This document shows positions 1 through 64,000 of a stretch of DNA of 64,000 nt, one piece after another. A program made the position numbers and the translations under genes. Under the pieces are notes generated by a model. That model was not told the DNA's origin, ran no database searches, and worked only from the letters and a program-made list of their open reading frames with translations. Source of the DNA: Candidatus Melainabacteria bacterium 17Bon1m. GTDB lineage: Bacteria > Cyanobacteriota > Vampirovibrionia > Obscuribacterales > Obscuribacteraceae. The DNA lies in NCBI GenBank assembly GCA_032128875.1, contig JAVLKG010000002.1:1056001-1120000 (forward strand). The letters are read 5' to 3'. Positions within the stretch are counted from its first letter, which is position 1. Every line of letters starts with the position of its first letter.

Positions 1-1178
1 TCGTCTTCATTTTCGCGGTGGTAAAGCAAGCAGGGATGCAAATTGCCATCACCGGCATGATAAACATTGGCAATCGTAAGTCTGTGTTTATCACCAATCT
101 CGGCAATTCTTTCAATTGCTTCTTTCAATTTACTTCTCGGAATAACTCCATCGAGAACATAGCCATGCGGAGCGATGCGCCCGAGCGCTCCAAATGAAGT
201 TTTGCGAGCTTTCCAAATCAATGCTCTTTCTTTTTCGTCTTTTGCCCAATTAAGCGAGAGTGCGCCGTTTTCTTTTGCGACCGATTCGACAATTTGTCGC
301 TGCACATGAATGCTTTCTTGCGGTCCATCCAGCTCGACTATGAGAAGGCTGCCGGCGGCGCGATTCAAGCCCATGTGCAGATAATCTTCAACGGCGTTTA
401 GCGTCAGACTGTCGATCATTTCCATAGCGGCAGGTATTACGCCATGTGCAACAATTTCGGAGACGGCCTGTCCACCTGTTCCTACACTCGGAAAATAAGC
501 GAGCATGGTCTCTACAAAGCGAGAACGCGGCAAAAGCCTTACTGTTGCCTCAGTGGCGATTCCTAGAGTGCCTTCGGAGCCAACCATCAAACCAAGCAGA
601 TCGAGAGAAAGCTTATCTTTTGATCTGCCACCGAATACGGTGACACCGCCTTCCGGCAAAACCACTTTTGTGCTCAGGACATGATGGATGGTCATGCCAT
701 ATTTAAGTGTATGAGGACCACCTGAATTTTCCGCGAGATTTCCTCCAATCGTCGATGCCGACTGGCTGGACGGGTCCGGTGCAAAATACAGTCCATAAGG
801 CGCCGCAGCGTGCGAAACAGAGAGATTCGTCACGCCCACTTCAACTTCTGCCACCATATCCTTTGGATCGATACGCAAGATGCGATTCATTCTGGTGAGC
901 ACCAAACTGATTCCGCCATATATAGTCGTGGCGCCACCGGAAAGCCCGGTCGCCGCACCTCTGGCGGTAAACGGCATCGAATACTTGTTCGCCAGTTCTA
1001 CAACCTTCTGGACTTCCTCAGTTGATTTCGGTAATACCACCAAGTCTGGACGTGCCACATCCATTGTCTCCGCGTCGCATTCATATAGAGCCAGCGACAG
1101 CGGAGTGGAAAGCACATAGTTCTTTCCAACCACTCTTGCGAGTTCGTCAATTAGAGCAGCTTTCGCCGTATCGGGCAC
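1..1178 (-). CDS. glcD: FAD-linked oxidase, glycolate oxidase subunit GlcD family (3' end runs off the window)
   Basis: Not in the ORF track; read manually. GTG at 1178 with GAGG upstream. N-term MPDTAKAALIDELARVVG..YECDAETMDVARPDLVVLP, RGAGTGLSGG, PDPSSQSASTIGGNLAENSGGPHTLKYG and C-terminal HAGDGNLHP. Confidence 0.9.
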   Translation of the reverse strand, partial: MPDTAKAALIDELARVVGKNYVLSTPLSLALYECDAETMDVARPDLVVLPKSTEEVQKVVELANKYSMPFTARGAATGLSGGATTIYGGISLVLTRMNRILRIDPKDMVAEVEVGVTNLSVSHAAAPYGLYFAPDPSSQSASTIGGNLAENSGGPHTLKYGMTIHHVLSTKVVLPEGGVTVFGGRSKDKLSLDLLGLMVGSEGTLGIATEATVRLLPRSRFVETMLAYFPSVGTGGQAVSEIVAHGVIPAAMEMIDSLTLNAVEDYLHMGLNRAAGSLLIVELDGPQESIHVQRQIVESVAKENGALSLNWAKDEKERALIWKARKTSFGALGRIAPHGYVLDGVIPRSKLKEAIERIAEIGDKHRLTIANVYHAGDGNLHPCLLYHRENED

Positions 1179-1251
1179 GTATATCCTCGACAGTCCAGAC
1201 GTATACATAGTCCTTGCGGACAGTGGATATTATGTCCGAAACGCTGCCGCT

Positions 1252-2115
1252 TTATCTACGGTTTTGCATTCTCATAGTTTCTTGGTCGCCCGTGATGGAT
1301 CTAAATCCAGTCGGACCGCCATTGTTGTGTCCGAATGTGGAAATCTTGTCCACTGTCATACGCCTACTTCCTTGGGGGAATTGCAGCACTGGATTACCAG
1401 CCATTTTTGACACGGTCGCATATACCATCGCGTTATACACAATGCTGCTGCTGTTCGACTGCATGCGCACGTTGATGACACGACCGTCTCTAGTGATGGT
1501 GTAGTTAATCACGCAGACGAGGGGCGGACTCTTTGCCAAGAACGTTTTTGCATAGCCACTAATCTGATTGAAAATTGTTTCTGCCACCCGTCTGTGCCAT
1601 TCGTCCCAGGCGAGTTTCATCTCCTGACCATCAGGATCGTTGGGGTTTTGACGCATTTGATTCATCATTTGTGTGGGCGGCGCCATATCCGGCTGCATCA
1701 TTTGCTGACGGCCTTGCTGCGGAGGCGGCATCTGGTCGCCCATGCCCGGCATACCCTGCCCGTTGAATTGCCCACCATCGTTGGCGCTTAAGTTGTACTG
1801 GGGCGGCATTCCTGTTTTTGCCGCTTGTACTTGAAATGCAGACGGTGGTGCTTCAAAAGTATCTTCCTGCCCTGCGCCGCTGCTGTCGAAAGGATCTCCG
1901 GCATTCTTCATGTCATTGCGATTTAAGCTGGGTCCTTCCTCGGGTCGGATAAAACCCTGGTCGGCGCGCAGTTTGAATGTTTTATTCGGCTGGGTCGCAG
2001 CCTGGACCGGTCCGACCATAAGCTGACCGGCAAACGCGGTGGCCAGTGTTAATGTGGTCACCTTGTGAAGAATGGGTCCGAGACAGGATGATTTAAATGG
2101 CTTCATGGCAGACAA
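1252..2115 (-). CDS. Exported protein with a Q/P/M-rich linker and a C-terminal TonB/TolA-like domain
   Basis: Signal-like N-term (..VQAA). C-term WDEWHRRVAETI..INYTITRDGRVINVRMQSNS..YNA..QFPQG resembles a TonB C-terminal domain. Start may be ATG at 2106. Confidence 0.55.
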   Translation of the reverse strand: MSAMKPFKSSCLGPILHKVTTLTLATAFAGQLMVGPVQAATQPNKTFKLRADQGFIRPEEGPSLNRNDMKNAGDPFDSSGAGQEDTFEAPPSAFQVQAAKTGMPPQYNLSANDGGQFNGQGMPGMGDQMPPPQQGRQQMMQPDMAPPTQMMNQMRQNPNDPDGQEMKLAWDEWHRRVAETIFNQISGYAKTFLAKSPPLVCVINYTITRDGRVINVRMQSNSSSIVYNAMVYATVSKMAGNPVLQFPQGSRRMTVDKISTFGHNNGGPTGFRSITGDQETMRMQNRR

Positions 2116-2291
2116 GTTCGAGTGGTAAGGGTTGTCAGGGTTCCATATATGTAATGTACTCGAAAACGCAAAAAAGTAAATTCGGATACTACGTAGCTGG
2201 AAGTGAGTGTTTAATTAAACGTTTTAGCTCTAAGAACTCATTTAGTAAGGTCGGTCAGTCCCATTTTAGTTGATCCAGGTGACTCGAAAGT

Positions 2292-3116
2292 ATGGAAAAG
2301 ACGAAAGAATTACCCAAAAAACCATGCGGAATTATTGACAGCCATGCGCACGTAGTCAGTGAGTTCTTTGGCGAAGAACGCGAAGAAGTCATTCAGCGTT
2401 CGTTCGACAACGGTGTCGTTCAGATGGTGAATCCAGGCGTAGTTTTAAACAATATCGATGAACTGAAGGATCTTGCCGAGCGCCACGCCAATCTCTTTTT
2501 TGCAACTGGGCTGCACCCGCACGAGGCGAAAGATTGGACGGATAGGTGCGGTGAGGAGATCGAAAAAGCTTCGGCGCATCCTAAGGCAGTAGGTGTGGGT
2601 GAATGCGGTTTGGATTTCTATTACAACAATAGCGATCATGAAAGCCAAAAGAAGGCTTTTGCGGCGCAATGCCGGCTGGCAAAAAAGTTGAACAAACCAG
2701 TTATCGTTCATTGTAGAGATGCATGGCAAGAGGCTTTCGACATTCTCAAAGAAGAGGGCGCCGGCAATTCTCCGGATTCTCTTAGAGGTGTTTTCCACTG
2801 TTTTACTGGTACACCTGAGCATTTACCGAGCATTGCAGAGCTCGGATTCTACGTTTCTTTCTCAGGCATCGTTACGTTCAACAGTGCAAAGACTTTGCAG
2901 GAAGCCGCTAAGCATGTACCGCAAGATAAGATTCTCGTTGAAACCGACTGCCCGTTTTTGGCACCGCAGAAGGTGCGCGGCGCGAAGAATGAACCAAAAT
3001 ATGTTTGGTATGTCGCGGAAAAACTTGCCGAATTGCGGGGCTCGACTGTCGAGTCGATCGCTCAAAGCGCCATGGAGAATACAAGAAAACTCTTCAAATT
3101 GCCAATGCCGGAATAA
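2292..3116 (+). CDS. tatD: TatD family metal-dependent hydrolase/DNase
   Basis: IDSHAH, GLHPH, GECGLD, VHCRDA, FHCFTG, ETDCPFLAP motifs. Confidence 0.95.
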   Translation: MEKTKELPKKPCGIIDSHAHVVSEFFGEEREEVIQRSFDNGVVQMVNPGVVLNNIDELKDLAERHANLFFATGLHPHEAKDWTDRCGEEIEKASAHPKAVGVGECGLDFYYNNSDHESQKKAFAAQCRLAKKLNKPVIVHCRDAWQEAFDILKEEGAGNSPDSLRGVFHCFTGTPEHLPSIAELGFYVSFSGIVTFNSAKTLQEAAKHVPQDKILVETDCPFLAPQKVRGAKNEPKYVWYVAEKLAELRGSTVESIAQSAMENTRKLFKLPMPE

Positions 3117-3149
3117 AAGGGTCAGCGCCTGCGGACGGTTTTTTTGAGG

Positions 3150-3226
3150 GTTTGCGAATTGGGAAAGATTTGCGAACGATTTTGCGAACGATTTTGCGAA
3201 CGATTTGGGAACGGTTTTCGCCGAAC
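3150..3226. repeat. Short tandem repeat (GATTTTGCGAAC-like, 11-12 bp unit) between convergent genes
   Basis: gatttgcgaac / gattttgcgaac / gattttgcgaac / gatttgggaac / ggttttcgccgaac at 3167-3226, plus a partial copy at 3150. Confidence 0.85.
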
Positions 3227-3242
3227 AGTTAAGCCGAATAAA

Positions 3243-4553
3243 TTACTTTGTAGCGACTTGCAAGCGCACCTCGGCACCTTCACCTGGTTGAGATGAAAAG
3301 GTCAGCTGAACAGCGTATAAAGAACGCATGATCTCAGCACGTTGACGCATACTGCTCATGCCCATGCCTCCGGCATCCGTCCGTTCTTCGTCGAGAATTG
3401 CCGCATCGTAGCCGGTTCCGTTGTCGCTCACGACAAAAACGTAGCATCCGTCCGATGGCTCTTCAATTCTGACTGTTATTTCCGAAGCAGAGGAATACTT
3501 CTCTGCATTGTTTAACGCTTCTTGTATGATCCTGAAAATGTGCAGCTGAATCAGCTCGGGCAGTCGCGGTAATTCTGTTTCGACATCAAGATTGCAAGAA
3601 ATGCCCGAACGTTCTTCCACCCTCTCCAAAAGCCCTTCGACGCTGACTTTCAATCCCCAATCTTGTAGGTTTCGAGGCGCGTAATCATTGCAAATGTCGC
3701 GAAGTTTTTCGACGACTTCATCTAGCGTCTCCAGCAATTCATCATTTGTCAGCGCTCGGTCGCCGGACATGTAGCGCTTTAGCATCAACAAATCTGCAAT
3801 CACAGTGTCATGCAAATCCCGGGCAACACGCCTCTTTGTCTCTTCTTGCTGCTGGACAATTTTCCACGCTAAGTTTTGAACTTCCAACTTGTGTTGGTCG
3901 ACTTTGTGCGCGCGTGGGAGTTTTAACGGCGCAACTAACGGCTTTTGCAGGGACGGATCGCTGATGCCTTCCTTGTTTTCTTCGGGATAAAGAGAGCCAA
4001 GACAACGATCGAGCAGGAGCAAGATTTCTTCTACTCGCAACCTCTCACCATTGCGCATCCAGGCTGGACCATATTTTGTGTGCACGAGGTCTAATTTGTA
4101 TTTGAGTCGCGTGTCGAATTCTGCGTAGGAAAGGAAAACCATCTCTTTTGTAGGGATGATGAACATTTCAATGGCTTGAGCGGATGCTCTCACGGAAAGA
4201 CAGAGGGCGTCATTTTTAGCGCGAAATCTATAAAAGCTTTTGGGCAAATTCTTTTTGCTCACCAGCGCGTTTATGTGAGGAGGGCTCTCTGGTTCTTTTA
4301 TGTGCTTCGGTGGCGTCAATTCAAGACTTCTGAAACGCTCTTTCTGTGTTTCGTTTTCGATGCGATGCTTCAATGCGTCAAACAGGCTGTCCATCAATTC
4401 GACCGCGACTAGAATATTCTCACGCCCATCGGTGTCAGTGAGCGCAGCGGCTTGCGCCTTTTTCTCTGCGGGTGCCGAATGTTTTACTTCTAATGACTTA
4501 GCCGGAAAAAGAAGTTTTGCCAGCTTTCGTGCGTCGAATGGAAAGTTAACCAC
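3243..4553 (-). CDS. Soluble sensor histidine kinase, HisKA_3 (NarX-like)
   Basis: H-box RRVARDLHDTV, N-box FRIIQEALNNAEKYS, DNGTG, GGMGMSSM, PGEGA. No obvious transmembrane segment. Confidence 0.92.
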   Translation of the reverse strand: MVNFPFDARKLAKLLFPAKSLEVKHSAPAEKKAQAAALTDTDGRENILVAVELMDSLFDALKHRIENETQKERFRSLELTPPKHIKEPESPPHINALVSKKNLPKSFYRFRAKNDALCLSVRASAQAIEMFIIPTKEMVFLSYAEFDTRLKYKLDLVHTKYGPAWMRNGERLRVEEILLLLDRCLGSLYPEENKEGISDPSLQKPLVAPLKLPRAHKVDQHKLEVQNLAWKIVQQQEETKRRVARDLHDTVIADLLMLKRYMSGDRALTNDELLETLDEVVEKLRDICNDYAPRNLQDWGLKVSVEGLLERVEERSGISCNLDVETELPRLPELIQLHIFRIIQEALNNAEKYSSASEITVRIEEPSDGCYVFVVSDNGTGYDAAILDEERTDAGGMGMSSMRQRAEIMRSLYAVQLTFSSQPGEGAEVRLQVATK

Positions 4554-4559
4554 GGCAGC

Positions 4560-5198
4560 CTATACGCCTCTTGCGCTTATATCCAAACTGCCATAGCCAT
4601 TTTCAACTGCCCACGCAATTAGCTGTTCTCGGGTTTCTAGTCCTAGTTTTAGCAGCAGCGTCTCGCACTGTTTTCTTACTGTAGTAATGGAAGTTGTTCG
4701 TGCGTCGGCGATGTCTTGATACTTCATTCCTCTGGCCATCATGCGCAGCACTTCGTCTTCACTGCGAGTGAGTTTTTTCCAATTGCCTTTCACTTGCTCT
4801 GAGACGATTCCTGTCTCACCTTTTGCTACTCGTCTTATTGTTTCGGCAACCTTTGCCACTCTTTCCGACTTCAGTAAATAGGCTTGAACTCCCATTCCTA
4901 GCACGGTCTGAATGAAAGCCATACGACTCTCCGCTGAAAAGATCACCAGCTTCGAATCTTTCAATTGAGAAAACTTTTCCACCATTGAGCGCGGACCGTG
5001 CGAGCCAGGCAAGTGAAGATCAAGAAGCACCACATCCGGCTTCATCTGTTCGACCATCTGATAGCCTTCATCGCCATCAAGAGATGTGGCAATCACTTTG
5101 ATATCGCTCTCTTGCGACAGCCCAATCGTCAAGCCATCCAGAGTAGCTTGATGATCCTCGATGATCACTACCTTGATAGGCTCTGTCACTTCATTCAC
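4560..5198 (-). CDS. NarL/LuxR-family response regulator
   Basis: IIEDH, VLLDLHLP (phospho-Asp), YLLK, C-terminal LTRSEDEVLRMMARGMKYQDIA HTH. Confidence 0.95.
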   Translation of the reverse strand: MNEVTEPIKVVIIEDHQATLDGLTIGLSQESDIKVIATSLDGDEGYQMVEQMKPDVVLLDLHLPGSHGPRSMVEKFSQLKDSKLVIFSAESRMAFIQTVLGMGVQAYLLKSERVAKVAETIRRVAKGETGIVSEQVKGNWKKLTRSEDEVLRMMARGMKYQDIADARTTSITTVRKQCETLLLKLGLETREQLIAWAVENGYGSLDISARGV

Positions 5199-5217
5199 TC
5201 CAATGTGTGTGTTTAAC

Positions 5218-6717
5218 TTAATTTTCGCTGAGTTTTCGATATCGCTTGCCCAGACTTGTCGCTTTTGCGAAGTGCTCGGAGTTTTTTGAAACTCTCAAGA
5301 GCGAGTCGGCAGCGCCTTGATAGTTTTTCGCTTGGGCAAGTCTTACGCCTAAATTGAAGAGCAAATCGTCAACGTAAGTTTGCTCTTGGGGTTTTAACCT
5401 CTGCCGCTTTATTTTGTCGAGCATTTGGAGCGCTTCGACTGTTCTTCCCTGAGTAATCAACTCTTCAACAGAGCTGAGTGCGGGCGGCGGCTGTTCGGGG
5501 AAAACCAGCTTGAGAGCAGAGAACATGAGGAAGGCTGAGACCAGAGTAAAGACAAAAACGTTGAAGCGGTGTTTTGAACCAGCGGAAAGAATGTCCTTCT
5601 TGCTGGTCGCTTGCTCCGCGTGAGCGGTGTCTTCCCGCATGTCCGGAACGTTAAGTACTTCCTGTGGTGTCGTTATTGCAAACTGGCTTTCTTTCAAAGC
5701 CATATGCACTGCTTTCGTCGAAGCATCGTCGAAAGGAATCCAACCAGATGCTCCGACCGCGCTCTTGTCCTTTTTCTTCTCAAATTTGGACAGAGCCATC
5801 TCGATATCATCGAGAAGCTCTTCAGCATTAGCTTGGCGCTCAAACTTGGTTTTGCTCAGCGCTTTTTTGACTGCTGCTTCCAGACCTGAAGGAAACGGCA
5901 AATCGACACGAATAGCATTCATACTCGGCGGTGGACGATTGACGTGCATAAACATCAAGCCCATGACGTCGTCCGCATAGAAGGGACGCTTGCCTGTTAG
6001 CATCTCAAAAATCGTCACGCCCAGCGAATAGACGTCGCTGCGAATATCCAGCTCTTCGCCTCTGCATTGCTCTGGGCTCATGTATCCGGGCGAGCCGCAG
6101 ACCTTGCCGTCCATAGTCAGAGACCCCGATTGCTCGTTGCGCTCGAACATGAGTTTTGCGACACCGAAGTCGAGCACTTTTACAATTTCGTTTTCGAGGA
6201 CGATGTTTTCCGGCTTCAAGTCGCGGTGTATGACTTTGGCTCTGTGAGCCTCCGCCACGGCGCTGAGAACCTGGCGCATGATAGGCAAAGCCTCATCTAG
6301 AGATATGTGTCCTTTATCGCGAATTCTGCGCGACAGAGACTCTCCTTTGAGAAACTCAGTGACGATATAAGGCTGTTCTTCGCCCAATAAGCCGTAATGA
6401 AAGAGCTTGACGATATTGGGGTGGTTGAGACTGCTGATAGTCTTTGCTTCGCGCAAGAACCGGCGGCGTGAATTGGGATCGGATACACGGCTGCCGTGCA
6501 GGAGCTTAATGGCCATTTGCCGTGATGTTGTTTCATCCAGCGCGCGAAAAACAGCACCCATCGAGCCTTGCCCTAAGAAGGCCAAAATGCGATAGCGGTC
6601 ATCGATATACTTGCCGATAAAAGGGCTCTTTCCGGCATCAGCAAGGCGAACACTGTCGACCGGACAAAGGTCTTTGTCGTCCTCGAAAAGTTCGTTGCAG
6701 GTGTCGCAAAGCTTCAT
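5218..6717 (-). CDS. Membrane Ser/Thr protein kinase with N-terminal Cys motif
   Basis: MKLCDTC..CPVD, GQGSMG, AIK, HRDLKPEN, DFG, GSPGYMSPE; one TM (FNVFVFTLVSAFLMFSAL) and a short helical C-terminal domain. Confidence 0.95.
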   Translation of the reverse strand: MKLCDTCNELFEDDKDLCPVDSVRLADAGKSPFIGKYIDDRYRILAFLGQGSMGAVFRALDETTSRQMAIKLLHGSRVSDPNSRRRFLREAKTISSLNHPNIVKLFHYGLLGEEQPYIVTEFLKGESLSRRIRDKGHISLDEALPIMRQVLSAVAEAHRAKVIHRDLKPENIVLENEIVKVLDFGVAKLMFERNEQSGSLTMDGKVCGSPGYMSPEQCRGEELDIRSDVYSLGVTIFEMLTGKRPFYADDVMGLMFMHVNRPPPSMNAIRVDLPFPSGLEAAVKKALSKTKFERQANAEELLDDIEMALSKFEKKKDKSAVGASGWIPFDDASTKAVHMALKESQFAITTPQEVLNVPDMREDTAHAEQATSKKDILSAGSKHRFNVFVFTLVSAFLMFSALKLVFPEQPPPALSSVEELITQGRTVEALQMLDKIKRQRLKPQEQTYVDDLLFNLGVRLAQAKNYQGAADSLLRVSKNSEHFAKATSLGKRYRKLSEN

Positions 6718-6721
6718 TCTT

Positions 6722-8623
6722 TCACCTGCCGCCCGTCGAATTCAGTTGCCGTTTGTAAGCTGACATCAATCCGCTTGCTGTCTCCTGGTATTGCGAATTT
6801 GCAGGAATTTTCTTCAACGTGTTTATAGCTTGAGTATATTTGTTCTGGTTGGCAAACTTACGTGCAAGGTTCAAATAAGCCGTGTGCAGAGTAGAAGTTT
6901 GAGCCGGCGTCAAATGCCTTGTCACGCGCTGCTGGTTCTCCAGTTTGCTGATGGCTTGCTCTGTGTGTCCTCTCACCAACATTTCGTCGGCAGTATCGGG
7001 TGTGGCAATATCCCATAATTTTAAAATACCGATTCCGCCGACCACAATAATGACAATCAAAGGAAGAATAATTTTCAGCGCACTGGGCGCCCACTCTGAT
7101 TCATTGTGATAATGATCGGCCGCATCCTGGGCGAATGAGCCGGTGCTGCGAACGTCTCTGCTTCTGGCAGTGCCACTGCCAGTGTCTTCATAGCGCTGAA
7201 CCACTGCCTGTGGTGGCGCTCCTGAATCTCGATTTTTGTGGGCGGGTGCAATTGAGTCTTGAGTGTTTTGGTCGTAAGACTGAGCGATAGCTGCAGCGTT
7301 AGCGGGCTGTATGGGCGGCATTTGTTGCGGCTGTTGTACATTGGCGAGCCTTGAAACAGTGTCACCCGAAGTGCCAGGCGCCGCATCGAACGAGGTTTGT
7401 TGCGGCGCATACGCGCTCAAGGAGTCATTGCTCAATTCAATCAAAGAAGCAGCAACAAAGTCTGCGCCGCTCGAATCCGCACCGTTTGTATTTGGATTTG
7501 CGGCGTGCCTGTTTGCCGGTGAGCTATTGTTTTTTGCTTTTACCCCGATGAATACGTCTTGATTGTCGCTGCTGGCGCTGTGCGATTTTTCTTTTGCAGT
7601 CGTGAAAAGTGGTGATGCCTCTTCTCTAACTGCGTTGGGATCGACAATTGGTGCTGCCGGTAAGTTGTTGCTGCACTGTTCCAGTACCGAATTCATTTTA
7701 GCGAGAAGCGCTTCAACACTTTGTGGGCGGGCGGCAGGATCTTTAGCCAGAGTGGAAGAGATCATGTCTTCGAGAACAGACGGAAAATGCAAATCCGGCT
7801 CTACATCAGAGAGTCTTGGGGGTTCGTCATTGACATGCAAATACATCAAGCTGACCAGATCCTTCGCCGAGAATGGTCGCTTGCCTGTCAGTGCTTCGAA
7901 AAGTACGATACCGATCGAATAGATGTCACTGCGACCGTCGACGTCAGAACCACGGCACTGCTCGGGGCTCATGTATGCAGGGCTGCCGCAGATTATTCCA
8001 TCCACAGTTAGCTGCACCGGGTCTACAGTCGAATTATCTGCCATCTTCGCGATGCTGAAATCGACCAGCTTCACAAAGTCTTTGGTGTCTTCTTTTTCGA
8101 CCAATACGATATTGGGTGGTTTGATGTCCCTGTGTACGATTCCTTTTCTATGGGCTTCCGAGAGGGCTTCCAGAACCTGTTTGACTATGGCAATTGCTCG
8201 TTTTGCTTCCAAGCGGCCTTCAGTGGACAGCACTTTCGCCAGGGTAGTGCCGTTGAGAAGGTCCATCACAAAATAAGGCTGACCGTCCGAGGTCATACCG
8301 AAATCGTACAAAGTGAGGAGATTTGGGTGTTCGAGCCTGCTAATCGCTTTTGCTTCTCTGTGAAAACGCACCAGCGATTCCGGATCTGCGCCGAGATAAC
8401 CGTGCAAGACTTTGAGGGCGACCTGCCGACCCAATAGCTCTTGTTTGGCCTTGTATACGCTGCCCACTGCCCCTTTGGCAATCAAAGATTCGACCCGATA
8501 ACGTTCGTCTATCAGCGCGCCAATAAGCGGATCGTTCGGTAAAGGAACGAGAAACGAACCCTCATGCGGGCACAATTCGACCTCGTCGGTGAATTGTTTA
8601 TGGCAGTTGAGGCAAAGCTTCAT
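6722..8623 (-). CDS. Membrane Ser/Thr protein kinase with N-terminal Cys motif
   Basis: MKLCLNC..CPHE, ALK, HRDIKPPN, DFS, GSPAYMSPE; low-complexity linker; TM IILPLIVIIVVGGIGIL. Confidence 0.95.
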   Translation of the reverse strand: MKLCLNCHKQFTDEVELCPHEGSFLVPLPNDPLIGALIDERYRVESLIAKGAVGSVYKAKQELLGRQVALKVLHGYLGADPESLVRFHREAKAISRLEHPNLLTLYDFGMTSDGQPYFVMDLLNGTTLAKVLSTEGRLEAKRAIAIVKQVLEALSEAHRKGIVHRDIKPPNIVLVEKEDTKDFVKLVDFSIAKMADNSTVDPVQLTVDGIICGSPAYMSPEQCRGSDVDGRSDIYSIGIVLFEALTGKRPFSAKDLVSLMYLHVNDEPPRLSDVEPDLHFPSVLEDMISSTLAKDPAARPQSVEALLAKMNSVLEQCSNNLPAAPIVDPNAVREEASPLFTTAKEKSHSASSDNQDVFIGVKAKNNSSPANRHAANPNTNGADSSGADFVAASLIELSNDSLSAYAPQQTSFDAAPGTSGDTVSRLANVQQPQQMPPIQPANAAAIAQSYDQNTQDSIAPAHKNRDSGAPPQAVVQRYEDTGSGTARSRDVRSTGSFAQDAADHYHNESEWAPSALKIILPLIVIIVVGGIGILKLWDIATPDTADEMLVRGHTEQAISKLENQQRVTRHLTPAQTSTLHTAYLNLARKFANQNKYTQAINTLKKIPANSQYQETASGLMSAYKRQLNSTGGR

Positions 8624-8782
8624 GGGACACGAACAAACAGGTCTTTATTTCTTTTTACCCACGCAGGTATGTATTAGTACCGCGCGCGCGTGCGTGAGGC
8701 TTTATCAGACAACAAAAGGCATGCTCAAGCAGATGAGCTTCTAGCTTGAAATGATTCTAGGCCAACCCCTTGCGGCGGCGAT

Positions 8783-11700
8783 CTATCTGCGCAGCTTGCG
8801 ATATTTTTTGAGCAATTCCTTGACTTTCGCTTGATGCGGAGAGTCTGCAGGGATCTTCTTGAGCAGTTTTTTTGCTTCAGTGTAGCGTTTGGACTTCGCC
8901 AGGACTTCGGCTTGCTTGTAGCGAGCGTGATGGAGCAGATCTTCCTCTTCTTCAGTAAGTGGAGCTTTCTTCTCCATCTTTTCCAGAGCATCGATTGCTT
9001 TGGTGTACTTACCTTCGGTGAAACTCTTCTGCGCTGGGCTTATCGCTGCTTCGGCAGGGGCAGCGGGTTTGTCCATTGTCGGCTTGAGAATAAACCAGTA
9101 TCCGGCGCCGCAAGCGATAACCAGTGCGAGTCCAAGGACGATCCAGCGAATATCCATGCCTTGGTTATTGAATGCGCTGCGCATTCGTGAGCGTGTCTGA
9201 TTTGCTCGTTTACCAGGCGCATCCAGGTTGATTTCCAGGTCTCCGCCGCCACGATGCTGAGTCAACTGATGCAGTTGAAGATCAGACGGGCGCATCGACG
9301 AGAGATCAGGCATTTTGGGAGGAGCCGGACGAGCAGCGTGTTTGCCCGTCGATTCCATTGCCATGCGCAGGCGCTCTTGCGTTTGCTCGGCGATATCAAT
9401 TTGCGGAACATTATCCATCGAAGCTGGAGAAGGACCAGGTTGGTTCATCTCACGATTAATAGCTTCACCACGAGCCGCATTGGCAGCAGATGCCTTTTGC
9501 TTCAATTCAGAGCCGCGATTAGCGGCTTCGAGGAAGCGGTTCATCAAGTCTGACGTCAGTGCGTCGTTCGCATCCCCGCTAGCAGCAGCCAATCTGCTTG
9601 CAGCTGAGCCGAGATCAGGTCTTGCATCGGCTGGAATTGCTGATGCAGAGCCCGATTGCAGAGGTGACGCCCCTGATATACCTGCACCGCCCATCGCTGC
9701 CGAAGCGCCCGAAGCGAAGCTTCCACTTTTTGCCGAAGCATCTTGTTCTTTGCGTTTGGCGGCTTCCATCAGTCTGCTTACGGCAGAGGAAATCTTTTCG
9801 TCGCCCACAGGACTCGCCGATGTCGAATCGCTGGATTGGGACCCAGTGGTTTCGGAGCCGGCGCTCGATGCCGCGGACAATCTGTCTTGCGCGCTTCCGG
9901 TTTTGAAGTCAGTGTCGGAGTTAAATCCTGTGTCGGAATTGAAACCGGTGGACTTATTGAAATCGGAATTAAAGCTGGCTGAAGCTGCCGTTTCGAACGA
10001 TTGCGCCGGAAGGTCGGTACGCGAGCGCTTCGGCGGATCAGGACGCTTATCTGGAGGAGTCTGAGCGGGCATATTCGTGCGCGATTGAATGGCACTGAAA
10101 TAGCCAGATGTCTTAGCTTTGGGTTTTTCCGGCGGGTTTGCCGAAGGAAGACCTGTTTTCGATTCATTTGCCAATGGAGATTCTGGCAGTTTGGCCGCAG
10201 GAATTCCGGTCATAGAATCCTTCGGTTTTGCAGCCGGCATGCCGGTCATCGAATCGCTGGGTTTGGGTGGCGGCGGCGCCGATGCTTCCTTGTCACTTGG
10301 AGGCTGCACCTGGGACACTTTGGCAGAAAGCAAGTTCCCAAGACCTGTACTTTTCTTTTGCGATGACTCGAGAGGTGAAGTTGGCTGTGTGGGTGGTTCC
10401 ATAGACTCGGAATCAGGCTCTGGTTTCTTAGCTTCTTCAGCAGGCGAAGCGGCTGGTAATTTTGTCTCTGAAAGCTTACCAGCAGAACCCAAAGATTGCA
10501 TACCCGTCTTCGATTCACGAAGGTTTTCGGGAGGTTTTTCCGGTGACTTCTCTGCGGCCTGTGCGCTGTCGGCGTTCTTCTTCGCAAACAATGCACCTAA
10601 GCCGGTTTTAGACTCCGATGTGGGTGGTTTATCTTTGCCGGCGGCTGCTTGTAAGAGCCTTGCGGCCGCGCCCGTTCCAGCTGAGCTGTCGGTTTCCGGT
10701 TTCTTTGCAGTTGTCTCTGGTTTAATATCCGAAGATTCTTGTTTTAAGAAACTGGCGGCCGCGCTGCCCATAAAATCGGGTTCGGGAGCTTCAGATGACT
10801 CGGACGGCTCTTTATCTTCGAGCTCTGGACCTGGTTGGAAAAGATCGTTGGGACTCGTCGCAAATTGGTCGGCCTCAGGCAGAGCCGCCGTTTCACTTTG
10901 AGATTCTTTCTGCAATTGAGCTGCTTTATTCGCGGCTTGCGCCAGGCGATCAGCCATCGACATAGGAGTTTTGGACTCTGCCAGCTCATCTACACTGGGA
11001 GCAGAAGATAGAAAATCCGGCAATACTTCTTTTTCGTCCGAGCCAAAATTAAATGGCTGCTCATCCGCAACATCTTTAGGCGCGCGCATCAAAAGTTCGC
11101 TTTCATCTAAGGCCGGCTCTATGAGCGTCGAATCGTGACGCTTCGGTCGCAGAGGATCTTGTGGCTTAGGCGCTATGGGTTTTTCCTTTGCTGGCGGTTC
11201 TTTCGGCGGCACAGGCGCAGCAGGTGGAGCTGGTGTAGCCGTTGCAGCTGGCTCCTGCGGTTTTGTTTCTTTAGGTGCAATCTCGTCGGCAACGTCTTTC
11301 GGTGCACGAGTCAACAACTCATCTTCGCTGATGGCCGCTTCAATCAATGTCTGATCGTGACGCTTCGGTCTGAGTTGATCTCCCGGCTTTACTGCTGGTT
11401 TTGTCTCGCTGGCGAGCGGTTTTTGTTCTGCTGGTTTGGAAACAGGCGCAGGCGGTGATGGTGGCGGGGGTGGTGCCGGAGGCGTCGACGCAATTGGTGT
11501 TGGTTTTACAGCAGGCTCAGGCGGAGATTTCGCAACCGGAGCCTGTTGCGGCAAATCGGCAACATCTTTAGGGGCGCGCATCAAAAGTTCGCTTTCATCA
11601 ATTGCGGGTTCGATCAATGTTTGATCGGCGCGTTTCGGCCTGCCAAGATCCGGTGATTTTGGAGGCAATGGTTTTGACTCTTGAACCGCCCTCTCTTTGA

Positions 11701-14161
11701 GCGTCTCGTCCAGTGGTTTTGATGCTTGAGACTGCGCCGGAGCAGCTGGTTTTGCAGGTGCTGGAGGAGCCGGAGGAATGGGGGCCGGCGGCGGAGGTGG
11801 AGGAGGTGGTGGTGGCGCCGGTCCGTCCGCGATATCGTTCGGAACTCGTGTCAGTAACTCATCTTCCGTTATAACTGGTTCAATAAGCGTCTGATCTGCA
11901 CGTTGGCGTTCTGGTGCAGCTGAAGGCTTGGCAGATAGTGGCGCTGCTGATGCCGCGACTTTTGGTGGCTCTTGTTTGCCTGCAGCTTCTTCTTCTTCGT
12001 CACCGAAATCAAGCTCTATTGCAGATTTGAACCGCGACATTGCTTCGTTGACTTCTTGTTTCTTTTCTCCTGCCGCTGGTGGCACGGGTGGTGCACCGGA
12101 AGAGGACTGACCAGCCGGGGATGGTGGCATATTTGGTGCACCAGGCGCTTGTGGCGGAACCGAACCCTGAGCTGGAACGCCCATAGGTTGAGTTCTCTGA
12201 GCCTGTGGTGCAGCGCCGATTTTTTGACCTTGTTGAATTTGTTGCCCTTGCGGAGCGCCAGGAGCACCCGGCGGTTTTGGTGCTGCGCCTTGCGGTTGTC
12301 CAGCGCCGATGCGTTGTGGCTGTCCTGCTCCTGGGGCGCCTGGTGCACCGGCAACTGGGCGTGCTGGGGCTCCTGGCTGTGGGGAGGGTGGTGTCATCTG
12401 TGGTGCAGAACCAGAACTTTGAGCATTGGGTGCTTGCGGAATTCCGCCTTGATGATTCGGCACTGCGGCCGGCTGCCCTGGCTGTTGAACAGGATTTTGA
12501 CCGGACTTTTGGACAGCAGGGACCGCAGGACCACCTTTGCTGGGAGGTTGCACAAGTGGTCTGCGTGGTTGGAGCGCAGGATTTGGCAATGGTGGTGTCG
12601 CCTGTGGTGCAACCGCGGCAGCCGGCGTCGGCGTGGGAGGTGGAGGTGGTGTCGCAGGCGGCGGACTTGGTGGTGCTGCTTGCGCTTGCTGCGAAGAAGC
12701 ATAATTGGTGACGGATGGACGAGCCGGTGCCGGCGCTTCCAGCATAGGAGAGATTGTCGGCGTTATACCAAGACCGGGCAACGGAGAGTATCCCGGCGGA
12801 GGAGGGGGCGGAGGTTGTCCTGCCTTGAAAATCGGCGCATTTGGGTCTTCTCCCCATCCGCTTTCAAAGGAAGACTCGCCATTTGAATGAACTTCTTGCC
12901 CTTGACCCTTCTTGAGCCATTTTTCCGGATCTAGTGGAGCAGGCGCTGCTGGAGCGTCGTCGCGTTGCGGTTCCAGCGCCCAGAGATCGTCTCCAATTTC
13001 ACCAGCCAGCGCGCGCGCTGCTTCATTGGTATATGTCATGACCGGCAGTGGTGGGGGAGGTGGTGGTTGAGGGAGATCGTCTCCCCAGGGAATCACTTGA
13101 CCCCCGGACCCGCCGGTAGTAAGCCGCTCTTCGGGCTGAAATTCAAAAGCATCGACCTTGACACTGTCCGTCTTTTTGGTCGGACGCGGCGAAGGAGGCG
13201 GACTCTTGATGCCTTTGCAAGCATCCTTGAGGGCTCTCCAGAATTCATTGATATCGGAGTATCTGGCGTCAGGCTTTTTCGCTAATGCTTTTGCAATGAC
13301 ACTTTCCAATTCATCAGGAAACTTGAGGTCGCTGCGAACGGCGCCCAATTTTATCGGCGGTTCGGTGACGTGTGCGAGCATGAGTGCTCGGTGTTCTTCA
13401 TGCTGGAATGGTCTCTCGCCGGTCAGCATCTCGAAAACCATGACAGCCATAGAATATATGTCACTGCGAGCATCGAGCGGCATGCCCTGGCACTGCTCCG
13501 GGCTCATGTATGCGGGACTTCCCGCTACTGTTTTCGGACGCCCGACTTGAGCGGATTTGGCTTCAGGTACATCGGCAATACCGAAGTCGAGAACTTTTAC
13601 GTAGTCATTAACATAGTCGTCACCATCGCCCATTTCTTCCAGAACAATGTTTTCCGGCTTGATGTCACGGTGAACGATGTCTTGCGAATGAGCTTCTGAA
13701 AGCGCATCGCAAACTTGCTCCACGATTGGCAGTGCGCGAGACGGGTGCAGGAATTTGCGCTCTTTGATCAGGTCGGCAAGAGTTCCGCCTTCCAGGTAAT
13801 CCATGACCAGATAAGGCTGTTGGTCATCAGTGATGCCGTGTTCCCAGAGGGTGATAATGTGCGGATGGCGCAATTTGCTTGCCGCTGCAAACTCTCTCAA
13901 GACTCTGTCCAAAGAACCAGAGTCGGCTCCCAAGAAGCTGTGCAGCACTTTGACAGCCACTTCTCGTCCCATCATCAGACGGGTCGCTTTGTACACGATG
14001 CCGCTCGAGCCTTTGCCGATGACAGAATCGACAACATAACGGTCGTTGATCAAAGCGCCGATAAGTGGGTCTTTACCGACCGACTCAAGAACGGAATTGT
14101 CCCTTGGACAAGCCGCCATTCCGTCGGCAAAGTACTGATTGCATCTGAGACAAAGCTTCAT
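8783..14161 (-). CDS. Very large membrane Ser/Thr protein kinase with a Pro/Ala/Ser-rich linker
   Basis: MKLCLRC..CPRD, GKGSSG, AVK, HRDIKPEN, DFG, GSPAYMSPE; roughly 1350-aa low-complexity linker; TM WIVLGLALVIACGAGYWF; helical C-term. Confidence 0.93.
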   Translation of the reverse strand: MKLCLRCNQYFADGMAACPRDNSVLESVGKDPLIGALINDRYVVDSVIGKGSSGIVYKATRLMMGREVAVKVLHSFLGADSGSLDRVLREFAAASKLRHPHIITLWEHGITDDQQPYLVMDYLEGGTLADLIKERKFLHPSRALPIVEQVCDALSEAHSQDIVHRDIKPENIVLEEMGDGDDYVNDYVKVLDFGIADVPEAKSAQVGRPKTVAGSPAYMSPEQCQGMPLDARSDIYSMAVMVFEMLTGERPFQHEEHRALMLAHVTEPPIKLGAVRSDLKFPDELESVIAKALAKKPDARYSDINEFWRALKDACKGIKSPPPSPRPTKKTDSVKVDAFEFQPEERLTTGGSGGQVIPWGDDLPQPPPPPPLPVMTYTNEAARALAGEIGDDLWALEPQRDDAPAAPAPLDPEKWLKKGQGQEVHSNGESSFESGWGEDPNAPIFKAGQPPPPPPPGYSPLPGLGITPTISPMLEAPAPARPSVTNYASSQQAQAAPPSPPPATPPPPPTPTPAAAVAPQATPPLPNPALQPRRPLVQPPSKGGPAVPAVQKSGQNPVQQPGQPAAVPNHQGGIPQAPNAQSSGSAPQMTPPSPQPGAPARPVAGAPGAPGAGQPQRIGAGQPQGAAPKPPGAPGAPQGQQIQQGQKIGAAPQAQRTQPMGVPAQGSVPPQAPGAPNMPPSPAGQSSSGAPPVPPAAGEKKQEVNEAMSRFKSAIELDFGDEEEEAAGKQEPPKVAASAAPLSAKPSAAPERQRADQTLIEPVITEDELLTRVPNDIADGPAPPPPPPPPPPAPIPPAPPAPAKPAAPAQSQASKPLDETLKERAVQESKPLPPKSPDLGRPKRADQTLIEPAIDESELLMRAPKDVADLPQQAPVAKSPPEPAVKPTPIASTPPAPPPPPSPPAPVSKPAEQKPLASETKPAVKPGDQLRPKRHDQTLIEAAISEDELLTRAPKDVADEIAPKETKPQEPAATATPAPPAAPVPPKEPPAKEKPIAPKPQDPLRPKRHDSTLIEPALDESELLMRAPKDVADEQPFNFGSDEKEVLPDFLSSAPSVDELAESKTPMSMADRLAQAANKAAQLQKESQSETAALPEADQFATSPNDLFQPGPELEDKEPSESSEAPEPDFMGSAAASFLKQESSDIKPETTAKKPETDSSAGTGAAARLLQAAAGKDKPPTSESKTGLGALFAKKNADSAQAAEKSPEKPPENLRESKTGMQSLGSAGKLSETKLPAASPAEEAKKPEPDSESMEPPTQPTSPLESSQKKSTGLGNLLSAKVSQVQPPSDKEASAPPPPKPSDSMTGMPAAKPKDSMTGIPAAKLPESPLANESKTGLPSANPPEKPKAKTSGYFSAIQSRTNMPAQTPPDKRPDPPKRSRTDLPAQSFETAASASFNSDFNKSTGFNSDTGFNSDTDFKTGSAQDRLSAASSAGSETTGSQSSDSTSASPVGDEKISSAVSRLMEAAKRKEQDASAKSGSFASGASAAMGGAGISGASPLQSGSASAIPADARPDLGSAASRLAAASGDANDALTSDLMNRFLEAANRGSELKQKASAANAARGEAINREMNQPGPSPASMDNVPQIDIAEQTQERLRMAMESTGKHAARPAPPKMPDLSSMRPSDLQLHQLTQHRGGGDLEINLDAPGKRANQTRSRMRSAFNNQGMDIRWIVLGLALVIACGAGYWFILKPTMDKPAAPAEAAISPAQKSFTEGKYTKAIDALEKMEKKAPLTEEEEDLLHHARYKQAEVLAKSKRYTEAKKLLKKIPADSPHQAKVKELLKKYRKLRR

Positions 14162-14395
14162 GTGTTGCGGTTTTAGGCTTCCTGTAGTTTCAGCTACTTA
14201 GTGATAAATGCTTGCCCCGGGTGTGATTCTGTTCCGGCTCACGCCATATTGATTAACGCCAGCAACAGGTGAAGGAACCGTGCCCCCTCATTTAAGATAC
14301 CCTGTTAATAAATCAATATTCGTCATAAGACAAAAAACAAAGGTTTTTCACAGGTTAAATTCGCTGTTCCGCCACTTGACCGCCTCTCAAGGCCT

Positions 14396-15595
14396 TCAGA
14401 TTGTGGAAACTTTGCTCTGGCGAGCATACCAGTCTCCAGGCAAGCGCTCGACAATACCCGCCAACTCAAGCATGGTAAGGGTCGCAGACAGCTCGCCTGC
14501 GGACATTTCCAGCTTTTGGCTCAAAACATCAAAGTGCACCGGCTCGCCCGTTACCAGTTCGAATACTTCCTTTTCGCGACCAAAAAGTTCGACCATAGTC
14601 GGTACTTCTCGCGGCGTCGGAACTGATACCCAGTTGAGAGCATTCAAAACGTCAATGTAATTCATGACCAGTTGAGCTTTATTGGCCGCAATGAGCTTAT
14701 TGCAACCCATCGACATCGGAGCGTCGACGCGCCCCGGTATCGCGAAGATTTCACGGCTTTGTTCAAAACCGATGTCAGCCGTTATTAAGGAACCGGAAGT
14801 TGCTCCTGCCTCAATTACGACTACACCTTTGCTTAGTCCGCTGATAATTCTGTTGCGGGCGGGAAACCGCCAAGGTTCAGGCTTTGTACCGGGAAAGAAT
14901 TCGGAAAGAACAGCACCATGAGTACCGTCGATCAGACCGTTGTAGAGGGGTTTGTTTGAAGTCGGGTAGCAAAGATCTGGACCACTAGCCAAGACCGCTA
15001 CAGTCCTGCCACCACCTTCGATGGCTCCCCAGTGGCAAAGCGAATCAACACCAACTGCCATGCCACTGACTACCGTTGCACCGGCTTGCGCCAATCCACG
15101 GGCGAACTCCTTAGCCAACCTTTGTCCGTAAGTTGTCGGTCTGCGAGTGCCGACAATAGCAATCGAATGATCCAATTCCTGCGGAGTGAGCTGCCCTTTC
15201 ATGTAGAGGACAATCGGAGGATCGGCGATTTCACGCAGCCGAGACGGATAGAGCGGATGGTTCAACGGCAATGCTGTAACGCCAGTTTTTTCAAGCGTTT
15301 CTAATAACTGATCGAAATTCACTTCTTTGCGCTTTTGGACGATTTGCTCAATTTGTTCGGTCTTTAGCCAAGGCAAAGTCCTAAGCTCGGCGGCGCTTGC
15401 GATCCATGCCGCTTCGATAGACAAAAAGTGGTCGAAAAGCATGCGTAGCCGCTTTCCACCAAGACCAACTCCGGACAACTGGTCGAACGCCAGCCAGTAT
15501 GGCAACTCACGAGTCAGTTGTTGTCGCAACTCTTTTTCGTCGCGGTTGGTAATTTCGCTGAAAACTTCATCGTCCGGCAGTTGGCCGCAACTCAT
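14396..15595 (-). CDS. dprA: DNA-processing protein DprA
   Basis: YPSRLREIADPP, IAIVGTR, VVSGMAVGVD, FPARNRIISG, SGSLIT, C-terminal winged helix. Start moved to ATG 15595, which follows GAGGAG. Confidence 0.97.
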   Translation of the reverse strand: MSCGQLPDDEVFSEITNRDEKELRQQLTRELPYWLAFDQLSGVGLGGKRLRMLFDHFLSIEAAWIASAAELRTLPWLKTEQIEQIVQKRKEVNFDQLLETLEKTGVTALPLNHPLYPSRLREIADPPIVLYMKGQLTPQELDHSIAIVGTRRPTTYGQRLAKEFARGLAQAGATVVSGMAVGVDSLCHWGAIEGGGRTVAVLASGPDLCYPTSNKPLYNGLIDGTHGAVLSEFFPGTKPEPWRFPARNRIISGLSKGVVVIEAGATSGSLITADIGFEQSREIFAIPGRVDAPMSMGCNKLIAANKAQLVMNYIDVLNALNWVSVPTPREVPTMVELFGREKEVFELVTGEPVHFDVLSQKLEMSAGELSATLTMLELAGIVERLPGDWYARQSKVSTI

Positions 15596-15845
15596 GTCGA
15601 CTCTCCTCAGGCCCAAAACCCAATAACTCTTACTGTCGTGTCCCCCGGACAAGTTGGAAAACAGGTGCTCGCTGATTGTGACAGACCCTACATGTTTAAC
15701 GCATCTACAAATAATTTATCGGTCGCCCACTGCCCCAGGTTGGGATTCTTCTCCCCACTACCAACCATCCCTAACTGCATATAAGCATGTCTACGTAATT
15801 TCACCAGTTACAGTCCCTTGCGCCAATTTTATGATTCCAAGCATC

Positions 15846-16586
15846 ATGAAAAATCCGCGATACATTGTCATCGCGCGCCTGGGCGCTCTCATTGTCCTGG
15901 CGGCAAGCTTATCCACCGCCGTCATGGCGCAGGAGCCCGCCGCCAGCCGTCCTGCACCTTTCAAACTGAACGCTCAAGTCAACCAAAATCCGCAATTGAG
16001 CCGTGAGGGGGGCGATATGATCGTCTCTCATCTCTCTCCTGCAAATCAGCAACAGACAAGCGGACTAATTCCGCCCGGTGTGCCTGCTCAGGCAAAAGTC
16101 GCTCCTGGTCCCTTAGGGTTCAATCCAAATTCTCCACTTATCGGCAATGCTCGAGCTGTTGCCGAGTCCCAACAAGCTCCTCAGGCCTATCTAAGCGAGT
16201 ACGACGTTGACTGGTCCAGTTGGATTAGCCAAATGGCCGCTCGTTGGCATTACAACCTGAAGAGGTTGGAAGCACAATCGAATATTTGCTTTGTTACTGA
16301 ACGCCCTGCTTTGATTCAATTTACCTGTGCCTCGAATGGGCAGGTCGGCAATTTTTCTCTAAAACAGTCGTCCGGTATATATGCGTACGACCAGTTGCAG
16401 ATGTTAGCATTGAGTCAGGTTACCCCTTTGCCGCCATTTCCCAAGGGGACCAGATGCGCCACCATTACTCTTGTACAGGGTTGGGAATCGCATGCAAAAC
16501 AACCGGGAGAAAACGGTTTTGATCCAAGAGCGTTTGGACGGCGCTTTCCAATGGAGAAAGTCCAGCAATGGGTAAGGTCAAACTAA
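15846..16586 (+). CDS. Exported protein with a C-terminal TonB/TolA-like domain
   Basis: Signal peptide (..AVMA-QE). DVDWSSWI..IQFTCASNGQV..KQSSG..YDQ..LPPFPKG. Start chosen at ATG 15846; the ORF track opens at 15654. Confidence 0.6.
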   Translation: MKNPRYIVIARLGALIVLAASLSTAVMAQEPAASRPAPFKLNAQVNQNPQLSREGGDMIVSHLSPANQQQTSGLIPPGVPAQAKVAPGPLGFNPNSPLIGNARAVAESQQAPQAYLSEYDVDWSSWISQMAARWHYNLKRLEAQSNICFVTERPALIQFTCASNGQVGNFSLKQSSGIYAYDQLQMLALSQVTPLPPFPKGTRCATITLVQGWESHAKQPGENGFDPRAFGRRFPMEKVQQWVRSN

Positions 16587-17929
16587 GCACCTCACTTACT
16601 AGTCTTCTTTTATCTGTAAATCTAGCTCTGGCAGGCGTTTTCTCAATCCCTGCCCTGGGACAAGGCACCGGTGGCAGTGTCAAACAGCAGCTATCGGCTT
16701 TGGAACAACGACTGTTTTTCAAAACCTACGAAGATGCCGACGACCAATCTCGCCTGCAGAGAATTGAAAAACAGGTATTCGGTCAACCTCTGGAAGGGGC
16801 TACACAAGAGCGTCTTTCAAAGATAAGTTCTGCTCTGCCGCCAATGCGCGAACCGGAGCGCACCGCGCCTGGTGCACCACAACAGCAGCCGGCGCCACCA
16901 CAGGCGACACAACAAAGTCATAACGAATATGAAGCCGAAGACGCAATTGAAAAAGCTCGATTGCAGGTTCAAGCCGCCAAAGAGGCAGAACTTCAGCGGC
17001 TTCTAGCAGAAGGGGTGCAGCTCTGGCGCAATCGAAGAGCACATGAAGCGACCGAAAAATTCGAACAGGTCATTCGGCTTGATCCGAATAATGCCGAAGC
17101 ACATTTTAGTATGGGCATTATTTATGAGGCGTCCGGCAACTTTGCCGAGGCCCTTTCCAGTTATCAGCGCGCATCGGCATCAAGGCCGGACAATAAGGAT
17201 TATAAGAGCGCTATTGGCGATGTAGAAAAGAAAGCGCGCTCCAAAGAGAAAAACGATGGCTTGAGTGGCGAGCTGAAGATGATGGCAGAAGATGCCGCAG
17301 CAGCATTTAGGCGCGGTGAGTACATGTCGGCTCTCGACCTATATAAGCAGTTCGAAGCGCGCACACCGCCGCAGGCAAATATCAAATACAACATCGGGAC
17401 GATTTATCTGATGATGAAAAACTATCAGATGGCGCTCGAATACTACAAGCAAGCAAAAAAGCTCAAGCCTTCCGAACCTAAATATGTGCAAGCTGTGCAA
17501 CAGCTGGAAAGCAATATGAAGAAGGACACCGCTGAGCGCAAGCAGGCGCAAAAGGAATCTCAAGCCGCCTACGAAGAGCAGGAAAAGCGGCGTATGCAGG
17601 CGCAAAACCGTAACGTGCCTAATATCAATCCAGGGGCGAATAAATTTGCTCAGCTCGGCACCCAACCCTCTGCACAAAAGGGTCAGGAGTTTATGAACAG
17701 CGTCGGGCTAATCGGAAAGAGCGGGCGCGACGGTGTCGTGATAGTGGCAGTGGGAATTGCCTCGAGAGCGACGCGAGCCGGAATATTGCAAGGCGATGTA
17801 ATCAAAGCGGTTGATGGAATGGTCATCAAAAGCACCGGCGATCTCAACAGTGCCATCGAGTCCAAAGGTGGCCAGCAAATACAGTTGACCGTGCAACGTG
17901 GAAATCAGCTCGGTCTGGTGCGCTTCTAA
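16568..17929 (+). CDS. Exported TPR-repeat protein with C-terminal PDZ domain
   Basis: Signal peptide; TPRs (LDPNNAEAHFSMGIIYE, YNIGTIY..ALEYYKQA); PDZ motif ASRATRAGILQGDVIKAVDG..LTVQRG. Confidence 0.88.
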   Translation: MGKVKLSTSLTSLLLSVNLALAGVFSIPALGQGTGGSVKQQLSALEQRLFFKTYEDADDQSRLQRIEKQVFGQPLEGATQERLSKISSALPPMREPERTAPGAPQQQPAPPQATQQSHNEYEAEDAIEKARLQVQAAKEAELQRLLAEGVQLWRNRRAHEATEKFEQVIRLDPNNAEAHFSMGIIYEASGNFAEALSSYQRASASRPDNKDYKSAIGDVEKKARSKEKNDGLSGELKMMAEDAAAAFRRGEYMSALDLYKQFEARTPPQANIKYNIGTIYLMMKNYQMALEYYKQAKKLKPSEPKYVQAVQQLESNMKKDTAERKQAQKESQAAYEEQEKRRMQAQNRNVPNINPGANKFAQLGTQPSAQKGQEFMNSVGLIGKSGRDGVVIVAVGIASRATRAGILQGDVIKAVDGMVIKSTGDLNSAIESKGGQQIQLTVQRGNQLGLVRF

Positions 17930-18070
17930 AACTTGCGTTTTAATAGCATTAATAAGGATGGGGCAGTATTTCCTTGCATTTCGGCAGTTTTTCTTGCCAA
18001 TCAACTCAAAACCAATGCCAGGTAAGAAATCCCGGCTTTCAATCTGAATCGAACTGCCGAATGCAAAAAT

Positions 18071-19255
18071 CTATTTTGCGTGTGCCAATTCGGTTGTCTT
18101 ACTGCTTGCGGATGCCTGAGCGGCGCCGGATCCACCAACATGCTTGATATTGTATATGGTGTCACGCTCAACGGGCGTGTAACCAGCTTGGGAAATCAGA
18201 TATTCCATCTCTTCTTTCGCCAGTTGCAGCGGCGTCATGGCGCCAGCAGCGTGCGTTATCTTCTCTTCGCCAATGGTGCCGTCCATATCGTCTGCGCCGA
18301 ATGAAAGCGCTATTTGCGCTATTTTTTCGCCGAGTTGAATCCAGTAAGCTTTGATGTGCGGGAAATTGTCCAGCAAAATGCGCGACACCGCTACGTCTTT
18401 GAGCAAGTCATATCCTGTCGGCTCTTCAACTTCACCTTTGATAGTGGTGCCTTCGTAGTAGCACTTCAGTGGAATGAAACATTGGAAGCCGCCGGTTTTG
18501 TCTTGTTGTTCTCGCAACAAGAGCATGTGATCGACTTTGTTTTCAATTGATTCGCTAATACCTGTGAGCATCGTAGCGTTACTGTACAAGCCAAGCTTGT
18601 GTGCGATGCCATGAATTTCCAACCAGACGTGTGCTGGTGTCTTCTTCACAGCCATGCGCTGACGAACGCCTTCGTCAAATATTTCGGCGCCGCCGCCGGG
18701 CATTGACTGAAGACCCGCTGCAATCAAGCGTTTTAAGCAATCTTCGTAGCTGATCTTTTCACGATCGGCCAGGTATTCGATTTCTACCGCAGTCATTGCT
18801 TTCATATGGATGTGCGGGAATTTTGCCTTAATCTCTTTGAGAATCGTCTCGTAGTATTTGAGATCTGCAGCCGGGGTGAGACCTCCAACCATGTGGATTT
18901 CGTTGATGCCTAATGCAGCACCTTTAGCGGCTTCTTCCAAAACCCGCTCGACAGACCACATGTACGCCTTGCCTTTTTCGGCAGGATTGGCGTACGAGCA
19001 GAATTTGCATGTCTCACCGCAAATATTCGTCGGGTTGAGATGCATGTTGTGGATGTAATAAACGTACTTTTCTTTGTCCAGTCCGGCTTTTTTCTTTCGA
19101 GCGTATTCGCCGAGTGCGCCGATCACTGTGAGGTCATTGGACTGATAGAGTCGAATCGCATCGTCGCGCGTGATGCGGGTGCCGTTAACTACCTTCTCTG
19201 CAATATCGCTGAGCGGGTGTTTGCTTTCAATGATTTTTTCTATCGCAAGTTCCAC
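18071..19255 (-). CDS. mqnE: Aminofutalosine synthase MqnE (CofH-like radical SAM)
   Basis: NPTNICGETCKFC, MPGGGAEIF, HKLGLYSNATML, HIKAYW, FGADDMDGTIGEEKITHAAG. Confidence 0.87.
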   Translation of the reverse strand: MELAIEKIIESKHPLSDIAEKVVNGTRITRDDAIRLYQSNDLTVIGALGEYARKKKAGLDKEKYVYYIHNMHLNPTNICGETCKFCSYANPAEKGKAYMWSVERVLEEAAKGAALGINEIHMVGGLTPAADLKYYETILKEIKAKFPHIHMKAMTAVEIEYLADREKISYEDCLKRLIAAGLQSMPGGGAEIFDEGVRQRMAVKKTPAHVWLEIHGIAHKLGLYSNATMLTGISESIENKVDHMLLLREQQDKTGGFQCFIPLKCYYEGTTIKGEVEEPTGYDLLKDVAVSRILLDNFPHIKAYWIQLGEKIAQIALSFGADDMDGTIGEEKITHAAGAMTPLQLAKEEMEYLISQAGYTPVERDTIYNIKHVGGSGAAQASASSKTTELAHAK

Positions 19256-19439
19256 TTTCTCGTCCTCAAGATTCCGGTCGGCTGCTGCGGTTGAAATGCT
19301 CGCTGTGCAAGCCTGGACTTAATTACAATGCGGTTGATCCTATCATGTCGGCGGCTTGTAACCGACCAGGCAGGCCCTCTTGTTGAGATAATGTCGTGAT
19401 AGAGATTAGATATGGTTATTCTTTCGGGAAAGCGCCGGA

Positions 19440-20522
19440 ATGCGGGATCTCTCAGCTAGACAATATGATGCACATTACCGAAGACTAGGTCTAGCACCGG
19501 GTTCTGGTCCTGCCGAAATCGACGCGGCTGCCATGGCACTGCGGGCAAAACTGAGCCCAGGGCGCTTGAAAGATGGACCGCTCAAGGAAATTGCGCCTAT
19601 CAGGTTGGTCGAAATCGGCGAATCTGCGCTGCTTTTGATTGACTATTGGCAACGTCATGATATTGCCCCGCCCAGTATCCAGAGCCGTTATCTGGCAGGT
19701 TCACACGCCTTTGCCGGAATCGAGTCGGTTAATGCAATAACGAAACAGGCTGAGCAAGATGCCGTAAAAGAGCCAAAAACGCTGCCCGTTCTGATTGCTG
19801 AGCCAGACGAGAGAGAAAAGCAGACACACCTCTTTCCTCCTGAAAATGAGAGTGAAATAACATTTTTGGAGCCTGTTGGACCTCAAGCGCCTCAGCTCAA
19901 TTTCAGCTATTCACTTTTCAAAAAGGTCGATGGGGCTGTCTCCCCAAACGCCGATCTAATCAAATCACGTTCAATAATCGGTCTTATAGTTCTGGCAATC
20001 ATCTGGGTTGTGATACCGCTTTTACTTGTCAAAACCGTTGCCTTCATTTTTGAAGACTGTGGCATTGAGCGCTGGTTGGAGTATTTCAGCATTCTTGCCA
20101 AAGTGATTCCGGTTTGTTTTGTTCCGCCGCTAGTCATGTATGAATATGCCTTCTTTCGCCAGTTGCAGTTTCCTTTTGCCGGTGCGCTGAGATTGCCTGT
20201 TGCACAGGCTATGGACAGGTGTGTAGAAAGACTGACAGTTGCGAGTATAGGAAATTCTGCTGGCTGGACCGTTGAAAGCAGGCATGTCCGAGAGCGCAAT
20301 GGTGAGGTAGTTGCAGGCGAAATTGTCGCTGCTTACAGTGGCACAAGCACCGACAGGAAAGTGCCGCTCAAGATTTACATGCGTATTGAAAAACTCAGCA
20401 CCAGCAGCAGTTTTCTTATCTATTGGTTCGAGCTTGATTGGAAATTGCTCTTCAAGGGCAAAGCAGTATCGCGCATGAAGTCTGCGCGTTTCGAACTAGA
20501 CAGGCTGATTAAAGAAAGCTGA
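19440..20522 (+). CDS. Membrane protein with a degenerate N-terminal J-domain-like segment
   Basis: HYRRLGLAPGSGPAEIDAA..LRAKLSPGR resembles J-domain helices I-II; two TM segments follow. Confidence 0.5.
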   Translation: MRDLSARQYDAHYRRLGLAPGSGPAEIDAAAMALRAKLSPGRLKDGPLKEIAPIRLVEIGESALLLIDYWQRHDIAPPSIQSRYLAGSHAFAGIESVNAITKQAEQDAVKEPKTLPVLIAEPDEREKQTHLFPPENESEITFLEPVGPQAPQLNFSYSLFKKVDGAVSPNADLIKSRSIIGLIVLAIIWVVIPLLLVKTVAFIFEDCGIERWLEYFSILAKVIPVCFVPPLVMYEYAFFRQLQFPFAGALRLPVAQAMDRCVERLTVASIGNSAGWTVESRHVRERNGEVVAGEIVAAYSGTSTDRKVPLKIYMRIEKLSTSSSFLIYWFELDWKLLFKGKAVSRMKSARFELDRLIKES

Positions 20523-20553
20523 ATTTGAGCTGCGCTCAAAGCGGATTGTGCCT

Positions 20554-21384
20554 TCAGCACTCGAATTCCGTGGTCTCAGGATAACCGTCATCTATAGGCA
20601 TGCCGGCAAAAATGTGGTCGTCAGCATGTTTGTTTGAGTACACACCGTAAAAGAGATAGACCGCGGCCAAAATTCCGTAGATGCCCAGCCAGAGCTGGAA
20701 AAACTGGTTTGATACTATCAACAGTGTGCCAAGTACAACACCTGGCGTTACTGCTACAACAGATACGCGCACTAGTTTGCTATATGAGAGATAAAAGCTC
20801 ATGGTGGCTGTGAAGACTCGACCAATAAAGCCTAAAACAAGGACTTGCGATGCCACCCAAGCAAAGTGAATAGGAAGGAGAACGCCAGCTACGATCACGC
20901 CCAACCATGTCTTGAGAAATTTGATGTGCTTCGAGACACCCAAAGGATCAAGTACAAGCGTCCAAATCTTCTCGTAAATCCATTTTTTTACTCTGCCTTG
21001 ATCGCGAACGAAATGTGCGCAGTCAGTTTCGCCAAAAATAATGGGGGCAAATTCAGCTGCTTCAGCTGGTGCCTGGCTGGTCTTATCAAAACGAATTGCC
21101 GGTCTGTCCTGAATCGTAATTACGTATGGCAGCTCTTTATCAATGGTCATTCGACCATCTTTGAGCGTTATCGTAGGCATTTGCGGCAAAATGACCTTTT
21201 CTACCTGCAAAATGATTGCATTTGCCCAGGCATGCACCCAAATGCCGATACATATGGTCGATGTAAGAACCAGGACGAAGAGATAACCAAACCCGATGCC
21301 CCGCCATTCGCGAGCCGCCCGGATGTACGCGTCTCTCGAATAGAACGACAAATATAGAGTTCGAATGTTGTTAATCCAGGCCAT
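20554..21384 (-). CDS. DUF1189-like membrane protein
   Basis: SFYSRDAY..WRGIGFGYL, PTITLKDG, LSYSKLVRVSVVAVTP; about four TMs. Confidence 0.7.
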   Translation of the reverse strand: MAWINNIRTLYLSFYSRDAYIRAAREWRGIGFGYLFVLVLTSTICIGIWVHAWANAIILQVEKVILPQMPTITLKDGRMTIDKELPYVITIQDRPAIRFDKTSQAPAEAAEFAPIIFGETDCAHFVRDQGRVKKWIYEKIWTLVLDPLGVSKHIKFLKTWLGVIVAGVLLPIHFAWVASQVLVLGFIGRVFTATMSFYLSYSKLVRVSVVAVTPGVVLGTLLIVSNQFFQLWLGIYGILAAVYLFYGVYSNKHADDHIFAGMPIDDGYPETTEFEC

Positions 21385-21482
21385 TTGCCTGCCTCGCAGA
21401 CTGTCCTTGGTAGATATCGTCTAGATTACATCCTAACGCAAAGCGCCCAGGAAGCAACACCTAGAATCTTGCAGTCGCGAAC

Positions 21483-22070
21483 CTAAGACTGGCGCCAGTT
21501 TGAATTCGTTCGCGAGGTAAGAATATGGTCCTGCCATTTGCCATTCAAGCACAGATAGTCCCTGGCGTAGCCTTCGACGACAAATCCAAGTCGACTCAAT
21601 ACGCCGGCGCTCTTAAGATTGTGCGGAACGTAATTCGCCATGATACGGTGAACATTCATCTCCTGAAAGGCAAAGTCGATCGCGACAGCAGCTGCTTCTG
21701 TCATATAGCCTTGCCCCTGTTGGTCTTTGTCGAGGCTATAGCCGAGATAGCAAAATTGAGCAGCTCTTCTCAGAATTGAGGTGAAATTAACTGTGGCAAT
21801 GACCCGCTTTCCATAACCGTGTTCGCCTTTACGAAGGAAGGCAAATAGGTTTAGCGCTTCATCGCGCTGGTATGCGTCGACATTTTTCACAAGCCTGTCG
21901 CTCCAATGCATCGCGGTATAAAACGATTCCGGCATAAGCGCTTGTGAGTTTGCGATGTGCTCTCGATTTCTAACGTAATAATCGACGACTTCATCGACGT
22001 CGTTTTCACCTGGCATCGTTAATACCAGTCGCTCGGAAAACAAGAGAGGAATAGTTTTGGTTGGAGGCAT
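21483..22070 (-). CDS. rimJ: RimJ/RimL-family GNAT N-acetyltransferase
   Basis: CYLGYSLD..QGQGYMTEA, HRIMANYVPHNLKS, GFVVEGYARDYLCLNGKWQDH. Confidence 0.85.
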   Translation of the reverse strand: MPPTKTIPLLFSERLVLTMPGENDVDEVVDYYVRNREHIANSQALMPESFYTAMHWSDRLVKNVDAYQRDEALNLFAFLRKGEHGYGKRVIATVNFTSILRRAAQFCYLGYSLDKDQQGQGYMTEAAAVAIDFAFQEMNVHRIMANYVPHNLKSAGVLSRLGFVVEGYARDYLCLNGKWQDHILTSRTNSNWRQS

Positions 22071-22186
22071 TACTTATCTTCCGGCTTGATACAAAGCTCA
22101 ATTGCCCATGGTTTCTTGCGAAACACCATCATCAGTCAAGTGACAGAGTCAGATCTTAGCGCGTTTCATTTCACATATACTCAGAG

Positions 22187-23281
22187 ATGGGGGGCTCATC
22201 TGTGGGACAATTTCGATGCCTATGGATGGATGGTTATTTGATAAGTAGTTTGAAAGTTAGCAAAATTTGCCTGCTTTCTTCCGCGCTGGTGTTGTTCGCA
22301 GCCGGTTGCGCACCAGTGTCCGACAAACCAGATATCTCAAAACTGATCAAATCTTCAATTGAAGCTCGCGCGGCTGGACATGAGGATCTGGCGGCAAACG
22401 ATCTAAAAGAGGCTTATGAAAATCTGCCGGCTAGGGGACCCGGCAGGGTTGAGGCAATAAATCAGCTCTACGTTCCCACACTGGATTTAGCTGCTGACTT
22501 GCGAAAATCCGGACGCCTTTCTTTGTCTAATACTATGTACGACAAAGCAATAGAGATCGAGCCAGAATGCACGTTAGGCGGCAGGTCCTCAGCTAGGCGA
22601 CTTAAGCGTGAAACGGAAGAAGTTTTTGACACAGAAGAAAGAATAATTACAAACCAGAGCACGTATAGCGCTCAAAAAGCAAGAATCAAAGCTCTTCAAG
22701 ATAAAACGGAGAGTCTCGAGCGGCGTGTCCTGACCGATGATCCCAAGCCACTAGAAGACGAAGCGATCAAGCATTTGGATGTTATTCGAAATTCTTTTGG
22801 CGTCGCTAGTTCACAATACGTGGACGCAGTTCGCGCCACAGGAGAGATTTTAATCAAGCTGAATAAGGCTCCGGTTGCAGTGAGAATCTTAGAAGTTGAT
22901 ATCAGACAACTTTCTGAACCAAAAATTGAAAGCATCAAAACTGGTGATATTGATGCTGTTCAAGATCTCTACTTCCATATTCCGCTAAAGAGCGAACTAG
23001 CATATCTTCAGATAAAAACCGGCCAGCTTGATGAAGCAGAGCAAAATGCTCGCAAGTCTTGCGAACTGGCAAAGTGTGTCGGTGGCGAGATGAAGAGCCG
23101 ATTGGCTGTGGCACAGTTGACGCTCGCCACTGTCTTGAACCTCAAAGGAGATAAGGAAGGAGCGCTCAGGCTTTTGAAGGAAACTTTGCCACTTCTTCGA
23201 GTAGAGAAGTTGGGCAAAGATTCAGAAAGATGCAAAAAAATGATTGAGCAAATTGAAAAAGCTCAAACCGGAAAGCAGTAA
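22187..23281 (+). CDS. Putative lipoprotein with TPR-like helical repeats
   Basis: Lipobox-like LFAAG-C; paralogous to the next ORF. True start probably downstream of 22187. Confidence 0.7.
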   Translation: MGGSSVGQFRCLWMDGYLISSLKVSKICLLSSALVLFAAGCAPVSDKPDISKLIKSSIEARAAGHEDLAANDLKEAYENLPARGPGRVEAINQLYVPTLDLAADLRKSGRLSLSNTMYDKAIEIEPECTLGGRSSARRLKRETEEVFDTEERIITNQSTYSAQKARIKALQDKTESLERRVLTDDPKPLEDEAIKHLDVIRNSFGVASSQYVDAVRATGEILIKLNKAPVAVRILEVDIRQLSEPKIESIKTGDIDAVQDLYFHIPLKSELAYLQIKTGQLDEAEQNARKSCELAKCVGGEMKSRLAVAQLTLATVLNLKGDKEGALRLLKETLPLLRVEKLGKDSERCKKMIEQIEKAQTGKQ

Positions 23282-23284
23282 GAC

Positions 23285-24682
23285 ATGGAAAAAGAGCTCT
23301 TATCGAAATTTGCGGCGTTTGCAACCACGGCGATCATGTGTCTCGCCGCTTGTGGTCAAACTGTCAAGAAAGATGTGTTTGCAGACTTGATTAATGATGG
23401 CGCTCAGGCCAGATCTACAGGTCATGAAGATCGAGCTGCCAACAGCTTGAAAGAAGCTTTCGAAATGTTGCCTCCGGTTGGAAGTCCAAAACGGGTGGAA
23501 TGCGTCAACAGACTCTATCCAGAAATTCTGGCATTATCAGCGGATTTAAGACGCTCTGGTCGCTTCAGTCTTTCGAAAACCATGTTGGACAAAGCAATAG
23601 AAATTGAGTCTGAGTGCAACTTGCCGGACAAGAAATCTGCAGTTGCTCTGAAGGAAGAGACAGAGAAAGTCGGCGAAATGGAATTGAGTTTGCTGAAGCG
23701 AGCAGACAAGGCAAAAGAGCTTCGGTTCGAGTTGAAGCAGTTGAAACATACGACTCGCGATCTTGCAAAGCAATTTGCCAGCGGCGATTTTGAACAAGTC
23801 GCACGCGACGGTCGCGCGCACCTGGAGGTTTTACGAAAGACCAGAGGTGTAGCCAGTAAAGCCTATTGCGATGCGCGAAGGTTGATCATCGAATCGATGC
23901 TTCATCAGGGAAACCCTGAGGGTGCATTGAAGCTTCTTGAAGATGATGTTCTTGAACTGAATACGTTTAAAGACAGCGAATTAATGAATGCGGACGAGGA
24001 GGCTGTCGAAAATGCACTTTTCCTTAGTCCGTTGCTCGCCCAGATTTCCGGGTTGCAACTAACTCTCGGAAAGCAAGCTGAAGCAGAGAAGAGTGCGCGC
24101 CGCTCACTTGAGATTGCAAAAATCCTTGGCGGCAAGGCTAACCCTGATGCTTCTTCCAGTCAGCTAGTCTTGGCTATTATCCTGAAGCAACAAGGCAAGA
24201 ATAAGGAAGCGCTACTGAGCGCGCGCGGAGCATTGCCTCTTCTGGCGAATGCAAAGCATCAGCGACAAAACTGGATTCGTTGTCTTTGTACGATCGCAGA
24301 GCTCGAAGATTTGTTGGGCTTGAAAGTTGAGGCGAGAAGAGACTTTGACCAGTTGATAAACGAGGCGGAAACTGCCAGAGATCCCGGCGCGGCGAGTGTG
24401 TCTCTTGCGGTTGCAGCGGCTTATTATCGAACACAAGGCGATCAAGCAAAGTATTTGAAACTGAAAGAAGAAGCGATAACTCTAGCTCAGCGAAAAAGTG
24501 AGCCGCCATTTTCTGTGGCAATGACATACGAGACGCTAGGTGACTCTTCTGTGCGTTTTTCGAAGTTTTCCGAGGCGCTGCAGTCATACGAGACAGCGGT
24601 TAGATATGCTTCCCAACATCAAAAAGAAAGCATAGAGCAAAAAATTGCAGCTTGCAAAAAGAACAAGTCCGTAGCTTCGTAG
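23285..24682 (+). CDS. Putative lipoprotein with TPR-like helical repeats
   Basis: Lipobox LAA-C; TPR-like segments; paralogous to the preceding ORF. Confidence 0.75.
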   Translation: MEKELLSKFAAFATTAIMCLAACGQTVKKDVFADLINDGAQARSTGHEDRAANSLKEAFEMLPPVGSPKRVECVNRLYPEILALSADLRRSGRFSLSKTMLDKAIEIESECNLPDKKSAVALKEETEKVGEMELSLLKRADKAKELRFELKQLKHTTRDLAKQFASGDFEQVARDGRAHLEVLRKTRGVASKAYCDARRLIIESMLHQGNPEGALKLLEDDVLELNTFKDSELMNADEEAVENALFLSPLLAQISGLQLTLGKQAEAEKSARRSLEIAKILGGKANPDASSSQLVLAIILKQQGKNKEALLSARGALPLLANAKHQRQNWIRCLCTIAELEDLLGLKVEARRDFDQLINEAETARDPGAASVSLAVAAAYYRTQGDQAKYLKLKEEAITLAQRKSEPPFSVAMTYETLGDSSVRFSKFSEALQSYETAVRYASQHQKESIEQKIAACKKNKSVAS

Positions 24683-24695
24683 TTCCAGTTTCAAA

Positions 24696-25892
24696 CTAGA
24701 TAAAACTGTTTCGCTTCTTGCTTTCCTTGGCGCTGAGCTTGACCGGTTTCAACCCAAGCTGTACAAGTTGGCGTGCGACCAACTCGAAAAACCGTTGTCT
24801 GTCACCGCCTTTTATTACAGCCAGGTTGTGAGCCTCTGCTAAACAGACTGGGTAGCCCATCCCCTTCTTCACCTGTGCTTTCACGGCTACCAGTGCACTA
24901 TCCAGGAGTTCTTTGTGCTCCAGCATCCAGCGAGGAAATTCAATGCGCGCGACTTCGTTGCCTACATTGAAATAGGCAAAACAAATTCTATGATCGGCGG
25001 CCATCAGTTTTGTCACCGACGCACCAGACTGAAAAGCTGCAGTGCGCTCGCCGTATTTAAGAGAATTTGCCACCAACTGGCGGTCGCTCAGCGGCCAGAT
25101 CTTAGAGCATGGGAAATCTTCTTCGTTTAGCTGACCGCAATGATCGCGGCAGTGGCTATTTTCATAAGGGCAAATATACACTCGCAAGTCATTGACCACG
25201 TCGCCGCTTCGGCTGTTGCTCAGGTATCCGAAAAGAGGTACACCGGCGTCGTGCAATTTGTCGAAGGCATCAGACATTCTCTTAAGGTATGTCTCGATGT
25301 ATCCTCCTGGCATTTTTTCCACAGACCATGGGATAAGGGAGCCGTCGACTAGTGCCACAACCGGTGCTCCGCGCAGCAGTGACTGAAGCGACAACTCAAC
25401 CAATTTTTCCAGTTCTAGCATTTGCCTTTCGAGTGAAACATACAGCTCGTCAATGTGCATCCGCCTTCTGTCTACCAGTGGATAGAGGTCATCGTCCGTA
25501 TGGAAAAGCCTGGGCTCGGTATCAAGAATCGGAGGTGCTTTTATGCCGTAACTGATTACCGCGGAGCCGATATTCAAAAGAAAGCACGTGTGAATCTCAT
25601 GGTGACTCGGCATGATCTGAGAGCCATCTACTGCCACAACTGTGACCGGTTGGTCAGCGGAATTGCTTGCGACCACTACATTTTTGTCGATCGGCTCCAG
25701 AGGAATTGCCGTTGGCCACCACGTCCAGGCCCGGTTTTGCTCGAGTTTTTCCACAAAAATTTCTTGATTCGCAAGCGCACTTTTGTAGGCTGCTTCTCCT
25801 GCTTCCAGCGTTTCTTTTTTTGATAGCGCGGTTGGAAGCCCTTCGACTCCAACTTTCTCTATTTGCTGAATCAGTTTGCGAAAGTCCAGCAT
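24696..25892 (-). CDS. nurA: NurA-family nuclease
   Basis: VAVDGSQ, LVDGSLIPW, ARIEFP, GYPVCLAEAHNLAVI. Start ATG 25892 overlaps the upstream stop (TAATG). Confidence 0.9.
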   Translation of the reverse strand: MLDFRKLIQQIEKVGVEGLPTALSKKETLEAGEAAYKSALANQEIFVEKLEQNRAWTWWPTAIPLEPIDKNVVVASNSADQPVTVVAVDGSQIMPSHHEIHTCFLLNIGSAVISYGIKAPPILDTEPRLFHTDDDLYPLVDRRRMHIDELYVSLERQMLELEKLVELSLQSLLRGAPVVALVDGSLIPWSVEKMPGGYIETYLKRMSDAFDKLHDAGVPLFGYLSNSRSGDVVNDLRVYICPYENSHCRDHCGQLNEEDFPCSKIWPLSDRQLVANSLKYGERTAAFQSGASVTKLMAADHRICFAYFNVGNEVARIEFPRWMLEHKELLDSALVAVKAQVKKGMGYPVCLAEAHNLAVIKGGDRQRFFELVARQLVQLGLKPVKLSAKESKKRNSFI

Positions 25893-27217
25893 TATGGCTT
25901 GCCCTCGATTTTTGAGGTCTGCGTGCGTCTGAGTCGCTCTTCGTGCCGCTTTAGGATCGCACGAAGTTTTTGAATGGAGCCCAGCGGGTTCTTGTTTTTC
26001 GATGAATCCGTCAGAAGCTCTATTGCTGTGGAAAAACATTCATCAGTCGCAAATGATTTTGAAATCGCTTTGGCAAGTTCTGAAAAGCTTCTGATATCCT
26101 GTGTTTGTGACGTTTTTTCAGCAGGTGATGTAGATGCTGTCAGTGCAGAAATTATGTATTCGTCAAAAGAACGGTACACAAATTCATTCTCAGTCGAGCC
26201 GGAAAAGAAATTATCCTCGGTCAATTCCGGTGGCACTAAAGGCGGTGTCATTGAGTTTAGCTGTAAAAATGAATCGCAGACTGCAATCAACAGATTGTGA
26301 GCAGTTTTTACCGAAGAATTTAAGGGTTGCTTTTCTTCAGGATGAGGCAAAAATGACAGGCAAACAAAATCCTCGCCGATGTGAAAGTCCAGAAGGTGAG
26401 GCAGGAGTGCAAGACCGCTGATTTGAATCGAAGAAAGATTGTTTGCAAGTTGCTTTCTTGTATCGGATTCAAGCGAGCCTGAGAGATTGAATCGTCTAAT
26501 GCAAACGGTTCGACAGTCTGTCCAGAGATCCTGCCAGAGTTCTTGCCAAACGTCATGCTCTTTCCATTCAGCGGCATCAGTTTGTTGGATAAGTTTGTAA
26601 CGTCCCAACCAATTTTCAAAATGTGTGTTTCTCTGATCTCTTGTAAGCCCCTGCACAGGCTCTTTCGACTGCGCCGGTTTTGATGTTTCAGTGCATTGAG
26701 TAATGGTATCGAGCGGTATGACTTTGAAGCTAAGACTGACCTGCGGGGCTACTGGACGCTTTTGGCTTCGTTTGCAAATCTGTCGGGAAAGCCTCTCTAA
26801 AACCATCGTTGACTCTGTCTTCGCTGTCTCAGGAAGGTAAATGAAATACTTGCCGGAGCCTGCATAAGCCACGCGGTCTTCATGACGCAATTGCGTACTA
26901 ATTTCTCGCTCAATAACTTGCGCCAGCTTTTCGGCTTGTTCGGAACTCTTAGATTTTGCAATATGAGCAAATTCGAATAGCTCGATAGATGCCAATGTAA
27001 ACTTATTGTTTGTGGTCTTCGCTGCGTCTATAAGGTCTTTGCAGGATACTGATTTGCTGTCTATTCCGCTCTTCTCGGATTTTGCCGCGCGTAGGCGCCT
27101 TTCCAGACCTGGGCGCAGTATTTCTGCCTCAGCCTCTGATGTCGAACGCTCTGGCTTCTGCTTTTCCGGCTTCTTTTCGGGAGACAAAATGATGCTCCTC
27201 TTCCGATAGAGTGGCAT
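25892..27217 (-). CDS. Degenerate GGDEF-like domain fused to a pseudokinase-like domain
   Basis: LRHEDRVAYAGSGKYFIYLPET (GGDEF position reads GSGKY). VCDSFLQLNSMTPPLVPPELTEDNF aligns by eye to kinase ..LH..PPIVHRDLTPDN. Confidence 0.6.
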   Translation of the reverse strand: MPLYRKRSIILSPEKKPEKQKPERSTSEAEAEILRPGLERRLRAAKSEKSGIDSKSVSCKDLIDAAKTTNNKFTLASIELFEFAHIAKSKSSEQAEKLAQVIEREISTQLRHEDRVAYAGSGKYFIYLPETAKTESTMVLERLSRQICKRSQKRPVAPQVSLSFKVIPLDTITQCTETSKPAQSKEPVQGLTRDQRNTHFENWLGRYKLIQQTDAAEWKEHDVWQELWQDLWTDCRTVCIRRFNLSGSLESDTRKQLANNLSSIQISGLALLPHLLDFHIGEDFVCLSFLPHPEEKQPLNSSVKTAHNLLIAVCDSFLQLNSMTPPLVPPELTEDNFFSGSTENEFVYRSFDEYIISALTASTSPAEKTSQTQDIRSFSELAKAISKSFATDECFSTAIELLTDSSKNKNPLGSIQKLRAILKRHEERLRRTQTSKIEGKP

Positions 27218-27265
27218 TGAGGCCAGGCTGTAATATACTTGTGAGATCCTATCAGATCGGAATAA

Positions 27266-27730
27266 TTGCCAATGGCCAAAAAAGAGCCTAAACCTCTTCA
27301 GCTAGTATGCGACCTGGCGCCTACGCTGGCGCAAAGAGTGTTTCAAATTCGTGAGATGCGAAATCTTACTGTCAAAGATTTGGCGAAATTGTCGCGATTC
27401 AGCGTGAGCCGAATTGAGGACATCGAATCAGGCGTTGAAACCTGGCTATCAGCCAGCGACAGACAGTTGCTGGCACGCGCGCTGAATGTTGAACCTGTGT
27501 TATTGCTGGAGGTTGAAGCAAAACGCTTAGACAGCGCCAGCGAAGAAGAAAAGTTGAAGGTTCATACGGAACTGGCGGAGAAAATTCTGACAGGGTTGAG
27601 GGAAGCAAGTTGCCCTAACTGCGGCGGTTCTCTTAAATGCTCTGTTGAACATGGTCTTGATCTGGACGGCAAAGTTCAAGAATATGCCAAAGCTTTTTGC
27701 CTCAAATGTCCGTTCGTGCTTAGAGCTTAG
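27266..27730 (+). CDS. XRE-family HTH protein with C-terminal zinc ribbon
   Basis: IREMRNLTVKDLAKLS..SRIEDIESG; CPNC..CLKC. Confidence 0.8.
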   Translation: MPMAKKEPKPLQLVCDLAPTLAQRVFQIREMRNLTVKDLAKLSRFSVSRIEDIESGVETWLSASDRQLLARALNVEPVLLLEVEAKRLDSASEEEKLKVHTELAEKILTGLREASCPNCGGSLKCSVEHGLDLDGKVQEYAKAFCLKCPFVLRA

Positions 27731-27756
27731 CGATTTTCTATTTTGGAGTCTTTACT

Positions 27757-28575
27757 TTGAGAATTCTTCTTTCCAACGATGATGGCATCAATGCGCCCGG
27801 CATTCGCGCATTGGCAGAACGGCTTTCAAGAGACAGCAATCATGAAGTTTACGTGGTCGCGCCTGATCGCGAACGCAGTGCAACAGGGCATTGCCTGACA
27901 CTTCATAAACCCTTGCGCGTAACCGTTGAAGAGTTGCCTGGGAATGTGAAGAAGGCCTGGTCAACTACCGGCACGCCCAGTGATTCGGTAAAGTTGGCGG
28001 TATCCGAGTTGCTGCCTGAAAAACCAGATCTTGTGATTTCTGGAATCAACAATGGACCGAATTTAGGAAGCGAAATTCTTTACTCTGGTACAGTTGCCGC
28101 CGCCATGGAAGCTGCTTTTCTTGGACTTTCTTCAATTGCTGTGAGTCTATTTTGGGGTGAAACTCGTCGCTTCGATGTTGCTGCGGAGTTTATAGCCAGA
28201 TTGATTGGCTCCGTTCCTGATATGAAAATGCGTGAGCGCAGTCTACTGAATATCAATGTTCCCAACGTTCCGTTTGATGAAATTGCCGGAGTTTCAGTCA
28301 CCGAGGCTGGTATCAGATTGTACGATGATCGTTTTGAAAGACGCGAAGATCCGCGCGGCAAAACCTATTACTGGCTGACAGGACACGCGGTGGACAAGGA
28401 TGAAGCGAAGACAAGCGATGTCTATGCTGTTTTGAACAAGAAAATTTCAATCACGCCGGTCGTGTTTAACATGACAGATCATCAAGCCGTCACCAGATTG
28501 AGCGCCCTTGCTCAAATCGATGCGGCGCTTGAAACAGCTAAGATTGCAGGAAAAGAAGAAGCTGCCAGAAAGTAG
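27757..28575 (+). CDS. surE: 5'/3'-nucleotidase SurE
   Basis: LSNDDGINAPG, GTPSD, SGINNGPNLG, YSGTVAAA, DPRGKTYYW. Confidence 0.97.
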   Translation: MRILLSNDDGINAPGIRALAERLSRDSNHEVYVVAPDRERSATGHCLTLHKPLRVTVEELPGNVKKAWSTTGTPSDSVKLAVSELLPEKPDLVISGINNGPNLGSEILYSGTVAAAMEAAFLGLSSIAVSLFWGETRRFDVAAEFIARLIGSVPDMKMRERSLLNINVPNVPFDEIAGVSVTEAGIRLYDDRFERREDPRGKTYYWLTGHAVDKDEAKTSDVYAVLNKKISITPVVFNMTDHQAVTRLSALAQIDAALETAKIAGKEEAARK

Positions 28576-28604
28576 AACGATTAAAGAGAAGCTGAAAGCA
28601 ATAA

Positions 28605-29351
28605 ATGTCTGAGTCTAAGTCTAAACCTGACCAAATAACATCCGGACTCGATCCGGATCTCGCAGCCAGGACTTTTTTCCGTGATCCTCAATGGCTATTC
28701 AAGACAGGTATCGGCGGTTTTTTGAATGTTTTGTCCTTCATTCTCTGCGCCGTGAATTACCTTCTGATTCCGATTGCGTTTCTCCTCTGGGGAGTAGTTA
28801 CCGGCTATGTATTGCGTGCGGCCCGGACGCACATCAAAAATCCAGAAGACAAATTGCCTGAGTGGAATGATTGGTTAGACCTACTAATATCTGGTCTCAC
28901 GTGGATGGCTATCTACACTGGGCAATTGCTCTTTTTCTTCTCCGTGTTTTCCACTTTGATGCTTGTGGGACTCTCCTTCGGCATGGTCAGCGCGGCCAAC
29001 CCAAGCAACTTAGCTTGGTCTTTTGGAAGCCTTTATGGTCTCGTCGCGTTGGCTTCGGTCATCAGCATGAATTCAGCGTATTTGATGATCAACTTGGCTC
29101 AAGAAGAGCAGCTTTCCGGTGCGTTTGCAGTCAATGTCGTCATTTCGAAAGTGCTGTCGCGACCGGCGGACTTCATTCTTGCCTGGTTGTTGTCATTGGG
29201 AATTCAATTGGCGGCGATTGTTTTGCCGGCATTAACTGTCGTCGGCTTGTTCTTTCTGCCGTCGATTTGGTTTGCAGGTCAAGTGCTGAGCGCGTTGGTA
29301 CTCGCCCAAGTGTGGGCTTCGGTACCGCGTGAGGCGAAAGTTAGTGCTTGA
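28605..29351 (+). CDS. DUF4013-like membrane protein
   Basis: FRDPQWLFK, GYVLR, LPEWNDWLDL; several TMs. Confidence 0.75.
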   Translation: MSESKSKPDQITSGLDPDLAARTFFRDPQWLFKTGIGGFLNVLSFILCAVNYLLIPIAFLLWGVVTGYVLRAARTHIKNPEDKLPEWNDWLDLLISGLTWMAIYTGQLLFFFSVFSTLMLVGLSFGMVSAANPSNLAWSFGSLYGLVALASVISMNSAYLMINLAQEEQLSGAFAVNVVISKVLSRPADFILAWLLSLGIQLAAIVLPALTVVGLFFLPSIWFAGQVLSALVLAQVWASVPREAKVSA

Positions 29352-29865
29352 CGACGGTCTTTAGACGACCTTCATTCGTAAAGTACAGCTGGTGATTAAC
29401 AGGACCCTGGACATATGGCGAGCCAACAGGCGTGGCCATTGGCATTGAATGGTTCTGCTTGTACCAAGCAGCCAACCATTTCCAGACTTCCATGACCTTC
29501 TGATAGCTGACTTTGGCAAACTTGTTACCCGCCACCCATGCTGCGTCCGCAGCTTCTTCCAGGGACTTGGGAACGGTGATTGTTGTAGTGCGCCCCTGTG
29601 TCTGAACAATTGGAGTAGTCTGTCTGGGTTGGGGGCTCGGCGCCATGTTCGGGACCGTAATCGTAATCGGGCGCGGCATTCCCGGGATCACTGCGGCTAT
29701 CTGTCTATGGTTGTTATCGGACTGCTTGTCTACGTGCTTGGCAAGTGATTGTTGTCCGCTGAGGAGGGCAGCAGTCAGGCAGATACCGGCGAGGATATGC
29801 CGACGATTCTTAATGGATATAGACAGTTGCATCTTTTTTGAAATTGCCTTTGCGACCGAAAACAC
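29341..29865 (-). CDS. Hypothetical exported protein
   Basis: Signal-like segment (..QSLA-K); no recognisable domain. Start may be ATG 29832. Confidence 0.55.
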   Translation of the reverse strand: MFSVAKAISKKMQLSISIKNRRHILAGICLTAALLSGQQSLAKHVDKQSDNNHRQIAAVIPGMPRPITITVPNMAPSPQPRQTTPIVQTQGRTTTITVPKSLEEAADAAWVAGNKFAKVSYQKVMEVWKWLAAWYKQNHSMPMATPVGSPYVQGPVNHQLYFTNEGRLKTVVKH

Positions 29866-30103
29866 ACACCAGGGTGCCTTCCGGCGCCGATTATCCCATA
29901 AGAACGTCGTCGAAAGCCGCTCGGCTGGATTATATCTTGATAACCGATTGGTATCTTTGGCCGGATCTTGTCACTGCATCCCCAATTTGGGCGCTTGAAT
30001 CTGTCGTAAAGTGTGCTCAATACACTCTTTGGAGCTGCGAGCACTTATGGTAGGATAGGCATAATTCTGGCACAGTTAAGCCAGAGCCTGTGTACATTGG
30101 TTA

Positions 30104-30265
30104 ATGGACGAAACGCAAACTAACAAGTCCAGCTCAGACGACCCCCCTCAGTGGTGCTCGTCTTTTCGTGCGGCAAGTTATACAGCAGCTTTCATATATT
30201 CAAAACTCCGGCTCGTGCAAGGCATACAGCCGGTTTTCCATTTAAGAGCCTTTTGCGACCGATAA
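30104..30265 (+). CDS. Possible 53-aa leader ORF (MDETQTNKSSSDDPPQW...)
   Basis: ATG 30104 to TAA 30263-30265, ending 2 nt before the AAGGAG of the downstream gene. No clear RBS of its own. Confidence 0.3.
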   Translation: MDETQTNKSSSDDPPQWCSSFRAASYTAAFIYSKLRLVQGIQPVFHLRAFCDR

Positions 30266-30287
30266 ACAAGGAGTAAGCATCCAGCGT

Positions 30288-31691
30288 TTGGATGCGTGAT
30301 TTGCCATTCTTCAAATTCTGTGGATTCCAGTTCTAATCATCTTTAACGCCTTTTTCGTGGCGGCGGAGATGGCGCTCGCGCGTGTCAGAAGAACCCGTAT
30401 CGATCAGTTGGCCGAAGAGGGCAACCGCGCAGCTATTTTGACTCAACGCGCGATGGAAGATACGGACGGATTTATCTCTGCCTGCCAATTAGGAATCACA
30501 ATCGCAACCCTGTGTTTGGGTGCGGTGGGCGAATCGACGTTTGCTGAAGATCTGGCAAAGCTTGTGGAGAGTGTTTTCTCCGGAGTTATTTCGAGCGCAT
30601 CGATTCTCACAGCTGTCAAAGGATTTTGCTACATTCTTGCCTTCTGCGTAACGGCGTTTTTGCAGACAGCATTCGGTGAATTGCTGCCAAAACAGTGGAC
30701 ATTCCAGAGAGCCGAGCAAACCATTTTGCTTTTCATCTATCCGATGAATGTATGGTGCTGGATAACACGACCGTTCAACTATGTATTGAAAGGCTTCACT
30801 GAAATTGTGATGCGAGCATGCGGCGTCAAGGATGTGCTGGAGCATGAGCAAGTACACACTGAAGAAGAGCTGAAAATGCTCGTGTCCGAAAGCCATGAAG
30901 GTGGTGTGCTTGAGCCTGAAGAGGAAGAGATGCTGCACAGTGTCTTCGACTTCGCCGAAACCACAGCCGGCGAGATCATGACTCCTCGAACAGATCTTAT
31001 AGGTATTGCAGGCAGTGCCACGGTCAAGGCATTCGTTGATGTGGCTCTTAAACACGGTTTCTCCCGCCTGCCCGTATTCGAAGACAATCCGGACAACATA
31101 TTTGGATTGGTGCATATCCGCGACTGTTTGCGTGCGATTCTAGAGCACAAAGAATCAACGAGCGTGGGCGAACTAGCCAGAAAGGTTCTGGTTGTTCCTG
31201 AGAATAAGAGCCTTGGCGATTTGTTGCCGGAGTTTCAAAAGATGAAAACTCACATGGCAATTGTTGTCGACGAGTATGGTGCTACTCGCGGTATCGTCAC
31301 GTTGGAAGACTTGCTTGAGGAATTAGTCGGCGAAATCGCTGATGAATACGACATCGTCAAAGAGTATATTCAACCGCAAATCGATGGATCGATCATAATC
31401 GACGGTAAACTTGACCTTGAAGAAGCGAATGAAAAGCTCGGTTTGAACATCGAAGACGAAGAATTCAACACAATGGGCGGTCACGTTTTTGGCATGCTCG
31501 GTCACGCACCTGAATTGGGCGATGAGATCAAAACAGATGAATACATTCTGCGAGTGGAAGAGTCTGATCGCCGTCGCATCAACAAGCTGCGTCTGATCAT
31601 GTTGAAGTCGCCCGTGCCTGCACCAGAAAACGGCACGAGCACAACTAGTAAGAAGCGTAATACGAAGTCAGTGGAGGTTCCTCGCAATTAG
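30288..31691 (+). CDS. Hemolysin/CorC (CNNM: DUF21-CBS-CorC) family membrane protein; 5' end interrupted
   Basis: FNAFFVAAEMAL, CQLGITIATL, FGELLPK, IMTPRTD, FSRLPV, VVDEYG..TLEDLLEELVGEI. TM1 (FAILQILWIPVLII) is in frame upstream of GTG 30357, after an in-frame TGA at 30297. Confidence 0.88.
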
Positions 31692-31722
31692 CGCGACGGA
31701 GACACCTACAAAAGCCCAACTG

Positions 31723-32544
31723 ATGAAGGCAGCCCGCGTTTTTCATACGAAAAAACGTCTAGGTCAGAATTTCCTCGTTGACCCCGATGTTCTCTCCAGA
31801 ATCGCCGGCGCACTGGAATTAGATTCTACAGATTGTGTCGTAGAAATCGGTCCCGGTCTAGGTTTTCTGACCAGGTTTCTTTCACCTTATGGCTGCCGTA
31901 TCCTTGCAGTGGATCTCGATCGTGAGTGTGTCGAAGAACTCGAGAAAAGCAATTACGAAGGTGTTGAAATCTTTCATCAGGACTTCCTTCAGTTCGATTT
32001 GAATTCTATCGAGTGCGAGTCGCTGAAGGTCGCTGGCAACGTACCGTATCAAATCACTACCCCGATTGTAGCCAGACTATTCGGTGAAATCGGCTCGCCA
32101 GCACCGTGGCTGCCGAAAATCGAAAGCGTTGTTATGACTGTTCAGAAGGAAGTAGCAGAGCGCTTTGTTGCCAAACCCAACAACAAAGAATACAGTCAGA
32201 TTACGCTACTCATCAAATATTTCGCTGAGGCCGAGCTGCTGGAAGTAGTTCCCAAAGATTCATTCGTTCCTGAGCCAAATGTCAACTCCGCCGTTGTGCG
32301 CATGATACCGCACGAGCGGCCGCCCATCGACTGTGTCGATCACAAATTACTAAGGCAGATTATTCGCGCCGGTTTCAAACAGCGTCGAAAGATGTTGAGG
32401 AACAATCTCACGTTTCTCAATAAGACACCGGAAGAGTTAGGCAAACTCTTCGCATCCTTAAAGATTGATCCAATGGTACGTGCAGAGCGGCTTTCACTCG
32501 ATCAATTTGCTAAGATTGCCAACGCTGTGACAGCCCTCAGGTAG
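31723..32544 (+). CDS. rsmA: 16S rRNA m6,2A dimethyltransferase RsmA/KsgA
   Basis: KKRLGQNFL, EIGPGLG, GNVPYQITTP, QKEVAER, QRRKML. Confidence 0.97.
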   Translation: MKAARVFHTKKRLGQNFLVDPDVLSRIAGALELDSTDCVVEIGPGLGFLTRFLSPYGCRILAVDLDRECVEELEKSNYEGVEIFHQDFLQFDLNSIECESLKVAGNVPYQITTPIVARLFGEIGSPAPWLPKIESVVMTVQKEVAERFVAKPNNKEYSQITLLIKYFAEAELLEVVPKDSFVPEPNVNSAVVRMIPHERPPIDCVDHKLLRQIIRAGFKQRRKMLRNNLTFLNKTPEELGKLFASLKIDPMVRAERLSLDQFAKIANAVTALR

Positions 32545-32547
32545 AGC

Positions 32548-33546
32548 ATGCAGTTAGAGACAGAACTGAAAGCAGTCGTAAAATCGCCTGCCAAAGTAAA
32601 TTTGACTTTCGACGTCACGGGTGATTTGCCAGGTGGATATCATTCCATCGTTTCTATTTTTCATTCCATAACCCTCGAAGATGTTCTCAATTTGCAGATA
32701 GCACAGGGTGTCAGTGAAGAAGTCGAGATGGAGCTCACTGCCGAATTCCTTGGAGAGCCAGGTGCGTTTCCCCTTGACCAAAACAATTTAATTGCAAAGG
32801 CAGCTAAGGCATTCAACGTCGCTACGGGACTATTGAAAAACAGATTTCTTCGCATTGCAGTGAAGAAGCAAATTCCGATTGGCGCCGGCTTAGCAGGTGG
32901 CAGCTCTAACGCCGCTGCGATTCTTGTTGCATTGAATGATCTTTTCGATGAACCGTTGAAAGAAAAAGAACTGTTGGAAATTGCCACTAATCTTGGTGCA
33001 GATGTTCCCTTTCTGATAAAAGGCGGTACACAACTCGGAAAAGGCAAAGGAGAAATATTGACGCCGCTCGTAATGGACGAGCGCTTTGCGTTTGTGGTTG
33101 TAAAACCGCGTCAGCTAGCTATTTCCACGCCATCTGTTTTCGCTGCATATGACAAATGGGTAGCAGAAAAAACACCGGAGTGGAGACCTTCAATCGATCA
33201 TCAAAAGACGATTGATGCTTTGGCGAGCGGAAATCTGGAAACGGCGACTAAGTCTTTTGCAAATGTCTTTGAGCCGATCGTTTTTGACATGTATCAATCC
33301 TTGTCCTTAATAAAGCAGCGTTTGCTGGAGCTTGGCTGCTGGTCTGCACAGTTGAGTGGCAGTGGTCCTAGCATTTTTGCAGTGGTTGCGAATCTGGAAA
33401 TGGCTCATATGATTCGACGCAAGTTCAAAGAAGAGGAAACTCGTGGTGACAGCCTTTGGTTAAAACGAGAAGGCTGGGAAATTGATTGTTTTATCGCTGA
33501 ATCAAGTGGAAGTGGCGTTGAATTCTTGAAAGAGGGGCTTAACTAG
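32548..33546 (+). CDS. ispE: 4-diphosphocytidyl-2-C-methyl-D-erythritol kinase
   Basis: PAKVNL, KQIPIGAGLAGGSSNAA, LGADVPF, LSGSGPS. Confidence 0.96.
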   Translation: MQLETELKAVVKSPAKVNLTFDVTGDLPGGYHSIVSIFHSITLEDVLNLQIAQGVSEEVEMELTAEFLGEPGAFPLDQNNLIAKAAKAFNVATGLLKNRFLRIAVKKQIPIGAGLAGGSSNAAAILVALNDLFDEPLKEKELLEIATNLGADVPFLIKGGTQLGKGKGEILTPLVMDERFAFVVVKPRQLAISTPSVFAAYDKWVAEKTPEWRPSIDHQKTIDALASGNLETATKSFANVFEPIVFDMYQSLSLIKQRLLELGCWSAQLSGSGPSIFAVVANLEMAHMIRRKFKEEETRGDSLWLKREGWEIDCFIAESSGSGVEFLKEGLN

Positions 33547-33547
33547 G

Positions 33548-34414
33548 ATGGTGAAGAAATCATCGGAATCAGCGAAAAAGCCTTTGGCTAAGATAATAAA
33601 AGCGAGCGCAAAATCGAGTTCACGCAGTTCGAAATCTAGTTCCAAACCAAGTTCCAAACTGGGTTCTAAAGCGAACTCGAAGGTCAGCGCCAAGGCTAAG
33701 ACTGAAAAGACACTACTAAAGTCCAAAGCGAAAGCTGATTCAAATCCAAAGACAAAAGCAATTAGAAGCGAGAAGACGATAAAGCTGGTTTCAAAAGCGA
33801 CCGCTCATGAAATGATGGCGCGTTTGAGAAAGCTGTATCCCGACGCTGACTGCGAGTTGAATTTCGAATCTGCTTTCCAGCTTCTCACGGCTGTAATTAT
33901 GTCTGCACAAACGACTGATGTTCAGGTCAACAAAGTCACCGGCAAATTGTTTTCTAAATTTCCTACTGCAAAAGATCTTGCCGAAGGCGACATAGAAGAG
34001 ATTAAGGAGATAATCAAACCGACCGGCTATTACAACGCTAAAGCTCAGAGCATTCAGACTTGTGCGCAACAACTGGTGACGCGGTTTGGTGGTGTGGTTC
34101 CGCAAACCCTGGAAGAGTTGACCACGTTGCCCGGCGTTGGAAGAAAGACGGCAAACGTTGTCCTTGGGGTCGTGTTTGGTGAGCGTGGTTGGACTGTAGA
34201 CACTCATGTGCAGCGCATTACTAAACGCCTGGGTCTAACCAAGAATGATGACCCTTACAAGATTGAATTGGATTTACAAAAGCTATTTCCTGACGACGAT
34301 TGGTCTCTTCTGTCCATAACGATTATTTGGCATGGTCGCCGCATGTGTTTTGCACGAAAGCCTGACTGTCCCGCTTGTCCGCTCAATGAAATTTGTCCGA
34401 GCAGCGAAGTCTAA
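33548..34414 (+). CDS. nth: Endonuclease III with a basic N-terminal extension
   Basis: SAQTTD, LPGVGRKTANVV, VDTHV, C-terminal CFARKPDCPACPLNEIC Fe-S motif. Confidence 0.96.
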   Translation: MVKKSSESAKKPLAKIIKASAKSSSRSSKSSSKPSSKLGSKANSKVSAKAKTEKTLLKSKAKADSNPKTKAIRSEKTIKLVSKATAHEMMARLRKLYPDADCELNFESAFQLLTAVIMSAQTTDVQVNKVTGKLFSKFPTAKDLAEGDIEEIKEIIKPTGYYNAKAQSIQTCAQQLVTRFGGVVPQTLEELTTLPGVGRKTANVVLGVVFGERGWTVDTHVQRITKRLGLTKNDDPYKIELDLQKLFPDDDWSLLSITIIWHGRRMCFARKPDCPACPLNEICPSSEV

Positions 34415-34434
34415 TTGTGAGGTAGGCTGGAATC

Positions 34435-35688
34435 ATGAGTAATCAGACGCCTGGCGGCTCCCCGCTCCCCAAAAGAGAATTTCGTCCTGCCAAGCCAAGC
34501 CCATGGCTGATAAAGGCTGCACAAAAGTTTGTGCAGGCGGAATTGGCGCTGAAATACAAGCTTCATTTGGCTGACGAGGATCTTGAAATAGTTCGCAAGC
34601 TGCCGCCTGGCGCCGGTGTTATTTTGATTCCGAATCATGCTGATGAAACAGACCCGCGAATTTGCCTAGAACTTTCGCGCCGAACCGGTAAGCGTTTCAT
34701 TTCGATGTGCAATCGTGAAGCTTTCGATGAAATTTACGGTGCCGCAGGATGGGCATTGCAGCGGCTCGGGCATTTTTCGGTTGAAAGAGGGGCGCATGAC
34801 AGTTCTGCAAAAGAGTTTGCCATTGAAACCGTACAGAAGGGCGAAGAAGTCCTGGTTATTTTTCCTGAGGGAGAAATCTTCTATTTGAACGAAGTCGTTC
34901 AAGCGTTTCACAGTGGTGCAGTTGAAATCTGCATGCAGGCGATTGTTGATAAACGAAAGAGTGATCCGAACTTCACTGCATTTCTTGTCCCTATGGCGAT
35001 CAAGTATCACTACAATGAGCCGATTGAAAATCTCATTCTTACACGCATTGAGAAGATGGAAGCACGTCTTTCAATCAAGGAATATGCACCGACTCTTGCT
35101 GGACGGTTGCATCAAATTCAAAAGACATTGTTGGAGCGCGAGCAGGCGGCATACAAAATTCAGATTGAAACAACAGGGCAAGAAGATCTCTACCAGGAAA
35201 TTGTGGAAACTGAAAATGCCATCATCAGCCAGGTGGAAGAAAAACATAAAGCAATGCCAGTTTCCCAGTCTCACCTTATCGATCAGTCATGGCAATTGAG
35301 CGCAGAACTAAAAGAAGATCTTGCAGCGCAAACAGACGTTGCTGTGAAGAAAGAGTTAGAACAAGACATTGACGCTCTGCGCGAAGTTGCGCAGCTCTCA
35401 AGCTGGCGTCCGGAATACTACGGTGACGATACTTCGCTCGACCGGCTTGCTGAAGCCCTAATGAAGATGGAGAGAGAACTCTATAGAATTAAGCGTCCAG
35501 CACCACTTACGACACGCGATGTGTATATCAAACTTGCGGAACCCATCGACCTTTCAAATGTGCTTGCTGATTATCTCCAAGATGCGAAATCTGTGCGCCA
35601 TAAATTGACTAATGATCTTCATGAGCAAATTCAAGAATTGGTCAATCAGCTAGTGCAAAAGGCAAAAAGCTTTGGCAGGCGAAAATAA
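34435..35688 (+). CDS. PlsC-like phospholipid/glycerol acyltransferase
   Basis: NHADETD (HxxxxD), FSVERG, IFPEGE. Confidence 0.88.
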   Translation: MSNQTPGGSPLPKREFRPAKPSPWLIKAAQKFVQAELALKYKLHLADEDLEIVRKLPPGAGVILIPNHADETDPRICLELSRRTGKRFISMCNREAFDEIYGAAGWALQRLGHFSVERGAHDSSAKEFAIETVQKGEEVLVIFPEGEIFYLNEVVQAFHSGAVEICMQAIVDKRKSDPNFTAFLVPMAIKYHYNEPIENLILTRIEKMEARLSIKEYAPTLAGRLHQIQKTLLEREQAAYKIQIETTGQEDLYQEIVETENAIISQVEEKHKAMPVSQSHLIDQSWQLSAELKEDLAAQTDVAVKKELEQDIDALREVAQLSSWRPEYYGDDTSLDRLAEALMKMERELYRIKRPAPLTTRDVYIKLAEPIDLSNVLADYLQDAKSVRHKLTNDLHEQIQELVNQLVQKAKSFGRRK

Positions 35689-35712
35689 TCCGAAAGCGAT
35701 AGACTGCTTTAG

Positions 35713-36645
35713 ATGCGGAAATTTTTTCACTTAATTTTTAATCTCTGTCTGCTCATACTAGCAGCGCTGACTGTTGCTAGTTTCCTTGGAAAATACAACT
35801 TTATTTGTGAGTTGCTTAGTCATTTTCGCCCATACTTTTGTCTTTCAGCGTTGGCGGTGATGTTGTTGCTTTTCATTGCAAAGGAGAAGCGTTCAGCGTT
35901 CGTTGCTCTTTGCTTGTTACTCCTGAATGGCGTGCAAGTTCTTTCTCTCTACCTTCCATATTCGACCGTAAGCGCTTCAAGCGCTTCTCGAGTCAAATTT
36001 TTGCAGATGAATATTTGGGGTGGTAAGAATCGTAATTATGATGCCGTTGTCTCCGAGATCCGGAGTGAGAACGCAGACATCGTAGGTATTTCGGAAATTA
36101 CTCAAGGTTGGTGGGCGGTTCTTCAACCCAAATTGAGAGATTATCCTTATCAGGTTGTAGAGCAAAGTTATGGCGGCATCTGCCTCGTTAGTCGCCTCCC
36201 AATTAAAGATGGTCGGGTAGAGCATTTTGGCAAGCTAAAACGACCACGCATCGTTGCTAACGTTCTCATAAAAGATCGATGGGTGAAGGTTATCTTTGCC
36301 CATCCAGTTATACCGATGCGACACGTCGGCATGAGAGATGGCGAGTTGGCAGCAATTGCTGTCGATGCACGATCTTCATCCGCGCCGGTAATTCTCGCGG
36401 GAGACTTAAACTGCACTCCTTGGTCTTATTTTTTTTACAAGTTAGAGCGCGACGGCAAATTACGCGACACTGAAAAGGGCTTTGGCTATCAGCCTTCGTG
36501 GAGTATGTTTCAGCCATTGCCACTCTTTTGTATTGATCACTGCCTTGCCAGTGCTCAGTTTTCAACTGTAAAACGCTACAACGGACGTTTCGTGGGCTCC
36601 GATCACTTACCGGTTATCACCGAGCTGAGTTTGCAGTCCTTGTAG
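35713..36645 (+). CDS. Membrane-anchored endonuclease/exonuclease/phosphatase family protein
   Basis: Three N-terminal TMs; ADIVGISE, AGDLNCTPWS, IDH, GSDHLP. Confidence 0.9.
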   Translation: MRKFFHLIFNLCLLILAALTVASFLGKYNFICELLSHFRPYFCLSALAVMLLLFIAKEKRSAFVALCLLLLNGVQVLSLYLPYSTVSASSASRVKFLQMNIWGGKNRNYDAVVSEIRSENADIVGISEITQGWWAVLQPKLRDYPYQVVEQSYGGICLVSRLPIKDGRVEHFGKLKRPRIVANVLIKDRWVKVIFAHPVIPMRHVGMRDGELAAIAVDARSSSAPVILAGDLNCTPWSYFFYKLERDGKLRDTEKGFGYQPSWSMFQPLPLFCIDHCLASAQFSTVKRYNGRFVGSDHLPVITELSLQSL

Positions 36646-36766
36646 TTTTCTCTATTCAATCAGCGTGTTGCTCAGGTTTTCTGACCAATTAAAAAGACGA
36701 TTCCTTTGCCTTCTCGCGTGTCATCTTTTGGTACACTCGGTTAAATTAGGGTGAGTGGGCATTTGA

Positions 36767-37783
36767 GTGAGTCAGAAAAGCCTGATAGCTAGCCGTTATA
36801 CGTCGCTTGCATTAGCCGTATATATGCTTGGCGTATGCGCGCCGACTTTCGCGCAGACAAGCCAAGAATCATCTGTCATAGAAGGCAAACGGTTTAAACA
36901 ATATGAAACCGTCGAATCACCTAACAGCGAAAATTTGCCTCCTGTTCTATTGCAGGTAGCTAGATTCACCGGCGCTCTTCCAATTATGAAAGAGATTGAA
37001 GTGCTGCAGTCTGATTTGAAGCAAAACAGTCCTGCAGCGTTTGACCCGCTGGCGACTCTAGCGAAGCGGCAGAAGTTGGTTTATTTAAGAGAAAAGCTGA
37101 ATAACGTACTTGAAACTTCCAACTTGGAAGTGAATGCTGCCCGCGGTCAAATTGAAGGTCTCATGTCTGAAGTGCAGACGCAGCAAGCGAAGATGGTTGA
37201 AAAACGAGCGAGGACGCTGCGTCGCAACACAATAATCAACTTTGTCTCTGGTGGTATTACAAAATTAGTTGGCTACTCGATTGCATTGGGGGGCAACGAC
37301 ACTACTTCGAACATTTTGGAGATTTTTGATGGCGGTGTTCAGTGTGGTTTGTCTGGCACTGTCATCAAAGATCTACACTCTGAGAGTCGTGTGGTCGGCA
37401 GGATGCCTGTGATGCTCACGCAGCTAGAGCGTGCAGACGATCCTGACGGCGTTTATCCACGTCAGGTTTGGAATTATTTGAGCGAATCGTCATCCGGTGA
37501 CGTTGGTATGCCACGGCGCCAAGAGCTTACAAAAAATTGGGAGAGCAGAGGCTTTTACGAGCATCACACAAAGTTCAAAAACCTCAAAGAGAATTCCAAT
37601 TTGCAAGGCAATCTTGCGTTAGCTAGAATCACTCCCCAATTGTTGGACGACCGGCAAGCAATGTTGTCTGAATTGCGATCGGCTGTTTCAGAAATGCACG
37701 AGAGCTTGATGGAGTTGAGCCTGAGAATCAAGCAATCGTACAAAGATGATCCATCTTTCGACTGGCCGATTGCCGCTCAATAG
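36767..37783 (+). CDS. Exported helical protein of unknown function (paralog of 57255-58313)
   Basis: Signal peptide (..TFA-Q); shares LEV..I, YP..VWN.L and IT..LL..RQ.ML blocks with 57255-58313. Confidence 0.7.
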   Translation: MSQKSLIASRYTSLALAVYMLGVCAPTFAQTSQESSVIEGKRFKQYETVESPNSENLPPVLLQVARFTGALPIMKEIEVLQSDLKQNSPAAFDPLATLAKRQKLVYLREKLNNVLETSNLEVNAARGQIEGLMSEVQTQQAKMVEKRARTLRRNTIINFVSGGITKLVGYSIALGGNDTTSNILEIFDGGVQCGLSGTVIKDLHSESRVVGRMPVMLTQLERADDPDGVYPRQVWNYLSESSSGDVGMPRRQELTKNWESRGFYEHHTKFKNLKENSNLQGNLALARITPQLLDDRQAMLSELRSAVSEMHESLMELSLRIKQSYKDDPSFDWPIAAQ

Positions 37784-37806
37784 GCAATTTGATGCCTAAA
37801 CTGTGC

Positions 37807-39297
37807 TCAATAAGTGCAAGTTAGAGCCTGCATTTTTGCAGATGCTTGGAGGTATTCAACTTGAGCATCGACAAGTTTTATCTTGGCGTCAAACAATTGA
37901 CGTTCGCGCTGAGTTACAAGAAATACTGTACTGTCGCCGAAGTTGAAACGCTTTTTCTCACCCACATAAACAGCTTCCGACTTTTCTACTTGCTTGGTGA
38001 CTGCAAGAAATTTTTGATGCGACGCATTGAGAGTTGCCGCTGCGCTCATCACCTCTGCCACCAGGCGCTGTCTTTCTGAAATTTCTTCAGCGTTTAACGC
38101 ATCAATATTGAAGTGTGCGGACTTTATTCTTCCTCTCGCATTGCGCAAGTAAAGGGGAGAGCTGAAGGTGACCTGGGTGCGAAATACGTTGCCAACTCCT
38201 GAAATACCGCCGTCATATCCATAGGTAGCGAGTGCGTCGGCTTGAGGCAGGAGATCATTTCTGGCAAGCTTCAATTGCAGTTTGGCCTGCTCTTTTTCCA
38301 ATGCAATTCGCTTTAACTCTGGACGGCGGTCAACTGCCTTCCGCACGCTTTCATCAATCTCAGCAGCGGTGAACTCTTGAGGCGTAGGCCACAATTGAGG
38401 AACATTCATTTCATCAAGGAATGGAGCCGGTCTTCCACTGCTATCAAATAGATAGACGGCTAATTCGTAAGTCGCTTTTTTGAACTCAAGCTCTGCAGCA
38501 ATTTTGTCGGCGGTCCGTCGCTGGAAATCTTCCTCTGCTTCCGTGACTTGAATTTTCGGCAAGTCCCCGGCGCTTGAACGCTTGTCTGCTGCCGAGACGA
38601 GAAATTCGGATAGTTGTACAAGACGTCGTGCGACCTGCATTTTTCTCTGAGCCCCGACCCAATTCCAGTACGCAATGTTGGCGCGCAACAGAATGTCGAG
38701 ACGATTGAGCGAAAAAGCTTGAGTTGCAACTGGCTCGCCAATTTTGGCCAATTTTTCGTTTGTCTCACGCTCATTGATTATAAAGCCGCGCAAAAGCGGA
38801 ACAGCAACACCACCTCCAAACTCGCCTATAAAGCCTGTTTCAATGTAAGGTGATTGCGATGTTCTTGGATTGAAACGATAGGTGCCAAGTAAACTTATCC
38901 CAGAGCGAGTGGGAATTTCGATTGCTGGCTGGTTATAGATTACTCTCTTGAGAGTGTCGAATTTCGATGTGTTTTGCATCCACGCATAACCGTTGAGCGT
39001 TCGGATTACGGGATCGAATACTCCTTGCACTTCCATGCGCCGCGCAGAAGCAACTCGTCGGCGCGAGTCCGCCGCGTCTATGCGCGGATAATTGTTGTCG
39101 ACAGCTGAAAGAAAAATCGATGGCGTGAGGATCGTACCGCCTTGTGTGATCGTTATTGAATAGTCCGCTTTCGTTCTGGCACGTGGGGCAAAACCAAGCG
39201 GTTCATAAATGCCGTCCGCGCATTGAGCAGGCATGACTGAGCAGGTCAGGGACCAGACGAGAAGCAAAGCAAGAACAACGCGAAGGGGTTTCATCAA
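37807..39297 (-). CDS. TolC-family outer-membrane efflux protein
   Basis: GVFDP, VPLLRG, AYWNW, RRPEL, NDLLPQ, FNFGDSTVFLVTQRE. Confidence 0.9.
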   Translation of the reverse strand: MMKPLRVVLALLLVWSLTCSVMPAQCADGIYEPLGFAPRARTKADYSITITQGGTILTPSIFLSAVDNNYPRIDAADSRRRVASARRMEVQGVFDPVIRTLNGYAWMQNTSKFDTLKRVIYNQPAIEIPTRSGISLLGTYRFNPRTSQSPYIETGFIGEFGGGVAVPLLRGFIINERETNEKLAKIGEPVATQAFSLNRLDILLRANIAYWNWVGAQRKMQVARRLVQLSEFLVSAADKRSSAGDLPKIQVTEAEEDFQRRTADKIAAELEFKKATYELAVYLFDSSGRPAPFLDEMNVPQLWPTPQEFTAAEIDESVRKAVDRRPELKRIALEKEQAKLQLKLARNDLLPQADALATYGYDGGISGVGNVFRTQVTFSSPLYLRNARGRIKSAHFNIDALNAEEISERQRLVAEVMSAAATLNASHQKFLAVTKQVEKSEAVYVGEKKRFNFGDSTVFLVTQRERQLFDAKIKLVDAQVEYLQASAKMQALTCTY

Positions 39298-40718
39298 GGG
39301 CTTTTTCGTTTGGCGCTATCCTTCACTGTTGAATCAGTCTGAAGACTTGGAATATTAGGGTTGTTCGGATCTTGAGGCTGAATGGTCGGCTGCCAACCAT
39401 TCAACTGTCGCCATAGCTCATACCAGAGCGGCACGTCGCTAAGGAGAATCCAACCGGTGACTTGAGCGCCTGGGCGCAGGAAGGTAGTTGATGGCCATGG
39501 ATCAGCTTGTTTGTTTGCAATAGCGGTCTTATCAGGCTCGACAATTACGCGGTAGCGATTTTTTCCGTCGTCGGTTGCATCGATAACGCTCACTACGCCA
39601 GCAAATGTTCCGATAGCAATGCGCGGCCAGCCGATAAACTGAAGTGCCGGCCAACCGGCGATCTGCAGACGCACAGGGCGACCGACCGAAACTAGTGGCG
39701 CGTCCCAATCTCTGATATTGATCTCTGCGGCGCGGTCTTGAGTATGTGGTGCAATCACTGCCAAAACGTCGCCGGCATTTACCATAGCTCCTGCGCCCAC
39801 GCGCATGAGCCGGACAATTCTGCCGGAGCAAGGGGCGTCGACTGTCCTTTGATCGACGCGTTTTTCGAAGTTGTCGATGTCGATCTGAAGTTTGTAGATG
39901 TCGGCATCAGTACTTGCCACCAATTGATTTGCGTCGGCGCGTGCTGCCTTTATAGCGTTGATATTGCCGCCAGTGTCTGCGTCTGTGCGCTTGTTCTCCA
40001 GCAGCGAAATGCTCGCATCTTCTTTGGCTACATCAAGAGCTGCCAATGCTCTTTCCAGTTCTGTCTTAGAGCGAATGGTGTCCAGCTCGGCAAGCTCTTT
40101 GTCACGTTTTGAACGAAGCCCGTCGTTGAACAAAGACTCAACTCGATCTGATTGCCATTGAGCTGTTTTTAAACTTTGCTTGGCCGCTTCCACAGCTTGC
40201 TCGGCTTGATAGACACGATCGTTAGCCTGCTTTACTCTTTCAATTGTGGCTGGAACAGCAGCTTTACGAACTCCGGCTGAGGCGTTTACTTGATCGCTCA
40301 AAGCTTCGGCACGCGCCTTAAGTGCATCTCGCTTGGCCATAAGCGCAGTCTTCTGTGCGAGCAATGTCTTGAGTTGTGTGTTGTCGAGAAATCGCGAATC
40401 GAGCTCAGCTAAAGAAACAATCTTTTGACCTTTTTCGACGTCTTGACCGTCACGGACAAACCAATTGACGATGCGCCCTGGAATTTGCGCTTCAATAGTC
40501 TGAGGACGATCCATCGGTGAAAAGACTATTATTCTGCCTGTTCCAGTCACCGATTGACGCCAGGGAAGAAATAATGCTGCGACGATCGACGCGACCATGA
40601 TGAGAAGAACGCCGCTAATCATCACCGTAAACAAAACTGGCGTTCGCACCATTTGCAAGGAGCGAAAATGCGGCAATTTCCTTTCTCTGGATGTTTCTTT
40701 GTCTTCAACGGTATTCAT
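39294..40718 (-). CDS. HlyD-family membrane fusion protein
   Basis: TM, PWRQSVTGTG, IPGRIVNWFVRDGQDV, long coiled coil, GWPALQFIGWP..GTFAG, VPLWYELWRQLNG. Confidence 0.92.
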   Translation of the reverse strand: MNTVEDKETSRERKLPHFRSLQMVRTPVLFTVMISGVLLIMVASIVAALFLPWRQSVTGTGRIIVFSPMDRPQTIEAQIPGRIVNWFVRDGQDVEKGQKIVSLAELDSRFLDNTQLKTLLAQKTALMAKRDALKARAEALSDQVNASAGVRKAAVPATIERVKQANDRVYQAEQAVEAAKQSLKTAQWQSDRVESLFNDGLRSKRDKELAELDTIRSKTELERALAALDVAKEDASISLLENKRTDADTGGNINAIKAARADANQLVASTDADIYKLQIDIDNFEKRVDQRTVDAPCSGRIVRLMRVGAGAMVNAGDVLAVIAPHTQDRAAEINIRDWDAPLVSVGRPVRLQIAGWPALQFIGWPRIAIGTFAGVVSVIDATDDGKNRYRVIVEPDKTAIANKQADPWPSTTFLRPGAQVTGWILLSDVPLWYELWRQLNGWQPTIQPQDPNNPNIPSLQTDSTVKDSAKRKSP

Positions 40719-40721
40719 TGA

Positions 40722-42515
40722 CTACTTGCGAATAAGCTCCACGAGTTTTGGAAACAGTTGTTCGAGCTGGCTATCTTTTTTGGAAAGCAGCTCTTTTAGA
40801 TTGCCTGACTCAACGACCTGTCCATTGCGCAGAAAGACCATTCTGTTCGAATGAAAAATGGTATCGGCGTCCTGAGAGATATCGATAATGGTCCAGGGCA
40901 TGTCGGCGGCAAACAGGCGATCGAGAATTTGCATTTTGCTTCGCTCTTCAATACCGGTAAATGCTTCATCAAGTATCAGCAAGCGCGGCTTTTGGGCAAT
41001 GGCTCTTGCTATCAAAAGTTTTTGCGCTTGCCCGCGAGATAAATTTCGTCCGCCGCTCAACAGCTCAGTCTTCAACCCATCGCGCATACTGACGAGTTCT
41101 GAGTCGAAATCAACTATCTTGAGAGCCCAGAGCATTTCCTCATGGGATATTTCACTGCGTCCAAACGTGACGTTAGTTTCAATTGTGCCTTCAAAAATCT
41201 CATTTGAGTCTGTGACCAGTGAAACAATGCTGCGCAGACTCTCGTAATTGATATCGCGCACATCCATGCCGTTAATTTGCACCAGCCCAGAACTTGGCTC
41301 AATCAGCCCGCTAAGAACAAGCGCAAGAGTGGATTTGCCTGACGCATTTGGTCCCATCAGGCTGATTCTTTCACCCGGCCGCAGTTGAAGGTTCAAGCCA
41401 TTGATGACATTTGTTTTTTGCCCGTAATCGACATGAAGACCTTGAATATTGAGTGAGGCACCACCTTGAGTGGGAGCGCAATTGCTTCCGTCGATTCTTT
41501 CTAACGGCAGGTCTTCTACGTAGCCAATTTTGCCGAGCGCTGAGAGTAACTCATATAGTGTTTGCAGGTGTCTGATTAAACGCTCGAGTGCCGGTAGCAT
41601 CTGAGTAACCAGCAATTGAGCGGCGACAAGTTGCCCCAAGGCGAGTTGTCTTTCGATGACGAGCCAACCGCCAATACCGAGAACACCGGCAGCAGCGAAG
41701 GCTTGAAACAGCGCTAGCCCAGATGCCTGGCGGAAAAGCACACTGAAGTGTTTGCGTCGTGCATCCGTGTACTCGAAGACCAAATTGTCGGTTCGCTCGA
41801 GTATGTGCATTGGAAACTTGTTGAGCTTGATCGAGGTTTCACAACGCCCCAGTTCTTCTAGCCATTCGGCTACCAGGTATCTTTTCGATGTCTCATTGCT
41901 TCTGGTTTTATATCCATCAAATCCGAATAGAAAGACCTCACAGAGCACAAAGCCAATTACAATCATTACAAAGGCAAGCAGGTAAGGGCTATACAGCGCC
42001 ATGAGCGTTAGCCCGATAAGAATCTGCAAGGTGGCGGCGGGGACGTCTAGCAGCAGATTGGCAAAATTTCCCTGAATCGTAATTACATCGAAGAAGCGAT
42101 TTACTAAATCTGGGAGATATTCTTTGGACAATTGCGAGTGCTGAATGCGAGGCACTCGATAAGCGATACGCAACGCGATGCGGTTGAAAACGCGCTGCCT
42201 GACCAGTTCTACAAGCCATATAGTCAAGAGTCGAAGGAGGGCGGCGAAGAGTAGTCCGCCTAAAACCAAACCGGCAATTACGGTAATCGGTTGCAGGAAA
42301 AATCCCGCCGCAATTGTGTTTACAACCATTTGAGTCGACAGAGGCACTGCCAAACTCATGACACCGCCTAGCGAACTGTAGATGAGAATTAAGAAGAGGT
42401 CTTTCTTGTCCTCGACGATCATTCGCCAGAGGCGATAGTAAGGAGATGTCGGTTTGTCCTTCTGGTTTGCATCACCGGCTGGGTAAAGGACTTTTGTCAG
42501 AGAATCGACAGACAT
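40722..42515 (-). CDS. ABC exporter, fused permease/ATPase (type I secretion-like)
   Basis: TM domain; GPNASGKST, LSRGQ, LLILDE. Confidence 0.92.
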   Translation of the reverse strand: MSVDSLTKVLYPAGDANQKDKPTSPYYRLWRMIVEDKKDLFLILIYSSLGGVMSLAVPLSTQMVVNTIAAGFFLQPITVIAGLVLGGLLFAALLRLLTIWLVELVRQRVFNRIALRIAYRVPRIQHSQLSKEYLPDLVNRFFDVITIQGNFANLLLDVPAATLQILIGLTLMALYSPYLLAFVMIVIGFVLCEVFLFGFDGYKTRSNETSKRYLVAEWLEELGRCETSIKLNKFPMHILERTDNLVFEYTDARRKHFSVLFRQASGLALFQAFAAAGVLGIGGWLVIERQLALGQLVAAQLLVTQMLPALERLIRHLQTLYELLSALGKIGYVEDLPLERIDGSNCAPTQGGASLNIQGLHVDYGQKTNVINGLNLQLRPGERISLMGPNASGKSTLALVLSGLIEPSSGLVQINGMDVRDINYESLRSIVSLVTDSNEIFEGTIETNVTFGRSEISHEEMLWALKIVDFDSELVSMRDGLKTELLSGGRNLSRGQAQKLLIARAIAQKPRLLILDEAFTGIEERSKMQILDRLFAADMPWTIIDISQDADTIFHSNRMVFLRNGQVVESGNLKELLSKKDSQLEQLFPKLVELIRK

Positions 42516-42660
42516 TAAGTTGGATTTGCACGGCGTAGAGAACGAGACAAATTAAGTGTGCCTGAAACGAATCGCAAATCCAAGCGACAGTATAAAGAAA
42601 GGCTCTAATTCTATCTAAGCAAGCGAAATCGATATATCTTTAGTGCATACGAAAATGGCG

Positions 42661-42705
42661 GTTCGGTGCCAACTCAGTCGTGGGGCGAAAGAGCTGGCAC
42701 CGAAC
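42661..42705 (-). terminator. Long stem-loop downstream of the kinase operon (terminator- or REP-like)
   Basis: Minus strand GTTCGGTGCCAGCTC-N15-GAGTTGGCACCGAAC: 15-bp stem with one G-U pair, followed by CGCCATTTT. Confidence 0.55.
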
Positions 42706-42727
42706 TTTGGCGTTGGAAAAACTTGTT

Positions 42728-44533
42728 TTAGCTAGGTTGGAAGCTGGTTTCCTTTGATGTGTCGTGGGGCAACGAGACTGTGAATGTGGTGCCGTCAACG
42801 TCTGATTTGCAAGAAATATTTCCTTTATGCGCATCGACAATCTGTCTGCACATGTAAAGTCCGAGCCCGACTTTTGGTAGATAGCCGGTTCCGTCTTCTT
42901 CTCCTGTCAATGGACGTTCGAATAGTTTGTTTCTCTGATCGAGTTCGATAAAGGAACCACTGTTATTCACTTCGAACATGACGTGGTCACCCCTGCGAAA
43001 TGCTCTCAGCGAGATCGTGCCGCCTGCGGGCATATATTTCAGGGCATTCTCAAGCAGATTTTGGATAACTACCCGTAGCGATTCGCTATTGCCGACGATA
43101 CCGACATCTCCGCTTTCGCTCAGGTTCAATTCAATATTTACTTTCTTAGCGTCAGCATCTTGTTGGAATTTTGCAGCACAGTCTCTAATTAAGCTGGTTA
43201 CGCTTGCGTATTCCGATGCTTGAATATCCGAATCTCTGTCGTATTTATACACAGAGATGATGTGCTGAATCATGCGCAGCAATTCATTATTGCCTTCGAC
43301 AATCTTCGTGAGAATCCGCTCTTGTTCGGTCTCTAATTTGCCTAGCTTTCCTTCCGTCATTAGATTCAGAATTCGGTTTGTTCCAACAATTGGGTTTTTC
43401 AAATCGTTGGCAAGCATCGCCATGAAATCATCTCTTTGGTTCATAAGTAGAATTCGGCGATTGTTCTCTTCGGCATTTTTTCGGTCTGTTACGTCCTCCA
43501 GTGTTCCGATTAATTGTCGCTTGCCGTCAGCCTTTCCGGTAAGTGGAACAGCCTTAGCCTTAATCCATTTTGTGACGCCTGAAAGAGTATGAATGCGAAA
43601 CTCTTGCGACCACTCATTTCCTTTTTCTACCGCTTCTTTCCATGAAGCAAGTGTTCTTTCGCGGTCACTCTCTACAACAAGAGTCCACCATTCCTTTCCC
43701 TTTTCAATGGGGGAGGCTGTGAGTTGAAACCACGGCAGACCAATTACTTCCCAGCCATCATCTGCATTGGATTCGAAAATGACAGTGGGCACCGAGCTGC
43801 ATAAATTGCGGAATTTCTCTTCCGATCTTTTTACCTGTTCTGTCCTTTCAATGACTTGTTCTTCGATTATCTGATTGGTCAATTCCATCTGAGCTTGTTT
43901 TTCAGCGATGCGCAGTTTCTCCCGCATATCGAGAACACATTTTCGTATAAGGAATACATCCGCAAAAAGCACCCAGCTCGAATGTTCTACCCAACGCCAG
44001 GGCTCTGGGTACGTGACGCCGTAGACGGAAAACGGCAGATAAACTCCGCGCACGATGTGATCTAGCGCCGTCATGACTGTTGCCGTTACCAAAACTCTCC
44101 AGTCCGCATAGAAAGCGAGGAAAGTGAGTGATCCAAAAATAAGGAAGTGCGTTTCTAAACGACCACCACATAGGTGAATAATTAAGGCAGTCATTAATAT
44201 CTGCGCTACTGCTATGGTTTGTCTGGTTAATGCTTTGCCCGAGTAGAACCATGCCAAACCAACCGGCAGAATGATAATCGCCATACCCAACCAAATTGAA
44301 AGCATGACGTGAATGTGAGTGTTTGATGAAACGCCTTCCCAAGAAGTTGGCGACACCAAAAATGCTGTCAGCACCCCGCCCAGCCATTCTATGATTAGCA
44401 GAACCGCGAACATATGGTCGCAGTCGGCATAATTTCTTCGCACGAGGGCTTCGAAAATCGATTTTGTCTTCGAGCTGATCAACTCGGCGACTTCACTGTG
44501 CAATTTTAATTGTTCGATCCGATCGACGCTCAC
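42728..44533 (-). CDS. Membrane PAS-domain histidine kinase homolog lacking the phospho-His
   Basis: Multi-TM sensor (GGRLETHF, WRWVEH), PAS/PAC, H-box MLANDLKNP, NLLENALKY, GLGLYMC. GTG 44533 overlaps the upstream TGA. Confidence 0.88.
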   Translation of the reverse strand: MSVDRIEQLKLHSEVAELISSKTKSIFEALVRRNYADCDHMFAVLLIIEWLGGVLTAFLVSPTSWEGVSSNTHIHVMLSIWLGMAIIILPVGLAWFYSGKALTRQTIAVAQILMTALIIHLCGGRLETHFLIFGSLTFLAFYADWRVLVTATVMTALDHIVRGVYLPFSVYGVTYPEPWRWVEHSSWVLFADVFLIRKCVLDMREKLRIAEKQAQMELTNQIIEEQVIERTEQVKRSEEKFRNLCSSVPTVIFESNADDGWEVIGLPWFQLTASPIEKGKEWWTLVVESDRERTLASWKEAVEKGNEWSQEFRIHTLSGVTKWIKAKAVPLTGKADGKRQLIGTLEDVTDRKNAEENNRRILLMNQRDDFMAMLANDLKNPIVGTNRILNLMTEGKLGKLETEQERILTKIVEGNNELLRMIQHIISVYKYDRDSDIQASEYASVTSLIRDCAAKFQQDADAKKVNIELNLSESGDVGIVGNSESLRVVIQNLLENALKYMPAGGTISLRAFRRGDHVMFEVNNSGSFIELDQRNKLFERPLTGEEDGTGYLPKVGLGLYMCRQIVDAHKGNISCKSDVDGTTFTVSLPHDTSKETSFQPS

Positions 44534-45189
44534 AGAACCGCCCTCAAAGCACAGCCAAAAACTGGTGTGGTAGTGTATTTGACTTTCCTTGCCAAAATGC
44601 ACTGTTTGGCTAAATCAAAATAATGGTTGTCTCCTCTATGACCTCGAGATCCTGTGATTCCGCCAGTAAATTGCAAAACGCCTCTGCCGTCGTAAATCAT
44701 TACGTGCCCGGAAGTAGTGACACCAAAAGTTTCCGCCTGCGAGCCACTGGTGTCGTATTCAATGGTCACGTTGCGAATTCTTTTGACACGTTGAATTATT
44801 GGAGCTGATGACCATTCAGCTTCTTTTTCTGGTGGCATGTAGAAAACGACTGTGCCAACCGAATCCTTTTCGCCTTCGCGCATCAGTTCGTGAAATTCAT
44901 CTACGCTCGCCTCAGAGCAAGGGCAGCCTGGGTGCAAGAACATAACAATGTTTTGTCGTCCATGCGCAAGTTGTACATCGCTGCACTGCGGAAAAACTCT
45001 TTTGGAGTTTGCCAGCGGGCTTGGTGTAAGCTCATACTCGTACAGCACTAAGTGCCCGACAAAGAGCAAAGATATCCAGATCAGATAGGCGGCAAGAAAA
45101 AGACAAACGAACGCAGTTTGACGTATGCCGAACGTCTTCTTGTCAGTAGATTGAGATTCAGATTTTGAGCTTTCCATCTTGATCTGCAA
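44530..45189 (-). CDS. Membrane-anchored thioredoxin-like protein (RedB-like)
   Basis: One TM; FLHPGCPCS, FGVTTSGH, GGITGSRGH, PVFGC. Confidence 0.7.
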   Translation of the reverse strand: MQIKMESSKSESQSTDKKTFGIRQTAFVCLFLAAYLIWISLLFVGHLVLYEYELTPSPLANSKRVFPQCSDVQLAHGRQNIVMFLHPGCPCSEASVDEFHELMREGEKDSVGTVVFYMPPEKEAEWSSAPIIQRVKRIRNVTIEYDTSGSQAETFGVTTSGHVMIYDGRGVLQFTGGITGSRGHRGDNHYFDLAKQCILARKVKYTTTPVFGCALRAVL

Positions 45190-45200
45190 CCTGCTTTAAA

Positions 45201-46838
45201 TCAAACGCCCAGCCCTTCCAAATCCTTTTTCAATTCGTGCATCGATTGATGCCGCTGATATTTGTCTTTGCGTAGTGTTTTTGTGATGATGGCTTGCAAG
45301 CGATTGTCGACAGTGACTCCTGCTGTGGCTGCAGCTAACGCAATCGGCGGGCATTCTTCGTTGACTTGCTTATACATGGCTTCCACGATGTTTTCGGTCA
45401 TGAAAGGTGGATGCCCTACGAGTGTTTCGTACATCAGCGTGCCCATGGAATAAACGTCGGAGTTAGCCTCCAGCTGCAGTCCCATGCACTGCTCCGGGCT
45501 CATGTAAGTCGGCGATCCGAATACCTGCCCGGGCACTGTCAGTCCCGCACCTTCAGTTTCGGCTGCAACCAATTTAGCTGTGCCGAAGTCGACCAGTTTG
45601 ACGTTCAAATCAGGTTTTCCATAATTAACTACAAGTACATTGCTTGGCTTCAAATCTCTGTGAATGATGCCATTATCGTGTGCGTGTCCAAGTCCGCTGC
45701 ACACTTGTTTGAATACCTCGACTGATTGTTTCCAAGGCAAGTGCTTATGTTCGGCAATGAGCTCATCGAGGCTGCTTCCGCCCAGGTAGTCCATGATCAT
45801 GAACGCCTGACCTTCGGGTGATAGACCGAAATCAATTACGTTGACGATGTTTCCGTGCGTCAGCGAACTGGCTGCCGCAGCCTCTTGTCGGAAGCGCTTC
45901 AATAAAGAAATATCGGATATTAGTTCAAGGTGCATGATTTTTATAGCGACAAGCTTGTGCATGTAGCGATGTCGCGCTTTGTATACAGCACCACTGGTGC
46001 CGCATCCAAGCAGTGCGAGAATTTCGTAGCGGTCAGCGAAGACGCTTCCGATCATCGCATCTTCTTTCAGCTCGTTACCATCATATGGGCAACGAGTGAA
46101 TTCTACGCCAAGGCGTACTCGGCAATTTGGACAGATTTTGGACATCTGAAAGTCTTGCGAGTTTTTCGCATTGCGAGAGATTTTCGTCGCCGGAACGCTA
46201 TTGCCGGACCAAGAAACTTTCTGAATCAGCTTTTTCAAATAGGACTGTACTTCGCTGTCCTTCAGACCAACTTGTGTGCCGATTTCGTCCGACGAAGCAC
46301 CTTCCAGAATCAAGCCGAGCACTTTCAATTCGCTTTCCGTCAGCGCTAATCTTTCGCTGGTAATTTGTGGATCAGCCAATTTCGCCGAGTGAAGAACGCG
46401 GCGCGCGATGTCATCGTCGAGCCAAGCAGCACCTGATGCAACTGAATTGATTGCCGTGTTGAGTTTGGCCGTTGAGATATCTTTCAAGCAATAGCCATCC
46501 GCACCGGCAGCCAGCGCAGCAAAGATTGATTTATCTTCTTCATGGCTAGTAAGGATCATGACGCGTGTATTCATTTGAGCTTTGATACGGCGAGTTGCCT
46601 CGATGCCGTCGAATCCAGGCAAGCCGATGTCCATGAGGATGACCTGTGGCTTCAACTCTAAGGCTTTCTGCACAGCGCTAGGACCATCGGCTGCGACGCC
46701 GACGATTTGAATATTGCGCATATATTGAAGGGTCAGGTTGAGACCAAGGCGCAGCACCTCTTGGTCTTCCACCACCAACACACTAATAAGGTCGCTGGCA
46801 CGTGTATTCTCGGCTTCAAAACGTCTCATGGTATTCAT
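45201..46838 (-). CDS. Fusion of receiver, LuxR-like HTH, Cys motif and Ser/Thr kinase domains
   Basis: VVEDQ..LMDIGLP..LTS..CLK; LTESELKVLGLILEG; CPNC..CPYD; GCGTSG, AIK, HRDLKPSN, DFG, GSPTYMSPE. Confidence 0.93.
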   Translation of the reverse strand: MNTMRRFEAENTRASDLISVLVVEDQEVLRLGLNLTLQYMRNIQIVGVAADGPSAVQKALELKPQVILMDIGLPGFDGIEATRRIKAQMNTRVMILTSHEEDKSIFAALAAGADGYCLKDISTAKLNTAINSVASGAAWLDDDIARRVLHSAKLADPQITSERLALTESELKVLGLILEGASSDEIGTQVGLKDSEVQSYLKKLIQKVSWSGNSVPATKISRNAKNSQDFQMSKICPNCRVRLGVEFTRCPYDGNELKEDAMIGSVFADRYEILALLGCGTSGAVYKARHRYMHKLVAIKIMHLELISDISLLKRFRQEAAAASSLTHGNIVNVIDFGLSPEGQAFMIMDYLGGSSLDELIAEHKHLPWKQSVEVFKQVCSGLGHAHDNGIIHRDLKPSNVLVVNYGKPDLNVKLVDFGTAKLVAAETEGAGLTVPGQVFGSPTYMSPEQCMGLQLEANSDVYSMGTLMYETLVGHPPFMTENIVEAMYKQVNEECPPIALAAATAGVTVDNRLQAIITKTLRKDKYQRHQSMHELKKDLEGLGV

Positions 46839-47013
46839 TGCTCACCCCAAAGCTGACAGGCGGTATACCGCCAGCCACTAGACGAACCACCTAGGTCCGT
46901 ACCGCCCTTACTCTTCCACTATCCTGTATGCTCGTCCTACGCGCATCACTCGAAAGTGCGAAAAGGGAGTGATTTCCGGTCACCCAAAGGTTCTGGTTTT
47001 CGGTGATTTAGCT

Positions 47014-47715
47014 TTAGCCTGCCGCTTCGACGTCGTATGCGTCAGAGTCACCATGTGATTCTTCGTCCTCGCCTTCACCATCAAAGGCACGATCGAGTTG
47101 GCGATAAACCCGACCCAGAGCGACCGAGCAGACGATGGAAGCGGGCAAAACTCCGACCACAAAACATATCAGCCCGCCGAAGACGACCATGCAGAGAGTG
47201 AAATATAATGCCAAGAGTTGCAACAGGTGACCTTTCGTGATGGCAAAACTGCGTTTTAGTGCCTCAATCGGACCCATCTCCTGGTCAATAATCAAATAGG
47301 AGTAAAGTCCCAGTGCCAGTCCTGCATATATACCTGGAATGGCGAGGAAGACTAGTCCTGTCCCGACCACGACCACGAAGATAAGGCTGGCAATGGTAAA
47401 AGGTATTGTGTACTTGAATCCGGCAAGGACGTCGCCGATACCGGCAGGCTCGTCGTCCATGCACAAAAGGGTGACTCTTGTCGACAGCATTAGTGTTATG
47501 AGTTGCACTACAACACTGGCAACTTTCAGCCACCACGGCGACTCGTGATTTTGAGCAAAAATGGCAAAAATTGTGGAAGCGGTATTGATCATCCCATGAG
47601 GAATCCACAAAATTACCGTCCAGAGCACCAACGCCAACCAGCGTCTGGTCAGAACATCCCAGCCGAATTCCAATGATTTTGCGATGTGGAAAGGTGGGTT
47701 TTCGGACATCTGCAA
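47014..47715 (-). CDS. Integral membrane protein (YciC/DUF975-like)
   Basis: Several TMs; FLAIPGIY, GPIEALKRSFAITKG. Confidence 0.7.
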   Translation of the reverse strand: MQMSENPPFHIAKSLEFGWDVLTRRWLALVLWTVILWIPHGMINTASTIFAIFAQNHESPWWLKVASVVVQLITLMLSTRVTLLCMDDEPAGIGDVLAGFKYTIPFTIASLIFVVVVGTGLVFLAIPGIYAGLALGLYSYLIIDQEMGPIEALKRSFAITKGHLLQLLALYFTLCMVVFGGLICFVVGVLPASIVCSVALGRVYRQLDRAFDGEGEDEESHGDSDAYDVEAAG

Positions 47716-47902
47716 GCTCCTAGTGAACGCTTCTCACTCCAAAAGGTTATACCCGCCAAGCTATATAGGCTTGAGATATATGTCCAATAATCAGAGAATA
47801 TAAAAGGTAGAGCCCTCTTACTATCAATACTTTTGCGTTGTTTTGTCCACTGAAATGGCGTATCTTTAAGGCTGTCGGCGAGCCTTTCGGCTGCCCTGGA
47901 AA

Positions 47903-50900
47903 GTGCCTAGAGTGGCAAAATTGACTCCTAACAATCCGACCACTCCCTCGCTGCCATTGGCGGCAGCAACGGCTATCGACAATCAATTCATTACTGACCC
48001 AGCCGAAATACCGCCAGCTCTGCGTGAACTGTCGTTTCGTTATCCGCTTCGTCGTTATCAGCAAGAAATTCTCGAGCTGGTCAAAATCAAGATGGAACGT
48101 GGCGAAAGGGAGCTGCATATCGTCGCACCGCCCGGTGCTGGAAAAACTATCATCGGACTGCAGTTGATAAGCACCTTGAAGGTGCCTGCGGTTATCCTCG
48201 CACCCAATACTACGATTCAGTCGCAGTGGGGTCATAAGCTGGACCTTTTCATTCCGAATCATTTGACCGGTATGGTCAGCATGTCCGACATTTTAGGTAC
48301 TCATGAAGACAAACCACTGAAGCCCGTCACAGTGTTGACGTATCAAGTGTTGTCCACTCCGGGAAGGGAGCAGGAATATCTCGAAAAGTTGGCGCATCAA
48401 AATTGGTCGCAAGAGATCGCTAAGGGCCGTTCGATCTCCTCGGGCGAGGCTGAGCTGCGAATTTTAGACTTGTTGCAGAACAACCAGGCAGCATACAACA
48501 AAGAGATGTCCCGGCACGTAAGCAGGTTGCGGAAAAAACTTGCTGATGTGATGGACCTCAAAGACGTTTTGCACCCGAATGCTCTTGAACTGTTGCAGGC
48601 ATTGAGAAGACAAAAAACGCGCCTGATTCTTTTTGACGAGTGCCACCACCTCACCGATTACTGGGCGGCCATAATGAGCCTGCTTGTGAAACATTTGGAT
48701 GATCCGATTATTGTCGGTCTCACCGGTACTCCGCCCGAAGGCAAGTCCAAGCTGCAAGAAACCCGCTATCTTTCGCTTGTTGGCGAGATCGATTATCAGG
48801 TTCCTACTCCTGCTTTGGTGAAAGAAGGCGGTCTCGCGCCCTTTCAGGATCTGGTGATGTTCACGCAGCCAACTGAAAAAGAGTTTCTCTTCCTTGAATC
48901 TCAACATGTCGATTTCCACCGTTTAATCGCTGACCTTGCAGGCATCGAACAGCCTCCACCTCATCAGGAAAATCCATTTGGAAACGGCGATGATGGAGAC
49001 GATGAATACGCGGAGAATGAAGATGATTTGGCTGGGGAATTTTCAGCCCCCGCTCTCACTGCGGGACCGCGAGATTTAGAGAAACAGCCTGAACCGAAAC
49101 TGATCGATCCGGCGGCGATTCCAATAGTTGACGATCAATTTGAAGAAGATACCGCATTTGGTGTAATGTCCGGCGGCGATTTAGATTTTAGTCCTGGTCC
49201 CGATCTTGTCGAAATCGAAAGTTCTACTTTAGTTGAGGTTCCAACACCTTCGGAACTCCCTTCATCTTCGGAACTCCCCGCAGCTGCTGAGCTCCCTGCA
49301 ATTGCTGAACTCCCTGCAATTGCTGAACTCTCTGCAAATGCTGAACTTATTGCACCAGCGGGAGTACAAGAACCAACCGAACCGGTGACACCACCTCTGA
49401 CAGAGTGGGTTTTGAGTCGTTTGAATGAAACTGCCTATGATAAAGATACTGGTGCCTTTAGAAGTTTTGTTCAGCTGCGTCCTCAGTTTGCCTCTGCACT
49501 CTATAGATACTTGACTAAAACCGGTCGTCCTCTTCCCGGCAATATTCGGGCGACGGAGGAATTGCTCCAGTCTCCGACAATTGATGACTGGATGATGATC
49601 CTCGAAGATTTTGCTTCGCACAGATTGAAACTCAGTCAGAATAAGAAGGACCACGAACTCTACGATCAAGTACGCAGTTCGATGCGAAAGCTCGGTTATT
49701 CAATTACAGAACAAGGGCTGCGAAAAACCGCCTCGCCAATTGACAGGGTCTTAGCATTCAGCAAGAGCAAGACGCACGCTGTCTGCCGGATTTTGGACAC
49801 TGAATACGCCAGCCTGCAAGACCGTTTGCGCGCAGTAGTGGTGACTGATTTTGAACGGATGTCTGCAACTTCGGTGAAATCGCTGAAGGGTGTTCTTGAC
49901 GCGGAAGCGGGCGGAGCCGTCGCGACACTGCGGACCTTGCTTGCTGCACCAATTTCGGCCATGCTCAATCCTTGCCTTGTGACTGGGTCGCTCGTGCTTG
50001 TTGACCGGCGCATCAAAGATCAATTTGTCAAAGTTTTTGATGAGTTACTCAAGCGAGACGGCCTTGATGTTCAACTGATAGCTGATGATGATTCCAATGA
50101 GCCTTGGGTGGAAATCAGTGCGAACACTTCACAGTGGCAATCGCGTTTGTACGTTGCAGTCGCCACTGAGATATTCGAGCTTGGTATAACTAAGTGTCTA
50201 ATTGGCACACGTGGTTTGTTTGGCGAAGGTTGGGACAGTCAGTCGCTTAACACTCTGATCGACCTGACTACGACAACTTCGCCGGTTTCGGTTAAACAAT
50301 TGCGTGGACGCTCGATTCGTATTCATACAAAAGATCCGTTAGGTGGGCGTAAAGTTGCGAATAACTGGGATGTTATTTGTATTGCTCCCTCTTTAGAGAA
50401 AGGTTTGAACGATTACCATCGATTTGTTCGCAAGCACGATGGATATTATGGAATCGCCGATGATGGGCAGATCGAATGTGGCGTCGGGCACGTCCATCCT
50501 TCTTTTTCAGAGCTCACTCCTGCTGAAGTTTTTGCTTCCGCGGTCGACCTGAACAACGAGATGTTGAAGCGCGCGTTAGTGAGAGATCAAATTTATGATC
50601 TCTGGAAAGTTGGTATGCCGTATCACAATCGCACCCTCGGTTGCGTTGAGTTGACGTCGCTGAGAAAGCTCAATCTTACGCCGGCATATCTGAAGCGCAA
50701 TGCTGGATACAAAGATCATGCCAAGGAAATGCGAGCAGCTTTGAGCGGCATTTATGTCGAACATGCGGCACTCGGAGCGCTGACCGCTGCTATCGTCGGT
50801 GGTGGCGCTGCTTTCTGGGGTGCCCCTGTCTTGCTTGCGGCTTTGCCATTTGCCGCGGCATTAGTACTTGCGTTCAAGCGACACAAACGCCTTTTTACAA

Positions 50901-51454
50901 ACTTCCAAGAGCAAGTTTGCGAGCCAGGCACAGTTGAAGCGTCCTTGGGCGATATGACATTCGCATTGCTGTCTGCACTTAAGCGAGTGCGCCAATTGCC
51001 TAAATACATTGATAAAGACAGCATCAAGATTTCGCAGCGTTCTGATGGCAGCTATCGGGTATTCCTTGATGATGTTGAAGCCAATCACTCCAAAATATTC
51101 ACCAGTGCTTTCAAAGAATTGATGTCTCCAGTTGTCGATCAACCGTACCTAATTCCCAAGTATGAGTTCGCTCTTCCATATGTCGATGGAGATAGACAGT
51201 CCAAAGACTCGCAAAAGCGCAAAAGACTGTTCTTCAAAAGCTATCTGAGAGGTTCGGCTCAACCGAGAATCGCAACATACCACGTTGTTCCAAAGTTGCT
51301 TGCACGTTCGCAAAAAGGGCGAGAAGCTTTTCAGGACGCCTGGAATAAATATGTCAGCCCGGGATACATCGTAGAGACAGAAACAAAACCGGAAGTTTTG
51401 CAGAAATACTTTGGAATGGGACCTAGCTTGGCCGAGCGTCTGTTATGGGAATGA
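47903..51454 (+). CDS. SF2 DExH helicase (ResIII-like) with an acidic insertion and a C-terminal hydrophobic hairpin
   Basis: LRRYQ, APPGAGKT, TYQ, DECHH, LTGTP, GEGWD, QLRGRSIR. Confidence 0.9.
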   Translation: MPRVAKLTPNNPTTPSLPLAAATAIDNQFITDPAEIPPALRELSFRYPLRRYQQEILELVKIKMERGERELHIVAPPGAGKTIIGLQLISTLKVPAVILAPNTTIQSQWGHKLDLFIPNHLTGMVSMSDILGTHEDKPLKPVTVLTYQVLSTPGREQEYLEKLAHQNWSQEIAKGRSISSGEAELRILDLLQNNQAAYNKEMSRHVSRLRKKLADVMDLKDVLHPNALELLQALRRQKTRLILFDECHHLTDYWAAIMSLLVKHLDDPIIVGLTGTPPEGKSKLQETRYLSLVGEIDYQVPTPALVKEGGLAPFQDLVMFTQPTEKEFLFLESQHVDFHRLIADLAGIEQPPPHQENPFGNGDDGDDEYAENEDDLAGEFSAPALTAGPRDLEKQPEPKLIDPAAIPIVDDQFEEDTAFGVMSGGDLDFSPGPDLVEIESSTLVEVPTPSELPSSSELPAAAELPAIAELPAIAELSANAELIAPAGVQEPTEPVTPPLTEWVLSRLNETAYDKDTGAFRSFVQLRPQFASALYRYLTKTGRPLPGNIRATEELLQSPTIDDWMMILEDFASHRLKLSQNKKDHELYDQVRSSMRKLGYSITEQGLRKTASPIDRVLAFSKSKTHAVCRILDTEYASLQDRLRAVVVTDFERMSATSVKSLKGVLDAEAGGAVATLRTLLAAPISAMLNPCLVTGSLVLVDRRIKDQFVKVFDELLKRDGLDVQLIADDDSNEPWVEISANTSQWQSRLYVAVATEIFELGITKCLIGTRGLFGEGWDSQSLNTLIDLTTTTSPVSVKQLRGRSIRIHTKDPLGGRKVANNWDVICIAPSLEKGLNDYHRFVRKHDGYYGIADDGQIECGVGHVHPSFSELTPAEVFASAVDLNNEMLKRALVRDQIYDLWKVGMPYHNRTLGCVELTSLRKLNLTPAYLKRNAGYKDHAKEMRAALSGIYVEHAALGALTAAIVGGGAAFWGAPVLLAALPFAAALVLAFKRHKRLFTNFQEQVCEPGTVEASLGDMTFALLSALKRVRQLPKYIDKDSIKISQRSDGSYRVFLDDVEANHSKIFTSAFKELMSPVVDQPYLIPKYEFALPYVDGDRQSKDSQKRKRLFFKSYLRGSAQPRIATYHVVPKLLARSQKGREAFQDAWNKYVSPGYIVETETKPEVLQKYFGMGPSLAERLLWE
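49248..49350 (+). repeat. In-frame 18-bp tandem repeat (about 6 units) inside the helicase
   Basis: Encodes SELPSS SELPAA AELPAI AELPAI AELSAN AELI. Confidence 0.85.
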
Positions 51455-52524
51455 AGTTAACACTTACTCTGTCTAAATTACTGGCAGTCGCAATTTTGGT
51501 GACGTCGTCTTTCTCCGCAAGTCAGGCTCAGGCAAAAGATTTTAAAGAGACATTTGCGTCCGCAAAAGAAAAAGGTGAGTATCTCTTTTCGAAAGGCGAT
51601 ATCGACGGAGCAGCTGCCGCATTTAAGTTGGCCAGCGAGTTGAAGCCATCGGCTTACGAAGTTCATTTGACTCTGGTCAATATTTATTTCAAGAAAAATC
51701 AGCTTGATCGCGCGATTGAGGAGTGCAAAAAGCTCATCGAGTTGAAGCCCAACAATCAGGATTCTCACGTGATGATGGCGAATTTGATGCGCTCTATTGG
51801 TGAGAATAAAAAGGCTATCGAAGAGTTTCAACTGGCAATGAAGCTTGGTGCTAAAGATCAGTCTATCTATTCTGCCCTTGGATTTTCCTATCTGCATGAA
51901 GGAGATCTTGCCAACGCAGAACTCTATTTGAAAAAATCTTCCGTCGAAAAGGAACATCCCGTTGACGCGTTTATCGGTTTGGCAATTGTTCATTACAAGA
52001 AAAAGGAATTTGCCAACGCGCTTTCCGACCTTGATCGCGTTCTTGCTGAGAAGCCGGAGTCTGCCGAAGCGCGAAAGTTGAGAGGTGAGGTGCTTCTAGA
52101 ACTCGGTCGCGTAGATGAGGGAGAGGAAGAACTGAAAAAAGCGATCGCAATAATGCCAAATCTTAGATCTGCCCATATGGCTTTAGCTAACGTTTATTTT
52201 CGCAAGAAAGATCTCGCACAAGCGGAGAAGGCACTGCGTAAAGTTCTCGACCTGAAAGAAGAAGATGCTGAGATGCATTATGCGTTGGGCGTGATTTTGG
52301 ATAGGCAGGGCCGCGCGATAGAAGCCGCAGGACAATTTGAATTGGGCGCGCAAACAGATCGCAATCCGGAATCGGCTGAAAAAATGCGTGCGCATGCCGA
52401 AGACTTGCGCCGTCAATCGATCGATATGACTACTAACAAGCAATACAAGTCGCTGCTAAATCTTGGCGGTGAGCCGACTCCGGAATCGGTTTTTGGTTTG
52501 CAATACGAAAGTTTAATCAAGTGA
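51445..52524 (+). CDS. Exported TPR-repeat protein
   Basis: Signal peptide (..AQA-K); many canonical TPR units. Confidence 0.9.
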   Translation: MGMKLTLTLSKLLAVAILVTSSFSASQAQAKDFKETFASAKEKGEYLFSKGDIDGAAAAFKLASELKPSAYEVHLTLVNIYFKKNQLDRAIEECKKLIELKPNNQDSHVMMANLMRSIGENKKAIEEFQLAMKLGAKDQSIYSALGFSYLHEGDLANAELYLKKSSVEKEHPVDAFIGLAIVHYKKKEFANALSDLDRVLAEKPESAEARKLRGEVLLELGRVDEGEEELKKAIAIMPNLRSAHMALANVYFRKKDLAQAEKALRKVLDLKEEDAEMHYALGVILDRQGRAIEAAGQFELGAQTDRNPESAEKMRAHAEDLRRQSIDMTTNKQYKSLLNLGGEPTPESVFGLQYESLIK

Positions 52525-52562
52525 AACTAAAAGTGTAAGAACAGGCAGATTAAGGGCAAGCT

Positions 52563-53135
52563 ATGAAGAGTTCAAAATTGGGAAGAAGCACATTCCGTAT
52601 TTACGTTGCTGGGATTGTATTTGCTCTCGTGGGGTGTCTGCCTGTTTTGCCTGCGTATAGCGCAGATGCACCTGAAAAGCAGCCTGAGCCACTGACCGTG
52701 AAATTCGCTTATTTCAATTTCGGAAAGATTCGTGCCGGAATTCCTGAAGTGGCCAATTCTGAAGCTATTCGAATAAATTCAGAAGCGCAGCTGAGAAAGG
52801 ATGTTGAGACCTGGAATTCTAAGCTGATCAAAATGCGCGAGGAGAAGAAACCAGCAGCGGAAATCGAGAAGACTAAGCAAGAGGCTCAAGCTGTTGTTCG
52901 TGCTAAGCAAGAAGCTTTAGCTCAACTCGTAGAGTCTGCAAATTTGTCTGTCCGCGTGAGGGTCGCTCAGGCTGCAGAAGCTGAAGCGCGTTCTAGAAAT
53001 ATCGATCTTGTAGTCGATGGTCAGGGGCTTTATGCCGGTGGTCAAAAGGTCTTCGATCATGGAGTCGACATTACTCAAGCAGTGCTGAAGAGACTTCTTG
53101 CAGAGAGTGATGATAAGCAAAAGCTACCTCGTTAG
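52563..53135 (+). CDS. skp: OmpH/Skp-family periplasmic chaperone
   Basis: Signal peptide; FAYFNFGKI, long helix, IDLVVD..GVDITQAVLKRL. Confidence 0.8.
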   Translation: MKSSKLGRSTFRIYVAGIVFALVGCLPVLPAYSADAPEKQPEPLTVKFAYFNFGKIRAGIPEVANSEAIRINSEAQLRKDVETWNSKLIKMREEKKPAAEIEKTKQEAQAVVRAKQEALAQLVESANLSVRVRVAQAAEAEARSRNIDLVVDGQGLYAGGQKVFDHGVDITQAVLKRLLAESDDKQKLPR

Positions 53136-53181
53136 GTGGTTTTAGCCTCTTTTGATACCTCAGTTGCAGCCACCAAATTGT

Positions 53182-53224
53182 TTTGATCATGTCTCTCGAC
53201 AGGATCAAACGTTGAGACTAAGAT
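53182..53224 (+). promoter_or_regulatory. Sigma70-type promoter overlapped by an inverted repeat
   Basis: TCGACA (53196-53201), 17 bp, TAAGAT (53219-53224). Inverted repeat TTTGATC-a-TGTC-tctc-GACA-g-GATCAAA at 53182-53209. Confidence 0.55.
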
Positions 53225-53258
53225 GAAAGCAGTTGAGTTGTACGAGGTCGAATTAGAT

Positions 53259-53390
53259 ATGGCCGACAATTGTGGAGACGATTGCAAACGTTGTGATGAC
53301 GAAAGCTGCGGCAATTGCGCAAAATGCGAATGCTGCTGCGAGTGCTGCGATTGTTCAAAAAATGAAGGTAAAAGCTGCTCCTGCGAATAG
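53259..53390 (+). CDS. Metallothionein-like Cys-rich peptide (43 aa, 14 Cys)
   Basis: MADNCGDDCKRCDDESCGNCAKCECCCECCDCSKNEGKSCSCE*; GAGGT RBS at 53244-53248; too short for the ORF track. Confidence 0.8.
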   Translation: MADNCGDDCKRCDDESCGNCAKCECCCECCDCSKNEGKSCSCE

Positions 53391-53492
53391 TCGCTAGAGC
53401 AGCTTTTGATAGTTTTGCGCTTTGGTTGCTGATAAATCGGCCGCCTTTGCGCTTTTGTGTTTAATTCGGCAGGCCTTATGGCTGCCCAATTA

Positions 53493-53717
53493 CTAGTCTT
53501 TGAGGTGGGATCTCAGAAGTACGCCTGAGAGCAATTCAAATGCTGCTTCATCGAAATTGTTGTCGCGCAATGCCTTCTCGAGGAAATCCTTCTCTTCTGC
53601 AGAGACGTGACCATCAGCCATGATGATTTCGCGGATGACCTTGGCTTCGTACTTGGAAATCTTGCCGTCATCTTCAAGTACTTGTTTCAGAGCTTCTTCC
53701 AAATTCAGTGCAGACAC
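53493..53717 (-). CDS. Small acidic protein with two DG-x-[IV]-S-xx-E motifs (TerB-like)
   Basis: GTG 53717 after AGGAG; 74 aa; DDGKISKYE and ADGHVSAEE. Confidence 0.7.
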   Translation of the reverse strand: MSALNLEEALKQVLEDDGKISKYEAKVIREIIMADGHVSAEEKDFLEKALRDNNFDEAAFELLSGVLLRSHLKD

Positions 53718-53787
53718 AATGCTCACTCCTATACCGTAGACCCATGAGTTGAGATTATACTTACATTTTTCATTCGGAGATAAACGA

Positions 53788-54129
53788 GTGTCAGAACCGA
53801 CAACAAAGGTTGAAATCACTCCCCAAGAGCTCAAGGCTAAACGCGACCAGGGCGAAAGCCTGATTGTGCTTGACATTCGTGAGCCCCACGAGCTCAAGAT
53901 CTCGGTCCTGCCCGATATTTTGCACATTCCGATGGCCGAGCTGACAGATAGAATCGAAGAGCTGGAAGCCAAAAAGGACAATGAGATTGTGGTTGTCTGC
54001 CGTGCTGGCAATCGCAGTAGCGTTATAGCCGAGTTTTTAAGAGAAAACGGGTTCGATCGAGTCTATAACCTGACCGGTGGGATGAACCTGTGGGCTGATA
54101 CGGTCGATTCTTCGTTCCAGAAATACTAA
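53788..54129 (+). CDS. Single-domain rhodanese/sulfurtransferase
   Basis: LDIREPHE, VVVCRAGNRS, NLTGGMNLW; GTG 53788 after GGAG. Confidence 0.92.
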   Translation: MSEPTTKVEITPQELKAKRDQGESLIVLDIREPHELKISVLPDILHIPMAELTDRIEELEAKKDNEIVVVCRAGNRSSVIAEFLRENGFDRVYNLTGGMNLWADTVDSSFQKY

Positions 54130-54340
54130 AAAACCGCTAAAAGATAGCTCCAGCTGGCGATTAAGCTTTTTTGCGAAACCTCAAGACCATGTGGGTGAAT
54201 TAAGAGGGGAGGTTTCGAATTTGCCGTCTGTCGTGGAATATCGGGTTCAGACAGACCAAGATCTCACCCTTATCTACCCTTGACATCTATTTAATAGAAG
54301 CCTATTCTGAGCGAATCACCTGTACGCCTTACTAAAAACT

Positions 54341-55219
54341 ATGAAAAAACGCCTCCTTGCGCTTCCCGCCTTACTCCTTACTACCTCAGTTTTAGTTTCT
54401 GCCTCTCCCGCCTTAGCCGATCCGCCAGCGGACCAGGGTTTGCCGCCAGGTGGTGAGCAGCAATTGCAGCCTATGCAGCCTGTCATGGCAACTCCTGCAA
54501 ATTACTATCCGCAAGGTGGGGCTCCGCAGGCTTATCCGCCACAAGGCGCTATGCAATCAGGCAATCCTCAGCAGTACGGCGCGCCGCAATATCAACAAAA
54601 TGCTGGATACCCGCAGCAAGGTTATCCTCAAGGCGCACCGTATCAAGCTGGTGTTTCCGAAGCTGTGCCGGGTCAGCAAATGGCGCCTGGGCAACAGATG
54701 GCTCCAGGGCAAATGCCCCCGCAGCAGCAGGGTTATCAGCAGCAACAAGCTTATCAACCACAGCAAGCTTATCAACCACAGCAAGGTTTTCAGCAACAAA
54801 GCCCTTATGAAATGCAAGAACAGGCAATTCAAAAGGGGCACATGCAAAATCGCAATGACCTCGACAAATACAATCCACCGCCAGACGTACCGAACGCCGC
54901 TCCGGATCCGAGTTATCGTGGAGAGGTTTCTAAAGGACCAGGCGTAAAAGGCGTAGTCGGCAAAGCCGCCAAGATTTTGGGGCGCACAACTCAAGCAGCT
55001 GCTCCCTACGCGGCTTCATTCCTTGTCACTACAGCTGCCTACAAAATGGCCAATCGCAACGGCTACAACCGCGGTTATAACAACGGTTATGGTGGCTATG
55101 GTTACGGAATGCCGATGGGTGGTTATGGAATGCCGATGGGCGGAATGCCGGGCATGGGAATGTATGGAATGCCTGGAATGGGAATGGGTATTCCCATGTA
55201 CGGAATGCCAAGCTTCTAA
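54341..55219 (+). CDS. Exported low-complexity Q/P/G/Y/M-rich protein
   Basis: Signal peptide (..ALA-D); YPQ, PGQQMA and QQAYQP repeats; G/M/P/Y tail. Confidence 0.75.
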   Translation: MKKRLLALPALLLTTSVLVSASPALADPPADQGLPPGGEQQLQPMQPVMATPANYYPQGGAPQAYPPQGAMQSGNPQQYGAPQYQQNAGYPQQGYPQGAPYQAGVSEAVPGQQMAPGQQMAPGQMPPQQQGYQQQQAYQPQQAYQPQQGFQQQSPYEMQEQAIQKGHMQNRNDLDKYNPPPDVPNAAPDPSYRGEVSKGPGVKGVVGKAAKILGRTTQAAAPYAASFLVTTAAYKMANRNGYNRGYNNGYGGYGYGMPMGGYGMPMGGMPGMGMYGMPGMGMGIPMYGMPSF

Positions 55220-55262
55220 CCGAACCTTGTGACATCAGCCGCTTTAGCCCGGTTGTGGCTAT

Positions 55263-55733
55263 GTGATACTTGTCTCCTCATTCATTGGAGACAAGGCAAT
55301 GTCTGTCATTCGCGATCAATACAAATGGAACATGCTCGAGGCAATAGGCGGGCAAATCACTGAGATTTCAGAAGGATTTGCGAGAGGGCATTTGCCGTTG
55401 AGCGAGCAAGTCATGCAGCCGACGGGTGTTTTTCATGCCGGCGCTATAACCGTACTCGCTGATGAGGTCGCTTCAGCAGCCATCTTCGGCACGCATGCTT
55501 CGGACCCAAAAGCGCAGGACAAGCTATTTCCCTATTCGGTTCAAATCAGTCTCAACCTTCTTTCGAATGACCCACACGGACCGTTGACTGCAGAATCAAA
55601 AGTTGTGCGACGTGGACGAATGACCGTCGTGGACACCGTTGTCGCAACATCCACTGGTGAAACTGCGGCTTTGATGCGCAGCACACACATGATGGTTGAT
55701 TTGAGCAAAAAAGGTCCTCACAAGAAGGGCTAG
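55263..55733 (+). CDS. PaaI-family thioesterase
   Basis: QPTGVFHAGAITVLADE hotdog motif. Start probably ATG 55299. Confidence 0.88.
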   Translation: MILVSSFIGDKAMSVIRDQYKWNMLEAIGGQITEISEGFARGHLPLSEQVMQPTGVFHAGAITVLADEVASAAIFGTHASDPKAQDKLFPYSVQISLNLLSNDPHGPLTAESKVVRRGRMTVVDTVVATSTGETAALMRSTHMMVDLSKKGPHKKG

Positions 55734-55817
55734 AGATTTATTTCAAAGCCGGGAGGAAATGGCTCCTCTGGGTATGTCCTAAATGGAAGAAGCTTTCTTT
55801 TTTATGGAGAGATAAAG

Positions 55818-57245
55818 GTGCCTGGCAGATCACATAAGTCGCAGCCTTCTGAAGAAGAATTGGCTCTCTTGCACGACAACACCGTGTCGCCGCGCGATGA
55901 TAGACGAATTCGCGGCAAGATGTTGCGTGACGTTGTGCCGCGCGAGTCTCATTGTGAATGGAAGGCACCCAAGGATCGCCCGGATCCGGTTGATATGCTC
56001 GAAGATTCGAATAAAGGACGTATCCAGCACTTGATTCCTATCCGTTATGGACGAATGCTTCAAACACCTTTCACTTTTTTCCGAGGAGCTGCTGCCCTCA
56101 TGGCGCGAGATCTCTCGAATACGCCAAACTCTAAAGTGAAAGTTCAGGCATGTGGCGACTGCCACCTTATGAATTTCGGTGCCTTCGCTACGCCCGAACG
56201 CAACGTGGTTTTTGATATCAACGACTTTGATGAAACACTCCCAGCGCCTTGGGAGTGGGACATAAAACGGCTTGCAGCCAGCTTTGTACTTGCATGTCGC
56301 GACAACGGACTGAAACCTAAGGCTGAGCTGAATGCGGCTGAAGCTGTGGCTCAAGGTTACAGAGAGAAGATGGCCTCCATGTCGAAGTTGAGTATTATGG
56401 ACATCTGGTATGAGCAGGTGCCATGGGAAAGTGTAATCGCCAACACAGGCGACGTCGACTTGCAAAAACGGAGAGCAGATCAGCTCAAGAAAGCAAAGAA
56501 GCGCACTATTCAGCTCTACTACTTTCCAAAACTCGTTGAAACTGGCGGCGAGTCTTACAAAATCAAAGACAATCCACCGCTGATTTTTCACCCCGATGTC
56601 GATGATACCAAGTTCTACAAAAGTATCGAAGAATCTCTCAAAAACTACCGCAGCACTTTGCAGTGGGACAAACAAAGGCTATTCGATCGGTACAAGCTAG
56701 TCGACTTTGCTATCAAAGTCGTTGGCATCGGCAGCGTGGGCACCACCTGCGGTATCTTACTATTCCTCGCACCTGATGACGAACCACTTCTGCTGCAAGC
56801 GAAAGAGGCACGTCCATCTGTTCTTGAAGCGTATGCTGGTAAGAGTGCGTTTGACAATAATGGCGAACGTGTTGTTGCCGGACAACGCATTGTCCAGTCT
56901 GCCAGTGATATATTCCTTGGTTGGACGAAATCAGAAGAAGGAAAAGACTTCTATATTCGTCAACTCCGAGATACAAAAGTAAAGCTCGAACCACAATTTT
57001 GGGACGCCAAGGAAATGGTCGACATCGCAAAATTACAGGGTGCCGTATTGGCACGGGCACATGCTCGGTCAGGCGACGCTGCTGTAATCAGTGGATATCT
57101 CGGCAATGGCGCGGAATTCGACAAAGCAATTGGTCAGTTTGCCATTGCCTATGCGGATCAAACTGAAAAGGATTTCGCTGCGCTATCGGCTGCAGTTGCT
57201 AGTGGACGTGTGAAGGCGGCTGCGATCGAGCCGGACAAAGACTGA
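55818..57245 (+). CDS. DUF2252-family protein
   Basis: PIRYGRM..PFTFFRG, CGDCHLMNFG, FDINDFDETL, KVVGIGSVG, LARAHARSGD. Confidence 0.92.
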   Translation: MPGRSHKSQPSEEELALLHDNTVSPRDDRRIRGKMLRDVVPRESHCEWKAPKDRPDPVDMLEDSNKGRIQHLIPIRYGRMLQTPFTFFRGAAALMARDLSNTPNSKVKVQACGDCHLMNFGAFATPERNVVFDINDFDETLPAPWEWDIKRLAASFVLACRDNGLKPKAELNAAEAVAQGYREKMASMSKLSIMDIWYEQVPWESVIANTGDVDLQKRRADQLKKAKKRTIQLYYFPKLVETGGESYKIKDNPPLIFHPDVDDTKFYKSIEESLKNYRSTLQWDKQRLFDRYKLVDFAIKVVGIGSVGTTCGILLFLAPDDEPLLLQAKEARPSVLEAYAGKSAFDNNGERVVAGQRIVQSASDIFLGWTKSEEGKDFYIRQLRDTKVKLEPQFWDAKEMVDIAKLQGAVLARAHARSGDAAVISGYLGNGAEFDKAIGQFAIAYADQTEKDFAALSAAVASGRVKAAAIEPDKD

Positions 57246-57254
57246 TCGTTTTCG

Positions 57255-58313
57255 TCAGATCTGCTTTGTGCCGCGGATGGCCATCATAAGTTCTAAAAGC
57301 AAACGCTTCATCTTGAGCACTTCGCTTGAAAGCTGATCGAGCATTGTTTGTCTGGTAGACAGAAGGTCAATAGTGATCGTTTTGGGAATGCTCTTAGTCC
57401 CGGTGACTAGATCGACCTGCCTTTCTGATGATCGGGAATTGAATGACGGCATGTTGTTGTCTTCAATCCATCTGTCGATTATCAGGTCTACGCGACGTTT
57501 TCCTGTTGGTTCGTTTGGAGGCACCGCTGCCAGAAAGTTCCACACGGAGTCAGGATATTCGCAATGCAAGCCGACCGGGCGATCGAAGAGTTTTGACAAC
57601 ATATTGGGCTCTTCTTTGTACGAGTATTTCTTGCCGGAGACCTGTCTCATTGCGTAGAAAGAAGCGAAAGATGGAATGACGCCGGCGAGCACACCTAAAA
57701 CACCAGAAGGTATTGATAGTATCGGTGCTTTGTATGTCGGTATGGCGATCGCTTCGCAAGCGGCCCAAAGTGCTCCATTTGTCCCGAACGATACAGCGTT
57801 TGTAATTGCGACTGCGCGATCTCTTTCAGCGGTCATGTGCTGAAGCATATCGGCATACAGACTTTGCTCTTCGAGAATTTGTGCTTCGACGTAATCGACT
57901 TCTAGGTCTGCTTGGGTAATTAATTCGAGAGCCTCATGGCGGGCTTCACTGAGAGCGAGCCTGATTGCAGAAGTGTCTGCATCGCTGCTATTTCCTCGAT
58001 CCTTTAGCTGCGCTCTTAATGATTGAACTTGTTGCAAAACTGGGTTTAGTCCGAGCTGATCGCCTAGTGCCACCGCTTCTGGTGACATGCTCGAACTATG
58101 TAAATCAATTTTGACTTGAAGGATTTTTCCAGGAACATGCACGGAGTTTGGCATGGCCGGTGAGGATGACGATGTAGATGCGATAGCAAATTGAGAATTG
58201 CCGAAAATCAACGCCGCAAACGAGAGTGCAAATAGCCGTTGAAGCCCTCTTGCCGAACCCATCAGATTTCCTTCTGTTTTACCGAACTGCGACACTGCAT
58301 ATGACCTTCGCAC
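57255..58313 (-). CDS. Exported helical protein of unknown function (paralog of 36767-37783)
   Basis: Signal peptide; coiled coil; Gly-rich hydrophobic hairpin; YPDSVWNFL. Confidence 0.75.
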   Translation of the reverse strand: MRRSYAVSQFGKTEGNLMGSARGLQRLFALSFAALIFGNSQFAIASTSSSSPAMPNSVHVPGKILQVKIDLHSSSMSPEAVALGDQLGLNPVLQQVQSLRAQLKDRGNSSDADTSAIRLALSEARHEALELITQADLEVDYVEAQILEEQSLYADMLQHMTAERDRAVAITNAVSFGTNGALWAACEAIAIPTYKAPILSIPSGVLGVLAGVIPSFASFYAMRQVSGKKYSYKEEPNMLSKLFDRPVGLHCEYPDSVWNFLAAVPPNEPTGKRRVDLIIDRWIEDNNMPSFNSRSSERQVDLVTGTKSIPKTITIDLLSTRQTMLDQLSSEVLKMKRLLLELMMAIRGTKQI

Positions 58314-58488
58314 TCTGTATTTTAGAACAATCTTGCAATGACGGAAACCGGCTATGCATCTTATATACAGCCGGCTGTCGTTGGATTTTGTTTGACTATG
58401 GGAAGTAACCCGATCGTATGCGTCGACTTCTCATAGCGTTTGCGCGAAGCAACCTGGCACCGGTTTGCTTCTTTGCTCCTGGTCTGCT

Positions 58489-58528
58489 CTGTCACAACTC
58501 TGTCACTGGTCTGTCGCCGTTCTATCAC
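58489..58528 (+). promoter_or_regulatory. Four direct repeats at 11-bp period (Pho-box/OmpR-family-like site)
   Basis: CTGTCAC (58489), CTGTCAC (58500), CTGTCGC (58511), CTATCAC (58522). Confidence 0.6.
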
Positions 58529-58601
58529 GGATGGATTCTAACCTTTGAGCACTGGGCAAAGCATTTGCCCAGCCCCTAACTTTTTACGAGGCTTGAATGT
58601 C

Positions 58602-59534
58602 ATGGGCGATTGCAACTTAGTAGGCAAAAAAGATTGCGTAGAGAAAAAGACAGTCGATTCTTCTGCGGCACTTTCTCATGAGGTTCAGGCGATTCAATTA
58701 CCAGGGCGCCTTTTATCTGAACAGTATTCCGGCTACGGACATGGTGACTTCGCTTACAGTGCAAGTCGCTCTGGTTCAAGACCCGCAGAAACAGTAGCGT
58801 CTCAGACTTGTGCAACTGGGCAACTGGATTTTGAGAAAGATGATGTGTTTAGCAAGAAACCTCTGGAAAAGAAACTGTCAGGCGATAAACTTCAGAAAAT
58901 GGAACTAGACTATGCGCCTGTTCCAACGATTTACCCAATGGCAAATCAAATGTTCGATCGAGTCGATCGGAATCAAGATGCAACGATGTCCAGTCGCGAA
59001 ATAACACTCGCTCTGCATGGTGATGATCTAAATGCGAAAGAAAAGTACATGCTAGAGACGCTCAAGAAGAACAAAGAGCTAATCGACAATGACCGCAACG
59101 GCATTTCCATGCGGGATATTAAAGAGTTCGACGCAAAAATCACTCAGTACAACAATGAACTGGCAGTATCGAGGAAGTTTGCTCCGGAGACTGCAGACCT
59201 CGCTCGCGAACTGCACCAACATGGAAAAATGATCGACCAAAATCATGATGGAAAGTTCAGCAGAGAAGAACTTCAACAGTTTTATGCTCAGACTAAACAC
59301 GAGTTTTTACTGAAACCGACTGCCGAAGGAAAGCAGGAACTCCAGACCCTCGGTTGGGGGATTGCACACTTTGAGCGGTTTACAGGTCGTGCTAATGGTG
59401 GAGAAATAACTGCTCAATCGCTCCAGTTGCAGGCCCTACGCGAAATGGATCGCGAACTACCCCGAGGGTATCGTCAGAATTTTCTTTCTGCTAGCGACCG
59501 CTACCGCGTTGAAAGGTATCAACAGTCACGATAA
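58602..59534 (+). CDS. EF-hand-like Ca2+-binding protein
   Basis: DRNQDATMSSRE, DNDRNGISMRD, DQNHDGKFSREE; ATG 58602 after GAGG (ORF track opens at 58545). Confidence 0.7.
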   Translation: MGDCNLVGKKDCVEKKTVDSSAALSHEVQAIQLPGRLLSEQYSGYGHGDFAYSASRSGSRPAETVASQTCATGQLDFEKDDVFSKKPLEKKLSGDKLQKMELDYAPVPTIYPMANQMFDRVDRNQDATMSSREITLALHGDDLNAKEKYMLETLKKNKELIDNDRNGISMRDIKEFDAKITQYNNELAVSRKFAPETADLARELHQHGKMIDQNHDGKFSREELQQFYAQTKHEFLLKPTAEGKQELQTLGWGIAHFERFTGRANGGEITAQSLQLQALREMDRELPRGYRQNFLSASDRYRVERYQQSR

Positions 59535-59677
59535 GAGCCAGTATTGGTCGCGGAAATGTTTGAACTAGTACATTCAGGTGATGTCAGAAAGCCTGGGATG
59601 CATAATACTGGAAATACTCGCTGCATTTCTTGCGTAGTGCGCAGCTTACGCCGGAGTCATTCCAACAGGTATTTTCA

Positions 59678-60108
59678 ATGCGTGTTTTTATTTTGGAAGA
59701 CTGTGAAATTTTCAGGCTGTCGCTAACGCTTATCCTGGCGCAGGAAAGCGATATTGAGATTTAGGTGCAATAAACAGTAATTCCGAAGATGTCTGCGAGC
59801 GTATCTTGTCTGCCAATTGCGACGTCTTGCTAATTGGCTTACGGCTGAGGAATCGCAGTGGTCTTGAAATCGCACGTCGAATCAAGGAGAAAAATCCGGG
59901 CATTCCTATTCTGGCATTGGGTTTTTCCACTGATGTCGCTAATGTCGCTGAGATGAAGAAGTCCGGAATAAACGTCTTTGTGCCAATGCACTCCACTAAT
60001 GATTACATCACCAACAAAGTCAGAAATGCGCGCGAAAGTCTCGAGAGATGCGACTTCTCAGGCATGACTGGTTCTCCGCGTGTAAGTATCGTCCCAACCA
60101 ATCTTTAG
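59678..60108 (+). pseudogene. Frameshifted single-domain receiver (REC) protein lacking the phospho-Asp
   Basis: MRVFILEDCEIFRLSLTLILAQESDIEI* (59678-59764) continues in the -1 frame as LGAINSNSEDVCERILSANCDVLLIGLRL..SGLEIARRIK. Confidence 0.7.
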
Positions 60109-60210
60109 TTTGTCCTTGCTCGGCTCGACTGTTCATCCTTGATCAAGCGAAGCCGCAAGGAACCCAACGACGGAAGGTGTTCTGCGCCGCAACTAATTTG
60201 GTCCAGTGAG

Positions 60211-60420
60211 CTACGCTGCTGCCTTTTTGACCCACTTTCCATTGCGTTTTTCATAAGTCTTTTTTACTGCCGCCCAGGCAATCTTAAACGACGTCACCTC
60301 GTCCTCGCCATGATGCGTTTGGTAGGCGCTGTTGAACGCGTCTTTGAAGATCTTCTGGGCGTGCCGCGGTAGGTTGTTTTTCACAGGCGGCGGTAAATCA
60401 TCGATTGAAAGATATGGCAT
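60211..60420 (-). CDS. chaB: ChaB-family protein
   Basis: MPY..DLP..LPRHAQKIFKDAFNSA..AWAAVKK.Y.K..KW. Confidence 0.92.
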   Translation of the reverse strand: MPYLSIDDLPPPVKNNLPRHAQKIFKDAFNSAYQTHHGEDEVTSFKIAWAAVKKTYEKRNGKWVKKAAA

Positions 60421-60608
60421 AGCTTTCTCCTCAAATTCACCTTCACCTTGGGTCTGACGGCAGTTGCGATTCGAGGTTCCAAACCGTTACTCAGAGGTTA
60501 AGTTAGGCGCCCGTATACTTTCTTCAGGGAACTACCGGCTCATGTTCCGGTCATCACCGACTGGATAGTAAGTCGCGAACGCTCAAAAGATAAAAGAAAG
60601 GGGGCAGC

Positions 60609-61820
60609 ATGAAAGCAGTTGTATTCCATGGAGTCGGACATATCGTTGTAGATGAGGTCGACGACCCGAAGCTCGAGGCCCCGACGGACGCGATCATCAA
60701 AATCGTTACTAGTTCGATTTGCGGAACCGATTTGCACATGCTCAGAGGCACTATGACGGGTATGCGCTATGGCACTATACTCGGGCACGAAGCCGTGGGA
60801 ATAGTGGAAAAGGTGGGTCAGTCCGTAACTTCGGTGAAGCCAGGAGATCGAGTCGTGGTCTGCTCGACAATCGCATGTGGTGAATGCGTCTATTGTGAAG
60901 CCAAAGAGTACTCTTGCTGCGACCGATCTAACCCAAATGGACCTCAAGCCGGAACAGCTTTCTTCGGAGGACCGGAGGCGACCGGAGCCTTCAATGGACT
61001 GCAAGCTGAGCGCGCTCGAATTCCTTTCGCTGATTCTGTTTTGGTAAAGCTGAAGAAGTCCGTCTCCGACGCTGACGCATTACTTTGCTCTGACATTTTC
61101 CCCACAGGATACATGGGCGTTGAGATGGCTGACGTGAAGGAAGGGGACTATGTTGCTGTATTTGGCTGCGGACCTGTTGGTCAAATGGCTATTGCGGTAG
61201 CAAAGTACCTTGGTGCAAAAGAGGTCTTTGCCATTGACGTTTTGCCGGATCGATTAAAGGTTGCAAAACAGCAAGGAGCGATTCCAATCAATTTCGAAAA
61301 AGTAGACCCGGTAGAGCAACTCAGAAAGCTCACCAACGGCTATGGGCCTGATGCCGTCATAGATGCTGTGGGCATTGACGCTCAGCGTCCCCACAAAGGA
61401 CCTGCGACATCGATTGTCGGGGTCGTGGAGTCTGTTCTTGAGAAAACAGCCGGTGCACCATTAGCAGTGCTAACAGGAAACCATTGGCAGAAGGGCGATG
61501 GTCCAGAGCAGGTTCTGCAATGGTGCGTTGAAGCGGTTAGGAAGAGTGGCGTCATCTCTATAATCGGTGTCTATCCTGAGACGGAAGAGAACTTTCCGAT
61601 TGGCAAAGTAATGTCGAAAGCGCTTACCGTAAGAGCAGCTAATTGCAGTCATCGGAAATACATTCCGAAGTGCCTGAAGATGATGGAAGACACGCCTTTC
61701 CGCCCGTCGACGATCCTGACTGTTTTTGAAGGGCTCGAAAATGCTGTCGATTGCTACAAACACTTCGACAAACGTGAACCCGGCTGGTTGAAAGTCGAGT
61801 TGATTCCGGAAGCGGAATAG
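60609..61820 (+). CDS. Zn-dependent alcohol/formaldehyde dehydrogenase (MDR family)
   Basis: ICGTDLH, LGHE, CGECVYC..C, SDIFPTGY, GCGPVG. Confidence 0.93.
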   Translation: MKAVVFHGVGHIVVDEVDDPKLEAPTDAIIKIVTSSICGTDLHMLRGTMTGMRYGTILGHEAVGIVEKVGQSVTSVKPGDRVVVCSTIACGECVYCEAKEYSCCDRSNPNGPQAGTAFFGGPEATGAFNGLQAERARIPFADSVLVKLKKSVSDADALLCSDIFPTGYMGVEMADVKEGDYVAVFGCGPVGQMAIAVAKYLGAKEVFAIDVLPDRLKVAKQQGAIPINFEKVDPVEQLRKLTNGYGPDAVIDAVGIDAQRPHKGPATSIVGVVESVLEKTAGAPLAVLTGNHWQKGDGPEQVLQWCVEAVRKSGVISIIGVYPETEENFPIGKVMSKALTVRAANCSHRKYIPKCLKMMEDTPFRPSTILTVFEGLENAVDCYKHFDKREPGWLKVELIPEAE

Positions 61821-62212
61821 TGCTTTGCGCAAAGCGCCAGCTCGAAATTCGAGAAAGGTGGCCTTATCGAAGTCATTGCGAATTCCTTCCGTTGCAATTT
61901 CGACAGCAGAGCGCAAATCTCTTCGATTCAGCAGGTGCGCATAAGAGTTCTAAGCAATTGGAACAACCAGGAGACCAGCCTAAACTCCATTTTCCCTCTT
62001 TCACCACAATAGTGCGAGAAATGCGCCCGATTGCGACTCAAAAAGCCTCAACTGTTCACTTCTGTTTGACGTTCGGGTCTTTTAATCTCAAGTGTGCATT
62101 CAGGCAAGATGTATCCGAAACAACACAGGAAATTAAGTAAGGGTGAAGGAAAGCATGGTTGTCAAGCGGAGCGCTTATTATCGTAGCGTCAGTCCCTTCC
62201 CCAAACCGAAAA

Positions 62213-62797
62213 ATGGAAATAACAACAACTTTCTGGGTCTTCGTAATCCTGATCACAGTTGCTATCGTTACTATTGGATTCGATCGTGTTTTTCACAATA
62301 GAGAACGCCCGGCATTCGCACTCGGAATCTGGATATCAGCGATTGCTATTTGCGGCATGTTTCTTCTTTTTTCATTCCATTCTCAACTAAGTCACAAGGC
62401 AGCGCTGCTGACTTTCTTTGCCTTGTTGTTGATTGTCTTTGCAGGAAATCTTTTGGTTGATCAGAACAACATCGAAGATCAAGAATCTGGTCGTATGTCC
62501 CGCTACGGCACATGGTGGGATGGTTGGGAGGACAACTATTTTTCGAATATTGTGGATAAGTGGAAAACATGGGCTGCTATCGCCTTTGTCGGCGTCTTAA
62601 TGTTCAGCGTCGCTTTGAAAAATGACCCTGCCGATGGTGCCGCTGCACAGATGATCAATTCTTCGACGAACAGCAACAAAGTCGCTATCAAGAAGGTAGA
62701 GGCTAAAACCACGCACAATCAAGTTCATCATGCTCAGCCAACCAAGCAAAAGATGCACAACTCAAAACAGGAAGTTCATCAACGAAAAACTGATTAG
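62213..62797 (+). CDS. Hypothetical membrane protein
   Basis: About four hydrophobic segments and a basic tail; start chosen at ATG 62213. Confidence 0.6.
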   Translation: MEITTTFWVFVILITVAIVTIGFDRVFHNRERPAFALGIWISAIAICGMFLLFSFHSQLSHKAALLTFFALLLIVFAGNLLVDQNNIEDQESGRMSRYGTWWDGWEDNYFSNIVDKWKTWAAIAFVGVLMFSVALKNDPADGAAAQMINSSTNSNKVAIKKVEAKTTHNQVHHAQPTKQKMHNSKQEVHQRKTD

Positions 62798-62798
62798 T

Positions 62799-64000
62799 TT
62801 ACCTTGGTTCTTCCCACGAGATAATACGATAGTTAAGTACGGCATATCCACTGCCCGTTGAATTTTTCATTAAGCCAAACTGCGGTGCTGGAGCCATTCC
62901 CGAGCTCGATGGAGGTGCGGTATTAGTAGCGTTAGGATCATAAACTATAGATCTTGCACCAGCAATACTTCCAATTTTTTGAACGTTTACGTTGTTTCCA
63001 ACTAATGCTCCGTGGAAGCTGGAGTTTGCGCTTAAACCGACAGTGATAGAAGCATTAGGCGCGTAAACTAGTCCATACAAACTTGAGTTACTGCTCGTCG
63101 AGAAATTCAAAGTTTTTTGTCCGCTGTAAAACATCTGGAAATTATTTGGTGAGACTGTTGTACCGTTAAAGGAAACATTACCTTGAACGTCAATTGGTGT
63201 TGCAACGTCAGTGCTGCCTCTTACATAAAGGTTGACGCCACTCGATGAATCTGATGGCGTGGATTGAATGTTTAACGTGCCTCCATTTTCAATTGAAACG
63301 CTGTCAACGACATAACTTCCAGGTTGAATTGTTACTGTTTGCCCCGTTGGAACCTTCAAGCTACCTAAGTCTGTGACTTTTGCGCTGCTTGGCATAGATA
63401 CATCAGCGGGTTCTGTGATGGTGCCTGAGACTTGCGCTTCTTGTGTTGGTTGAGGCGTAACGACGGGTGCCATTTGAGTTAGTTTGCCAGAGTTGTCTAT
63501 AACACCTGCTGTTGGAGTACTTCCATATTGTCCATCTCCGTAAACGTTTCCACCAGTAGCGTCCGAAGTGAGTGGTGGTGTTGTGACAGTAGGATTCACA
63601 TCATTGATAGTTCCTGATGCCGAAACATTGCCTTTGACTATGGCATTGGTGGTGGCCTTAATGCTTGTCGGCGTGCCATTTGAAACAGGAGGGCTGTACG
63701 CATTAATAGAACCGTTTATGGTGCTAGCTCCATCAAGACTTATTAGACCATTGCTCCCGATATTGGCGCCGAGATTACTGCCTCCTTCGATTGATATATC
63801 AACACCGTCTCCTATTCGCAAAGTTGAGTTTGCCTGCAAGGCAGAGTTGGAGAAGAGTGTAGATGAAACAAGCGTGTTGCCAGATGATGGCGGGTATTCG
63901 GATGGAGAAGTATTTGGAGACAATGAAAATTCGGGTTTTAGTAGGACCCTGATTTTATGTGTGTATCCACCTTTTGCCGCACTAATTGTTAGGAATTTAT
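62799..64000 (-). CDS. Beta-rich PilX-like/adhesin-like protein (5' end outside the window)
   Basis: Frame stays open to the window edge (..FLTISAAKGGYTHKIRVLLKP..). PGSYVV, YGLVYAPNA, FHGALVG, IVYD and terminal IISWEE resemble PilX-like proteins. Confidence 0.55.
   Translation of the reverse strand, partial: KFLTISAAKGGYTHKIRVLLKPEFSLSPNTSPSEYPPSSGNTLVSSTLFSNSALQANSTLRIGDGVDISIEGGSNLGANIGSNGLISLDGASTINGSINAYSPPVSNGTPTSIKATTNAIVKGNVSASGTINDVNPTVTTPPLTSDATGGNVYGDGQYGSTPTAGVIDNSGKLTQMAPVVTPQPTQEAQVSGTITEPADVSMPSSAKVTDLGSLKVPTGQTVTIQPGSYVVDSVSIENGGTLNIQSTPSDSSSGVNLYVRGSTDVATPIDVQGNVSFNGTTVSPNNFQMFYSGQKTLNFSTSSNSSLYGLVYAPNASITVGLSANSSFHGALVGNNVNVQKIGSIAGARSIVYDPNATNTAPPSSSGMAPAPQFGLMKNSTGSGYAVLNYRIISWEEPR

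Follow-up and report, generated by a model that had tools for sequence, protein, structure and literature searches.

The window analysed here, a stretch of 64,000 nucleotides, comes from an uncultured, non-photosynthetic cyanobacterial relative. Five genes lie co-oriented on its minus strand, encoding three Hanks-type Ser/Thr kinases, STK1 (8783-14161, 1792 aa), STK2 (6722-8623, 633 aa) and STK3 (5218-6717, 499 aa), a REC and GerE domain-containing response regulator (RR, 4560-5198, 212 aa) and a soluble HisKA_3 histidine kinase (HK, 3243-4553, 436 aa). All five open reading frames were found where the first-pass annotation of this DNA had placed them, and the distances between STK1, STK2, STK3, RR and HK, calculated from the coordinates, are indeed 159, 4, 19 and 6 nt. 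The 159-nt spacer between STK1 and STK2 (8624-8782, minus strand) may separate two transcription units; a consensus scan places there, at 8738-8723, a weak terminator-like hairpin having a 5-bp stem with 3 GC pairs. Promoter-like sites detected by a scan were at chance level (8 found, 8.3 expected). Co-transcription, membrane topology and any phosphorylation considered below are inferred.

Domain architecture of the encoded proteins

The plan that had been proposed as common to the three kinases, namely an N-terminal motif MKLC..C..(10 aa)..CP, a kinase domain, a linker, a transmembrane (TM) segment and a short tail, was borne out by Pfam, motif and TM scans. Pkinase is recognised by Pfam in all of them (E 9.1e-51 for STK1, 1e-47 for STK2 and 1e-51 for STK3), and each has a single predicted TM segment followed by a helical C-terminal tail of 94-100 residues. 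In STK1, the CxxC..CP motif (residues 4-19) precedes a Hanks kinase domain (residues 42-302, nt 13256-14038) with the motifs GKGSSG, VAVK, HRD, DFG and SPE, a Pro/Ala/Ser-rich linker of ~1335 aa (nt 9197-13201; 17.5 % P, 15 % A), the TM segment (residues 1674-1692, nt 9086-9142) and a tail of 100 aa (nt 8786-9085), with a weak Pfam match to TPR_19 at residues 1715-1786. The same plan is seen on the minus strand in STK2 (kinase domain nt 7706-8500; TM residues 516-534, nt 7022-7078; 99-aa tail) and STK3 (kinase domain nt 5803-6594; TM residues 387-405, nt 5503-5559; 94-aa tail). The kinases had also been described as paralogous, which holds in a deep sense only, their kinase domains being 43-50 % identical. 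The tails are mutually homologous (E 1e-5 to 5e-3) and have one other homologue in the genome, in a kinase at C9:183459-185159, a fourth paralogue with the same plan and no two-component neighbour.

STK1 and STK3 carry the full set of catalytic motifs. STK2 has a variant Gly-loop, AKGAVG, and DFS instead of DFG; the DFS is conserved in 9/9 orthologues, and together these variants raise doubt about the activity of this kinase. STK3 is the best conserved of the three, with 75-99 % identity within the genus and full-length orthologues in three other genera (39-44 % identity), and its linker contains a conserved motif, GWIPF, at residues 325-329. In the linker of STK1, a ~30-aa motif, RPKR.DQTLIEPAI.E.ELL.RAPKDVAD, recurs four times, at residues ~752, 844, 934 and 1010 (nt 11012-11929, minus strand); 3-4 copies occur in 4/4 same-genus orthologues, and none was found by regular-expression search in two orthologues from distant genera.

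RR is a NarL/LuxR-type response regulator (Response_reg and GerE in Pfam) with REC at residues 10-121 and the GerE HTH at 142-197. The HisKA_3/HATPase_c core of HK (residues 225-436, nt 3246-3881) gives a HATPase_c match and a borderline HisKA_3 match (22.9 bits, where the cut-off is 24), its best Foldseek matches are DesK and VraS (E 5e-10), and His248 is invariant in 13/13 aligned histidine kinases. The domains of both proteins are complete. A Kyte-Doolittle scan detected no TM segment in RR or HK, in agreement with the earlier description of HK, and since HK lacks a TM segment it needs a cytoplasmic input. It is also observed that HK, with no other recognisable sensor, stands directly behind three membrane sensors.

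Nd, a previously undescribed input domain

The N-terminal part of HK, which had been noted as unrecognised, indeed has no Pfam match at residues 1-225. Within it lies an alpha/beta input domain, here termed Nd (residues ~41-187, 3993-4433, minus strand), with the conserved core ..YR.R....LS.R....IE.F.IP..E...LS..E...R.K..L......W. Its relatives amount to 20 clusters at E<=1e-3 among 1.84 billion representatives, and HATPase_c is present in 15 of the 17 clusters scanned. Nd is the new result here: the domain had not been described before and seems to be confined to Obscuribacterales.

The AF2 model of Nd is confident (pLDDT 86.7, pTM 0.81) and found no PDB match by Foldseek at E<=1e-3, and a search of PDB sequences with the Nd profile gave none below E 0.48. 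By VIA-align, the top match is the frataxin CyaY (4jpd_A, Z 8.4, rmsd 3.2 over 100 aligned residues), the next are four frataxins at Z 6.4-7.2 and the family provides 5 of the top 10 matches, although according to the tool's own note a Z of 7-8 is typical even for unmatched models. As in frataxins, two long helices pack against the same side of an antiparallel sheet; the Nd model differs by a further two helices, at model residues 55-64 and 98-107, and neither a sequence match in Pfam or PDB sequences nor a Foldseek match at that threshold links the two. On this model the fold is weakly frataxin-like, which implies no function.

Nd is absent from STK1-3 themselves. Elsewhere, it is found on its own, as a stand-alone protein, and in a conserved family of fusions with Hanks kinases, such as a 648-aa protein of a related genome (G014) in which a Hanks kinase domain (8-276) is joined to Nd (332-548); of seven database proteins related to its Nd part (639-689 aa, 52-99 % identity), six likewise contain Pkinase. 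At 32 Nd loci from five further genomes, kinases account for 13/189 genes at offsets 1-3 and 5/227 at offsets of at least 4 (one-sided Fisher p 0.018). Over six genomes, a kinase lies within three genes of, or is fused to, 14/42 Nd genes and is adjacent or fused in 7/42, against backgrounds in the present genome of 8.8 % and 3.1 %, so that Nd genes occur near kinase genes about three to four, at most five, times as often as the background; in these statistics related genomes count as independent, the background is that of a single genome, and the HK which gave rise to the comparison is among the genes counted. In the present genome, one stand-alone Nd gene lies 137 nt downstream of an LRR-kinase, and a second is head-to-head with a Cys-motif kinase. 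The proximity is patchy, involving 2/8, 1/5, 2/4, 0/3 and 1/2 members of the multi-member similarity groups. Since Nd is joined in other proteins to kinases of this type, there may be cross-talk between the two signalling systems; a sensor domain common to two kinase classes, of the PAS or GAF kind, needs no such cross-talk.

Gene order among relatives

The five-gene cluster is not ancient; within Obscuribacterales, it is intact in a single genus and in a sister genus. The full order was found in 3/3 same-genus loci of sufficient length (L013, L014 and L016), in mirror orientation in L017 and in the sister genus (L021), while four loci limited by their contigs (L015, L018-L020) show a partial, consistent order. 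The gap between STK2 and STK3 is 2-4 nt in 9/9 loci. Amongst same-genus orthologues, STK3 and RR are separated by 19-41 nt, and RR and HK by 6 nt or overlapping, these tight gaps being kept across a genus in which the identity of HK falls to 73 %. The sister genus has 148 nt between STK3 and RR, so that a separate promoter may serve the RR-HK pair.

Gene order is kept within the genus and one sister genus, and three more distant genera of the family have STK1-STK3 only. Two of these (G018 and G021) show DprA-STK1-STK3-TatD without STK2 or the RR-HK pair at the locus, and a short contig of the third (G022) carries a fragment, STK1-STK3, likewise without them. The closest outgroup histidine kinases in the HK tree come from G021 (C4:1328k) and G022 (C136) with support of only 82/82; the former lies 37 kb from the STK locus, with a glycosyltransferase gene upstream, and the latter is on another contig from the kinases. 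Judging by this tree, the pair in these two genomes is likely to be the orthologue of the cluster pair. Among the 29 related RR-HK loci that fall outside the lineage of the cluster, a clear kinase is the immediate same-strand neighbour in one only (L074), and a kinase-like pentapeptide-repeat protein stands beside RR-HK in two (L051 and L055).

In the genome as a whole, adjacency of kinases and two-component genes on the same strand is at background level, with 3/126 kinase genes (2.4 %) compared with 124/5981 other genes (2.1 %). As the genome has 131 Pkinase matches, a kinase neighbour is easily obtained by chance.

Relationship between the kinases and the two-component pair

It had been suggested at first pass that the membrane kinases feed the two-component pair. 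Tight spacing kept in the genus and sister genus, published precedents and the occurrence of Nd fused to or near Hanks kinases favour this suggestion, whereas the absence of the full order from three genera, the probably orthologous pair placed elsewhere, adjacency at background level and a weak, reversed fusion argument (below) weigh against it. A putative DegS-like control of the soluble HK by STK1-3 is our best reading, with a probability of about 0.4. Jers et al. (2011, PMC3033389) describe cytosolic DegS as phosphorylated by Hanks kinases at Ser76 of its input domain, stimulating transfer to DegU. Cases listed in a review (PMC12189002) include many kinase-to-regulator examples as well as PknL-NarS of M. 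tuberculosis and IreK-CroS of E. faecalis, in which a Hanks kinase phosphorylates the histidine kinase and raises its activity. The control proposed here is of the kind reported for DegS and for NarS with PknL. As far as these two sources go, there are precedents for Hanks kinases phosphorylating both HisKA_3-type kinases and NarL-type regulators. Like DegS/DegU of B. subtilis, the present pair consists of a cytosolic histidine kinase without a TM segment and a LuxR/NarL-type regulator, and the proposed control point is again the N-terminal input domain; however, the two input domains are unrelated by sequence, Pfam matching nothing in HK residues 1-225, and the present system, as predicted from its genes, has three membrane kinases in the same row. 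To our knowledge, the Hanks kinases of B. subtilis are not encoded beside degSU. IreK is a transmembrane kinase, as predicted for STK1-3, with a PASTA ectodomain in place of their ~95-aa TPR-like tail; the NCBIfam PknB_PASTA model matches STK1-3 in the kinase part only, at 278-313 bits, below its cut-off of 450.

It is also quite possible that the genes are merely juxtaposed, RR-HK and STK2 having landed beside an old kinase locus where they may be read through or co-regulated while serving separate targets, with Nd as a ligand or state sensor recruited by both kinase classes like PAS or GAF. The ancestral locus without RR-HK, the probably orthologous pair placed away from these kinases, the background-level adjacency in a kinase-rich genome and the wider STK3-RR gap of the sister genus all agree with this, as do the proximity of Nd and kinases not being kept among orthologues and the compact alpha/beta sandwich of the Nd model, which resembles many small binding domains. 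Simple juxtaposition accounts less readily for gaps of 4, 19 and 6 nt retained across the genus despite the divergence of HK, for the enrichment of Nd genes near kinases, or for the position of a sensor-poor soluble HK right behind three membrane sensors. A further arrangement, in which STK1-3 mainly serve one another, would make them a putative hetero-oligomeric receptor assembled through the tails, with STK2 as a regulatory or pseudo-kinase, the STK1 linker as a scaffold and the two-component pair as one of several clients or unrelated. The restriction of homologous tails to four kinases of the genome, the close STK2-STK3 linkage, the variant STK2 motifs conserved in 9/9 orthologues, the repeated linker motif and the cross-phosphorylation of bacterial kinases by one another documented in PMC4166321 are in its favour, but STK2 is absent in three genera keeping STK1-STK3, and the arrangement is compatible with the DegS-like reading rather than exclusive of it; on its own it appears quite improbable.

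Signal flow in the opposite direction, with the two-component pair upstream and either RR controlling transcription of the row as an autoregulated operon or the phosphorelay modulating kinase activity, was considered in the light of a fusion which had been taken as a Rosetta-stone hint of coupling. The fusion (45201-46838, minus strand, 545 aa) is real and comprises REC (20-130), GerE HTH (165-208), a CxxC..CP motif and a Hanks kinase (271-536), the kinase module including the Cys motif being 38 % identical to STK3. The hint is a weak one, REC and Pkinase being promiscuous and the REC-HTH part being only 25 % identical to RR, and the direction that it suggests is the reverse of the one first proposed. 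REC-kinase fusions, in which a Ser/Thr kinase forms the output of a response regulator, are an already catalogued architecture; this genome has four of them, the window's included, each joining in one chain the two systems whose parts the row keeps separate. A co-oriented PAS-HisKA-HATPase_c kinase just downstream (42728-44602, minus strand) is likely, by its position, to be the cognate of the fusion's REC, and for two of the other fusions a histidine kinase gene lies no more than two genes away. With the Hanks kinase in the output position and this histidine kinase behind it, the fusion suggests a flow from His-Asp to Ser/Thr phosphorylation. For the row itself this direction is unlikely, as the output of RR is DNA-binding without a kinase, RR is only a distant relative of the fusion's regulator part, RR-HK occupies the 3' end of the row and promoter-like sites do not exceed chance.

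Under the preferred DegS-like reading, the row would be a lineage-specific, probably co-transcribed signalling module built from two older units. One would be the membrane-anchored Hanks kinases, with the Cys motif and kinase in the cytoplasm, a disordered linker, one TM segment and, beyond the membrane, a small TPR-like tail, with STK1 and STK3 as old residents of the DprA-TatD locus and STK2 as a later arrival. The other would be a canonical cytoplasmic NarL-type pair, whose HisKA_3 kinase carries Nd and no membrane sensor. An envelope or periplasmic cue may be sensed by STK1-3 through their related tails, upon which they would phosphorylate HK in Nd and/or RR, thereby tuning His-Asp phosphotransfer and, through RR, transcription.

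A row of three Ser/Thr kinases and a two-component pair

Five co-oriented ORFs on the minus strand occupy positions 3243-14161, flanked upstream by dprA (14396-15652, also on the minus strand) and downstream by tatD (2292-3116, on the plus strand). They encode three membrane Hanks-type Ser/Thr kinases of 1792, 633 and 499 aa, here STK1 (8783-14161), STK2 (6722-8623) and STK3 (5218-6717), a response regulator, RR (4560-5198), and a soluble histidine kinase, HK (3243-4553); the successive gaps calculated from the coordinates are 159, 4, 19 and 6 nt. In Pfam and NCBIfam scans the three kinases matched Pkinase at E-values of 1e-47 to 1e-51, all exceeding the PF00069 cut-off of 31.7 bits (STK1 173.2, STK2 162.7 and STK3 176.3). 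The description of this row in the first-pass annotation was found to be correct with regard to the ORFs, their domains, the common plan of the kinases, the gaps and an HK devoid of transmembrane segments.

The common plan starts with an N-terminus reading MKLC..C, ten residues and CP, followed by the kinase domain (residues ~42-305), a linker of ~75, ~205 or ~1335 residues (the longest in STK1), one hydrophobic segment and a helical, weakly TPR-like tail of 94-100 residues. Basic residues precede the transmembrane segments, which predicts cytoplasmic kinase domains and tails outside the membrane. The tails are homologous to one another, and elsewhere in the genome a related tail is found only in a kinase on another contig (C9:183459-185159), which stands alone in its neighbourhood. 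The kinase domains share 43-50% mutual identity and hence represent an old paralogy. None of the three is a PknB/Stk1-type PASTA kinase according to NCBIfam NF033483 (278-313 bits against a cut-off of 450, with the kinase part alone aligning), and no Pfam match to PASTA repeats was obtained in them.

On examination of the catalytic motifs, STK1 and STK3 were found to contain all five (the Gly-rich loop GxGxxG, the Lys of VAIK, HRD..K..N, DFG and (A/S)PE). STK2 retains HRD, the catalytic Lys and SPE, and has AKGAVG as its Gly-rich loop and DFS at the position of DFG, both deviations being kept in 9/9 orthologues; judged by these motifs, its role may be regulatory or its activity low. The Pro/Ala-rich linker of STK1 (1335 aa) carries four copies of a motif of about 30 aa, RPKR.DQTLIEPAI.E.ELL.RAPKDVAD (11012-11929), spaced 75-90 residues apart; three to four copies occur in same-genus orthologues and none was detected by regular-expression search in the orthologues of two distant genera. 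The linker of STK3 contains GWIPF (residues 325-329, ~5731-5745), which is invariant in all 13 STK3 orthologues, including those of 40-44% overall identity, and may serve as a docking motif.

RR (212 aa) consists of a receiver domain (Response_reg, E-value 4.6e-15, residues 10-121) and a C-terminal GerE/LuxR helix-turn-helix (E-value 1.7e-7, residues 142-197) in Pfam, the combination that defines NarL/FixJ-type regulators; all NCBIfam equivalogs stayed below their cut-offs, with MctR scoring highest at 93 bits against 300. HK (436 aa) matches HATPase_c with 48.7 bits (cut-off 26.4) and HisKA_3 with 22.9 bits, borderline below the cut-off of 24. It belongs to the HisKA_3 class, that of DesK, NarX, DegS and VraS; His248 is invariant in 13/13 aligned histidine kinases, and a Foldseek search with the whole model gave DesK and VraS as the nearest structural matches (E-value 5e-10), recovering only the catalytic core. 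No transmembrane segment was found in HK by hydropathy scan, and its residues 1-225 match no Pfam or NCBIfam family. By their domain content, RR and HK appear to form an ordinary phosphorelay pair.

Two further features of the region may be mentioned. The spacer between the convergent HK and tatD genes holds about 4-5 tandem copies of a 12-nt unit (3155-3218), an array missing from the corresponding spacer of eight related loci, one of them with a 97% identical HK; its 10-nt core is found 31 times genome-wide, and in tandem only here. A set of three co-oriented minus-strand genes at 37807-42515 codes for an outer-membrane efflux protein, an HlyD-type adaptor and an ABC transporter, by their annotation a type I secretion or efflux-like system.

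Conservation, origin and spacing of the row

A full-length HK orthologue was detected in 12/12 same-genus genomes searched, and some match in 27/41 genomes. Within the genus, the order dprA, STK1-STK2-STK3-RR-HK, tatD-tonB-like is seen in three loci (L013, L014 and L016) and in mirror orientation in a fourth (L017), and four contig-limited loci (L015 and L018-L020) are consistent with the five-gene order; loci from a named collection (L042-L049) are the same genomes again and hold no independent evidence. The sister genus (G015, locus L021) keeps the five-gene order with a 51% identical HK, STK1 being cut by the contig end and dprA lying beyond it. The genes flanking the row are likewise collinear, so that the conservation extends beyond the five genes and is not peculiar to them.

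Three genomes of more distant genera of the family present a different picture. The corresponding locus reads dprA, STK1 (1973 aa), STK3, a 258-aa ORF and tatD in G018; dprA, STK1 (split, 214 + 1571 aa), STK3 and tatD in G021; and STK1, STK3 and two small ORFs on a short contig in G022, with STK2 and RR-HK absent from the locus or fragment in all three. The 258-aa ORF of G018, between STK3 and tatD, matches no gene downstream of distant RR-HK homologues. The split of the G021 orthologue (L028:4996-10352) lies within the kinase domain and reflects a frameshift or else an error of assembly. The synteny by which an input from the membrane kinases to the two-component pair was to be judged is thus intact within the genus and its sister genus, and in G018, G021 and G022 it is reduced to STK1-STK3.

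In a maximum-likelihood tree of 24 histidine kinases of the family, those of the row form one clade with a support of 100/100, and their sister group, comprising one histidine kinase each from G021 (C4:1328k) and G022 (C136), is placed with a support of only 82/82. The G021 gene lies 37 kb from the STK1-STK3 locus of that genome, downstream of a glycosyltransferase gene, and the G022 gene lies on a contig other than that of STK1-STK3. Most simply, two older units, a resident STK1-STK3 and a mobile RR-HK, were joined in the common ancestor of the two genera.

The spacing within the row is not uniform. In the genus, STK2 and STK3 are 2-4 nt apart, RR and HK are separated by 6 nt or overlap, and the STK3-RR gap is 19-41 nt, as against 148 nt in the sister genus; the STK1-STK2 gap measures 117-216 nt throughout both genera and contains, in the window, a weak terminator-like hairpin within its 159 nt. 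Going by spacing, the row may comprise up to three sub-units, STK1, STK2-STK3 and RR-HK, with possible read-through. A promoter scan of the region returned 8 sites against 8.3 expected, and a scan for terminator-like structures returned 34 against 19.3 +/- 4.3 expected, mostly within genes. All sampled words of the region are present in three runs labelled RNA-Seq (X2-X4), and in these runs the whole 15 kb (window 1500-16500) is part of 54-83 kb contigs whose depth is flat, as it is in the DNA run of the same sample; the runs contain genomic DNA and therefore are of no use as evidence of co-transcription.

A rare input domain shared with Ser/Thr kinases

The N-terminal input domain of HK (residues ~41-187), referred to here as Nd, is rare. 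A full HMMER pass with HK residues 1-230 over 1.84 billion cluster representatives yielded only 20 proteins at E<=1e-3; 17 of these matches were scanned, with HATPase_c found behind the match in 15 and no Pfam domain in two. One member (P0019, 866 aa) is a histidine kinase with an extra N-terminal DUF4388 (171-259) ahead of Nd (386-608) and the kinase core (642-843). Folded alone with 29 aligned sequences, Nd gave a model with a pLDDT of 86.7 and a pTM of 0.81, in which an antiparallel sheet of six strands, into which two helices are inserted, is preceded by a long N-terminal helix and followed by a C-terminal helix. Foldseek detected nothing for Nd alone in the PDB at E<=1e-3, the best E-value of the Nd profile against PDB sequences was 0.48 and the ESM Atlas offered no usable match. 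In an exhaustive VIA-align comparison the top match was CyaY (Z 8.4, rmsd 3.2, 100 residues) and four more frataxins were found in the top ten (Z 6.4-7.2; 5/10 including CyaY), scores which, by the aligner's own note, fall in the range typical of unmatched models. The model points to a frataxin-like sandwich fold, and membership of the frataxin family is not claimed. A search for a Ser/Thr conserved across Nd contexts, as a common phosphosite, yielded none that can be named, the frequent 'ST' before the conserved Trp being replaced by 'KN' in the HK clade of the window.

Seven ORFs of the genome match the Nd profile. Two are histidine kinases with adjacent regulators (HK and C1:109947), and the remaining five are stand-alone proteins of 293-442 aa with no Pfam domain. 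Of the stand-alone genes, one lies 137 nt downstream of a co-oriented LRR-kinase gene, and another, a weak match, is head-to-head with a gene for a TPR-kinase carrying the Cys motif. The LRR-kinase gene is flanked by the genes for a sugar-nucleotide enzyme (863 aa) and a stand-alone Nd protein (L122:520-7219, C1:1100520-1107219 of the genome); in two related genomes (G017 and G014, loci L132 and L133) an 856-aa enzyme gene directly adjoins the Nd gene with no kinase between, and hence the LRR-kinase was inserted beside Nd in the lineage of the present genome. In other genera, a stand-alone Nd gene (~270-310 aa) occurs directly downstream of an Nd-containing histidine kinase gene at seven loci (L057, L059, L060, L061, L064, L078 and L130), which suggests that the kinase and a small accessory protein form an Nd-Nd partnership. 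Apart from these stand-alone Nd genes, no conserved gene is common to the regions downstream of distant RR-HK homologues.

Five further genomes provided 37 Nd matches, for which 33 contexts were fetched and the Nd gene was recovered by ORF calling in 32. Kinases account for 13/189 genes at offsets of 1-3 from Nd and for 5/227 at offsets of at least 4 (Fisher one-sided p 0.018), and over the six genomes a kinase lies within three genes of, or is fused to, 14/42 Nd genes and is adjacent or fused to 7/42, against backgrounds of 8.8% and 3.1% in the genome of the window, all of which overstates the association, given that the genomes are related, one genome's background serves for all and the HK that prompted the search is counted. 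The proximity is patchy within groups of similar Nd sequences (2/8, 1/5, 2/4, 0/3 and 1/2 members). The CxxC..CP motif precedes the kinase domain in 5/13 kinases near Nd, 0/5 far from it and 27/128 kinase ORFs genome-wide, numbers too small for use. In G014, a protein of 648 aa combines a Hanks kinase domain (8-276) with a following Nd (332-548); its Nd part has seven database relatives, of which one is a fragment and the other six, 639-689 aa long and of 52-99% identity, also contain Pkinase. As sequence evidence, this fusion is the strongest item for a link between Nd and kinases.

Possible routes of signalling between the two systems

The first-pass annotation had regarded another fusion, REC-GerE-CxxC..CP-kinase at 45201-46838 (minus strand), as a Rosetta-stone hint of coupling. 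The fusion exists, and is followed by a co-oriented gene for a PAS histidine kinase, the two spanning 42728-46838. Its kinase module, including the Cys motif, is 38% identical to STK3, its REC-HTH part is only 25% identical to RR, and REC and kinase domains are both promiscuous, so that the hint is weak; the kinase-Nd fusion is more specific, as Nd, unlike REC, is rare. Four REC-fused kinases occur in the genome, and a histidine kinase gene lies within two genes of two of the other three (C2:79951, C4:351094 and C2:773821). Such proteins resemble response regulators that have a Ser/Thr kinase as their output; with the kinase in that position the flow would run from His-Asp to Ser/Thr, opposite to the direction proposed in the first-pass annotation. 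A corresponding reverse flow in the row itself, with the two-component pair upstream of the kinases, is considered improbable.

Lacking a membrane sensor, HK must receive its input in the cytoplasm. We favour a DegS-like arrangement, with a probability of roughly 0.4, in which the membrane kinases would control the phosphorelay of HK through Nd and/or RR: STK1-3 would report an envelope cue and phosphorylate Nd and/or RR, and this phosphorylation would tune the phosphorelay. It is favoured by the three membrane kinases upstream, by the occurrence of Nd near Hanks kinases and by published precedents. The input domain of the cytosolic kinase DegS is phosphorylated by Hanks kinases, leading to more transfer to the LuxR-type DegU (PMC3033389); NarS is activated by PknL and CroS by IreK, and numerous regulators serve as kinase substrates (PMC12189002). 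The likeness to DegS lies in architecture and proposed mechanism only, the HK input domain having no family match. A complex prediction of STK3 residues 1-345 with Nd, both given as alignments, scored 0.00 and 0.13 against a mark of 0.32, and speaks neither for nor against binding.

Plain juxtaposition, with Nd an ordinary sensor domain common to two kinase classes, is a serious competitor, though we would not bet on it. The association of the row is young, the nearness of Nd to kinases is patchy and adjacency of kinases to two-component genes is at background level: by our own crude ORF calling and HMMs built for the analysis, 3/126 kinase genes (2.4%) lie within 200 nt of a two-component gene on the same strand, compared with 124/5981 other genes (2.1%). 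With 131 Pkinase matches in an assembly of 7.55 Mb and 35 contigs, a kinase beside a two-component gene is unsurprising in itself. The kinase-Nd fusion and the presence of three membrane kinases upstream argue for the DegS-like arrangement. Compatible with that arrangement, and rated as a long shot, is a kinase-kinase receptor complex with STK2 as its regulatory subunit. A wider proposal, which we consider unlikely, is that Nd is a dedicated, frataxin-like coupling domain on which Hanks kinases dock or which they phosphorylate, so that the soluble HisKA_3 kinase would act as a relay for membrane kinases and fused or adjacent Nd proteins as the kinase's regulatory partner. If this were true, Obscuribacterales would have evolved a modular wiring of Ser/Thr kinases into His-Asp phosphorelays.

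That Hanks kinases and two-component systems communicate is already established, for the most part through isolated substrate studies on Firmicutes and Actinobacteria, where phosphoproteomics is needed to find the pairings. A gene row joining the two, although uncommon, is a variant that causes no surprise. The novelty lies in the Nd family and its three contexts, namely N-terminal to HisKA_3 kinases, C-terminal to Hanks kinases and stand-alone beside either; no description of it was found in Pfam, NCBIfam, PDB sequences or the Atlas, and a literature search on Obscuribacter protein kinases, made by taxon as Nd has no name, returned nothing on the subject by title or abstract, which is no proof of absence in print. 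Should the coupling prove not to exist, what remains is the smaller result of a new cytoplasmic input domain family common to histidine and Ser/Thr kinases. If it does exist, partners encoded in one gene row would offer a genetically defined model of the wiring between both systems, the more so with a rare receiving domain that is also fused to Hanks kinases, and would give a first functional handle on the very large kinase complement, about 130 in this genome, of the non-photosynthetic relatives of cyanobacteria.
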